Source of the DNA: Actinomycetota bacterium
GTDB taxonomy: Bacteria; Actinomycetota; Actinomycetes; JAKEEW01
Reading direction: 5' to 3'
DNA: 42,721 nucleotides
NCBI GenBank assembly: GCA_046725875.1
Contig: JBKOZJ010000013.1
Span: forward strand, 1-42,721
The position numbers and the translations under genes were made by a program. Below are positions 1 through 42,721 of the stretch, in pieces. Each line of letters begins with the position of its first letter. The first letter of the stretch is position 1. A model generated the notes under the pieces. That model did not search any database and was not told the DNA's origin. It saw only the letters and a list, made by a program, of their open reading frames with translations.

Positions 1-2
1 CC

Positions 3-137
3 CAGATCACCGACAGCCCGATCGGCACCGTGATGTCCCGGCTGCACCGCGGCCGGCACAAGCTGCGCGACCTGCTCGAAGACCACGCCCGCGAGCACGG
101 ACTCCTCCCCGCCAACCGGACCGACTCCGCCGCCTGA
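3..137 (+). CDS. 3' end of ECF sigma factor (SigH/SigR-like), cut by window start
   Basis: Frame from nt 3 reads [33 protein letters not shown]..., stop TGA at 135-137. [13 protein letters not shown] is the region-4 signature of actinobacterial SigH/SigR. Confidence 0.85.
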
Positions 138-401
138 TCAGTACCGGTTCCCCGAGATCGACTGACCGAGCAAGCTCCGATGGAGGTTCCTCGATCGCGC
201 CCGCCGAGTCGCGCCTTCACAGGGCGAGGCGACGTCGGCTATGCGCCTCGCTCGAGAGTCTCCGTCAGCTTCTCGCATCGTGCTCACCGCGACCACCCGC
301 CGCTCCGGCCGCAGCAATCCACCACAGCCACATCCCCAGCACGGCTCGGCAGGGGAAGTCGACGGCGCCCGAGCTGAGCCCGCGCAGCGTCGAGCTGTTG
401 G

Positions 402-664
402 CGGGCAGGCATCACCAAGCGAGTGCACACGCAGGGGCTCCGGCACTCGCTCGCTTTCGACCTGGCCCAACAGGGGTGCCCATGCACGCGACGCAAACGC
501 GGCTGCGCCTCGCCTCGCTCGCTCACACCGACCGGTACGTTCGGCACCTGATGCCGACCGAGGTCATCGCGATGATGAGGCAGCGCACTTGGGCCGAGGA
601 GTGTGGGCGGCCCGGCACAGGCGTGACCGTTGCAACCAAGAACGGAGACCACCATGCTGCCTGA
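402..664 (+). pseudogene. Tyrosine recombinase/integrase C-terminal relic, frameshifted
   Basis: RAGITKRVHTQGLRHSLAFDLAQQG (402-476), then a shift in the G-run at 473-476 to VPMHATQTRLRLASLAHTDRYVRHL. Matches the HxLRH...LGH...T..Y box of tyrosine recombinases with decayed catalytic His residues. Confidence 0.7.
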
Positions 665-737
665 CGGGCGACCACGTGGTCCCTAGGTCGTAGCAACACC
701 CCGATCTCATCACGCCGGCAAGCAACAGCTGGCCCTT

Positions 738-763
738 GGAACCGGAAGGTCCCAGTTACCGTC
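738..763 (+). promoter_or_regulatory. Candidate ECF-type promoter GGAACC-N16-CGTC
   Basis: GGAACC at 738-743 and CGTC at 760-763, about 30 nt upstream of the lipoprotein ORF. Confidence 0.35.
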
Positions 764-793
764 CAAGGTCTGGGCTCTGGAACATCTGATGGA

Positions 794-1354
794 GTGTCGA
801 TGGATCATTCATGGCGGGCGGCTGTGACCTCGCTCGCGTTGGTGTTGAGCGTTTCGGCCGGTGGGTGCGGTCGCCTAACGAGCGGGTCTGCGGGCCGGGA
901 TGCTTCGTCGCCTGGCGCGGGGAATCCCTCCGGCCCCGCCAACGATCCGGCCTTGGAGGTGGCGGCAGACTCGATCGAGCCGTTCCTAGAAAAGTCCCTT
1001 CCGGATTCGTTTTCCGGGCTAGTGCTCGACCATGCGCACCACATCATGGTCATCTATAGGCGGCCCGATCCAAGGTTGGATACGGCCGTGAAGGGACGCA
1101 TTCCGCAGGTTAATGTTGACTTCCGTGATGGGAAGTTCTCGTTGAAACAGATGAAACAGCTCGCCGATCGGATTGTGGCAGACAGGGAGTATTGGCGAGC
1201 GCGTGGAATCGATATCCAGAGTGTTGGGCCGACGAGCCACGGTTCGGGGGTGGCGGTCGGGACATCACGCGGAACTGCTGACACGGATAAGCTCGCCAGT
1301 CGGTATGGCGCGGGCGTGCTGCCTGCAGAGAAGGTGGATATTGCCCCAGCATGA
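794..1354 (+). CDS. Hypothetical secreted protein/lipoprotein
   Basis: 186-aa ORF with hydrophobic signal ending in a lipobox-like SAGGC, a Pro/Ser linker and a globular domain. Confidence 0.65.
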   Translation: MSMDHSWRAAVTSLALVLSVSAGGCGRLTSGSAGRDASSPGAGNPSGPANDPALEVAADSIEPFLEKSLPDSFSGLVLDHAHHIMVIYRRPDPRLDTAVKGRIPQVNVDFRDGKFSLKQMKQLADRIVADREYWRARGIDIQSVGPTSHGSGVAVGTSRGTADTDKLASRYGAGVLPAEKVDIAPA

Positions 1355-1510
1355 CCGTGCGATCTCCCGTTCGATGCGCGGAGTCCCGAAAAGGAATCTG
1401 CCTGAGAGGAACCGAGCTCGTGTGGGCACCTCTCAGGCAGAGAACGGTATTCGATCTCATTCCTTACCGCGCGTCCGGGTTACAGCGAACCTCTATTGAT
1501 ATGAACCCCA

Positions 1511-2110
1511 ATGAATGGTAACGGGCGTGATGCACCCGTCATATCAGCCCTGGACCTCAATACACAGGTGGCTGCACCGGCGTTCCAACTGCCCTGGTCT
1601 GGGATGTGCCAGCCGCCAGCGAGGATGATGATCTACGGACCAAGCTCCGCCCGCATCGAGGGCTACGTGGAGGCGCCGAACTTCTACACCGGCGTCGGAC
1701 CCGCACTATTCCTCGCCGGCGGAATCACGGGATGCCCCGACTGGCAGGCCCAGGCCGTGCCATTGCTTCGAATGGCAGGAGTCGACTGGACGATCCTGAA
1801 TCCTCGTCGACCCGACCATACCTTGGCGGATCCGGCCGTCGTCGCCGACCAAATCGCGTGGGAGTACCGGCACCTGCTGGTAGCACAGGCGATCCTGTTT
1901 TGGTTCCCGCGATCTTCTTTGGTCCAGCCGATTGCCCTATATGAACTCGGTGCGGCCGCGGTGGGCATCAAGCCGCTGGCGGTCGGTGCGGATCCGGGCT
2001 ATCCGCGTCGGCTAGACGTCATTTTGCAGCTGGCACATGCTCGTCCTGGCCTGGCGGTACGCGACACGCTGGACGGCACGGTTCGGGACGCGGCTCACAT
2101 CTGCAGGTAA
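1511..2110 (+). CDS. Nucleoside 2-deoxyribosyltransferase-like domain protein (true start may be near 1625)
   Basis: Motifs LFLAGGITGCPDWQ, ILNPRR, QIAWE, ILFWFP and PIALYELG. Confidence 0.75.
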   Translation: MNGNGRDAPVISALDLNTQVAAPAFQLPWSGMCQPPARMMIYGPSSARIEGYVEAPNFYTGVGPALFLAGGITGCPDWQAQAVPLLRMAGVDWTILNPRRPDHTLADPAVVADQIAWEYRHLLVAQAILFWFPRSSLVQPIALYELGAAAVGIKPLAVGADPGYPRRLDVILQLAHARPGLAVRDTLDGTVRDAAHICR

Positions 2111-2168
2111 GCCGGGGAGCAACGACTGACAGCCCTGTTGAAATGAGCGCCAACCTCGCGGGTGAGGA

Positions 2169-2340
2169 TCACCATTCGATCTCGAATTTCCAACCCCGTT
2201 TCGCCGCTTCACCAGCCGGGCCAGTAGGTCGGTGTTCTCCTCTTCGCTGATCGGGGTTCCGTCCGCCCACTGCGTGGAACGGTGGACGACGACCGGTAGG
2301 AGGCAGCGAATGCGGAAGATTTTTTCGAGGTAGGACGTGG
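2169..2340 (-). pseudogene. Mosaic fragment: YLEKIF (KAP-NTPase-like) segment followed by a frameshifted C-terminus resembling an immunity protein
   Basis: STSYLEKIFRIR...VVHRSTQWADGTPISEEENTDLLARL, then in another frame EAAKRGWKFEIEW*. Resemblance only. Confidence 0.25.
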
Positions 2341-2383
2341 ACATCGGTTGGGTCAACCGCGGCCTCGTCGGGCTGTGGACCCC

Positions 2384-2700
2384 CTAGCGCCTCGAACAAG
2401 CGCCCACCGGAAGACCACCACCGGCCCCAAACGCGGCACCATCGGTGAGCGGCGGTTCCTCGGGCAACGCGCAGTCGCCCGCGGGCGGACAGGGCCCAGC
2501 GTCACTGCCGCCGACCACCAGCACTCGGTCTTCGATTCCCACCGCGATGGCTTGCTCGCGTGGACTCAGTAGGCCCGGAGGAAGCAACCGCCACGATCTG
2601 CTCGATGCCGTTGTCGACTCAGTTGGCGCACTGCACGCCGTCGCGACCAGCGCGGTCAGCACAAAACTGCGAGTCCGATCCGACGCATGCCGGTTGGACA
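2384..2700 (-). pseudogene. N-terminal fragment of a kelch-repeat lipoprotein
   Basis: LVATAC lipobox, then WRLLPPGLLSPRE..RVLVVGG..PCPPAGDC..PLTDGAAF. Similarity stops after the first blade. Confidence 0.55.
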
Positions 2701-2984
2701 CCCCTGTCCCACCGTTCCTACCGCTATCCCTGACATGAAGCATGACGCCGCGAGCGCGCTCGCACCAGATCCTGTATGTGCGGCCAGCTGTCCGATCCCG
2801 GTGCGTATTAGTGGATCACCCGCGACTCGTGCCGATTCGCGATTCTGAGCTGCGAAGTGCTATGAGGTCGTTGAGGCATCCTCCACATCCCCTTGCCGAT
2901 GCGGCCATCGCTCGGCGCAACGCGGGCTGGTTGCTCCGCGCCGCCGGACACGTTCGCCGACCTGCTCGCGGCCGCGCGCTCTGG

Positions 2985-3360
2985 TGGAAGGGCGCGGCGC
3001 GAACGAAAGCGAGCTGCCCGCCAACGACCGCTACGAGGACGTCGAGCGCGCTGAGTTCGCGCACGGCGTCTCTGACGAAACCGTCGATGTCGGCGCGCGA
3101 TCTGACATCGTCCGTGAGGGCGAAAGCCTGGACACCGGCTGCGGCGCATCGGCGGCTGCTTCATTTGCGCGCTGTCGATCGATGTCGACGACTGCGACGG
3201 CGCTGCCCGCGGCCGCAAGCGCTCGTGTGATCGCGCGACCGATGCCGCCACCCCCGTCGCCGACGACCAGCGTGCCCTTTCCGTCGAGCTGCCGCCCCCA
3301 CGTCGCGATCCTACAAACGGTCTCCGACGCGCTCGACGCGACAACGTGCTGCGGCGATAC
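2985..3360 (-). pseudogene. Degenerate partial duplicate of the SDR gene at 7221-7997 (5' part plus upstream DNA)
   Basis: Colinear with about 7680-8056, with scattered substitutions and small indels. Peptide ELSALDVLVAVVGGQLAFVRAAP versus ELGALDVLVTVVGGQLAFVRAAP. Confidence 0.9.
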
Positions 3361-3774
3361 GGCGTGCCCGCAGGAACACTAGCTCCTGCGGTACCCGGTC
3401 GGGGTGGCCGGTCACCAGGTCGTACAGCACCTGGCCGTCCGACTGGGGGATCTGGCGGTACAGCAGGGCGGCGGGCGCGACCACTAGCACCCTGCCGGGC
3501 TCGGGCAGGATCTTCGGGAGCGGCTGATCCAGCAAGATGCCCAGATAGCAGTCGCTGACCCGGGCGGGCTGCAGGTACTCGCCGTAACCGCGGGGCCAAG
3601 CCGCGGCACGAGCATGCTCCTTGGTTCGCGCCTCACCACCGCCCAACTAGGCTCCCGAGCGCGGTCGCCCCGTCTGAACGAGCGTCCTGGTTCAGCCACG
3701 GGTTGACCGTGCAAACCGGTTCCGCTCGGCTGGGGAGGCTGCCGCTGGGTTGGCCGTGCCCACGCCCGCGGTGC

Positions 3775-4265
3775 TGAGGGGGTCGGCCGCCAAAGCGGCG
3801 CCGAAGAGGTCGCCGGGCTCGGCCACACCGGCGATCCCCGGGCTGTTTTGGGTCCACAGCTGGTTGCCGCTGGCGGTCAGTCGGTTGGCCGACCGTACAA
3901 CACGTTGACCGCCCCGGCGAAGTCGTCCTCACCGTAGACTCCAACGGCTAGGTCGGCGGCGCCGTCGCCGTTGAAGTCCCCGGCCGCCAAGGCGAAGCCG
4001 AAGAGGTCGCCGGGCTCGGCCAGACCGACGATCCCGGACTGTTCTGGGTCCACAGCTGGTTGCCGCTGGCGGTCAGCCGGCCCGTACAGCCACATTGACC
4101 GCCCCGCGGCTGTCCGTCCTCGCCCAGTGCGCCGATGGCCAGGTCGGCGGCGCCGTCGCCGTTGAAGTCCCCGGCCGCCAAGGCGAAGCCGAAGTCGTCG
4201 TCGGGCTCGGCCACACCGACGATCCCCGCGCTGTTTTGGGTCCACAGCTGGTTGCCGCTGGCGGC
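3775..4265 (-). pseudogene. FG-GAP (integrin-alpha-like) repeat protein fragment, about 2.5 tandem units of about 190 bp, frameshifted
   Basis: Repeated NQLWTQNSPG...AEPGDLFGFALAAGDFNGDGAADLAVG split across frames. DNA motif ccacagctggttgccgctggcgg recurs near 3854, 4049 and 4242. Confidence 0.85.
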
Positions 4266-4454
4266 CGCTCAGCCAGCGGCGGGCGCGTTGGCCAGAGAGC
4301 CGGAGCCTAGGTATGCGGTAGTGCGGTGTCAAGGCTATTTGTCTGTATTGCGCTGATCGCTGGGCCGGCGGACCGGCCGACCAAGCCAATGACTCCGCAG
4401 AGGATCGGGTCTAGGTTCAAAGCGACGGGATTCGTCTGACTGGGGGGCAACGGA

Positions 4455-4850
4455 TGGTTGTCGCCAGCACATGGAACGTCGAGAACCTGTACCGGCCCGG
4501 CGGCGAGTTCGGCCCGAAGACCGAAGACGCTTAAAAAGCTCGCCGCGCTAGCCGAAACCATCACAGGGGGGTCGCCCCGAACGTCCTCGCGGTCCAGGAG
4601 GTTGGGGAGCCCGAGGCGCTGGCCGACCCGGTGGCGGAGCTTGCTGGTGCCTGGCACGTGGCCCTGTCGTCGCTCCCGGACCCGCGTGGCATCCGGGTGG
4701 GGCTTCCTGTCCCGCCTGCCGATGAGCGTGCTGGTCGACTCGCCGGACTTCCCGCAAAGAGCTCAAGACGCCCGGTGCCGACCGCCCCGACATGGGCGAC
4801 ACCATGCGCCTGTGGAACCTCGCCCCGCCTAGCCCGGAGGACTCGTTCCC
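4455..4850 (+). pseudogene. Endonuclease/exonuclease/phosphatase (EEP) family relic
   Basis: TWNVENLYRPGGEFGPKTEDA*, KLAALAETI, PNVLAVQEVGEPEALAD...PDPRGIRVG, GFLSRLP and RLWNLAP across several frames, with an internal stop and an apparent deletion. Confidence 0.75.
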
Positions 4851-4992
4851 ACGGAGTGATCCTGAAGCGGTATGCGAGGGCGTATCCAGTGCTCATGTGG
4901 GGCTCCGCTTTGGGTTCGGGACCGTGGAGTGCTCCTTCCGTAAGCGGTCAAGCCTGGACGGCGGTTGGCCGGTCGGGTCGGGGGCCTCTTGC

Positions 4993-5940
4993 TTACCCAC
5001 GGTGGTGCTCCCTTCCGACTCGGTCCGGTCCGTCGGTGCCATTGCATCCCGGCGGTGAGGGTGGCTGGATCTCGCGGACCGCGGGGATGGCCGCAGCGAG
5101 GGTGGCCAGCGCCTCTTCGCTCCACGGGCTCGAGTGCCCGACGACCATGTGCTCGATCCCGAGCGCGGCGGCGCCCGCGCAGCGGCGGGTGAACTCGTCG
5201 CTGGACTCGCCATCGTCCAGGCGGGTGCTCAGCGTCTTCTCGATCGCCGCATATGGTCGGCCGACGTCCTCGCAGTGCCGCGCGAGGACTGCCAGCTTTT
5301 GCTTGACTGTGTGCCCGCCGTCAGGGATGTCGAACACGTTGCACGCGTCGGCGTACCGCGCGACCAGCCGCAGGGTCCGATGTTCGCCGGCCCCGCCGAT
5401 CAGGATCGGCGGGTGGGCGCGGTGCGCGGGACCGGGGATGCCCACCGGATGCCGCAGCCGGTAGTGGGTCCCGTCAAACGGCGTCTCGTCTCCGGCCCAC
5501 ATCCGTACCGCGATCTGCAGCGTCTCCTCCAGCCGCTCGAACCGTTCGGCCGTGGCGGGCAGCGGCAAGCCCATGTCCTCCGCCTCGTCGCCGTGGTAGC
5601 CGGCACCGATCCCCAGCCAGGCCCGCCCACCCGAGAGCACATCCAGGGTGGTAACTGCCTTGACCAGCAAGGCCGGCGGCCGGAAGGTCACTCCGGTCAC
5701 CATGGTGCCCAGCCGGACCCGCTCGGTGTGCGCCGCGAGGAACCCCAGAGTGGTGTAGGCCTCCAGCATGTCACGTTGGTCGGGGGCGACGGTGGGGTCG
5801 GCCTGGACCAGGTGATCGACGACCCATACGCTGTCGATTCCGGCCTGGTCGGCGGCCTGGGCGACCCGCACGAGCTCGCCGCCGAGGCGCGGCGGGCCAC
5901 TTGGCCATGAGAAGTTCGTCACTGCGATGCTGACGCGCAT
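4993..5940 (-). CDS. LLM-class (luciferase-like) F420-dependent oxidoreductase
   Basis: DSVWVVDHLVQ, MLEAYTTLGFLAA, RLGTMVTGVTFRPPALLVK, DVLSGGRAWLGIGAG and PPILIGGAGE..TLRLVARYADACN. Confidence 0.9.
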   Translation of the reverse strand: MRVSIAVTNFSWPSGPPRLGGELVRVAQAADQAGIDSVWVVDHLVQADPTVAPDQRDMLEAYTTLGFLAAHTERVRLGTMVTGVTFRPPALLVKAVTTLDVLSGGRAWLGIGAGYHGDEAEDMGLPLPATAERFERLEETLQIAVRMWAGDETPFDGTHYRLRHPVGIPGPAHRAHPPILIGGAGEHRTLRLVARYADACNVFDIPDGGHTVKQKLAVLARHCEDVGRPYAAIEKTLSTRLDDGESSDEFTRRCAGAAALGIEHMVVGHSSPWSEEALATLAAAIPAVREIQPPSPPGCNGTDGPDRVGREHHRG

Positions 5941-6114
5941 CCGCGAAACCTCCCTCTCCGACTGACCGTCCCCGGTTACCGGCGTGTCTCCGAACAGCCG
6001 TCATTCAGGGGCGGGGCGGCGGTCCTGAGCGGCTTCGCATGTCGTGGACCTCGGACTGGTACCATCCTGCGACCGGGTTTAAACTGGGTGTAAACTTCTA
6101 TTGAGTGTAAGACT

Positions 6115-6753
6115 GTGTCCCCGCCGTGGTGATCAGCTCGGGCTTCGCGAGCGCAAGAAGCAACAGACCTGGGGCATGATCGCTCAGACGGCGCCGCCTC
6201 TTCCAGGAGCACGGCTTCGACGCCGTCACCGTCGCCGACATCGCACGCGAAGCCGACGTCTCGCGCAAGACGGTGTTCAACTACTTCCCGACCAAGGAAG
6301 ACCTCTTCTACAGCGGGCTGGAGTTCTTCGAGGCCCGGCTCCTTGACGCCATCCGCGAGCGCCAGCCCGGCAAATCGATCCTCGCGGCCATCGCGCGGTT
6401 CGTGACCCAGTCGCGGGGCCCGCTGGCCGCCGAGCACCCCAACGCTGGATTTCCAATAGCCCCGCGCTGCTCGCGCGTGAGCAGCAGATCTACGCCGGAT
6501 ACGCCGCCACGCTGGCGGCGTTGATCGCTGAGGAGATGCGCGCGCGCCCAGCGACATCGCACCCTGGGTCGCGGCGAATGCAATGATCGGGCTGCACAAG
6601 GCGCTGGTCGACGACGTCCGCCGGCAGGTCCTGGCCGGCGAGCGCGACCGGGCGCGCATCGCTCGCCGGCTGCGCCCGCAGGCCAGGCAGCCAGTTGCCC
6701 TACTCGAGAGCGGGCTCGGTCAGCTGGGCACCACCGACATCACAGCGGGTTGA
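6115..6753 (+). pseudogene. TetR-family regulator with multiple frameshifts
   Basis: GLRERKKQQT, then GFDAVTVADIAREADVSRKTVFNYFPTKEDLF, then SPALLAREQQI...LLESGLG in different frames. Stop TGA at 6751-6753. Confidence 0.85.
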
Positions 6754-6869
6754 TCGTCACTGAGTCGGCCGGCTCCAGCTCGGCTAAGTCGATCACCTAC
6801 TGCGCGCTCCCGAACGGCATCGTGATCCTGCCGTACCGACCCGCGTTCTGATGTCCACGTCCCGACCGG

Positions 6870-7178
6870 CTCGCTGCGCTCAGCGACGCTAGCCACGTGC
6901 ACGCCATCTGCGAGGAATACCGCGCCGCCGCGACAATCGATCGCGACCACGACGCTGCCGATCGGGCAGCTGGCCACCGGATTGGGTGTCCCGTCCTCGC
7001 GCTGTGGAGCCGCGGCGGACCCCTATCGACGTGGTACAGCGATGACGGTGGCCCACTGTCGCTGTGGCGAGAGCTTGCAGACAACGTGACCGGCCGGCCG
7101 GTCGACGGCGGTCACTTCTTTCCTGAGGAGCACCCCGAGCACACGGCTGCCGCGCTGACTGACTTCCTCGGTCACTGA
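6870..7178 (+). pseudogene. C-terminal third of an alpha/beta hydrolase (haloacetate dehalogenase-like), 5' part missing
   Basis: HAICEEYRAAATID...RIGCPVLALWS...GGHFFPEEHP. No N-terminal nucleophile region upstream. Confidence 0.8.
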
Positions 7179-7220
7179 GATGGCCTGATCTGGATCCAAG
7201 ACCGACTCCCCCATCGGCCC

Positions 7221-7997
7221 TCACCGGGTGGGGAATGGCCCAGCGGCCATCGCGCCGCCGTCGAGCACGAGACTCTGCCCACTTATGTACGACGAGTGCG
7301 GCGAGGCAAGGAAGACCGTCGCATCCGCGACCTCCTGCGAAGACGCCGCGCGGCCCATCGGTATCCAGTCAAGCTCGTTATGCGCCTGAGCCGCTTGCGC
7401 CACCGGCGTGGCGACCGGGCCGCAGGTGACGACGTTCATGCGGATCCCGTCTCGGCTGTACTCGCCCGCGACCGATCGGGCAAGGCTTGCCAACCCCGCC
7501 TTCGCGGCGCCGTACGCGGCCTGCATAGGGCTGCCCGCATTGGCGGTGATCGAGCCGACGCTGACGATCGTCCCACCTGTTCCCTGCTCGAGGAACACGC
7601 GCAAGCTCGCCCGTACCGTGCGCGCGACGTAGTGCAGGTTGACCTCGAACATCAGGTCCCAGTCCTCGTCGGTGATCTCGTGGATGGGCGCCGCGCGAAC
7701 GAACGCGAGCTGCCCGCCAACGACCGTTACTAGGACGTCGAGCGCGCCGAGTTCGCGCGCAGCGTCTCTGACGAAACCATCGATGTCGGCGCGCGATCTG
7801 ACGTCGCCCGTGAGCGCAAAAGCCCGGACGCCGGCTGCGGCTGCGTCGGCGGCTGCCTCATCTGCGCGCTGGCGATCGATGTCGACGACTACGACGGCGC
7901 TGCCCGCGGCGGCAAGTGCTCGTGTAATCGCGCGACCGACGCCGCCACCCCCACCACCGACGACCAGCGCGCCCTTTCCGTCGAGCAGCAGCCCCAC
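7221..7997 (-). CDS. SDR-family NAD(P)-dependent oxidoreductase
   Basis: GGGGGGVGRA Rossmann motif, YGAAK catalytic motif and C-terminal SYISGQSLVLDGG. Confidence 0.93.
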   Translation of the reverse strand: MGLLLDGKGALVVGGGGGGVGRAITRALAAAGSAVVVVDIDRQRADEAAADAAAAGVRAFALTGDVRSRADIDGFVRDAARELGALDVLVTVVGGQLAFVRAAPIHEITDEDWDLMFEVNLHYVARTVRASLRVFLEQGTGGTIVSVGSITANAGSPMQAAYGAAKAGLASLARSVAGEYSRDGIRMNVVTCGPVATPVAQAAQAHNELDWIPMGRAASSQEVADATVFLASPHSSYISGQSLVLDGGAMAAGPFPTR

Positions 7998-8076
7998 GTC
8001 GCGATCCTACAAACGGTGTCCGACGCGTTCGACGCGACAACGTGCTGCGCCGATATCGTGGCGCGTGGGGCCAGGG

Positions 8077-8103
8077 TGTCACATCTGTGGATGCGGTCTT
8101 GTC
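8077..8103 (+). promoter_or_regulatory. ECF41-type promoter TGTCACA-N16-TGTC
   Basis: TGTCACA at 8077-8083, 16-nt spacer, TGTC at 8100-8103 (consensus CGTC), directly upstream of the epimerase remnant and ECF41 gene. Confidence 0.75.
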
Positions 8104-8145
8104 TTATGAGGTGTGGGTGATCCCTCGATTCAAGGGGCCCGATTG

Positions 8146-8289
8146 ATGCGAGTGTTTGTGGTGGGTGCTACGGCAGCGGTCGGAAAGCAGCTGTTGACCG
8201 AGATCCGGGACGCCTCGAACGCCAAGGCCAGGCGGGAGCTCGGCTGGCAGTCGTGCCATCCGAGCTGGCGGCGGGGGTTCGCGGCATGA
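8146..8289 (+). pseudogene. NAD-dependent epimerase/dehydratase reduced to 47 aa by an in-frame internal deletion
   Basis: MRVFVVGATAAVGKQLL joined directly to TEIRDASNAKARRELGWQSCHPSWRRGFAA*. Its stop overlaps the sigma ATG (ATGA). Confidence 0.85.
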
Positions 8290-9191
8290 CCGATCGTGAG
8301 CAACTGCTTGACGAGCTGCGGCCGGTCGCGTTCGCGATCGCCTATCGGATGCTCGGCAGCGTCTCCGAGGCCGAGGACGTGGTGCAGGAAGCGCTGCTGC
8401 GGGTGCATCGGGCGCTTGAGGACGGCGAGCAGATCCAGTCGCCGCGCGCGTTCGTGACCACCGTGACCACGCGGCTGGGAATCAACGAGCTGCGCTCGGC
8501 GCGCACCCGGCGCGAGGAATACGTGGGCGAGTGGCTGCCGGAGCCGATCATCACCGACGGCCACGATGATCCGGCCCAGCACGCTGAGATGACCGATTCG
8601 CTGTCGCTGGCGCTGCTGGTGCTGCTGGAGAGCCTCTCCCCGGAGCAGCGCGCGGTGCTGCTGCTGCACGACGTGTTCGGCTACGACCACGCGCAGATCG
8701 CGCAGATCATCGGCAAGAGCCAGGACAACGTGCGCCAGCTCGCCACTCGCGCCAGACGCCACGTCCAGGAGCGGCGCCCCCGCTTCCGAACGACACGCGA
8801 ACAGCAAGAGGAGCTGGCACGGCGGTTCTTTGCGGCCGCGGAGCAAGGAGATCTGTCGGGGCTCGAGGCACTTCTCGCCCACGACGTGGAGCTGACCGCC
8901 GACGGCGGCGGCAAGGTTCCCGCCTTGGCACGCGTGCTGCGCGGCCGCAGCCGTGTCGGCCCCGCGCTGATCAACTACTGGGTCCGCTTTGCCGCCCGCT
9001 TCCCGGGGGTGTCGTTGCGCCCCATCAAGGTCAACGGCAGCCCGGGCGCGCTCTATCTCGACCGACAAAAGCGGCTGATCGCCGTGGTGGCGCTCGACAT
9101 CGCCGGTGGACAGATCACAAGGATCAACGCGATCCTAAACCCCGACAAGCTCACGCACCTCGGGCCAGTCGGCGACCTCACATCCTGGTGA
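8286..9191 (+). CDS. sigJ: ECF41 (SigJ-like) RNA polymerase sigma factor with C-terminal SnoaL-like domain
   Basis: AYRMLGSVSEAEDVVQE, YVGEWLPEP, DGGGK and NPDKL, the ECF41 hallmark motifs. Confidence 0.92.
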   Translation: MTDREQLLDELRPVAFAIAYRMLGSVSEAEDVVQEALLRVHRALEDGEQIQSPRAFVTTVTTRLGINELRSARTRREEYVGEWLPEPIITDGHDDPAQHAEMTDSLSLALLVLLESLSPEQRAVLLLHDVFGYDHAQIAQIIGKSQDNVRQLATRARRHVQERRPRFRTTREQQEELARRFFAAAEQGDLSGLEALLAHDVELTADGGGKVPALARVLRGRSRVGPALINYWVRFAARFPGVSLRPIKVNGSPGALYLDRQKRLIAVVALDIAGGQITRINAILNPDKLTHLGPVGDLTSW

Positions 9192-9226
9192 AGTCTGCGG
9201 GATGAATCCGACGAGAAACTCGGCCG

Positions 9227-10024
9227 TCATGCGTCGCGGAGTTTGAACAGCGCATAGCCGAGGAGAACGGCTGCGCCCGTGTAGGCCGCGAGCACGCCCA
9301 GGCCGGCCCAGGGGCCAATGGGGACGCTGTCGGCCCGCTCGACGGTGGCTTGGACCGCCAGGCCGGCCGTCATCGGCGAGTAGGTCTGGATCGTCTCTCT
9401 GGTTTCCGCCGGGATCGGCACGATCAGCACGAGGATGAAGGGGATGTAGAGAATCGCCAGCACGGTCGTTATCGCCACTGCGGTGTGCCGGACGATCGCT
9501 GCGACGCCGATGCTGAGCAGGCCGACCAGGGTCAGGTACAAGACCGTGCCGACGACGGCGCGCAGGGTCGGCTCGTCGGTCAGCGATGGCGGCGGGTAGC
9601 TATTAGCCGCGGTGAACCCGTTGCCAGGCAGGATGCTGCGGCCAGCGATCAGCGAGCCAAGGACAGCGAGCGCACCGGCGCCGAGCACCGCCATGGTAAC
9701 GACGGTCGCCTTCGCGGTGAGGACGGCCCCGCGCCGCGGATTCGCGGCGAGCGTCGCACGAATCATCATGGACTCGTACTCCGCCGACAGGACGAGCACG
9801 CCAAGCAGGACAACCGCGATCTGCCCCAGGTAGACACCGGAGAGACTGAGCACCGTCGTGTCCTCGTCGCAGCCGGTCGTTGGTGGCGGGCAGCCGGACG
9901 TATTGACCGCCGACGTCACCAATGCCGTGAGCGCGATGGTGAACACGACGATCCCGAGCAGCCACCATGGTGTGCTCGGCACGGTACGCAGCTTTGTCCA
10001 TTCCGCGTGCAGGGAACGCCTCAT
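9227..10024 (-). CDS. ABC transporter permease
   Basis: LHAEWTKLRTVPST start, six hydrophobic segments and SAEYESMMIRATLAANPRR. Coupled to the upstream permease. Confidence 0.88.
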   Translation of the reverse strand: MRRSLHAEWTKLRTVPSTPWWLLGIVVFTIALTALVTSAVNTSGCPPPTTGCDEDTTVLSLSGVYLGQIAVVLLGVLVLSAEYESMMIRATLAANPRRGAVLTAKATVVTMAVLGAGALAVLGSLIAGRSILPGNGFTAANSYPPPSLTDEPTLRAVVGTVLYLTLVGLLSIGVAAIVRHTAVAITTVLAILYIPFILVLIVPIPAETRETIQTYSPMTAGLAVQATVERADSVPIGPWAGLGVLAAYTGAAVLLGYALFKLRDA

Positions 10025-11553
10025 GCGTCCCTGCTCCTTAGCAGCCAGTACGCGACCGCGAGCGTGACCGCGGCGTAGGCGCACAGAACGCCCAAGCCCG
10101 CCCATGGGCCAATGACGCTGCCGGGGAGGTCCATCGTCTGCTGAATCGCGAGGCCGGCGATCGGTGTAACACGGTTGAGCCACAAATCGGCGCTCGTACC
10201 GGATCCGGGCTCGGTGTCCTCCGACAAGACGGACGTAACGATCTGGGCGACCACGACGAGTGCCACGACGATGACGATCGCGCTGGCCGTGCGGCGGACA
10301 ATCGCGCCGACGCCGAGACTGAACAACCCGATCAGCGCCAAGAACAATGCCGTCCCGACGACCGCGCGCAGCACGGGTCCGTCGGTCAGTGACGGACGTG
10401 GATACGCCGGAGGCGCGTAGCCGTTGTCCCGGGCGACGGGCAGTGCGAAAAGGAACGCCGCGAGGCTCGCGATGAGGCCGACGACGAAGACGGTAACGCC
10501 GAGGACAACCGCCTTTGCTGCCAGCATTTGACCCCGCCGGGGACTAGCGGCGAACGTCGTCCGGACGATGCCGGTCTTGTATTCGGCCGTCATGACCAGC
10601 ACACCGAGCGCGATGACCACGACGACACCGATCTGGACACCGACGAGGGTGAGCCTGACCAGGTCGTCGAGCGGCGTCAGTTTGATGCCTCCGATGCCGA
10701 TCCGCCCGAGGTTGCCGACGCCGGTTACCGTGAAGACGCCGTCAGCCTCGGTTGCGCTGCCGCGCCCGCCCTGGCTGGGCTGAAGACCGCCGCCAGATTT
10801 GGCCGGACTCGGAGCCACATCCTGGTTCCTCCATCCCCCGGGGAGAACGTCTTGCTGCCGGGATGAGCCGGACGACTGTCCGGACGCGCCATCGACGCTC
10901 ACGTGGTCGAACGTGGCCTGACCGGCCTTAGAGGTCCATGTACCCCTAACGCTGCCAGGCCCGACCTGGGTGAGATGTTCGGTGTCGGGCGATGCCACGA
11001 ACATGCCGACCTCGACCGTCTGTGGTAGCCCGCTGAGGTTGACGGTGCCAATCCGGTTCCAGGTGGCTCCGTCGGCTGACTCGTACCCCGTGATCGAGTC
11101 GCCCGAGCGGGTCAATTTGAGCCAGCGTGGCGCGCCGCCGGCGCTGCCGGTGAGCTCCGTCTCGAAGTCAGCCTGCATTCGAACGCCGTGCCGCGGGGTG
11201 ACCATCAGCGCCGTGTACGGCGACCCGCTCGTGGTGTCCCGCTTGATCATGATGCCGGCCTTGGCCCACTCATTGGTGTTCTGCTGCGTGGACACCCGGG
11301 CGACGATGGTGCCGTCGCCGCTGAGCGACCGGTAAACGAACTGGAACTGGTCGATCGTGTGCGGGCCGTCATTGATGGAGGTGCTGCTTCCGGCCGCTGC
11401 GAGCACGGAGATCAGGACTGTAAGGGCGATGGTGGCGACCCCGGCCCAGACCGTGCTTCGCACCGATCTGAGCTTCGTCCACTCGCCACGCAGTGCCGAG
11501 CCGAAGCCGCCGCCTGTGGTAGTTACCGCGGGACGGTGGACCGTCGTTGTCAT
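10021..11553 (-). CDS. ABC transporter permease with a large inserted beta-sandwich (ConA/DUF1349-like) extracytoplasmic domain
   Basis: LRGEWTKLRSVRST, TM1, then a long soluble insert (FVYRSLSGDGTIVARV, WAKAGIMIK, WLKLTRSGDSITGYESADGATW), then TAEYKTGIVRTTFAASPRR and further TMs. Confidence 0.85.
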   Translation of the reverse strand: MTTTVHRPAVTTTGGGFGSALRGEWTKLRSVRSTVWAGVATIALTVLISVLAAAGSSTSINDGPHTIDQFQFVYRSLSGDGTIVARVSTQQNTNEWAKAGIMIKRDTTSGSPYTALMVTPRHGVRMQADFETELTGSAGGAPRWLKLTRSGDSITGYESADGATWNRIGTVNLSGLPQTVEVGMFVASPDTEHLTQVGPGSVRGTWTSKAGQATFDHVSVDGASGQSSGSSRQQDVLPGGWRNQDVAPSPAKSGGGLQPSQGGRGSATEADGVFTVTGVGNLGRIGIGGIKLTPLDDLVRLTLVGVQIGVVVVIALGVLVMTAEYKTGIVRTTFAASPRRGQMLAAKAVVLGVTVFVVGLIASLAAFLFALPVARDNGYAPPAYPRPSLTDGPVLRAVVGTALFLALIGLFSLGVGAIVRRTASAIVIVVALVVVAQIVTSVLSEDTEPGSGTSADLWLNRVTPIAGLAIQQTMDLPGSVIGPWAGLGVLCAYAAVTLAVAYWLLRSRDA

Positions 11554-12491
11554 GACGCCTCTATCGCCTCGGGCGGGCGCGCATGCGCGTGGAAGTCGAC
11601 CGCGTCTCGGGTGAGCTCCATGTACGCCTCCTCGAGCGACGCGCGATGCTGGGAGACCTCCGAGAACGGCAGACCAGCATCGGTGAGCAGCGCCACGATC
11701 CGCTGGGCGGGCAGTCCGGTGACGGTGACCGCCTCGCGATCGATCGCGGCCACAACCGCACCGGCGTTTGCCAGCATGGTCATCGCGTCCGGGCGGTTGG
11801 ACGTACGCAGCACGACCCGATCGCCGGACGCGGCGGCGAGCAGGTCCGCAACGCTGACATCGGCGACGAGCCGGCCGCGGCCGATGACGATCAGGTGGTC
11901 GGCGGTGTCTTGCAGCTCGCTCATCAGGTGGCTGGATACGAAAACGGAGCGCCCCTCCGCGGCCAACGATCTGAGGAGACCGCGTATCCACAAAATGCCC
12001 TCGGGGTCGAGGCCGTTGACCGGCTCGTCGAACATAAGCACGGGTGGGTCGCCGAGCAGCGCACCCGCGATTCCGAGCCGCTGCCGCATGCCCAGCGAGA
12101 AGCCGCCGGCCCGCCGCCGCGCCACTGTGGACAGACCGACCTGCTCGAGCACCTCATCTACCCGCTGCCGAGGCAGTCCGTTGTAATGCGCCATCCACAG
12201 CAGGTGGTCCCGCGCGCGGCGGCCCGGGTGGATCGCCCCCGCGTCCAGCAGCGCGCCGAGCTCGCACAGCGGGGTCCGCAGAGCGTGGTAGGGCTTGCCG
12301 CCGACGAGCGCAGTGCCCGCATCCGGAGCATCCAGTCCGAGGATCATGCGCATGGTGGTGGACTTGCCAGCCCCGTTGGGCCCGACGAAGCCGGTGACTT
12401 TGCCTGGAGCGACGGTGAACGATAGGTCGTCCACCGCTACCGTCCGCCCGTACCGCTTGTTCAGGCCGGCTGCCTCGATGGTCGCCTCCAT
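11550..12491 (-). CDS. ABC transporter ATP-binding protein
   Basis: GPNGAGKST, FSLGMRQRLG, LMFDEP and SSH motifs. Confidence 0.95.
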   Translation of the reverse strand: MEATIEAAGLNKRYGRTVAVDDLSFTVAPGKVTGFVGPNGAGKSTTMRMILGLDAPDAGTALVGGKPYHALRTPLCELGALLDAGAIHPGRRARDHLLWMAHYNGLPRQRVDEVLEQVGLSTVARRRAGGFSLGMRQRLGIAGALLGDPPVLMFDEPVNGLDPEGILWIRGLLRSLAAEGRSVFVSSHLMSELQDTADHLIVIGRGRLVADVSVADLLAAASGDRVVLRTSNRPDAMTMLANAGAVVAAIDREAVTVTGLPAQRIVALLTDAGLPFSEVSQHRASLEEAYMELTRDAVDFHAHARPPEAIEAS

Positions 12492-12579
12492 GTCGAGGAG
12501 GCTAGGAGATCGAGCGGGTGGCGGTCGTCCCGCCTGATGGCCGTCTTGGGATGCCCCGGTGAGGGTGACGGTGCGTCCC

Positions 12580-12603
12580 CGCATCCCTCTCGCGGGGGAT
12601 GCG
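12580..12603. promoter_or_regulatory. Inverted repeat CGCATCCC-N8-GGGATGCG, candidate response-regulator site
   Basis: Perfect 8-bp arms in the divergent intergenic region between the ABC operon and the two-component genes. Confidence 0.5.
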
Positions 12604-12649
12604 CGGGCGCTGATGTTGGGTGACGCCACGCGGCGCAGCCTGCCGGACA

Positions 12650-13852
12650 ATGGCGTACGTGAGCCGGGCAAGCCCACTCATCGAAAGGGCGGTCGCGGTC
12701 GGCCGGCGGATGGCCGCGGCGCCGGACTTTCCAGCGGCTGCCGGCGCGCTGCTCGGCCTGCTCGCGTTGGTCGAGACCGTGCTGCGACCCGACGGTGCGG
12801 GAACCGACCGGCCCACGTCGGAGATGTCTACCGCCCTGCTGCTGGCGCTGGGCACGACGACGCCGTTGGCCGTCGCGCGGACCCATGAGCTGGCTGCGGC
12901 CGTAACGGTTACCACGGCGACCTTTCTGACCCTCGGCAGCGACGGCCAACCGACCGTTGCCGGCGTGGTGGCGCAGCTGGTGGTCCTCTACCTCGTGGGA
13001 CTCCGGCGTTCCCGGCAGGTCTCACTCCTGATGTTGTTGCCGTTCCTCCTGAATGCGATTGCGCCGTTCGGCGACGCCGTTGGCGGCACCGCCTTCGGGG
13101 TTGGGTTGCTGCTGGCCGCGTTTGCCGTGCTGGCAGCGGGCAGTCTCCGGCGGTACCGCAGCGAGGTGACCGAGCGCGCGGCGTCCGGGCGAGCCGCGAC
13201 GGACACCCTCCTCGAGCATGCCGCGCGCGGCGAGCGCGCGCGCATCGCCCGCGAGCTACACGACGTGGTCGCCCACCACATTTCCATGATCGCTGTGCAA
13301 GCCGAAACCGCCCGGCTCACCACGCCGGGCATGCCGCCCGCTGGAAGCAAGCGGCTGGTCGCCATTGGTGACACGGCCCGGCAAGCGCTCACCGAGATGC
13401 GCCGGCTGCTCGGCGTGCTCCGGGAGGACGCCGGAACGGAGACCACGCGTGCGCCGCAACCGGGACTAGTACAGCTCAATGAGCTGGTCGACGAGGCGCG
13501 GGACTCCTCCGGCGCCAGCACTCGTCTGATCGTGCATGGCCGGGTGGTCTCGCTTGACCCGGGCATCGAGCTGACTGCCTACCGCATTGTCCAAGAGGCG
13601 CTGACCAACGCCCGGCGGCATGCACCTGGCGCCGCCGTCGACGTCGACGTCGACTACGCCGACGGGACGCTACGCCTGCGCATCCGCGACAACGGTCCGG
13701 GCGAGGCCGGCGACGCACCCGCCACCGGTCACGGCCTACTGGGTATGCAAGAACGGGCGGCCATGGTGGGCGGCAAATTGTCAACCGGTCCGGCACCGGG
13801 CGGCGGCTTTCTTGTTGAGGCCGTGCTGCCCACGGACGGTGCCGCCGAATGA
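12650..13852 (+). CDS. Membrane sensor histidine kinase (HisKA_3 type)
   Basis: N-terminal TMs, ERARIARELHDVVAHHIS, YRIVQEALTNARRHA, DNG and GHGLLGMQER. Confidence 0.93.
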   Translation: MAYVSRASPLIERAVAVGRRMAAAPDFPAAAGALLGLLALVETVLRPDGAGTDRPTSEMSTALLLALGTTTPLAVARTHELAAAVTVTTATFLTLGSDGQPTVAGVVAQLVVLYLVGLRRSRQVSLLMLLPFLLNAIAPFGDAVGGTAFGVGLLLAAFAVLAAGSLRRYRSEVTERAASGRAATDTLLEHAARGERARIARELHDVVAHHISMIAVQAETARLTTPGMPPAGSKRLVAIGDTARQALTEMRRLLGVLREDAGTETTRAPQPGLVQLNELVDEARDSSGASTRLIVHGRVVSLDPGIELTAYRIVQEALTNARRHAPGAAVDVDVDYADGTLRLRIRDNGPGEAGDAPATGHGLLGMQERAAMVGGKLSTGPAPGGGFLVEAVLPTDGAAE

Positions 13853-14532
13853 GCTCACCACCACAGATACGCATCGTGGTCGTCGACGATCAGGCGGTGG
13901 TGCGCGCCGGGTTCGGATCGTTGCTGGATACGCAGCCGGATTTCGCGGTGGTCGGCAGTGCGGCCGACGGGGCCGATGCGATCCGGGTCTGCCGTGAGCA
14001 ACGACCCGACTTGGTGCTGATGGACGTCCGGATGCCGATCATGGATGGCATCGAGGCGACCCGGCAGATCGTGGCCGAAGCCGGAGGTGGTGGCCCACGG
14101 ATCATCATCCTCACGACTTTCGACCTGGACGAGCATGTGTACGACGCGCTCGGCGCGGGCGCCAGTGGCTTCCTCCTGAAAGAGGTGACGGCCGAGCGGC
14201 TCTTCGACGCCGTACGCGTGGTCGCGGCCGGCGAGGCGCTGCTGGCGCCGACGATCACGCGCAGGCTCATCGGAGAGTTCGTACGCCTGCGGCCTCCCGG
14301 GAGGCACCGTCCGGCACCACTGGAGGCACTCACCCCGCGAGAGATTGAGGTGCTCAAGCTGATCGCAGATGGACTATCGAACACGGAGATCGCTGACCGC
14401 CTTGTCGTCAGCGCGGAGACCGTCAAAACCCACGTGAGCCGCGTACTCAGCAAGCTCGGCCTGCGCGATCGAGCCCAAGCGGTCGTGGCTGCCTACGAGT
14501 CGGGACTGGTCGTCCCCCGCGCCGGCCACTAA
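13849..14532 (+). CDS. NarL/LuxR-family response regulator
   Basis: VVVDDQ, LMDVRMP, LTTFD, GFLLK and LTPRE...GLSNTEIA...TVKTHV. Confidence 0.95.
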   Translation: MSSPPQIRIVVVDDQAVVRAGFGSLLDTQPDFAVVGSAADGADAIRVCREQRPDLVLMDVRMPIMDGIEATRQIVAEAGGGGPRIIILTTFDLDEHVYDALGAGASGFLLKEVTAERLFDAVRVVAAGEALLAPTITRRLIGEFVRLRPPGRHRPAPLEALTPREIEVLKLIADGLSNTEIADRLVVSAETVKTHVSRVLSKLGLRDRAQAVVAAYESGLVVPRAGH

Positions 14533-14612
14533 CCCGCTGGCCGGCATGATCGTGGTGGACCCCACCAATCAGTACGGACCAGGTGGTGTCCGCCGCCACG
14601 TTGCGAGTGTCG

Positions 14613-14765
14613 TCACCTGCCCGCCGCGTCGGCGGTCCGGGCCGCACGTGCGAGCGCCTTGGCTCGACGGATATCCCGGTCTCGCAAATCGAGTGGAAGA
14701 AGCTCGTCCCAGTCCCAGGCGGGCTCGCGCCGCGGCTTGGGCTTCTCGATCTGGCTGCGTTTCAT
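14613..14765 (-). CDS. Small 50-aa hypothetical protein
   Basis: MKRSQIEKPKPRREPAWDWDELLPLDLRDRDIRRAKALARAARTADAAGR with SD-like AGGGGA just before the ATG. Confidence 0.5.
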   Translation of the reverse strand: MKRSQIEKPKPRREPAWDWDELLPLDLRDRDIRRAKALARAARTADAAGR

Positions 14766-15114
14766 GTCATCCCCTAAGCCAGTCGCCTCCGCCGTCCCCC
14801 CGAAGCCCGGGGAGCCCGTCCGCATCTCCCAATCGGTAACGATGCGGGCGCGTATCGGCTGTGGAACCTCTAGCTGTGAGGATCGACCGCCTGTCTGAGC
14901 GGCCGCCAAGGCTGCCCTAAGAAGGTGATGAGAATTGACCGGCGCTTCGCGCTCGGTGGCGCCGCGTACGCTGGGCTGCCTCCTAGCGAGGAGGTGCGGG
15001 TCGTCGGCATGGGCTACCTGACGCAGCTCTCCGGCACCGCGACCTTCGCGAACAGGTGTGGAGCGGGCGCCGGCAACTCCCAGCTGAGTCGATATCCTGA
15101 TCAAGGAGGTAGGC

Positions 15115-15525
15115 ATGGAGACCTTGACCGCTGGAGAGGCTGCTGCTCTCGCGCGCTCCATGCTGAAGGGCGATGTGGACGATCTACGTGGCGTCTGGCG
15201 ATTCGTGATCGTGCAGCTCCTCGACGACTACAGCTCCGTGAAGCGCTTTAGGGGCCTTGCCGCCGCAGCCGATCTGTTCCGGGAGCCTCCCGGCGCGATG
15301 GGTGATAGCAGGGTAGATGCTGCCTTGGCCGCCCTTGCCGAGCATCTTGCGCGCCGGGACGGCTGGCCGACCCCGCTGTGGGCGGCCAGGCATCTTGGTC
15401 CGGCGATCCCGTGGTGGTTTGTCTCCGAGCTCGAGTCCCTGCAGGCGATGGCAATCCAGCAGTCGCCGCTGTCGTTTCGTAAACGAGGCGTGTTTATCGT
15501 GCACGGCGCGCTGGACCGCGTATGA
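15115..15525 (+). CDS. Hypothetical protein, putative antitoxin partner of the downstream nucleotidyltransferase
   Basis: Strong SD AAGGAGGT. Motifs GDSRVDAALAALAEHLA..DG..P.W and SPLSFRKRGVFI. ATGA overlap with the next gene. Confidence 0.75.
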   Translation: METLTAGEAAALARSMLKGDVDDLRGVWRFVIVQLLDDYSSVKRFRGLAAAADLFREPPGAMGDSRVDAALAALAEHLARRDGWPTPLWAARHLGPAIPWWFVSELESLQAMAIQQSPLSFRKRGVFIVHGALDRV

Positions 15526-16064
15526 AGGGCTCACTCGACGGCGAGACCTTGCGCGCAATGCTCACCGAACTCGCCGACGAGCTAAGAACTCGCGGCGTCA
15601 CCGGTGAGCTGTTCGTCGTCGGCGGGGCCGCGATGGTTCTTGCATACGACGCCCAACGGGCAACCCGTGACGTCGATGCGGTCTTCGAGCCGAAGCAGAG
15701 CGTGTACGAAGCAGCGGCTGAGGTTGCGAGGCGACGCGACTTGCCACCCGACTGGCTGAACGACGCTGTAAAGGCATTCATGCACGGTGACGATCCCGGC
15801 GCCGTCCAATACCTGGAGCTTCCGGGCCTCCGGGTCGACGTCGCCTCGCCGGAATACCTCCTTGCGATGAAGATCTTCGCGGCCCGAGCGGAGCTCGACG
15901 TCGAGGACATCCGGCGCCTGTACGAGCTATGCGGCTTCACGACCGCCCGCGAAGGATTGGACTTGGTCCAGCGCGAGTACCCGGGTCGGCCCATCCCGCC
16001 GAAGGTGCAGTTCATGCTGGAAGAGCTATTCCCGGATGCCTCGCGGGGTCACCAGGTGGAATAG
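15522..16064 (+). CDS. Nucleotidyltransferase-fold protein (DUF6036/AbiEii-like), putative toxin
   Basis: VVGGAAMVLAY...RATRDVDA (GG...DxD motif), WLND and SPEYLLAMKIFAAR...EDI. Confidence 0.8.
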   Translation: MKGSLDGETLRAMLTELADELRTRGVTGELFVVGGAAMVLAYDAQRATRDVDAVFEPKQSVYEAAAEVARRRDLPPDWLNDAVKAFMHGDDPGAVQYLELPGLRVDVASPEYLLAMKIFAARAELDVEDIRRLYELCGFTTAREGLDLVQREYPGRPIPPKVQFMLEELFPDASRGHQVE

Positions 16065-16261
16065 CCTCGGCGCTGCGGCGCGCGTCGGGCCAGGTTCCCT
16101 CCTGGTGGCACGCTCCCGACTACACCAGACCCGACGTTTCCTGGCCGTTAGCAAGAACGGTGACGCGGAACGTCACCATCAGGCGGCATCGATCGCGTCT
16201 CGATGAGCAGGCTCGTCGAGGCGGCCATAGTGGTCGCCGGTTAACGCACTGAGAGATTCAC

Positions 16262-16828
16262 TCAGCTTGGGCGCAGCGCCATCCAGAAGGCTTTGGCCGG
16301 CCGGGCCGACGGGTTGGACCACCGATGCGGGCGGTCGGTTCGAAAGTGGAGCGAATCGCCGGCTGACAGCACGTACGTCTCGCCGTCCACGTCGAACTCG
16401 AGGGTCCCGCTCAGAACGTGCACGAGCTCCTCGCCCGAGTGCTCCATCGGCCGTGGGCCGCTGTCCGCGTGAGGTTCGACGGTCGCAGCAGCACCCGCGA
16501 TGAAGAACCGGCCATAAGGACCGCTGATGCTCTCCAGCGTGAGACCCTGCTTCGACGTGTAGACCGGCTTGCGGTCGCTCTTCCGTACTAGCGCGACGGC
16601 GCTGTCGATCTCGCCGTCTTCATCCACGAAGTATGAGACGGGTCGGTTGAGGGACGCCGCGAGTTTGATCAGTGTCGTGATCGTCGGGACCATACCGTTC
16701 CGCTCGACCTTGTGAATCGCGGCAGCCGATACGCCCGAGCGCTCCGCGAGCTGCTGCAGGGACAAGCCCTTCTGCAGGCGGAGACGGCGGACCTTCGGCC
16801 CGATCGATTCGACGATCTCGTCGAGCAT
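16262..16828 (-). CDS. XRE-family HTH plus cupin transcriptional regulator
   Basis: IGPKVRRLRLQKGLSLQQLAERSGVS...KVERNGMVPTITTL HTH, and HSGEE..HVLSG...GDSLHF...PHRW cupin. Confidence 0.93.
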   Translation of the reverse strand: MLDEIVESIGPKVRRLRLQKGLSLQQLAERSGVSAAAIHKVERNGMVPTITTLIKLAASLNRPVSYFVDEDGEIDSAVALVRKSDRKPVYTSKQGLTLESISGPYGRFFIAGAAATVEPHADSGPRPMEHSGEELVHVLSGTLEFDVDGETYVLSAGDSLHFRTDRPHRWSNPSARPAKAFWMALRPS

Positions 16829-16884
16829 TGGTCCCCCTAAGGACGCTTCTGTGCGGGCCCAACCTGCGGCTAGTATAAGCGATG

Positions 16885-16908
16885 GTCCGTTTCCTATCGG
16901 AAACGGAC
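16885..16908. promoter_or_regulatory. Perfect palindrome GTCCGTTTCC-TATC-GGAAACGGAC, candidate operator of the XRE-cupin regulator
   Basis: 10-bp perfect arms between the divergent regulator and flavoprotein genes, next to a -10-like TAGTAT. Degenerate copies at 22758-22777 and 27023-27042. Confidence 0.7.
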
Positions 16909-16943
16909 GCCTGGTAGCGCCGACCGGGATAGGGGGTCGCCCC

Positions 16944-18287
16944 GTGCCACCTCGCGTGATCGTAGTTGGCGGCGGTGCCGGCGGGATCGGCGCCGCCGGA
17001 GGTGCGAAGCAGGCCACGCCTCAGGCATCGGTCACGGTCTTCACGGAGTTCGAGGACGTCGCCTACAGCCCGTGCGGGATCCCGTACGTCCATGGCCGGG
17101 AGATCGACGACTTCACCAGGCTGTTCCTGGCCGACAAAGAGACATACGTCCAGGCCGGCATCGACATCCACTATCAGACCCGGGTCGTGGCGCTCGACCT
17201 TGACGGGCAGACGGTTCACGTGCAAGCCGACGACGGTGGGCAAGAGGTTCCGTACGACCGGCTTGTCCTGGCCACCGGCTTCGACTATGCGAGCCCTGGC
17301 GTACCCGGGAGTGACCTAGACGGCCTCTACTACGTCAAGAACATCCGACGGGCGATGGAGTGGGACAAGGTCCTGGATTCGGTCTCCCGCGCGGTCGTCG
17401 TCGAGGCCACCCCGCTCGGCCTGGAGATGACCACCGCGCTCGCCCATCGCGGGATGGAAACTCACCTGATCGATCCGCGCCCGTGGCCGCTCGCCGACGT
17501 CGCCGACCCCGACGTCATGGCGCCGGTCGAGGAGTCGTGGGCCGAGCTTGGAGTGATCACACATCTGAATACGAAGCTTGTCGGGTTCATCGGCGATCGC
17601 CAGGTCGAGGCCGTCGCCACCTCGGACGGCGATTTGCCGTGCGAGCTCGCGGTCATTTGTACACACAAGCAGCCACAAAATGAGCTAGCCCGCGCGGCTG
17701 GACTCGACATCGGATCCACGGGCGGGCTGGTGGTCGACGAGCGGATGGAGACATCGCGCGGCGGGGTTTTCGCCGCCGGGGACTGCGTCGAGCTACCCCA
17801 CGGCGTCACCTGGGTGCCGGTCCAAGGCCTCTCGGGAAGTCACGCGTATGCCCAGGGCAAGGTAGCCGGCGGGAACGCCGCCGGCGGCGACCGGCGGTAC
17901 GTGCCCGTCTACGTGCCGTGGGCCATGGTCGCGGGCAAGTGGATGATCGGCGGCGTCTCCTTCGGCGAGACCCTCGCCACGGCGCTCGGCATCCCGTACG
18001 TGGTTGGGGTCGCCGACGGGATTTCCCGCGCCCGCTACTACCCGGGAGTACGCAAGACACATGTGAAGCTGCTCGCCGAACCGGGGACCCTACGGCTCAT
18101 CGGCGCGCAGATGGTCGGCGGTGAGGGCATCAAGGAGCGGGCTGACTTCCTCGCGATGGCCGTCCGAACGGGCATCACGCTGGAGGACCTCGCCTGGATG
18201 GAGAATGTGTACTCGCCGCCGATCGGCGCGCTTAACGAGCCGATCGCGTTGGCCGCCCAGAACGCACTTAGCCAGTTGCAATCATGA
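16944..18287 (+). CDS. FAD-dependent pyridine nucleotide-disulfide oxidoreductase, CoA-disulfide reductase/NADH oxidase family
   Basis: VIVVGGGAGG, AYSPCGIPY (single redox Cys), LVLATG, VFAAGDC, LIGAQMVG and YSPP. Confidence 0.88.
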   Translation: MPPRVIVVGGGAGGIGAAGGAKQATPQASVTVFTEFEDVAYSPCGIPYVHGREIDDFTRLFLADKETYVQAGIDIHYQTRVVALDLDGQTVHVQADDGGQEVPYDRLVLATGFDYASPGVPGSDLDGLYYVKNIRRAMEWDKVLDSVSRAVVVEATPLGLEMTTALAHRGMETHLIDPRPWPLADVADPDVMAPVEESWAELGVITHLNTKLVGFIGDRQVEAVATSDGDLPCELAVICTHKQPQNELARAAGLDIGSTGGLVVDERMETSRGGVFAAGDCVELPHGVTWVPVQGLSGSHAYAQGKVAGGNAAGGDRRYVPVYVPWAMVAGKWMIGGVSFGETLATALGIPYVVGVADGISRARYYPGVRKTHVKLLAEPGTLRLIGAQMVGGEGIKERADFLAMAVRTGITLEDLAWMENVYSPPIGALNEPIALAAQNALSQLQS

Positions 18288-18598
18288 CAGCCAGAACCAC
18301 CGCCAACACCTCGACGCGCCGGCCGGTGCACCGGGTCAACCTCCGGATGGCCGGGTGGCTTCGGCGTAACTCCGAGCGGTATCTCCTCGAGGCCGCCCAG
18401 GGCGAACTCGCGCGACAGGTCGGACGCTCGCCGCCGGTGCGAGTGACGGGCCCGGCGGCGCTGTTCTGGCGGCGCGTCTTCGTCCCCGTCTACCGTCGCC
18501 TGCCGTGGTCGGTCCGACGCCGCGTCATGTCGCGGATGCCGGGTAGCCATCGGCGGGCGTGGCGACCTGCCCCTGACCGTCGCGATCCCGCAGTGTGA
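18284..18598 (+). CDS. Small basic hypothetical protein
   Basis: Overlaps the upstream stop (ATGA) and the downstream ORF (GTGA), so it appears translationally coupled. Contains FWRRVFVPVYRRLPW. Confidence 0.7.
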   Translation: MTARTTANTSTRRPVHRVNLRMAGWLRRNSERYLLEAAQGELARQVGRSPPVRVTGPAALFWRRVFVPVYRRLPWSVRRRVMSRMPGSHRRAWRPAPDRRDPAV

Positions 18599-18624
18599 CT
18601 CATCCAGACAGGAGTGACCAAGCG

Positions 18625-19116
18625 ATGCCAGAGCCGACCGTAAGCATGGAGCGTCCCGCGGAGGGCGCCTACCTCTACAACACCGAAGCGAAGGAGTTCG
18701 AGGACATCCAGGCGAATCCTGGGGAGAAGGCGTTTGTCTTCATTCATACAGTGCCGTACGAGGGATCGGTGGCGCTGGTCAACCTCCTCACGGCGACCCG
18801 GCTGCGTCGTAAAGGGTTCGACGTGCACATCGTGCTCTACGGGCCCGGCGTACTCCTCGCATCGGGCACCCGCGGCTACCCAGCGGTAGGCCAAGAGGCG
18901 TTCCCGGGTCACCTCGCCATCAACAATCAGATCAAGACGCTGCTGAAGGAAGGCGCACACGTCTACGCCTGCCGGTTCGCGATGGGTGCGCTCTACGGCT
19001 TCCGCGAAAGCGACCTGCTCGAGGGCGTCACGGCCTTCAACCCGCTGGATGTGCTCGACGCGGCACTGACCGCGTGGCGCGAGGGCGCGTTCCAGCTGAA
19101 CACCTGGACTGTTTGA
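18625..19116 (+). CDS. MSMEG_0572/Sll0783 (NitB-like, DsrE-fold) family protein; alternative GTG start at 18595
   Basis: FEDIQANPGEKAFVFIHTVPYEGSVALVNLLTATRLRRKGF, LYGPGV, YACRFAMGALYG and C-terminal WTV. Confidence 0.88.
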   Translation: MPEPTVSMERPAEGAYLYNTEAKEFEDIQANPGEKAFVFIHTVPYEGSVALVNLLTATRLRRKGFDVHIVLYGPGVLLASGTRGYPAVGQEAFPGHLAINNQIKTLLKEGAHVYACRFAMGALYGFRESDLLEGVTAFNPLDVLDAALTAWREGAFQLNTWTV

Positions 19117-19129
19117 GCCGACTGACCGG

Positions 19130-20299
19130 TCACCGCGCCGCCGGGCGGGCCAGCGGCAGCCGATCGTAGACCCCGCGGTGTTGCTCGGCGCACGCCGACC
19201 AGCGAAAGCGCCGAGCCACCGCCGGTCCGGCGGCCGATAGGCGCGCGGCCAGCGGGGGGTCGGTGAGGATTGCCCGCAGCGCGTCGGCCAGCGCCCGGGG
19301 GCTGGCCGCCGGCGTCATCAGGACACCTTCGCCGTGCGTAAGGTACTCCCGGAAGACCGGAATGTCCGTCACGACGGTCGGCAGGGCGGCTGCGAGAGCT
19401 TCGAGGACGACCAGGCCCCAGCCCTCGCTGACCGACGGGAACGCGAGCACGTCGGCCGCGTGGTACCACGCAGGCAGCTCCGCATCGATGACAGTTCCAA
19501 CCTGAACGATGTCCTGGTCGAGCGCGAGGCCGAGACCCGCCGCACGGGACAGCGCCCGGTCGCGGTACGCCTGGTGATCCTGGAACGAGTGCCCGCCGAT
19601 GACGGCGAGCACCGGTCCGGGGTTGATCTCATGGCGCAGCGAGGCGAGCGCCTCGAACAGCTCGATGCTTCCTTTGCGCGGCTCGATCCCGCCCACGGCG
19701 AGCACCAGCGGGCGGTTCGCGGCGCCGACGCTTGTCCGTAGTCTCGCAACGACTCCCGGCCCCGGCGGCTGCCCGAACCGATCCGCATCCACCCCGTTGT
19801 GCACGACGGACGCCGTCACGCCGTAGTCGCGGGCGAGGATTTGCTGCCAGTAGCGGCTGACCACCAGCACCTCGTCCGGCTCCAGGATCGCCTGCCGCTG
19901 GCAGGTGACGAGTGCCTGAGTGGTGAAGTCGTCGACGTGGTGCACGGTGCGTACGACAGTCACCGGCACACCCTCGTCCCTGACTCGTGCCGCCGCCCGG
20001 GCGGAGATGCAGTCCTGGGTGTGCAGGATGTCGTACGAGGCCGCCATCTCGCGCAACGCGTCGGCCAGGGTGTCGACGGCGGCGAAAACGCGTCCCTCGA
20101 GCGTTGGCAGCCAGGGCGGCGCCGGCACGATCGTGGAAGGCGTGGCCACCTCGGTGAACCAGCCCGCTTCCGGGTCCCCGAGCGCCACGATCTCGACGCG
20201 CTGGCCAAGCCGATGGAGGGCGTCGGCGAGTCGGAGCGTGTGCACGACCCCGCCACGCGGGCGGGTCGAATAGCTGACCAGGGCGATCCGCTCGGTCAT
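19130..20299 (-). CDS. MSMEG_0565-family GT4 glycosyltransferase
   Basis: YSTRPRGGVVHTL, HTQDCISA, RTVHHVDDFT, GGIEPRKGS and FPSVSEGWGLVVLEA. Confidence 0.9.
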   Translation of the reverse strand: MTERIALVSYSTRPRGGVVHTLRLADALHRLGQRVEIVALGDPEAGWFTEVATPSTIVPAPPWLPTLEGRVFAAVDTLADALREMAASYDILHTQDCISARAAARVRDEGVPVTVVRTVHHVDDFTTQALVTCQRQAILEPDEVLVVSRYWQQILARDYGVTASVVHNGVDADRFGQPPGPGVVARLRTSVGAANRPLVLAVGGIEPRKGSIELFEALASLRHEINPGPVLAVIGGHSFQDHQAYRDRALSRAAGLGLALDQDIVQVGTVIDAELPAWYHAADVLAFPSVSEGWGLVVLEALAAALPTVVTDIPVFREYLTHGEGVLMTPAASPRALADALRAILTDPPLAARLSAAGPAVARRFRWSACAEQHRGVYDRLPLARPAAR

Positions 20300-21810
20300 G
20301 GAATCTCCTCGACCAGGGATGCGTCCCGCGTCGCCACGGCCGCCGCGAGCAGTGCCGCCTGCGTCCCGCTCGGCGCGACGAGACATCCCGCATCGGCCAG
20401 GGTGCGCTGCTGTTCCTCGAGCCCCTGTGGATCGGTACCTGTGCCGAGAACATGGACAACGATGATTGGCCCGGTCATGGACTTGATCACCGGAGCCAGC
20501 ACGCTCGCCGGGTCCGGGTGCGCCCCGTGGCCGAGTACGACGTCGAACAGCAGCACTGCCGTCGTCGGATCATTACCCGCCTCCCGCAGCAAATCCACGC
20601 GGGCCTCCGCGTCGATCATCGGATGCGGCCGGGAGGTGGTGAACTCCTCCTCGCCCGCGTCGATACACGCGTGTCCGCCCGGTGGTGCGGGTAGCCGCCA
20701 GCTGGGCTGCAGCGGGGTGTTCGAGTAGACCGGACCAAGCCGCTGGGACAGCACGAGCATCGCCTGGTAGCAGAGGGTGCCACCGGAGAAAACGCCGCGA
20801 ACTCCCGTGCGCCCGGAGTCCAACTGCTCGATCGCAGTTGCAGCCATAGGGCGCAGGTCGCCGCCGAACCTCACCGGCGAAAGCCCCAGCTCGGCCAACG
20901 CGGCCTGAACCCCCTCGTCGAGGGTGCGCACCAGCCGGACCTTCGCCGGCGTCGGTGCCTCGTCCACGCCAAGCGCGACGATCACAAGCGGCTTTCCCTC
21001 CGCCGCCGGCAGGACGCCGGCCAGCACTTCCGGGTCGGGTGGCTTCGACACCAGGAGGAGAAGGTCGACATTGGCATCGGCCGCAAGCAGTCGCAGCGCC
21101 GACCGGGTCATCCGGCCGCCCACCGCGCGGGACAAGTCGCGCCCGCCCACTCCGACCACTGCTGCGACCCCGGAGCCGCTGGCTGCGAGCAGCGCGAGCA
21201 CCTCTTGTGCTCCGGTGCCGGCGGCGGCGACGACGCCGACTCGCCCCGCCCGAACGGCATTCGCGAAGCCAAGTCCCACTCCGCCGAGGACCGCCGTTCC
21301 CGCGCCCGGACCCATGACAAGCAGACCAAGGGAGTCCGCGCGAGCCTTCAAGGCGACCTCGTCCTCGACCGACACCCCGTCGCTGAACAGCAGCACGTGT
21401 AGCCCGGCGGACAGCGCCCGGTGAGCGGCGAGCGCTGCATAAGGGCCGGGAACCGAGACGACGGCAACATTGGCGCCGGGTAGGTCGGCCACCGCCGAAG
21501 CGATGGTCGACGGCCGAGGCGCGGTCCCAGCCGCATCGACGGCTTGCGAGCCGCTGAGAATGGCCTCGGCGGCGTCAAGGGCACGCTCGGCGGCGTCTGC
21601 CGAGCTGGCTCGCGCAATGAGCAGCAGGTCGTTGGCTCGCGCGTCCGGCGCGGCCACTCCCTCGTCGGCGAGCAAGCCGAGGTTCTGCGGTGTCCCCATG
21701 AGCGCGACCCCCCAGGTAACCCCTGGGCTGGCGGCCAGCGCGCGGGTAGCGGCCATCAGCCGCATCGAGTCGTGGTACGCGTCGGCATGCCGGCGCACCG
21801 CGGTCGTCAA
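20296..21810 (-). CDS. fdrA: FdrA/AllF (succinyl-CoA synthetase-like) protein
   Basis: YHDSMRLM, SVPGPYA, LLFSDGV, VMGPGAGT, GVGGRDLS, GGTLCYQ, RPHPMID and DVVLGHGAHPDP. Confidence 0.88.
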   Translation of the reverse strand: MTTAVRRHADAYHDSMRLMAATRALAASPGVTWGVALMGTPQNLGLLADEGVAAPDARANDLLLIARASSADAAERALDAAEAILSGSQAVDAAGTAPRPSTIASAVADLPGANVAVVSVPGPYAALAAHRALSAGLHVLLFSDGVSVEDEVALKARADSLGLLVMGPGAGTAVLGGVGLGFANAVRAGRVGVVAAAGTGAQEVLALLAASGSGVAAVVGVGGRDLSRAVGGRMTRSALRLLAADANVDLLLLVSKPPDPEVLAGVLPAAEGKPLVIVALGVDEAPTPAKVRLVRTLDEGVQAALAELGLSPVRFGGDLRPMAATAIEQLDSGRTGVRGVFSGGTLCYQAMLVLSQRLGPVYSNTPLQPSWRLPAPPGGHACIDAGEEEFTTSRPHPMIDAEARVDLLREAGNDPTTAVLLFDVVLGHGAHPDPASVLAPVIKSMTGPIIVVHVLGTGTDPQGLEEQQRTLADAGCLVAPSGTQAALLAAAVATRDASLVEEIP

Positions 21811-22751
21811 CGCAACCTCGTTCGGACCGGACTTCCGCTCACCAACCGGGTTCCGTGCCGGCCGGCGAGCCCGGCGGCGACGTGATCGGCGTTGGTGATG
21901 AGAGCGAGCTCGCCGCCAGCGGCGAGGAACTGGATGGCGGCGGTGACCTTGGGTCCCATGCTGCCGGCGGCAAACTGTCCGGCAGCCAAGTGGCCTTGCG
22001 CCTCTACTATCGTCAGCTCGTCGACCGGCCGCGCTTGAGGGGTGCCGTAGTCGAGCGAGATCGCGGGTACGTCGGTGACGAGCACGAGGGTGGCGGCCTC
22101 GAGGGCGGTGGCGAGCATGGCGGCCGCCAAGTCCTTGTCGATGACGCCGTCGACCGGCGTGAGCCGGCCGTCTCGCGCCACCACCGGGACGCCGCCCCCG
22201 CCACCGGCAATGACCACGGCACCGGCCGCGGCGAGGCGCTCGATGGGCGCCGCCTCTACCACCGCGCGCGGGCGGGGCGAGGGCACGACGCGGCGCCAGC
22301 CCCGGCCGGCGTCGTCGGCAATGTTCCAGCCGTGCTTCGCGGCGAGTGTGCGCGCCGTTTCCTCGTCCAAGAACGGGCCGACCGGTTTGGTCGGCCGACC
22401 GAATGCCGGATCGTCTGGCTCGACGACGACATGGGTGATGACGGACGCAACGCTGGTGACTCCACGGGCATTCAGCGCGAGCGCGAGGAGACTCCCCAAC
22501 TGGCCTTGCGTCATCGCGACGAGCGTCGGCAACGGCTGCGCCGGCACGACCGCCGATCCCAACTCCTGCTGGAGTGCGATGTTGCCGACCTGCGGTCCGT
22601 TGCCGTGGGTGACGACGATCCTCTTTTCATGCCGCCACACCGCCGCGACCGCATGGGCGATCCGATCGGCGTTGGCCTGTTGTTCCTGGGCGGTGCCACG
22701 CTCACCCGCACGGATCAGCGCATTGCCACCCAGGGCCATGACGATGGTCAT
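21807..22751 (-). CDS. arcC: Carbamate kinase
   Basis: ALGGNAL, THGNGPQVG, PTKPVGPF, RRVVPSP, GGGGVPV, VIDKD and GSMGPKV. Confidence 0.93.
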   Translation of the reverse strand: MTIVMALGGNALIRAGERGTAQEQQANADRIAHAVAAVWRHEKRIVVTHGNGPQVGNIALQQELGSAVVPAQPLPTLVAMTQGQLGSLLALALNARGVTSVASVITHVVVEPDDPAFGRPTKPVGPFLDEETARTLAAKHGWNIADDAGRGWRRVVPSPRPRAVVEAAPIERLAAAGAVVIAGGGGGVPVVARDGRLTPVDGVIDKDLAAAMLATALEAATLVLVTDVPAISLDYGTPQARPVDELTIVEAQGHLAAGQFAAGSMGPKVTAAIQFLAAGGELALITNADHVAAGLAGRHGTRLVSGSPVRTRLR

Positions 22752-22757
22752 GCCGCT

Positions 22758-22777
22758 CCATTACCGATAGCGGACGG
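22758..22777. promoter_or_regulatory. Degenerate copy of the XRE operator candidate
   Basis: CCATTACCGATAGCGGACGG matches the central 20 bp of the 16885 palindrome (reverse strand) at 15/20. It lies 7 nt from the carbamate kinase start. Confidence 0.5.
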
Positions 22778-22873
22778 CACGTAGAGGATAGTGTACGGTA
22801 CCGAAGTGGGCAATCGCGCGATGCAGCGCTGCCGGGCTGGACGCGGCTGGGTGCTGCGGTCCACGATGCGATC

Positions 22874-23554
22874 GTGAGCTCCGGCATCGATGAGCCGGTC
22901 GGCCCCGACCAGCCGGTCGAGCTCGAAGAGCTGGCTCGCCGTTGGCAGGCGGCCGAGGACAAGCTGTACCCGGTCGTGCTGGTACGCCCCGACGTGTATG
23001 CCGCCGCCGTGACCTTGGTCCGCGCCGTCGCCGACCGGCTGGCCGATATCGGGAGCGTGGCGGAGCTTGCCGCGGCGTTCAGCTCGTCCGCGCAGCTGGT
23101 GGCGGACGTCGTACGCGACACCGGGGTTAATACCGAAGGCGTCGATCTCGGGCTGATCGCGGGCGCGGCATTCAGCATCCGCCACCGCGAGCTGCGCACA
23201 GCCGCCCAGCGTGAGCAGGCCAAGCAGCGCATTCGCGAGGCGGCCGCAGCCGGCCGGGACTGGGTGGTCCTGTTCGAGACGGGCCGCCTCGATCTAGCTC
23301 CGCTCGCTCCATACCGGCGACTGGAGATGCGCCGTAGCGACGGTCTGGGACTGCACGTCTCGGTCAGCCTGGATCCGTCAACCGGCGGTCCGTCGTTCGC
23401 GGTGGAGGCTGTGCAGCTCGATCCCATGACCGGCGACTGGGTTCATGAGGCGGAGCCGTCAACAGCTTCGAAGACGTACTCAACGCTGGACGAGTGGCAG
23501 CGCGCGATTGCGACCCTGCACCGCACCGGCGAGCTCCCTTCGCCCTTCTCTTGA
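22874..23554 (+). CDS. Hypothetical protein
   Basis: 226-aa ORF with GC3-rich codon usage filling the gap between arcC and the amidohydrolase. No family recognised. Confidence 0.75.
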   Translation: MSSGIDEPVGPDQPVELEELARRWQAAEDKLYPVVLVRPDVYAAAVTLVRAVADRLADIGSVAELAAAFSSSAQLVADVVRDTGVNTEGVDLGLIAGAAFSIRHRELRTAAQREQAKQRIREAAAAGRDWVVLFETGRLDLAPLAPYRRLEMRRSDGLGLHVSVSLDPSTGGPSFAVEAVQLDPMTGDWVHEAEPSTASKTYSTLDEWQRAIATLHRTGELPSPFS

Positions 23555-23628
23555 CACGGTTACGCGTGAGGTGCGAGCTTTTACTATGGTGAAGGCTCAT
23601 TCGCCAAAGTGTTTGGGGTGGTGACGGC

Positions 23629-24492
23629 ATGCCCACGGACAAACTGTGGCGACGGGTCATCGACGGTCACAGTCACATCGGCGAGATGCAGGCGTGGAAG
23701 TTTTACGACCTGGCCGAGCCGGTGAAGCCGACGGTCTACGAGTTCGGGTCGACCACTGCCTACGTCGACCACATGGACCGGCTTGGCGTGGAGCGAGGAC
23801 TGGTCATCCCCAACTACGGCATCCCGGTACAGAGCCAGCCGTTCGAGCTCAACCAGCTTGTACTCGACTCGGTGACATCCAGCGATCGCCTGGCCGGCGC
23901 GCTCTGGGTGTCCTTCCTTCCGCAGAACCGCGAGTTGACCCTCGAGGCGCTCAAGCACGCCGGCGAGCGTCGCATCGTCGCGTTGAAGACGACCTTCCTG
24001 CTCGGCGGGACGCCCGACCCGGGCGGCTGGGACGAGGCGACGACCGAGGTTGCCGAGGCCTGCTTCGCCGCGGCCGAATCGCACGACCTTGTCTTTCACT
24101 TCCACACCAGCCCTGGCGGCGCATCCGACCTCAACAACTTCATCCCGCTCATCGAGCGCTATGGCAAGCGAGTCAAGATCTACTTGGTCCACTTCGGCGG
24201 CGGCGTGAGCGGCCACATCAGGCTGGTACCGAAGTTCCTCGACTGGGTCGAGCAGGGCTACAAGGTCTACACCGACACGACCTGGGCAGTGGGATTCGGC
24301 CCACGCTGGTTGCTCACCGAGATCGAACGCCGCGGCGTGGGCGGCGACCGCGTCCTTTTTGCCTCGGATGAGCCGTGGAGCGACTTCTGGGGCGAGTTCT
24401 ACAAGATCGAGGACACGCCGGTGAGCGAGGAGCTCAAGGATCGCGTGTTCCATGCCAACTTCGAGGCGCTTTATGGACACCGGCTCGGCTGA
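23629..24492 (+). CDS. Amidohydrolase superfamily (Amidohydro_2) metal-dependent hydrolase
   Basis: IDGHSH (HxH), HFHT, LVHFGGG, YTDTTW and RVLFASDEPW. Confidence 0.88.
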   Translation: MPTDKLWRRVIDGHSHIGEMQAWKFYDLAEPVKPTVYEFGSTTAYVDHMDRLGVERGLVIPNYGIPVQSQPFELNQLVLDSVTSSDRLAGALWVSFLPQNRELTLEALKHAGERRIVALKTTFLLGGTPDPGGWDEATTEVAEACFAAAESHDLVFHFHTSPGGASDLNNFIPLIERYGKRVKIYLVHFGGGVSGHIRLVPKFLDWVEQGYKVYTDTTWAVGFGPRWLLTEIERRGVGGDRVLFASDEPWSDFWGEFYKIEDTPVSEELKDRVFHANFEALYGHRLG

Positions 24493-25627
24493 GGCATCGC
24501 CGCTTACGCCGCAGTTGGCCGGTCTGCTGGCGGATCTGCAGAGCCTCGGCCTGCGGGTGGAGGAACCGCTGGAGTCCCGCCGTGGCGGCGCCGGGCCAGC
24601 CGACGCCGGGATGCTGTGGGTTGAGGGGGTCGCGGTGACCGTGCCGGTTGCCGCCCCGTTCGCCGCGAGCTCACCGTACGTGCTGCGCGCCGAGGACGAC
24701 GATGCGTACGGCATCTACCGCGACGGGGACCGCGTCGCATCAGCCCGCCGGACAACGCGGCCGCGGTATTACGACCTCACCACCGCGGACGGCATTCCCT
24801 ACTGGCAGATCGCGCTGCTGCACCTAGATTCGGTGGCGAGCACGGTCATCCAGACCTGCATGTATTGGGGCACCGACGATGTGTGCCGGTTCTGCGGGAT
24901 CGAGTTGACGCTACAGGCCGGCCGGACGATACCGGTGAAACGACCCGAGCACCTCGCGGAGGTCGCCGTTGCCGCCCGTGATCTCGACGGTGCCGTCGAT
25001 GCGACCCTCACGACCGGCACCACCCATGGGCACGACAAGGGCGCGCTCTATATCGCACGCTGCGCGAAGGCGATCAAAGACGCGAGCGGGCTTCCGGTCG
25101 AGGTCCAGTTCGAACCTCCGGACGAGCTGACCGTCCTCGACGCGGTGCGGGAGATGGGTGCCGACTCGGTCGGCATGCATATCGAGTCGTTCGATCCCGT
25201 GGTCCTCGCCCGCGTGGCGCCGGCGAAGGCGCGTACCGGGATCGACGGATACGTCCGCGCCTGGGAGCGGGCAGTCGACGTGTTCGGCCGGGGTCAGGTG
25301 TCGACCTACGTGATTCTCGGCATGGGAGAGGACATCGACCTCACCCTCGCGGGCTGCCGGCTCGCGATCGATATCGGCGTCTACCCCTTCGTGGTGCCGC
25401 TGCGTCCGGTGCCGGGCACGCCGATGGGTGACGTGCTGCCGCCGAGCTCCGACTACATGGAGGCGGTCTACCGCCGGGTCGTGCCCTATCTCGTCGAGCG
25501 CGGCCTCGGCTCTTGGAATGTTCGCGCCGGGTGCGCCCGCTGTCAGGCATGCTCGGCCATGACTGCGTTGGAGCGATCCCTTGGCAACGGCGAGCGTCGA
25601 AGCCTCCCCCTCGTCGACATCCGTTGA
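24473..25627 (+). CDS. MSMEG_0568-family (NitD-like) radical SAM protein
   Basis: SRRGGAGPADA, YYDLTTADGIPYWQIALLH, QTC-x8-CRFC cluster motif, STYVILGMGE, GVYPFVVPLRP and terminal CARCQACS. Confidence 0.92.
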   Translation: MDTGSAEASPLTPQLAGLLADLQSLGLRVEEPLESRRGGAGPADAGMLWVEGVAVTVPVAAPFAASSPYVLRAEDDDAYGIYRDGDRVASARRTTRPRYYDLTTADGIPYWQIALLHLDSVASTVIQTCMYWGTDDVCRFCGIELTLQAGRTIPVKRPEHLAEVAVAARDLDGAVDATLTTGTTHGHDKGALYIARCAKAIKDASGLPVEVQFEPPDELTVLDAVREMGADSVGMHIESFDPVVLARVAPAKARTGIDGYVRAWERAVDVFGRGQVSTYVILGMGEDIDLTLAGCRLAIDIGVYPFVVPLRPVPGTPMGDVLPPSSDYMEAVYRRVVPYLVERGLGSWNVRAGCARCQACSAMTALERSLGNGERRSLPLVDIR

Positions 25628-26069
25628 CCTGCTGTGCAGGGTCGTCGCCGGCCCGGCCGAGGCCGCGACCCACCATGCGATCCGGCGTCAGGTCTTCGTC
25701 GTGGAGCAGCACCTTTTCGAGGGTGACGACCGGGACGAGCACGACGAGGATCCCGCCACGCTGCACGTGATCGGCCTGGTAGGCGGTGTTCCTGGCGGCA
25801 CCGTGCGGCTGTATCCGCTCGAGGAGCGAGGGCTGTGGAAGGGCGACCGCCTGGCGGTTCTGCCGGAGTTCCGCCGGCACGGCCTCGGCGCCCCGTTGGT
25901 CCAGTATGCCGTGCGAACCGCCGGCCAACGGGGTGGCGACCAAATGATCGCCTACATCCAGCTGCCCAACGTTCGTTTCTTCAGGGCGCTCGGCTGGCAG
26001 CCGGTCGGGGAGCCGGCACCCTACGTGGGAGTCATCCACCAGCAGATGGCGATCCCGCTAGGCCGGTGA
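25581..26069 (+). CDS. GNAT N-acetyltransferase, MSMEG_0567 N-terminal/Sll0786 (NitE-like) family
   Basis: IRRQVFVVEQHLF..DRDEHD, GTVRLY, WKGDRLAV...RRHGLG and IQLPNVRFFRALGW. Confidence 0.88.
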   Translation: MATASVEASPSSTSVDLLCRVVAGPAEAATHHAIRRQVFVVEQHLFEGDDRDEHDEDPATLHVIGLVGGVPGGTVRLYPLEERGLWKGDRLAVLPEFRRHGLGAPLVQYAVRTAGQRGGDQMIAYIQLPNVRFFRALGWQPVGEPAPYVGVIHQQMAIPLGR

Positions 26070-27003
26070 CCGGCTCGTTGGGGAGATCGAGCACGGTGGC
26101 CGAGTCGGCCCCGCGGGACAGGCGTACGAGGCCAGTGCCGTCGAGCGTCGCAATCCGCGTGCACGCCAGCCCGCGGGCGTGGAACCGTGCCGCGCAGGCG
26201 GCGGCTCGCCCCGGCGGAGCACACAGCAGGAAGGCGAACGCGGGAAAGCACACGAGCCACTGTCCGAGGTCGACTCCGGCGGGGCATTGCAGTGCGTCCA
26301 GGTCGACCGTGACCCCTGCCCCGCGCCACTCGAGGAGCATGCCGAGCGAACCCACCAGCCCGGCCATGCTCACGTCCTTGGCCGCGACGACCTCGCCGGC
26401 CTCGGCGCTGGCGGCAAGTATTCGGACATCACCAGCCAGCCGATCGCCGCGCGCCTCCACCGAGGTGAAGAACGGGAATTCCGCGTGCATCGTGCCATCG
26501 AGACAGCAGGCGAGCAGCAGGTCGAGCCCCGGCTCGACATTCCGGGCCGACAGCACGGCGGCGGCCTCGCCGACGCCGAATGCGGAGACGGCTGGAGGGC
26601 CATCGCGTACGGTCAGATGCCCGCCGGCGACGCGCACGTCGTAGAGGCGAGCGGCGTAGGCAATTCCGCCAAGGACCTCTCGCGCAACGCGTGAATCGGC
26701 GATGACGGTGTCGAGGATCGCCTTGGGGCGAGCACCCATCGCCGCCAGGTCGTTGACATTGGTGAGGACCGCGGCGACGCCGGCTCCGAATGGATCGGCA
26801 GCCACGAGGGGCGGCCACAGCGCCTCCCCGCCAGCGAGGATGGTGCGGCGCCCGCACTCGGCGACGGCCGCCGCGTCGTCGCCCGGTCCGGCCAGCCAGT
26901 CGGTCGGCCCGAGGACCTCACGCACCAGGCCGATCGCCGCCTTGCCACGAAGGCCGGGGTGTGCCCGAACCACGGCTGCGAGCTCGGTCGGCGAGACCGT
27001 CAC
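26032..27003 (-). CDS. AIR synthase-related protein, Sll0787 (NitF-like) family
   Basis: GPGDDAAAV, DPFGAGVAAVLTNVNDLAAMGARP, AGGH and AAKDVSMAGLVGSLGMLLE. Confidence 0.88.
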   Translation of the reverse strand: MTVSPTELAAVVRAHPGLRGKAAIGLVREVLGPTDWLAGPGDDAAAVAECGRRTILAGGEALWPPLVAADPFGAGVAAVLTNVNDLAAMGARPKAILDTVIADSRVAREVLGGIAYAARLYDVRVAGGHLTVRDGPPAVSAFGVGEAAAVLSARNVEPGLDLLLACCLDGTMHAEFPFFTSVEARGDRLAGDVRILAASAEAGEVVAAKDVSMAGLVGSLGMLLEWRGAGVTVDLDALQCPAGVDLGQWLVCFPAFAFLLCAPPGRAAACAARFHARGLACTRIATLDGTGLVRLSRGADSATVLDLPNEPVTGLAGSPSAGG

Positions 27004-27022
27004 GTTGCACCAAAATAGACGC

Positions 27023-27042
27023 GCATTTACGATCGGAAAAGT
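27023..27042. promoter_or_regulatory. Degenerate copy of the XRE operator candidate
   Basis: Core TTTACGATCGGAAA, 13/14 to the palindrome TTTCCGATCGGAAA, in the 37-bp divergent gap between the AIRS-like gene and comA. Confidence 0.6.
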
Positions 27043-27826
27043 GCCGCCGGCCGACTTCCTCGACCTACCAGCCCGCAGCCGCAAGCCACGGACGGTCGGG
27101 TTGACCCATGTACTGGACAAGGGCCTGCCGATCGAGCATGTCCGCGCCTTGCTCCGCCAGTGTGCTTCATATGTCGACATCTGGAAGTTCGGCTGGGGCG
27201 TCGCATACATCGAGGATGCGGTAGCGGAGAAGGTTGCGTTGCTGCGCGAGTGGCAGGTGCTGGCCTGCCCGGGCGGGACACTGCTCGAGCTCGCCTGGGC
27301 GCAGGGGCGCTCCGCAGACTTCCTGGCGTGGGCGGCAGCGTGCGGGTTTCCGTGCGTGGAAGTGTCGAACGGCACAGTCGGAATGCCGGCGGCCGCAAAG
27401 CGCGCGCTCGTCGAGGCGGCTGCCGGCCGTTTCAGGGTGCTTAGCGAGGTGGGCTCGAAAGATCCGAACGTCCCGGTGTCGACTAGCCAGTGGTCGGAGC
27501 AGGCCAGGGCCGACGTGTCGGTCGGAGCGGAGTGGGTGATCACCGAAGGGCGGGAGAGCGGAAGCGTCGGTCTGTATGAGTCCAACGGGCAGGTTCGCGG
27601 CGAGCTCGTGTTCGCGCTGATCGACGCGGTCGGCGCGGAGCGGCTGATCTTCGAGGCGCCGCGCCGGGAGCAGCAGGTGTGGCTCCTCCGCAGCCTCGGG
27701 CACGAGGTGAGCTTGGGCAACATCGCGCCGGCCGAGGTGGTCGGCGTCGAGACGCTACGGCTCGGGCTGCGTGCGGACACCTTCTCGCCCGTCGCCGGTC
27801 GAGCTGCGGAGGGGCGATCGGGGTGA
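27041..27826 (+). CDS. comA: Phosphosulfolactate synthase (ComA/XcbB-like)
   Basis: R..KPRTVGLTHVLDKG, DIWKFGWG, PGGTLLE, VEVSNG, SEVGSKD, ITEGRESG, IFEAP, LGNIAP and ETLRLGLRADT. Confidence 0.93.
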   Translation: MPPADFLDLPARSRKPRTVGLTHVLDKGLPIEHVRALLRQCASYVDIWKFGWGVAYIEDAVAEKVALLREWQVLACPGGTLLELAWAQGRSADFLAWAAACGFPCVEVSNGTVGMPAAAKRALVEAAAGRFRVLSEVGSKDPNVPVSTSQWSEQARADVSVGAEWVITEGRESGSVGLYESNGQVRGELVFALIDAVGAERLIFEAPRREQQVWLLRSLGHEVSLGNIAPAEVVGVETLRLGLRADTFSPVAGRAAEGRSG

Positions 27827-28719
27827 CGAACCTCATGCCCGACCGCTACCGCGAGGTCAGCCTCACGACTGTGGACCACGAGCTCTCTGCCGCCGCCGTG
27901 CGCGCTCACCTCATGGGTCGTGAGGTATACCGGCGCACGCGATTCGTCGTGCTGCGGCACGACGGTCGCGCAGCCCTCGCCGCGGTCACCAAGGCGGATG
28001 AGACACCGCTTTTCGCCCCGGTGGTCGAGGTGGAGGTGCTTGCGCTACCGGGGGAGACGACCTGGGTAGATGCGCCGGAGGTCGACACGAGCGTGCCCAG
28101 CCAGCTCGCTCGGGCCGCGCGGGAACACGCTCCCGGCGCACGCTGTGCCATCGTGGCGGGGCGCCACGGCCACGTGAGCTTCCTGCTCGATCCGGCACCG
28201 GCGCGCGTTCGCGTGGTCGACGTTGCGCCGCCGTACCCCGCGAAGCTGGTGGACCAGGCTCAGGCCGTCCTCGATGTCGCCGACGAGATGCCGCCGGTTG
28301 AGCTTGTCGCCGGTGTCATCGACCTCGGTAATCTGGCGGCAACCCACCCCGCTGACCGCTATGTGTTGCCGTGCCGTGGCTCCGGGCTCGTCCTGGGGGC
28401 CGACACCGCGTATCTGGACGAACGACCGCCGGATGCGGACTGGGTGCTCGTCGGCTGCGCCCGGTCCCGGGAGATCCACGAATGGTTCTATCAACGAGAT
28501 GCGCCGTCGGTTGAGATGTGCCCGCGGCGGCTCGTCGCGAGTGACCGTACGGACATGACTATGCCGACACTCACTCGGTGCTGTCTGCTCGAGGAGGAGC
28601 GGTACGAGTGCGCGGCGGACGTCGCCGTCGTCCCCTGGGGAGCTTCGCTGTCATTGATCCGGACGGCCATCTCCGATCTGATCGGCGATGGAGGGAAACA
28701 TGTCGGCACCGCTGAATGA
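27823..28719 (+). CDS. Cys-motif hypothetical protein coupled to comA
   Basis: GTGA overlap with the comA stop. Motifs YVLPCRGSG, YLDERP, VGCARSREIHEWFY, MCPR, TRCCLLE and VVPWGA. Confidence 0.8.
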   Translation: MTNLMPDRYREVSLTTVDHELSAAAVRAHLMGREVYRRTRFVVLRHDGRAALAAVTKADETPLFAPVVEVEVLALPGETTWVDAPEVDTSVPSQLARAAREHAPGARCAIVAGRHGHVSFLLDPAPARVRVVDVAPPYPAKLVDQAQAVLDVADEMPPVELVAGVIDLGNLAATHPADRYVLPCRGSGLVLGADTAYLDERPPDADWVLVGCARSREIHEWFYQRDAPSVEMCPRRLVASDRTDMTMPTLTRCCLLEEERYECAADVAVVPWGASLSLIRTAISDLIGDGGKHVGTAE

Positions 28720-30052
28720 GATCCAGGTCCACGGCCATCTCTGGGGCACTGACGAGCTGCGCGCGATCTTCGCCGAACGGGCATGGTTGCAGGGCTGGCT
28801 CGACGTGCTGGTTGCGCTTGCGGACGCTCAGGCCGAGCTCGGCATCATCCCTCCGGCTGCCGCGAAGGCCATCGAGGCCGAGGCGCACATCGATGCACTC
28901 GACCTCGATCTCATCGCCGCCGAGACCAGGCACACTTCCCATTCCACCCTTGGCCTCATCGTTGCCCTTCAGCGGCAGCTGCCAGCGGACGCCCGCGAGT
29001 GGGTCTACTACGGCGCCACTGTGCAAGACGTCACGGACACCTGGACAGCCACGGCGATCAAGGACGTCTGCGCCGTTCTCTGGCGTGATCTACGGCTGCT
29101 GGAAGCAAGGTTGCTGGAGGTCGCCGAGGAGCACCGGGACACGGTGGTCGCCGGGCGAACGCACGGCCAGACGGGAGCGCCAACGTCCTTCGGCCTCAAG
29201 GCGGCGAGCTGGGCCGACGAGATCCGCCGTCACCTTGACCGACTGCGCGAGGGTGCGCCCCGATGGCTCGTGGGCCAGCTGGCGGGTGCGGTTGGCAACC
29301 TCGCCTTCTATGACAATCTCGGCCTCGAGCTACGGGAGCGGTTCTGCGCCCGGCTTGGGCTGGCCGATCCGCGTGTTTCCTGGACCTCCTCGCGCGATCG
29401 GCTGGCGGAGTTCGGCATGCTGCTCGCGCTGATAACCGGCACACTCGCCAGGATCGGCTCGGAGGTGTACCAACTCGCCCGTCCGGAAATCGACGAGCTG
29501 CGCGAGCCGGCGCGGGCCGGCACGGTCGGCAGCATCACGATGCCCCACAAGCGGAACCCGGAGGCGAGCGAGCATCTCACCACCCTGGCTCGGTTGGTCC
29601 GTTCCTCTGCCACCGTCCTGGTGGAGGGCGTCGTTACCGAGCACGAGCGGGACGGTCGTGGCTGGAAGGCCGAGTGGGTTGCATTGCCCGATGCCTGCCT
29701 CCTGACCGGTGCCGCGCTTTCCTTCGCACTCGCCCTCGTCGACGGGCTCGAGGTCAACATGGCGGCGATGCGCGCCAACCTCGGCCCGTTCAGCGGCTCG
29801 GAGCGGGCACTCGCACTGCTCGCCCCGCGGCTCGGCAAGCACCGTGCCCAGCAGTTGCTCCAGGAGGCTCTGGCAGCCGGGCGCGAGCGAGGCGTGCCGC
29901 TGGCCGAGGCCCTGCGGGCGGCGGACCTGTTGGATCCGGCGCTGGAGCAAGCACTTGCCACGCCCGATATCGGCAGCGCAGACGAGATGGTCGACGCCGT
30001 CGTGCAGCGCGGCCGAGCCGCCCGCGAGCGCGAACCGGAGCGCTGGCCTTGA
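28700..30052 (+). CDS. Adenylosuccinate lyase-like aspartase/fumarase superfamily enzyme (XcbD-like candidate)
   Basis: YGATVQDVTDT, GRTHGQ, GQLAGAVG, GSITMPHKRNPE and EHERD. Confidence 0.88.
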   Translation: MSAPLNEIQVHGHLWGTDELRAIFAERAWLQGWLDVLVALADAQAELGIIPPAAAKAIEAEAHIDALDLDLIAAETRHTSHSTLGLIVALQRQLPADAREWVYYGATVQDVTDTWTATAIKDVCAVLWRDLRLLEARLLEVAEEHRDTVVAGRTHGQTGAPTSFGLKAASWADEIRRHLDRLREGAPRWLVGQLAGAVGNLAFYDNLGLELRERFCARLGLADPRVSWTSSRDRLAEFGMLLALITGTLARIGSEVYQLARPEIDELREPARAGTVGSITMPHKRNPEASEHLTTLARLVRSSATVLVEGVVTEHERDGRGWKAEWVALPDACLLTGAALSFALALVDGLEVNMAAMRANLGPFSGSERALALLAPRLGKHRAQQLLQEALAAGRERGVPLAEALRAADLLDPALEQALATPDIGSADEMVDAVVQRGRAAREREPERWP

Positions 30053-31020
30053 TGACCGCGCGACTCCCGCTCTCGCTCGCGATGTGGCCTACGCCGCTGA
30101 TCCGCGCCGACCGGCTTGCGCGGTCGCTGGGGCGTACGGAGATCTGGGTCAAGCGCGACGACCTCACCGGTTTCATGCTCGCCGGTAACAAGGCTCGTCA
30201 GCTGGAGCGACTGGTCGAGGACGCGCGGGCGAGCGGGGCAGACACCTTGGTCACCGGGGGTGGGCCGGCGTCGAACTTCTGCGCGGCCGCGGCGGCGGCC
30301 GCCCGCCTCGCCGGGCTGCGCTGCGTGATTGTGCTCTACGGAGACAACGGCGGACCCATCCATCCCAACCTCGCCCTCACCCGGTGGCACGGCGCCGAGG
30401 TGAGCTTTACCGGCAATGCCGACCGGTCGTCCGTCGACGAAGTGCTGGACCAGGCAGCAGCGCAAGTGCTCGCCAGCGGGGGACGGCCCTACGTCGTGCC
30501 GCGCGGTGGAGCCACCGTCGTTGGCGCGCTCGCCTATGTCGATGCGGGCCAGGAGCTCGCCGATCAGCTGACGGCAGTCGGTGCCCGGCCAGCAACCGTG
30601 CTCGTCGCGGCGGGGTCGGGCGGAACTGCCGCCGGCCTGGTGGCGGCGGCGGTGGGAGGCGACCATCCGTGGCGGATTGTGGCCGCGGCCGTGAGCCGTC
30701 CTCCAGAGATCACCGCCACGCGTGTGCTCGAGCTCGCTCGGGCGGCGGCCGAGCACCGGCGCTTGCAGCGGCCCGCTGAGACTGACGTAGACGTACGGGA
30801 CGCGCGCGGTCCCGGTTACGGCCTCGCTTCGGTGGACGGCGAGCGGGCGGCAGAGCTCGCCGCTGCCACCGAAGGCCTGCTGCTCGACCCGGTGTTCTCG
30901 GCGAAGGCACTTGGCATCTTGCTAGCGAGTCCGCAGCTGCCCGGTCCGGTTGTGTTCTGGCATACCGGCGGCCATGCGGCTGCGCTGGCGCACCTCACCA
31001 CACTCGCCAAGGAGTCGTAG
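30052..31020 (+). CDS. PLP-dependent D-cysteine desulfhydrase/ACC deaminase family enzyme (XcbE-like candidate)
   Basis: PTPL, IWVKRDDLTG...GNKARQLE (PLP Lys), AAGSGGTAAGL, EGLLLDPVFSAKA and WHTGG. TGATG overlap with the upstream gene. Confidence 0.9.
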   Translation: MTARLPLSLAMWPTPLIRADRLARSLGRTEIWVKRDDLTGFMLAGNKARQLERLVEDARASGADTLVTGGGPASNFCAAAAAAARLAGLRCVIVLYGDNGGPIHPNLALTRWHGAEVSFTGNADRSSVDEVLDQAAAQVLASGGRPYVVPRGGATVVGALAYVDAGQELADQLTAVGARPATVLVAAGSGGTAAGLVAAAVGGDHPWRIVAAAVSRPPEITATRVLELARAAAEHRRLQRPAETDVDVRDARGPGYGLASVDGERAAELAAATEGLLLDPVFSAKALGILLASPQLPGPVVFWHTGGHAAALAHLTTLAKES

Positions 31021-31024
31021 CGAG

Positions 31025-32527
31025 ATGACGAAGCTACGCGGCCCGGCCGCGGAAGCACCGGCGCCAGAGCTGATCGCCGCGGGGTTCGCCCTGGAGGTCG
31101 CGGACGCACCCCTGCTGCATCGCGACCTCGGCCTCGCCGACCTGGCCCACCTGCTTGACCTGCGCGGGCGAGGGGTCGTACCGCCCGAACCGCTTGGCCG
31201 GCTAGTGGCCGCCACCCTCGATTCGCTGCAGATCCCGGCGGCGGAGTTCCCGTACGACGCCGCATACGGCGAGCTTTACAACTGCCGGGAACGGTGGTTC
31301 GTGGAGCGCCTCGGCGACGATGCGGGCTGGTTGCACGCGGGTCGGCCACGTCGCGAGGCTGCCCGGATCGCCCTGCGGCTACTGCTACGCCGATTGGTCG
31401 CCGACCTCGCCGGTGACGCCGCTGATTTCGCTGCGGCCGTCACTGAGGTGGCCGGTCGGCAGGCCGAGACCTGGATGCCGGATCAGACCTACCTGCAGCA
31501 GGCGCAGCCGTCGACGTTCGGTCATTACGTGCTCTCGTTCGCGTACCCGGCGATGCGCGACGCCGAGCGCTTGCTCGACGGGCTCGACTGGGTGAACCGG
31601 TCACCAGGAGGAGCGGGCTGCGTCAACGGGAGCCGTCTGGTCGGCGACCGGGACCACGTGGCTAGGCTGCTCGGGTTTCCCAGCGTGATCGAGCACACCC
31701 GGGATGCGATGTGGCAGCTCGACGGACTGGTCAGCCTTCTTGCGTCGGCCGCGAGCCTGGTCGCGAGCCAAAGCAAGCTGGCCGAGGATCTGGAGATCTG
31801 GGCAAGCGAGGAGTTCGACTTCGTCGACCTTGCCGGACCGTACACCAGGGCCAGCGTGCTCATGCCGCAGAAGCGCAACCCGTACGCGGTGGCCATCGTG
31901 CGCGGCGCCGGCGGAGTCTTGACCGGTCGGTTGTCGGGCTTCCTCGCGGTGGCCAAGACACCATCGGCGCGGAGCGACAACCTGATCTTTGCGTACGGTG
32001 AGGTGCCGCGCGCACTTGACCTGGCCAGCAGGGTGACCCGGCTGATGTCCGGTGTCGTATCCAGTCTTGAGGTCCACCCGGCGCGAATGTGGGAGGTGCT
32101 GCTGAGCGGCTTCTCCCAGGCAACCGACCTCGCCGAGCATGTGATGCTTACCTGCGACGTGGACTACCGGACGGCCTATCTCGTCGTGGGCCGGGCGGTA
32201 CGGGCCGCGAGCGAGCGTGGCATGCGCGGCGTCGACCTCACCGGTGAGCTGCTCGATGCAGCCGCAGTTGACCAAATCGGCCGCCCACTCGGCCTGGCCG
32301 GCAGCGATCTGTCGACCGTGCTCGATCCGCGTGCGGTCATCGAAACACGGATCGGTGCAGGCGGTGCGGCGCCCGCGGTGGTCCGCGATATGGCAACGCG
32401 CTGCCGGCTGGAGGCGGTTGCGATGACAGACCGGATCAAGGCGCTAGCCGCGGCGTTCGCAGATGCCGAAACCATGCTGATCAGACGGGCCGAGGAGGTC
32501 GCCCACCATGCAGTCAGTCCATTATGA
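31025..32527 (+). CDS. Argininosuccinate lyase-like aspartase/fumarase superfamily enzyme (XcbC-like candidate)
   Basis: LHAGRPRRE, MPDQTYLQQAQPSTFGHY, SPGGAG, LAEDLEIW, ASVLMPQKRNP, ATDLAE and YRTAYLVVGRAV. Confidence 0.88.
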   Translation: MTKLRGPAAEAPAPELIAAGFALEVADAPLLHRDLGLADLAHLLDLRGRGVVPPEPLGRLVAATLDSLQIPAAEFPYDAAYGELYNCRERWFVERLGDDAGWLHAGRPRREAARIALRLLLRRLVADLAGDAADFAAAVTEVAGRQAETWMPDQTYLQQAQPSTFGHYVLSFAYPAMRDAERLLDGLDWVNRSPGGAGCVNGSRLVGDRDHVARLLGFPSVIEHTRDAMWQLDGLVSLLASAASLVASQSKLAEDLEIWASEEFDFVDLAGPYTRASVLMPQKRNPYAVAIVRGAGGVLTGRLSGFLAVAKTPSARSDNLIFAYGEVPRALDLASRVTRLMSGVVSSLEVHPARMWEVLLSGFSQATDLAEHVMLTCDVDYRTAYLVVGRAVRAASERGMRGVDLTGELLDAAAVDQIGRPLGLAGSDLSTVLDPRAVIETRIGAGGAAPAVVRDMATRCRLEAVAMTDRIKALAAAFADAETMLIRRAEEVAHHAVSPL

Positions 32528-32903
32528 CGACCTCGAATTGCGGGGTGGTCAGCAGTGTGTTCGATATGTAGCAGTAGTTCTGGGCACGCTCAATGAGCGG
32601 CTCGAGCTCGCTCCTAGGGAGTGTGGACCGCACGGACACCCGCAGCGCCGAGAAGCGGAGACCCGTGTAGTCGCCGTCGACATCAACGGCCAGGTCTGGC
32701 AGCGCGACGTCGCGCTTGCGCGCGGCGTGGGCGACCGACGCGGCAAAGCAGGTAGCAAGCGAGGCCAGAAAAAGCTCGGTCGGCATCGGTCCCTGGTCGT
32801 CCCCGCCGGCCTCGGGCGGTTCGTCGGCGACGACCTCGAAGCCGCGCACCGAGGCCCGAACGTGGTAGCCCCCCTGCCAAATCGCGGTGAGTCGCACAGT
32901 CAT
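32514..32903 (-). CDS. OsmC/Ohr-family protein
   Basis: ADEPPEAGGDDQGPMPTELFLASLATCF...CYISNTL with two conserved Cys. Confidence 0.88.
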   Translation of the reverse strand: MTVRLTAIWQGGYHVRASVRGFEVVADEPPEAGGDDQGPMPTELFLASLATCFAASVAHAARKRDVALPDLAVDVDGDYTGLRFSALRVSVRSTLPRSELEPLIERAQNYCYISNTLLTTPQFEVVIMD

Positions 32904-34326
32904 GGACGGTAGCGCGCTCGATCGGGCCTCGCTGCCCGCCGAGGTGAAGGTCGTCAACGTCGGGCTCGCACTTTTCGCGGACGCGGTGCGCGAGCAAGGC
33001 GCCGATGTCGTCGACGTCGAGTGGCGCATACCGGCCGGTGGCCAAGCCGAGGTCGTGGCCGCGCTGACCCAGCTGGCCGGCCCACAGCACGAGCAGGTGG
33101 CCGCGGCAAATGCGGAGGTTCTTCGTCGGCTCAACGCGGGCACGCCGCTGCTCGTCGGCGTTGCCCCCGCCGGCAAGGTTGTACCCGATCTCGAGCCATG
33201 CACCGTCCTGCATAGTGGCCCACCGATCGACTGGACGGGCATGTGTGACCCATTGCGTCGCTCCTTCTGCGCGGCGGTGGTCGCCGAAGGCTGGGCGAGC
33301 GACGTGGGCGAGGTGCCGGGGCTGGTGGGTGCGGGAAAGGTTCGGCTGGCGCCGGCAAACCTCCACGACACCGTTCTGCCGATGGCCAGCGCCATCGGTC
33401 CGAGCGCGCCCGTCGTGATCGTCGAAAACGAGTCGGGTCCGACGCGGGCCTTCTCTGGAATCAACCAGGGTCCCGGCCGGGCCCCGTGGCTCGGCGTCGA
33501 CTCGCCAGAGGCGATCGAGCGACTGGCCCTGGTACGGGACGTGGTGGCGCCGGCGCTTGCCACCGTGCTGGCATCGGCTGGACCGGTCGACGTATTCGCC
33601 CTGGTCGCCCAAGGCCTGCAGATGGGCGACGAGTTGCACATGCGGTCCCAGGCCACCACGAACCTGCTCTGGCGGACGCTGTTGCCGCACCTGGTGGAGG
33701 TCGACTCGCCGACCATCGGCGCGACTGCCCGCTTCCTTTCTGGCAACCATCTGTTCTTCCTGAACATTGCGATGGCAGCGGCGAAGGCCGTGCTCATGGC
33801 GGCGTACGACGTCCCCGCCTCGAGCATCGTGGTCGGGATGTCGCGCAACGGTACGACGTTCGGGATTCGGCTTGCCGGAACTGGCCCGGCCGAGTTCGTC
33901 GCGCCGGCACCACTCGTGGGCAATGCGCTCTACCACTCGGGATTTGGGGAGGATGCCGCCGCCCCCGACATCGGCGACAGTGCGGTATTGGAGCTGGTCG
34001 GACTCGGCGGCGCGGCGGCGGCCGCGTCCCCAGCCGTCGCAGCCTTCCTCGGCGGCGCGGTGCAGGACGCGATCGCCACGTCCCAGGCTATGGAGACGGT
34101 CTGCGCTGGCCGCAGCGCACGGTTCACGCTGCCGTTGCTCGAGCACCGCGGCTCTCCGCTCGGTGTCGACGCGTGCGCAGTCGTCGAGACGCAGACCACG
34201 CCTGCAATCAACACCGGCATCCTCCATAGCACCGACGGAGCGGGCCAGATCGGAGCGGGCGTCGCGCGCGCGCCGCTCGAGTGCTTCGAGGCTGCGGTCC
34301 TGGCGCTGGCCGGCTCACTCGGCTAG
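32902..34326 (+). CDS. DUF1116/YlbE (AllG-like) protein; start may instead be GTG 32944
   Basis: VVNVGLALFADAVREQGADVVDVEWR, LHSGPP, GLQMGDELHMR, NHLFFLNIAMAA, MSRNGTTFGIR, PDIGDSA, INTGILH and GQIGAG. Confidence 0.88.
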   Translation: MDGSALDRASLPAEVKVVNVGLALFADAVREQGADVVDVEWRIPAGGQAEVVAALTQLAGPQHEQVAAANAEVLRRLNAGTPLLVGVAPAGKVVPDLEPCTVLHSGPPIDWTGMCDPLRRSFCAAVVAEGWASDVGEVPGLVGAGKVRLAPANLHDTVLPMASAIGPSAPVVIVENESGPTRAFSGINQGPGRAPWLGVDSPEAIERLALVRDVVAPALATVLASAGPVDVFALVAQGLQMGDELHMRSQATTNLLWRTLLPHLVEVDSPTIGATARFLSGNHLFFLNIAMAAAKAVLMAAYDVPASSIVVGMSRNGTTFGIRLAGTGPAEFVAPAPLVGNALYHSGFGEDAAAPDIGDSAVLELVGLGGAAAAASPAVAAFLGGAVQDAIATSQAMETVCAGRSARFTLPLLEHRGSPLGVDACAVVETQTTPAINTGILHSTDGAGQIGAGVARAPLECFEAAVLALAGSLG

Positions 34327-34358
34327 ACCCGCTGGGCCCCCGTTGCCCCAAGCGGCGC

Positions 34359-34997
34359 CTAGCCGATCAGGCTCTTGACTTCGATCCCGACAAAGAATGC
34401 GATGACGATCTCGCTGATAATCCACGAGTTGGTGTTCATCCAGTCGCGAACCTTAGGCAGGAGGGCCCTGGCCCGCCTTCCCGCCACCAGCACCAGGAGC
34501 ACCGGAAGCGCCGTGAGAAGCAGCGTGACGAGGACGAACGGCAAGCAGTACCACCACGGGTCGTCGTTGCGCGCGAGGTATGAGCCAACCGAGATCGAGG
34601 TAATGATGTCGGTCGGAAACACGCCGAGCAACAGCAGGCCGAGGGTGAATGAGAGCCGCGGAGTCGCGGTCTGCAGTCTGCCCATCCACCTCGGCGGCTC
34701 GGCTTTCTTTCGATTGAGAAATACGAACACCCCAGCGACCAGCAGGAGCAGCAGGAGGATGACATCGACCACCTGTCCGGAGCCCTCTTTGTGAGACCCG
34801 CCGGCGGCGTTCCTCAGGAGTCTGGCGACAATGTATGCCAGCGTCACGAAGAACGTGACCGTGAGCAGTACACCAACGAGGAAGGCGGCGGAGTTCTTCC
34901 GCCAGTTTTCGCTGGTGGCGAGGAAGACGGCGGTTACGATCTGTGGACCGGCGATCATCACGAACGCCAGCGGGAGGACCGTCAGGAAACTGGGCAT
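34359..34997 (-). CDS. GAP (glycopeptidolipid/sulfolipid-addressing) family membrane protein
   Basis: Six TM segments, PPRWMGRL and LPKVRDWMNTNSW. Confidence 0.75.
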   Translation of the reverse strand: MPSFLTVLPLAFVMIAGPQIVTAVFLATSENWRKNSAAFLVGVLLTVTFFVTLAYIVARLLRNAAGGSHKEGSGQVVDVILLLLLLVAGVFVFLNRKKAEPPRWMGRLQTATPRLSFTLGLLLLGVFPTDIITSISVGSYLARNDDPWWYCLPFVLVTLLLTALPVLLVLVAGRRARALLPKVRDWMNTNSWIISEIVIAFFVGIEVKSLIG

Positions 34998-35348
34998 TTC
35001 GCGTTCATCTCCCGTCAGGCAATGACGGTGCTGTTGCTGTCTGTTATCGCCACCGGTCTGCTATCCCTTGCAGCTCATGCCTCTCAGATGACGAGGTCAC
35101 GACGCTAATCCTGCTCATTAAGCGGCGCTTAAGACCGGACGGGTAAGGTGCGGGGCGCGCCTGGGCCCGCGGCCCGCAACGGGGGATGCTCTGGACGAGG
35201 GCCCAGGCTGCGAAAACGTAGCAGCTGATGACCGGTCCGTCCTGATCCGTACTTAGATGGCCGGTCCACTACTGCACTTACTGGGCCTAAAGGGGGGCCT
35301 CTATGAGCCCAGATGGCAAATCGTCATGGATCGGCCGGCACCACGGCG

Positions 35349-36248
35349 TCATCCTGGGGCGGCGGTAACCCCGGCCACCTCTGCAGCATTGGTGGCACGC
35401 TCGATCACGACCATCTTCTCCTCGAGCGTTGCCGGGACGTCGTCGATCTCAGCCGCGACCTCCGCTCGGTCGAGGGCGGCCTTAACTCGTACGGGATCGG
35501 CATCAGCGACGCGGACCTTGCGGCCGACGAGCGTCACCGCCAGCCGGGCGGCGTTCAAGGCGTCGAAGGCATCCACCCACCTTGGGGCGCGCACCTCCAT
35601 CGCGGTTGTTCCGCCAACGATGTCGCGCTCGGTCCCCTCCGCCACCACCCGGCCGCGGGACATCAGAACGAGCCGGTCGGCCTGGCTGGCTTCCTGCATG
35701 TAGTGGGTTGTGACGAATACGCCGACGCCTCGCTCGGCCTGCTCGTGGATGACATCCCAGAGCCTGGCTCGGGCCAATGGGTCGACGCCCGAAGTTGGCT
35801 CGTCCAGCACGAGAAGTTCCGGCTCGTGGTCGAGTGCGGCCAGGAATGCGAGTCGTCTCTGCAGGCCGAGGCCGATTCCGCCGACCAGCTCGTGTCGCAT
35901 GGCAGCGAGGTCGGCCGGCAGCTCTGGCCTGGGGACGCCGAACGCCCGCGCGATGAACTCCAGGTTCTCCTCCACGGTCAGGTCGACGTACAGGCCGAGA
36001 CCCTGCGGCACATAACCGAGACGGCGGCGCGCGGCGCGTGAGGGTGGGCCGCCGAACAGACGGACCCGACCCGAGGACGGCAGCAGCAGGCCGAGGAGCA
36101 TGCGGATCAGCGTCGTCTTCCCGGCCCCGTTTGCACCGAGCAGCCCGACGATCTCACCGTTCGAGACGGTGATCGATGCACGATCGACCGCGGTGAAGGA
36201 CCCGAACCGCGCTGTGACAGCGTCGATGCGAACCAGCGGCGCGCTCAC
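35349..36248 (-). CDS. ABC transporter ATP-binding protein
   Basis: GANGAGKTT, GLGLQRRL, LVLDEPTSGVDP and TTHYMQEA. Confidence 0.92.
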   Translation of the reverse strand: MSAPLVRIDAVTARFGSFTAVDRASITVSNGEIVGLLGANGAGKTTLIRMLLGLLLPSSGRVRLFGGPPSRAARRRLGYVPQGLGLYVDLTVEENLEFIARAFGVPRPELPADLAAMRHELVGGIGLGLQRRLAFLAALDHEPELLVLDEPTSGVDPLARARLWDVIHEQAERGVGVFVTTHYMQEASQADRLVLMSRGRVVAEGTERDIVGGTTAMEVRAPRWVDAFDALNAARLAVTLVGRKVRVADADPVRVKAALDRAEVAAEIDDVPATLEEKMVVIERATNAAEVAGVTAAPG

Positions 36249-37063
36249 CGTGCTCCCTCCATCTGGTACGCCAGGGCGGCGGCGACGACCGCGTCTTCGA
36301 GATCTTGTGGGGGCTTCCGCTGCCCCGAACCGGCGGGTTGTGGATGCCACTCTCGCCACGTTCGTCCGCGCCGCCAGGCAAGCGCGCGGTTGGCCGGATT
36401 TGTCGTCTCGACGACCTCGCCAGGCGCTGCCGCAACGACATCCTCGGGTGACCCGAACAGGAGCGTGTGACCCGCGTCGAGAACCAGCACGGTGCTGGCC
36501 CGCTCCGCCTCATCGAGGTACGTCGTGGACAACGCGACTGCGGTGCCGCGCGCCGCGGCCTGCGCAATGAGTCGCCACAGTTCAACGCGGCTGACCGGGT
36601 CGACGCCGGTGGTGGGCTCGTCGAGGACAAGCAGGGCGGGCTGGTGCAGCGTTGCCATCACGAAGGCAAGCTTGTGCCGCATGCCGCCCGAGAGCCTGCC
36701 GGCGAGACGATCGGCGGCCGCGGACAGACCCGTCGCCTCGAGCAGCATGGACCTGCGCTGGTCAAGAACCTCCCCGCGAACCTCGTACGCCTCCGCCACG
36801 AACTCGATGTTCTCCGCCACGGTAAGGTCGCGGAACGTCCCCGTCGCCGTGGGCATGGACCCAATCTCCCTCAAGTCGGGGTGCTCCACCCGTCCGCCGG
36901 TGGGCGCGATCGCACCAGCGATCGCCCGCAGCAGCGACGTCTTACCGGCACCGTCGCCGCCGACGACCGCGGCCACCTCGCCCCGCGGAACCGGCAGGGT
37001 CACCCCGGACAGCGCGGGTCGGCCTTCGTAGCTGACGGTGAGGTCGAACGCACCCCAGGTCAT
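36245..37063 (-). CDS. ABC transporter ATP-binding protein
   Basis: GGDGAGKTS, LSGGMRHKL, LVLDEPTTGVDP and STTYLDEAE. Confidence 0.92.
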   Translation of the reverse strand: MTWGAFDLTVSYEGRPALSGVTLPVPRGEVAAVVGGDGAGKTSLLRAIAGAIAPTGGRVEHPDLREIGSMPTATGTFRDLTVAENIEFVAEAYEVRGEVLDQRRSMLLEATGLSAAADRLAGRLSGGMRHKLAFVMATLHQPALLVLDEPTTGVDPVSRVELWRLIAQAAARGTAVALSTTYLDEAERASTVLVLDAGHTLLFGSPEDVVAAAPGEVVETTNPANRALAWRRGRTWREWHPQPAGSGQRKPPQDLEDAVVAAALAYQMEGAR

Positions 37064-38118
37064 GGCGCCGCCGCCCCGGTGAGCTCTGCCGCCTCGCCGG
37101 CGGTGTCGTGTCGATGGGCCGGCGCAAGATCCCGACGGAATCGCAACATGGCGAGACCGAACACAACAGCAGCGAAGATCGCGAGAGCGATAAGTGGGAG
37201 GGCGAGTGAGTCGATCGGGGCGCCCCGCAGCATCACTCCGCGCGAGACCATGACGAAGTAGGTCAGCGGCAGCAGATAGCCGATCCAGCGCACCCCGCTC
37301 GCCATCGATTCCAAGGGGAAGATCATCCCGGAGAGCAGAATCTGCGGCAGCATCGTCATCAACGTCAGCTGGATGGCCTGACCGGGAGTCTCCGAAACCG
37401 TGGAGATCAGTACGCCGACACCGAGGACGACGAGCAGGAACAGCGCTGAACCGAGCGCGAACAGCGGCACCGACCCTGCGAACGGCACGTTGAAAATCCA
37501 CACGCCCAGCAGGGTGATCAGCGTCAAATTGAAGGCCGCGATCAGCAGGTAGGGCGCCACCTTCCCCACAATCACGTCGCTCGGTCGGAACGGCATCACC
37601 GCTAGCTGCTCGAGCGTACCCGCCTGGCGCTCCCTGACGATGCCCAGGCTGGTGGCCATGGTTCCGGTGAAAACAAGGATCAGACCGATGATCGCCGGGA
37701 TCATGACGTAGGAGGTTTCGAGGTCCGGGTTGAAGAGATTTTCGATCGGGATCGGCTCGCGCGCGCGGCCGAGCGCCGAGTTGGCGGCCTGCGCCATGAA
37801 GAGGTTCGAGCCGTCCACGAGCGCCGTGACGTTCTCCTGAGCGACGATGACGACGTCGGTGTCGCCGTCGCGCAGCAGGTCGCGGCCGTCCGCCTCGCCG
37901 TCCGACGGACGCACGGAAGTAACGTCGAACGGATCCCGAAGCTCACCCGCGACTTGCTCGGCCCGAGGTCCGACCACGGTCGTGTCGATCCGGTCCACCC
38001 CGAAGTCAGCCGCATAGCCGAAGATCACCAGCAGGAGCAACGGCATGATGATGAGCATCGCGACGGTCCGGCGATCTCGACGCAGCTCCCGGAATTCCTT
38101 CTTGATCATCGCAAGCAC
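37060..38118 (-). CDS. ABC-2 type permease (YbhS-like)
   Basis: KKEFRELRRDRRT, FNPDL, RERQAGTLEQL and LLSGMIFPLESM. Confidence 0.92.
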   Translation of the reverse strand: MLAMIKKEFRELRRDRRTVAMLIIMPLLLLVIFGYAADFGVDRIDTTVVGPRAEQVAGELRDPFDVTSVRPSDGEADGRDLLRDGDTDVVIVAQENVTALVDGSNLFMAQAANSALGRAREPIPIENLFNPDLETSYVMIPAIIGLILVFTGTMATSLGIVRERQAGTLEQLAVMPFRPSDVIVGKVAPYLLIAAFNLTLITLLGVWIFNVPFAGSVPLFALGSALFLLVVLGVGVLISTVSETPGQAIQLTLMTMLPQILLSGMIFPLESMASGVRWIGYLLPLTYFVMVSRGVMLRGAPIDSLALPLIALAIFAAVVFGLAMLRFRRDLAPAHRHDTAGEAAELTGAAAP

Positions 38119-38150
38119 GGAGGCACCTCCAAGACTGCCGACCAGGCGTA

Positions 38151-38168
38151 ATTCATCTTAGGGTGAAT
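38151..38168. promoter_or_regulatory. Imperfect palindrome ATTCATC-TTAG-GGTGAAT, repressor-operator-like
   Basis: AT-rich inverted repeat about 33 nt upstream of the permease start. Confidence 0.5.
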
Positions 38169-38335
38169 ATACTCCTACGCTAGGCGAGAGCGAGCGCTTC
38201 CGCTACGGCTCATCCGGCAACGGCGCAGCCCCACTGCAACCAGAGGGGTTGGCCGCCCCATGCGATCCCTGCGCTATCAGGGCGCTATCCGGATAACGCA
38301 AGGATGGGGAGTGCGCTATCCCGCTCACAGAAGGG

Positions 38336-38719
38336 ATGACTCCTATGGCCGCCCTCGGCTGGCCGTCCTGGATCGGCGTCGTGGCCGATGACCTCGCTCG
38401 CCAGCGCCGGTTCTATCGTGAGATCTTGGGGTTTACCGAACTCGCCAAAGGCCCGGACTGGGTCCAGTTCGATCTAGGAGGATCGCGTCTACTCGAAATC
38501 GTGCAGCGAAGCGAGCAGCCACAATACGACAAGGTTCGTTACCAAGTCGGGTATGCGGTCGAGGACATTGAGGCAGCTCGTGAGCAGCTGATCTCACGCG
38601 GCGTGCAGTCCATCAGTGAGCTCGAGGGCGACGCCTCGGCGGGCGGCCGATGGTGTTACTTCCTGGACGCCGAGGGCAACGTGTTCGAGCTCAAGGAGCA
38701 TCCTCGAGTAGGACCTTGA
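38336..38719 (+). CDS. VOC/glyoxalase family protein
   Basis: RRFYREILG, VGYAVEDIEAAREQL..RGV and YFLDAEGNVFEL. Confidence 0.88.
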   Translation: MTPMAALGWPSWIGVVADDLARQRRFYREILGFTELAKGPDWVQFDLGGSRLLEIVQRSEQPQYDKVRYQVGYAVEDIEAAREQLISRGVQSISELEGDASAGGRWCYFLDAEGNVFELKEHPRVGP

Positions 38720-38744
38720 CCTCCCGGAAGGACAGCAAAAGGAC

Positions 38745-38865
38745 CTACCTGCCTGGTCCAACGAGCAGCTTGGTCAGGAGGGTCCGCAGCTCCGCGAGCC
38801 CGTCACCGCCGAGGGTTTGTAGCACATCGGCGTTGAGCCGCTGCGATACCTGGTGTGCGATGGCG
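38745..38865 (-). pseudogene. C-terminal fragment resembling a MarR-family regulator
   Basis: AIAHQVSQRLNADVLQTLGGDGLAELRTLLTKLLVGPGR*, with no HTH upstream. Confidence 0.45.
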
Positions 38866-39094
38866 ACACGTCGGCGATCTACACGGTCAGCGGATCGGCG
38901 CCGACGCTAGGCGATATCTGCCGTGGCTGCTCGATAGCGCGAGCCCCGAGCGTACGGCGTTCGTACTCGGCCGGCTACCCGAACAGCTGCGCGTCGCTTA
39001 CCGAGACGAGCTGCGCGTCGCTTACCGAGACGAGTGGCTGCCGGCTTACGCGCGGCTGGATCTGTGGGGCAGCACGGACCCTGCCGCCTCCTAG
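38865..39094 (+). pseudogene. C-terminal fragment resembling actinobacterial hemerythrin-domain proteins
   Basis: HGQRIGADARRYLPWLLDSASPERTAFVLGRLPEQLRVAYRDE...WLPAYARLDLW. 5' part missing. Confidence 0.45.
38987..39034 (+). repeat. Perfect 24-bp tandem duplication (LRVAYRDE x2)
   Basis: ctgcgcgtcgcttaccgagacgag at 38987-39010 and 39011-39034. Confidence 0.95.
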
Positions 39095-39209
39095 GACGCA
39101 CTCCCCTGCACGGGATCTTCGCTATCATCTGGATCTCCGGCCCAGGGGGTGCAGTGGCCACGTATTCCGCTATCAGGACCGACCCCGTGCCTTCGCGCGC
39201 GAATCTGTG

Positions 39210-39932
39210 ATGGCCGCGGCCTTCGGCTGGGGCGCGCTTGGCGCTTCGGCATTGCTGTTGGGCGCGGTCGTCGCCTACCGGCTCGCGCCGACCCGTGCCG
39301 TGATAGCTGTCGTGATGGCGCTGGGAAGCGGCGTACTGATCGGCTCGGTCTCCTTCGAACTCATCGACGAGGCCCTTAAGACCCGTACGGTCGCCGCGGT
39401 CGCCTTGCTGGTTCTGGTCGGAGCGGCCGTCTTCACATTCGGCGATTGGTTCCTGATCCGCCGTGGTGGTGGCGAGCGCAAAGACCCCACCGGCGCGCAA
39501 GCGGAGGGGTCGCCCCTGGCGATCGTGCTCGGCTCGATCCTGGACGGCATCCCGGAGTCGTTCGTACTCGGCCTGACTACTCTGCAGGGCGGCGTCAGCG
39601 TGTCGCTGCTGGCCGGGGTGGCCCTCTCGAACTTACCCGAGGGCATGTCGTCCTCGAGCGGGCTCAAGGCGGCGGGTTGGCCGGAACGCCGGGTCGTGTG
39701 GATGTGGTCGGCCGTGGTCCTCGTCTCGGCTATTTCGGCAGCCGCAGGCTACGTCCTGCTGGACCCGGCTGGCGGCCGAACCGGCGCACTAGTACAGGCC
39801 TTTGCCGGCGGCGCATTACTGGCGATGCTGGCCGACACGCTGCTTCCCGAGGCGTACGAGGTCGAGGGCATCTACACCGGTCCACTGGTGGTCGCCGGGT
39901 TCGCGGTCTCGCTCGCGCTGTCGGCGATCTGA
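39210..39932 (+). CDS. ZIP-family metal transporter
   Basis: MALGSGVLIGSVSFELIDEA, LDGIPES, SNLPEGMSSS and LAMLADTLLPEAY. Confidence 0.88.
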   Translation: MAAAFGWGALGASALLLGAVVAYRLAPTRAVIAVVMALGSGVLIGSVSFELIDEALKTRTVAAVALLVLVGAAVFTFGDWFLIRRGGGERKDPTGAQAEGSPLAIVLGSILDGIPESFVLGLTTLQGGVSVSLLAGVALSNLPEGMSSSSGLKAAGWPERRVVWMWSAVVLVSAISAAAGYVLLDPAGGRTGALVQAFAGGALLAMLADTLLPEAYEVEGIYTGPLVVAGFAVSLALSAI

Positions 39933-40082
39933 CTCAGGGCATTCCTCCACCCAACCAGGACCGCGGAGACCGGCAGCGCGCCTCGCCGGAGCTTCGCTTA
40001 GGACGGTACGTCATCCCAGGGAGAGGCAGAACGAGTGGCCGGCCGGATCGGCTTAGACGACATCGGCGCCGCTAGATGGGAC

Positions 40083-41312
40083 CTACAGTTCGGTGAGGCG
40101 ACGCTGCAGGAGTCGCTGCTCGGGCTGGCCGGTTGGCGCCAGCTCAAGCGCCGCCTGGTAAGCGCGCCGCGCCTCGTCGCTGTGCCCGAGGCGGCGCAGG
40201 AAGTCCGCACGAGCCGCTGGCAGAAGGTAGTAGCCGCCAAGCGCGTCGGCGTCCAAAGCGTCCAGTGCCGCCAACCCAGCCTGGTAGCCGTCACGAAAGC
40301 CGACCGCAATGGCCCGATTCAGGGCGATCACCGGCGACGGCTGAGCGGCAAGCAGCGCGTCATACAGAGTCACGATCGTGCCCCAAGCGGTGGACTCAGG
40401 GGCCGCGGCAGTCGAGTGGCAGGCAGCGATGTGCGCCTGCAGCCGGTAGGGCCCAGGGGGACGTCCCGACCTTGCCGCACGACGGAGATGCGAATGCCCT
40501 TCGTCGATGAGCGCGGCATCCCAGCGGGTGCGGTCCTGCTCTTCCATTGGAACGAGATCGCCGTGAGCGTCGAACCGGGTGGCACGCCGAGACATCTGGA
40601 AGGCAATCAGTGCCAGCAAGCCGCGAGCCTCGTCCTCGGCGGGCATAAGGTCGACCAGGAGTCTGGCGAGCCGCAGTGCCTCGACGGCCAAAAAGTCCTC
40701 CGTCTGGCCGTATCCCTCGTTAAAGATGAGATAGAGCACGGCGAGCACTCCAGCCGTACGCTCGGCGAGCAGCTCAGCGGGTGGCACCCGATATGGGATT
40801 CGGGCGTTGGAGATCTTTCGCTTAGTGCGCAAGAGCCGCTGAGACATGGTCGGTTCCGATACCAGGAACGCCCGCGCGATCTCTGCGGTGTCCAGGCCCG
40901 CCACGGTCTTCAAGGTCAGTGCGACCTGGCCATCCAGGGGCAGTGCCGGATGGCAGCAGGTGAAGATCAACCGCAGGCGGTCATCGGACTCGGGGTACCC
41001 CCAACGGACACTGTCGTGCTCGATCTCGTCCATGATCGCGCGTTGTTGGAGTTTGGCCCGCTCCGTCTGGCGGCGGCGCAGTACGTCGAGGGCGCGGTTG
41101 CGCGCGGCCGCAGTTAGCCACGCCGCCGGCGAGCGTGGCATTCCCTCCCGAGGCCAATGCACGAGGGCCCGCTCGACCGCGTCCTGGACGCAGTCCTCGG
41201 CCAAGTCCCACTCGCCCGTGACCCGGATGAGGCTGGCGACCATGCTCGTCCGTTCGGCTGCCACGACCGAGGTGATTGCCTCGGCCATGGCGCTGTCCGC
41301 ATCGATGCTCAA
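40083..41312 (-). CDS. ECF42-type sigma factor with DUF6596/TPR C-terminus (start TTG 41312 or ATG 41288)
   Basis: DLAEDCVQDA, DDRLRLIFTCCHPAL, YLIFNEGY, EQDRTRWD, GPYRLQA and SPVIALNRAIA. Confidence 0.92.
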   Translation of the reverse strand: MSIDADSAMAEAITSVVAAERTSMVASLIRVTGEWDLAEDCVQDAVERALVHWPREGMPRSPAAWLTAAARNRALDVLRRRQTERAKLQQRAIMDEIEHDSVRWGYPESDDRLRLIFTCCHPALPLDGQVALTLKTVAGLDTAEIARAFLVSEPTMSQRLLRTKRKISNARIPYRVPPAELLAERTAGVLAVLYLIFNEGYGQTEDFLAVEALRLARLLVDLMPAEDEARGLLALIAFQMSRRATRFDAHGDLVPMEEQDRTRWDAALIDEGHSHLRRAARSGRPPGPYRLQAHIAACHSTAAAPESTAWGTIVTLYDALLAAQPSPVIALNRAIAVGFRDGYQAGLAALDALDADALGGYYLLPAARADFLRRLGHSDEARRAYQAALELAPTGQPEQRLLQRRLTEL

Positions 41313-41653
41313 ACCTCGTCCGTTTGGAATGGGCGAAGCTCGAGCTTGCCCCCGTTGGCCTGCGGGTGTCGCGCGGCGATCGCGATCGCCTCGTCGAGGT
41401 TGTCGCACTCGAGAATGTCGAAACCGGCGATCCACTCTTTCGACTCGGTGAATGGCCCGTCGGTAACGAGCAGTTGGCCGCGGCTGACCCGGACCGTGGT
41501 TGCGTCGCTGACCGGGCGAAGAGCGTCGCCGGTGATTCGCTTACCTCGGCTGTCGACCTCGGCCAGCCACTCCTCGATCGTCAGGTCGTCCTCTGATGGC
41601 TCGGCTCCGGCAGCCGCGTCCGGGTCGGCCACGACGAACATCATGTATCTCAT
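41309..41653 (-). CDS. YCII/DGPF-family protein
   Basis: ATTVRV...VTDGPFTESKEWIAGF...ELRP. Stop overlaps the ECF42 start. Confidence 0.92.
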   Translation of the reverse strand: MRYMMFVVADPDAAAGAEPSEDDLTIEEWLAEVDSRGKRITGDALRPVSDATTVRVSRGQLLVTDGPFTESKEWIAGFDILECDNLDEAIAIAARHPQANGGKLELRPFQTDEV

Positions 41654-41693
41654 GAGACTCCTCATCCCGGCTGGGTACTGCTGACGAACATAC

Positions 41694-41721
41694 GACGATC
41701 GGCGAGTCGGCCGATCCGACA
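41694..41721 (-). promoter_or_regulatory. Candidate ECF42-type promoter TGTCGG-N17-TCGTC
   Basis: Minus-strand motif about 40 nt upstream of the DGPF gene start. Confidence 0.5.
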
Positions 41722-41802
41722 GCCGGACATGCCAGCAGGGCGCGGAGATGGGTCGTTCTGGCGCCGGATGTCGCTGAGCCGAGCCGCCTACGATGCGACG
41801 GC

Positions 41803-42153
41803 ATGGACTTCGACCGCTACACCATTGTGCTGCTGGTGACCCCAGACCACCCACCGCAACTCTCGGAAGAAGAGGCCGACCGGCTCCAGGACGCACACCT
41901 GAGCCAGCTGGCCGACCTGCACGACCGCGGCGTGCTGCTCGCCGCCGGCCCGCTTGGCGACCCGAGCAGCCAGCGGTACTACCGCGGCCTGTCGATCCTG
42001 CGCTGCGAGCCCGACGAGGCGCTGCGGCTCAAGGGCGAGGACCCGGCCGTCCAGGCCGGCGTCTTCGAGCTGGTAGCGCTGCCGTGGATGCTGCCGGCTG
42101 GCGCCATGCACTTCAGCCGAACGACATTCCCGCGGTCGACCGCCGACGTCTAA
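41803..42153 (+). CDS. YciI-family protein
   Basis: LQDAHL..L...G.LLAAGPL, RGLSI and DPAVQAG. Confidence 0.85.
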   Translation: MDFDRYTIVLLVTPDHPPQLSEEEADRLQDAHLSQLADLHDRGVLLAAGPLGDPSSQRYYRGLSILRCEPDEALRLKGEDPAVQAGVFELVALPWMLPAGAMHFSRTTFPRSTADV

Positions 42154-42429
42154 GCCTCACGGTCACACCGGAACCACTTGTCGAGGTCGGGGTCCCATCG
42201 CGGCAGATTGTCGCAGTCTTGCCTGGCGGCAGATCGTGACGCGACGCCGAGAGGCGGAGCAGGCCGACGGGTTGCTCCATTGCCATCCTTGACGGGTGAC
42301 AGACGCGCACCCACCAGCGCAAGGCATGAGCGGCGTCTCGCTAGGGACCCGGGCGCACCGCCTGCCGAGAGGCACTAGCCCGTCGGTGAAGCGCCCTCCT
42401 GCTCGGCGTGGTCCGAATGGAGATTGCCT

Positions 42430-42721
42430 TTACCGAACAGATCCCTGGCCGGCGACGAGCGCGGAGAGCTTGTCGAACGCGACCTTCCACCCCGCCTCGG
42501 CAGGGCCGCGACCCGCGGGCGGATAGGGCCCGTCGCTGAGTGTCATGCGGGTCTTGGCGCCGTGGTCGTGGAACTCCACGCGCACGACGGTGGGCTCATG
42601 CATGCCCATCGCGGGCATCGGGTCGGAGCGCAGCACGAGCAGCTCGGGCTCCACCAGCTCGATGATCTCGTAGCCGATCGCGAACTCGCCACCGCCGCCG
42701 CGCTGAATCATGATTAGTTCA
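42430..42721 (-). CDS. SRPBCC/AHSA1-domain protein, 5' end outside window
   Basis: EIIELVEPELLVL...TVVRVEFHDHGAKTRMTL...GWKVAFDKL. Confidence 0.8.
   Translation of the reverse strand, partial: ELIMIQRGGGGEFAIGYEIIELVEPELLVLRSDPMPAMGMHEPTVVRVEFHDHGAKTRMTLSDGPYPPAGRGPAEAGWKVAFDKLSALVAGQGSVR

Follow-up and report, generated by a model that had tools for sequence, protein, structure and literature searches.

The window analysed here, a 42,721-nt stretch of the genome of a soil actinobacterium, contains a five-gene xcb operon on the forward strand (27041–32527). Profile matches and start codons give the gene order comA/xcbB-xcbA-xcbD-xcbE-xcbC, and all five genes listed in a preliminary description of this DNA are confirmed (Table 1). 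The tight single operon proposed there stands, but its junctions are not all overlaps or gaps of at most 4 nt: comA and xcbA overlap by 4 nt (GTGA, from the start codons), xcbD and xcbE overlap by 1 nt and xcbE and xcbC are 4 nt apart, whereas xcbA and xcbD overlap by 20 nt if xcbD starts at 28700 or by 32 nt if it starts at 28688. No terminator-like sites were found within 26800–33100. The AIR-synthase-like gene upstream is divergent from comA, with a 37-bp spacer, and the OsmC gene downstream is convergent with xcbC, the two overlapping by 14 nt.

The preliminary description overlooked the larger, Nit1C/gpr-like supercluster that surrounds the operon. The operon is inserted in a conserved ~17.6-kb cluster (16716–34326), with the AIR-synthase-like gene on one side and allG on the other; the cluster is made up of Nit1C/gpr-type genes without the nitrilase together with genes for carbamate kinase, FdrA, AllG, OsmC and a CoA-disulfide-reductase-like flavoprotein. 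The Nit1C cluster (PMC1199592, PMC7815647) is also known as gpr (MSMEG_0565-0572 in M. smegmatis; PMC6039565). The radical SAM, GNAT, DsrE-like and GT4 members of the window all score above their NCBIfam cut-offs, and the AIR-synthase-like member is matched best by the sll0787-type model, below its cut-off. By contrast, the Nit6803-type nitrilase that gave the Nit1C cluster its name is absent from the window, as is a Pnap_2097-type protein; searched with the Methylocystis nitrilase, the whole genome yields only a 27.7% match on another contig. Beyond the Nit1C/gpr set, the window has the xcb operon, carbamate kinase, FdrA, AllG, OsmC, the flavoprotein, an Amidohydro_2 hydrolase and the conserved protein u227. 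The latter has no Pfam or NCBIfam match, and the PDB offers no fold similar to its AlphaFold model (pLDDT 88.6) at E ≤ 0.001. The FdrA/AllF-like, AllG-like and carbamate kinase genes have counterparts in allFGH-allK of E. coli, which PMC11326118 describes as encoding an oxamic transcarbamylase and a catabolic carbamate kinase; unlike the E. coli locus, the window lacks AllH and allantoin genes, and its genes are split over two strands. AllH was found neither in the window nor in the genome, and 8 of 80 related loci encode it. A forward-strand ORF at 20695–21402 was rejected as an antisense artefact of the FdrA/AllF-like gene.

Table 1. Genes of the xcb operon and the surrounding cluster, with the profile matches that identify them
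Feature	Position	Strand	Evidence
CoA-disulfide-reductase/NADH-oxidase-like flavoprotein (DSOR)	16953..18287 (ORF open from 16716)	+	TIGR03385 243.5 bits (below cut-off 578.8); PF07992 159.9 bits
MSMEG_0572/Sll0783-family protein, DsrE-like	18577..19116	+	TIGR04044 199.6 bits (cut-off 109.85); PF02635 27.5 bits
MSMEG_0565-family GT4 glycosyltransferase	19130..20290 (start approximate)	-	TIGR04047 370.6 bits (cut-off 259.85)
FdrA/AllF-like protein	20296..21810	-	NF004760 364.5 bits (below cut-off 433)
Carbamate kinase	21807..22751	-	NF009007 282.3 bits (cut-off 266); TIGR00746 338.1 bits
u227, conserved protein, 226 aa	22874..23554	+	Homologues at same position in 25/80 loci
Amidohydro_2 family hydrolase	23629..24492	+	PF04909 62.2 bits
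MSMEG_0568-family radical SAM protein	24452..25627	+	TIGR04043 394.9 bits (cut-off 303.7)
MSMEG_0567/Sll0786-family GNAT acetyltransferase	25581..26069 (start uncertain)	+	TIGR04045 101.4 bits (cut-off 68.45)
sll0787-type AIR-synthase-like protein	26032..27003	-	Best model TIGR04049 241.6 bits (below cut-off 321.3); methanogenesis marker 2 153.6 bits; PF00586, PF02769
comA/xcbB, phosphosulfolactate synthase, 261 aa, GTG start	27041..27826	+	PF02679 256.6 bits (cut-off 25.2); TIGR03849 247 bits (under cut-off 280)
xcbA-family protein (DUF7714), 298 aa	27823..28719	+	NF052538 324.4 bits (cut-off 150); PF24830 298.8 bits
xcbD-like aspartase/fumarase-superfamily lyase, 450 aa	28700..30052	+	Best model XcbD NF052536 575.5 bits (just under cut-off 600); purB model 274 bits
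xcbE-like PLP enzyme (D-cysteine desulfhydrase/ACC deaminase family), 322 aa	30052..31020	+	Best model NF052537 281.6 bits (below cut-off 450); PF00291 136.6 bits
xcbC-like aspartase/fumarase-superfamily lyase, 500 aa	31025..32527	+	Best model XcbC NF052535 419.1 bits (below cut-off 575); argH model 247.9 bits
OsmC-family protein	32514..32903	-	PF02566 66.6 bits; NF041052 67.9 bits
AllG/DUF1116-like protein	32944..34326 (start between 32887 and 32986)	+	PF06545 221 bits

Each of the five operon proteins is matched best by its own Xcb model, although the NCBIfam cut-offs exceed the scores of XcbC, XcbD and XcbE. ComA/XcbB is the only copy found in the genome and displays 38 near-invariant positions over 76 homologues. 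The second protein, previously described only as an unknown Cys protein, belongs to the XcbA family (DUF7714) and is presumed to be a [2Fe-2S]/Cys thioaldehyde reductase; its Cys184, 212, 233, 253 and 254 are invariant in all 84 aligned sequences. The XcbD loop motif, GSITMPHKRNPE, is that of Xanthobacter XcbD, whereas the genome's own PurB has GSSAMPHKKNPI. Similarly, the XcbC loop motif ASVLMPQKRNPY is identical in the homologue from Nocardioides JS614. In XcbE, Lys47 does not vary across the sequences compared (60/60) and, judging by the family, is presumably the PLP lysine. Over their full lengths, the window proteins are 39–46% identical to the biochemically tested Xanthobacter enzymes and 43–50% identical to those of Nocardioides JS614. 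These two CoM users are no closer to each other, at 36–45% identity.

As described in PMC9457059, xcbABCDE of Xanthobacter autotrophicus Py2 (pXAUT01) is the only bacterial CoM pathway that has been reconstituted biochemically. The family matches, taken with that description, bear out the original assignment of the window enzymes to this pathway: the same five protein families are present, and the XcbD loop motif and the five XcbA cysteines are common to both. The Xanthobacter genes are arranged A-B-C-D-E, unlike B-A-D-E-C of the window; the latter order is kept across phyla and also occurs in two alkene degraders, Nocardioides sp. JS614 and Mycolicibacterium chubuense NBB4, so it is not special to this locus. 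The neighbourhoods differ as well. Xanthobacter xcb adjoins xecA, xecC and SDR epoxide-carboxylase genes, whereas the window operon lies in the Nit1C/gpr-like cluster. On the JS614 and NBB4 alkene plasmids, the CoM genes are 43–52% identical to those of the window and a CoA-disulfide-reductase-type flavoprotein is encoded nearby (in JS614, as an FAD oxidoreductase adjoining comA), 32% identical to DSOR, but these plasmids also carry EtnE, SDR and CoA-transferase genes; neither the window nor its genome yielded any of these.

Alkene and epoxide metabolism is the only bacterial use of CoM that has been described (PMC9457059, PMC11507031). As stated in the preliminary description, the window encodes neither an alkene monooxygenase nor an epoxyalkane:CoM transferase (XecA/EtnE), and none was found in the rest of the genome (89% complete, 197 contigs). 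For the transferase, the best XecA-like match in the genome is 23% identical with 62 bits; in comparison with XecA, the genuine EtnE of Nocardioides JS614 reaches 49% identity and that of M. chubuense NBB4 46.5%, both with ~300 bits. For the monooxygenase, the absence of a match to the diiron family PF02332 in the genome is weak evidence, because the same search matched none of 14 control genomes. Given the level of completeness, a distant transferase gene elsewhere is possible.

XcbA relatives are found in at least 574 species genomes. Among the best 80 loci, none has a XecA/EtnE transferase within 10 kb and one has a nitrilase. Thirty-eight loci extend at least 9 kb on either side of xcbA, and all five xcb genes are present in 31 of them. 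The accompanying genes recur: AllG and OsmC in 32 loci each, the AIR-synthase-like and GNAT proteins in 29 each, the glycosyltransferase in 28, the radical SAM protein and the flavoprotein in 26 each, and the DsrE-like protein and carbamate kinase in 24 each, with nitrilase in 1/38 and XecA in 0/38. On a plasmid of Methylocystis iwaonis, a B-A-D-E-C operon is divergent from a complete Nit1C set. The same plasmid carries an etnE-like pseudogene fragment ~20 kb from the xcb operon. Two genomes (G131 and G388) have the core cluster but not xcb; there, the AIR-synthase-like gene adjoins allG and the flavoprotein and OsmC are kept. Thus, these two proteins are not CoM-specific, and not every copy of the cluster needs CoM. 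In G388, the accessory genes include a luciferase-like monooxygenase, a PLP decarboxylase and an aminotransferase. In the literature searched, no link of comA or CoM to Nit1C was found.

A sample of 400 genomes of the phylum separates the two contexts. XcbA scores above the cut-off in 10 of them. Three of the ten have an EtnE-like gene (48–52% identity) and neither the cluster flavoprotein nor the radical SAM gene (0/3 each), whereas six have the flavoprotein orthologue, five of these also the radical SAM gene, and EtnE-like genes in 0/6; the tenth (G267) has neither EtnE nor the cluster context. Furthermore, EtnE was not found in five cultured cluster-type carriers, whose best matches are at most 33% identical with ~70 bits (true EtnE, ~300 bits). 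The phylogenies agree with this division. Alkene references are split from 46 cluster-type sequences with an SH-aLRT of 100, and in the XcbA tree the three EtnE-positive sample genomes and the three alkene references fall together on the same side of a branch supported at 98. The window and Xanthobacter Py2 lie on opposite sides of this divide (support 98–100). Collectively, the conserved synteny with another cluster and the division between EtnE and cluster genomes support the earlier suggestion that the pathway serves a purpose other than alkene metabolism.

The observed gene content, family membership, signatures, synteny, distribution and split from the alkene-linked lineage are best explained by a working Xcb-type pathway that provides CoM, or a very close sulfonate thiol, to the surrounding cluster and not to alkene metabolism (probability about 0.65). 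By analogy with the Xanthobacter enzymes, from which we infer the catalytic steps, the product and its use, XcbB would join phosphoenolpyruvate and sulfite into phosphosulfolactate, XcbC would eliminate phosphate to give sulfoacrylate and XcbD would add cysteine to form 3-sulfopropionyl-cysteine. The PLP enzyme XcbE would then release sulfoethanethioaldehyde, which the iron-sulfur/cysteine protein XcbA would reduce to 2-mercaptoethanesulfonate (CoM). The operon may thereby act as an accessory module of a nitrilase-less Nit1C/gpr-related cluster, outside alkene/epoxide metabolism, and CoM or its close relative would most likely be a small thiol dedicated to the cluster. The OsmC/flavoprotein pair could use it as a redox cosubstrate; alternatively, it could be a carrier or building block for the cluster product. 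CoM production by the cluster-type lineage is a prediction from sequence and, as this lineage lies across a well-supported branch from every known CoM-making enzyme set, a changed product is possible.

Such a change is the core of the strongest competing explanation, in which the pathway is diverted. Its product would not be free CoM but another sulfonate, for example sulfoacrylate, 3-sulfopropionyl-cysteine or one of their derivatives, and the glycosyltransferase, AIR-synthase-like, radical SAM and GNAT enzymes would incorporate it into a larger metabolite. The separate lineage of the cluster-type proteins, the scores of XcbC, XcbD and XcbE under the Xcb cut-offs and the constant placement of the operon amid biosynthetic-looking genes are consistent with it, as is the replacement of xcb by other accessory genes in G388, reminiscent of exchangeable precursor modules. 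However, all five genes, including that of the last-step reductase XcbA with its invariant cysteines, are retained in most full loci, so that an early stop of the pathway is hard to explain, and XcbD bears the signature of the tested enzyme. We consider this explanation unlikely.

Considerably less probable is an ordinary supply of CoM for an alkene/epoxide pathway whose genes would lie on a plasmid or in the 11% of the genome missing from the assembly. The fragmented assembly leaves room for it, the only described bacterial use of CoM and the EtnE-like genes of three XcbA-positive sample genomes point the same way, and the Methylocystis plasmid offers an etnE-like fragment. Nevertheless, the genome, the six cluster-type sample genomes and the five cultured carriers yielded no EtnE, the best 80 loci are all (80/80) free of the transferase within 10 kb, and EtnE-linked and cluster-linked XcbA separate on the tree.

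Finally, that the genes are housekeeping purB, argH and D-cysteine desulfhydrase adjoining comA by chance is very improbable: although canonical argH was not found in the 89%-complete genome, where the argH model matches the XcbC-like gene best (247.5 bits, short of the 279.5 cut-off), argG is missing too, so the absence of argH reads as incomplete assembly or auxotrophy and not as XcbC being ArgH, while Xcb models beat housekeeping models for all three proteins, the loop motifs are unlike that of PurB and the five-gene order is conserved across phyla. Moreover, the purB-like lyase is not the genome's only copy, a canonical purB (C127, 428 bits) lying elsewhere. The phylogeny called for by the preliminary description likewise sets the lyases apart from housekeeping enzymes: in the XcbD tree, a branch of length 5.08 separates the genome's PurB, as a remote outgroup, from every one of the 72 XcbD-like sequences. 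The mislabelling anticipated there does occur, RefSeq homologues being named ‘adenylosuccinate lyase family protein’, ‘pyridoxal-phosphate dependent enzyme’, ‘argininosuccinate lyase’ and ‘hypothetical protein’.

Unlike every described bacterial case, the window thus holds all five known CoM genes outside an alkene context, and their host cluster is widespread and stress-linked. A wider and decidedly speculative reading, which we regard as doubtful, gives CoM a second, alkene-independent job in bacteria, as the thiol dedicated to the Nit1C/gpr-type cluster in hundreds of soil species of Actinomycetota, Dormibacterota and Chloroflexota and, in its boldest form, as a carrier for one-carbon carbon-nitrogen chemistry. 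In that form, carbamate kinase and the FdrA/AllG transcarbamylase might attach or remove an S-carbamoyl group, the HypE-like relative of AIR synthase might convert it to and from the S-cyano form, and the nitrile hydratase or nitrilase of sister clusters might act on the cyano form, with OsmC and the CoADR-like flavoprotein cycling thiol and disulfide. If so, CoM would be tied to the reported cyanide-assimilation and nitrogen-starvation phenotypes of Nit1C and to the peroxide resistance reported for gpr.

Profile searches confirm the coordinates and the gene list that the preliminary description gave for the five-gene operon, which corresponds to the five-enzyme Xcb pathway of coenzyme M (CoM) synthesis in Xanthobacter autotrophicus Py2, and show it to be embedded in a larger cluster (Table). 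In operon order, comA and xcbA overlap by 4 nt, xcbA and xcbD by 20 nt (or 32 nt) and xcbD and xcbE by 1 nt, and 4 nt separate xcbE from xcbC, so that the claim that no overlap or gap exceeds 4 nt holds at three junctions and fails at xcbA/xcbD. Scans for sigma-70 promoters and for terminators in 26800–33100 returned none, also inside the operon, and an Rfam scan of 16000–35500 (E ≤ 0.1) gave no match. The spacer between comA and the divergent AIR-synthase-like gene is locally the richest in A+T, and TANNNT-type hexamers can be read in the sequence 7–8 nt ahead of both flanking GTG starts, the one 7 nt 5' of comA being TACGAT. This suggests that the two genes may be expressed as back-to-back leaderless transcripts. 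Among the sequencing runs, no RNA run is listed, and the five DNA runs share just 0.05–0.09 of sampled words. A 33-residue stretch of the XcbE-like protein recurs with 97% identity on another contig of the same genome (C26:14360–14458), which probably reflects a small duplication or else a fragment of the assembly.

Table. Genes of the xcb operon and of the cluster in which it is embedded
Feature	Position	Strand	Basis or remark
Whole cluster	16716–34326		includes the xcb operon
CoA-disulfide-reductase-like flavoprotein	16953–18287		cluster gene 1
MSMEG_0572/DsrE-like protein			cluster gene 2
Carbamate kinase, FdrA, MSMEG_0565 glycosyltransferase		−	one operon
226-aa protein	22874–23554	+	no family match; heads the radical SAM operon
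Amidohydro_2 hydrolase, MSMEG_0568 radical SAM, MSMEG_0567 GNAT		+	same operon as the 226-aa protein
sll0787-type AIR-synthase-like gene	26032–27003	−	37 bp from comA
Spacer	27004–27040		37 bp
comA/xcbB	27041–27826	+	profile searches
XcbA-family (DUF7714) gene	27823–28719	+	profile searches
XcbD-like lyase	28700–30052	+	profile searches
XcbE-like PLP enzyme	30052–31020	+	profile searches
XcbC-like lyase	31025–32527	+	profile searches
OsmC gene			convergent with the xcb operon
allG			with OsmC, last members of the cluster

Downstream of comA, the best NCBIfam model of every operon gene is an Xcb family. XcbA is matched at 324.4 bits (cut-off 150, passed), XcbD at 575.5 bits versus 274 for purB, XcbE at 281.6 versus 207.5 for D-cysteate sulfo-lyase and XcbC at 419.1 versus 247.9 for argH, the scores for XcbC, XcbD and XcbE lying under the high ‘exception’ cut-offs of NCBIfam. 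Operons for comparison were those of the Xanthobacter Py2 plasmid (characterised), Nocardioides JS614, M. chubuense NBB4 and a Methylocystis iwaonis plasmid. Over their full length, the Xcb proteins of the window are 39–46% identical to those of Xanthobacter and 43–50% to those of Nocardioides, and the latter two sets are 36–45% identical to each other. The XcbD loop, GSITMPHKRNPE, matches its Xanthobacter counterpart exactly, and its S-I is shared by all 72 of 72 sequences; the corresponding loop of the genome's own PurB is GSSAMPHKKNPI. Moreover, the XcbC loop is identical to its Nocardioides counterpart, and five cysteines of XcbA are invariant (84/84 sequences). A canonical purB is located on contig C127 (428 bits). 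Canonical argH was not found in the assembly, which is uninformative, since argG is likewise absent and the assembly is 89% complete. Step assignments for each Xcb protein come from the available part of PMC9457059, and by analogy with the enzymes described there the five proteins of the window would catalyse the same steps. We put the probability that the operon makes CoM itself, for a purpose other than alkene use, at about 0.65; that the pathway is diverted to a different sulfonate, also for a non-alkene purpose, appears unlikely. Twelve longer XcbA relatives were scanned and revealed no new partner domain; they are patchy ComA–DUF7714 or DUF7714–lyase composites, most likely due to read-through into neighbouring genes. 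Of the 14 control genomes, that of Methanosarcina acetivorans is the only one with a match to the XcbA-family model, below the threshold; archaea may have a distant relative of XcbA.

In line with the description from the sequence alone, no alkene/epoxide genes were found with the operon. The best match to XecA (epoxyalkane:CoM transferase, also EtnE) in the organism's own genome has 23% identity and 62 bits, where a real EtnE reaches 46–49% and ∼300 bits; methionine synthase II proteins of the generic kind come to ∼31% and 140 bits. No orthologue was thus found in this 89%-complete assembly. Its matches to PF01717 consist of an archaeal-type methionine synthase split into a pair, plus one gene between mnmA and ligA. 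The search for soluble diiron monooxygenase (PF02332) yielded no match in this genome and none in the control genomes either. Furthermore, XecA matches in five cultured xcb carriers are exclusively generic and MetE-like (≤33% identity).

The neighbours of the operon are hallmark genes of Nit1C, a conserved cluster known in M. smegmatis as gpr (MSMEG_0565–0572), where, according to the accessible text of PMC6039565, it is induced by GlnR and required for peroxide resistance. The cluster of the window lacks both the nitrilase and the Pnap_2097-type protein. With a GlnR box that we take to be GTNAC-N6-GNAAC, 22 sites with one mismatch were counted versus 21.2 expected, i.e. no enrichment, and the one GlnR-box-like site upstream of the MSMEG_0572 homologue (18355–18370) is not above chance. 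The 226-aa protein is conserved. Its AlphaFold model (pLDDT 88.6) has a helical N-terminal half and a β-sheet C-terminal half; it has no Pfam or NCBIfam match and nothing usable in the ESM Atlas, its sequence profile finds only designed helical repeats in the PDB (E ≥ 0.0028), and a Foldseek search of the PDB with the model gave no match at E ≤ 0.001. Because the G+C content of the window is 64–71%, unfiltered ORF lists abound in antisense artefacts. One plus-strand ORF that had been considered a conserved protein (‘u206’, 20695–21402) is an antisense shadow of the FdrA gene, and several ORF clusters from the unbiased clustering of loci are artefacts of the same sort.

Several further observations concern individual cluster proteins. 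For the AIR-synthase-like protein, the model that ranks second is ‘methanogenesis marker 2 protein’ (153.6 bits), a link to a methanogen family that stands beside a CoM operon. Elsewhere in the same genome (C114:28966–31766 and C117:8628–9557) there are a second FdrA (40%), AllG (43%) and carbamate kinase (44%), and contig C114 also carries a weak nitrilase-like match. Two of the 10 flavoprotein orthologues found in sampled genomes contain a single in-frame TGA (G131:C1:3268719–3270038 and G333:C40:49773–51092), and the best model for the OsmC protein of the window is ‘OsmC-related (seleno)protein’; selenocysteine variants of the redox proteins of the cluster may exist.

XcbA relatives were confirmed in at least 574 species genomes in a scan with one genome per species, and the best 80 of these loci were compared with a panel of proteins from the window and the references. 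XecA was found within 10 kb at none of these best 80 loci, and a nitrilase at one. For 38 of them, the flanks extend 9 kb or more to either side; all five xcb genes occur in 31 of these 38, and the neighbours are conserved as well: AllG and OsmC (32 each), the AIR-synthase-like and GNAT genes (29 each), the glycosyltransferase (28), radical SAM and flavoprotein genes (26 each), and DsrE-like and carbamate kinase genes (24 each). Carriers include Acidimicrobiia, Pseudonocardia, Nonomuraea, Microbispora, one Streptomyces, Dormibacterota and Chloroflexota; cultured ones are Pseudonocardia thermophila DSM 43832, P. sulfidoxydans NBRC 16205, Microbispora hainanensis DSM 45428, Streptomyces chiangmaiensis JCM 16577 and Nonomuraea spp. 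Unbiased ORF clustering further revealed nitrile hydratase α and β genes within 10 kb of xcbA in 16–17 of the best 80 loci (e.g. L046:16130–17332 and L030:19034–20104), where they in effect substitute for the classical Nit1C nitrilase, and AllH in eight. Nitrile hydratase is absent from the window and from its genome, and AllH from the window. On the Methylocystis iwaonis plasmid (NZ_AP027143.1), the same xcb operon is arranged divergently to a full Nit1C set that includes the nitrilase. However, this plasmid also provides a caveat to an alkene-independent reading: an XecA/EtnE-like fragment (203664–204007; residues 14–130, 51–61% identity) lies ∼20 kb away from that operon. The fragment contains a TAG in frame, changes frame and resembles a degenerate gene for epoxyalkane:CoM transferase.

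A sample of 400 genomes drawn evenly from the phylum contains two kinds of xcb carriers. XcbA above the cut-off occurs in 10 genomes, the radical SAM gene, likewise above its cut-off, in 16 and a flavoprotein orthologue (59–77% identity) in 10. Three of the 10 XcbA carriers (G163, G254 and G347) have an EtnE-like gene (48–52% identity) and no cluster genes, whereas six (G094, G108, G122, G176, G293 and G321) have the flavoprotein, in five cases together with the radical SAM gene, and no EtnE-like gene; the remaining one, G267, has neither. In this even sample, XcbA carriers without the transferase thus outnumber those with it 6 to 3. A tree of the five concatenated proteins (49 rows: 45 of the 80 loci, the window and three references, after dropping rows in which any xcb gene was missing or covered <85% of the query) separates the three alkene references, Xanthobacter Py2, Nocardioides JS614 and M. 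chubuense NBB4, from 46 cluster-type rows, which include the window and Methylocystis, with SH-aLRT 100. In the XcbA tree (93 rows), the three EtnE-positive sample genomes group with the three references (support 98). Both trees agree with the division into EtnE-bearing and cluster-bearing carriers. We make no call on the ancestral lineage, since these trees are in effect unrooted and since in the XcbD tree, rooted with a single very long outgroup (the own-genome PurB, branch length 5.08), the long PurB branch joins that of Xanthobacter XcbD, which is long as well.

The core cluster also exists without xcb. In two sampled genomes (G131 and G388) the AIR-synthase-like gene adjoins allG, and the flavoprotein, OsmC, glycosyltransferase, FdrA, carbamate kinase, DsrE-like, 226-aa protein, hydrolase, radical SAM and GNAT genes are kept; in G388, the gap between FdrA and carbamate kinase holds a luciferase-like monooxygenase, a PLP decarboxylase and an aminotransferase. 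Thus, xcb behaves as a plug-in module, and neither the flavoprotein nor OsmC, which persist in xcb-less clusters, can be named CoM-specific. Within the cluster, CoM could serve as a redox cosubstrate, a carrier or a building block. One idea is that it might carry carbamoyl or cyano groups, given what we presume to be family analogies with HypE and HypF, and the nitrile enzymes in sister clusters. A redox role would be compatible with the protection of methanogens from oxidative stress by extra CoM, as reported in the available text of PMC12713407.

Overall, the initial reading of an Xcb-type operon with a non-alkene purpose is supported, and its Nit1C/gpr-type context is conserved and widespread. 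Our literature searches found no paper linking Nit1C/gpr with Xcb or CoM synthesis. In the part of PMC11507031 (2024) available, CoM biosynthesis genes are said to be known solely from methanogens and aerobic alkene users and their presence is taken as evidence of epoxide metabolism; a 2021 preprint, in its available portion, describes bacterial CoM synthesis as rare and reports archaeal-type genes, not xcb. The former view, as far as that text goes, is not matched by at least 574 XcbA-bearing species genomes and the 6 to 3 excess of transferase-less carriers. What is new, against the current view of bacterial CoM occurrence, is a known pathway in a conserved and widespread context. If these operons make CoM, the cofactor would be much commoner in aerobic soil bacteria than supposed, and comA/xcb would no longer serve as metagenome markers for alkene degradation or methanogenesis. 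Moreover, Nit1C/gpr, whose product has been unknown since 2005 and which has been connected with the use of cyanide, with nitrogen starvation and with resistance to peroxide, would gain a chemical handle in the form of a readily detected sulfonate thiol.
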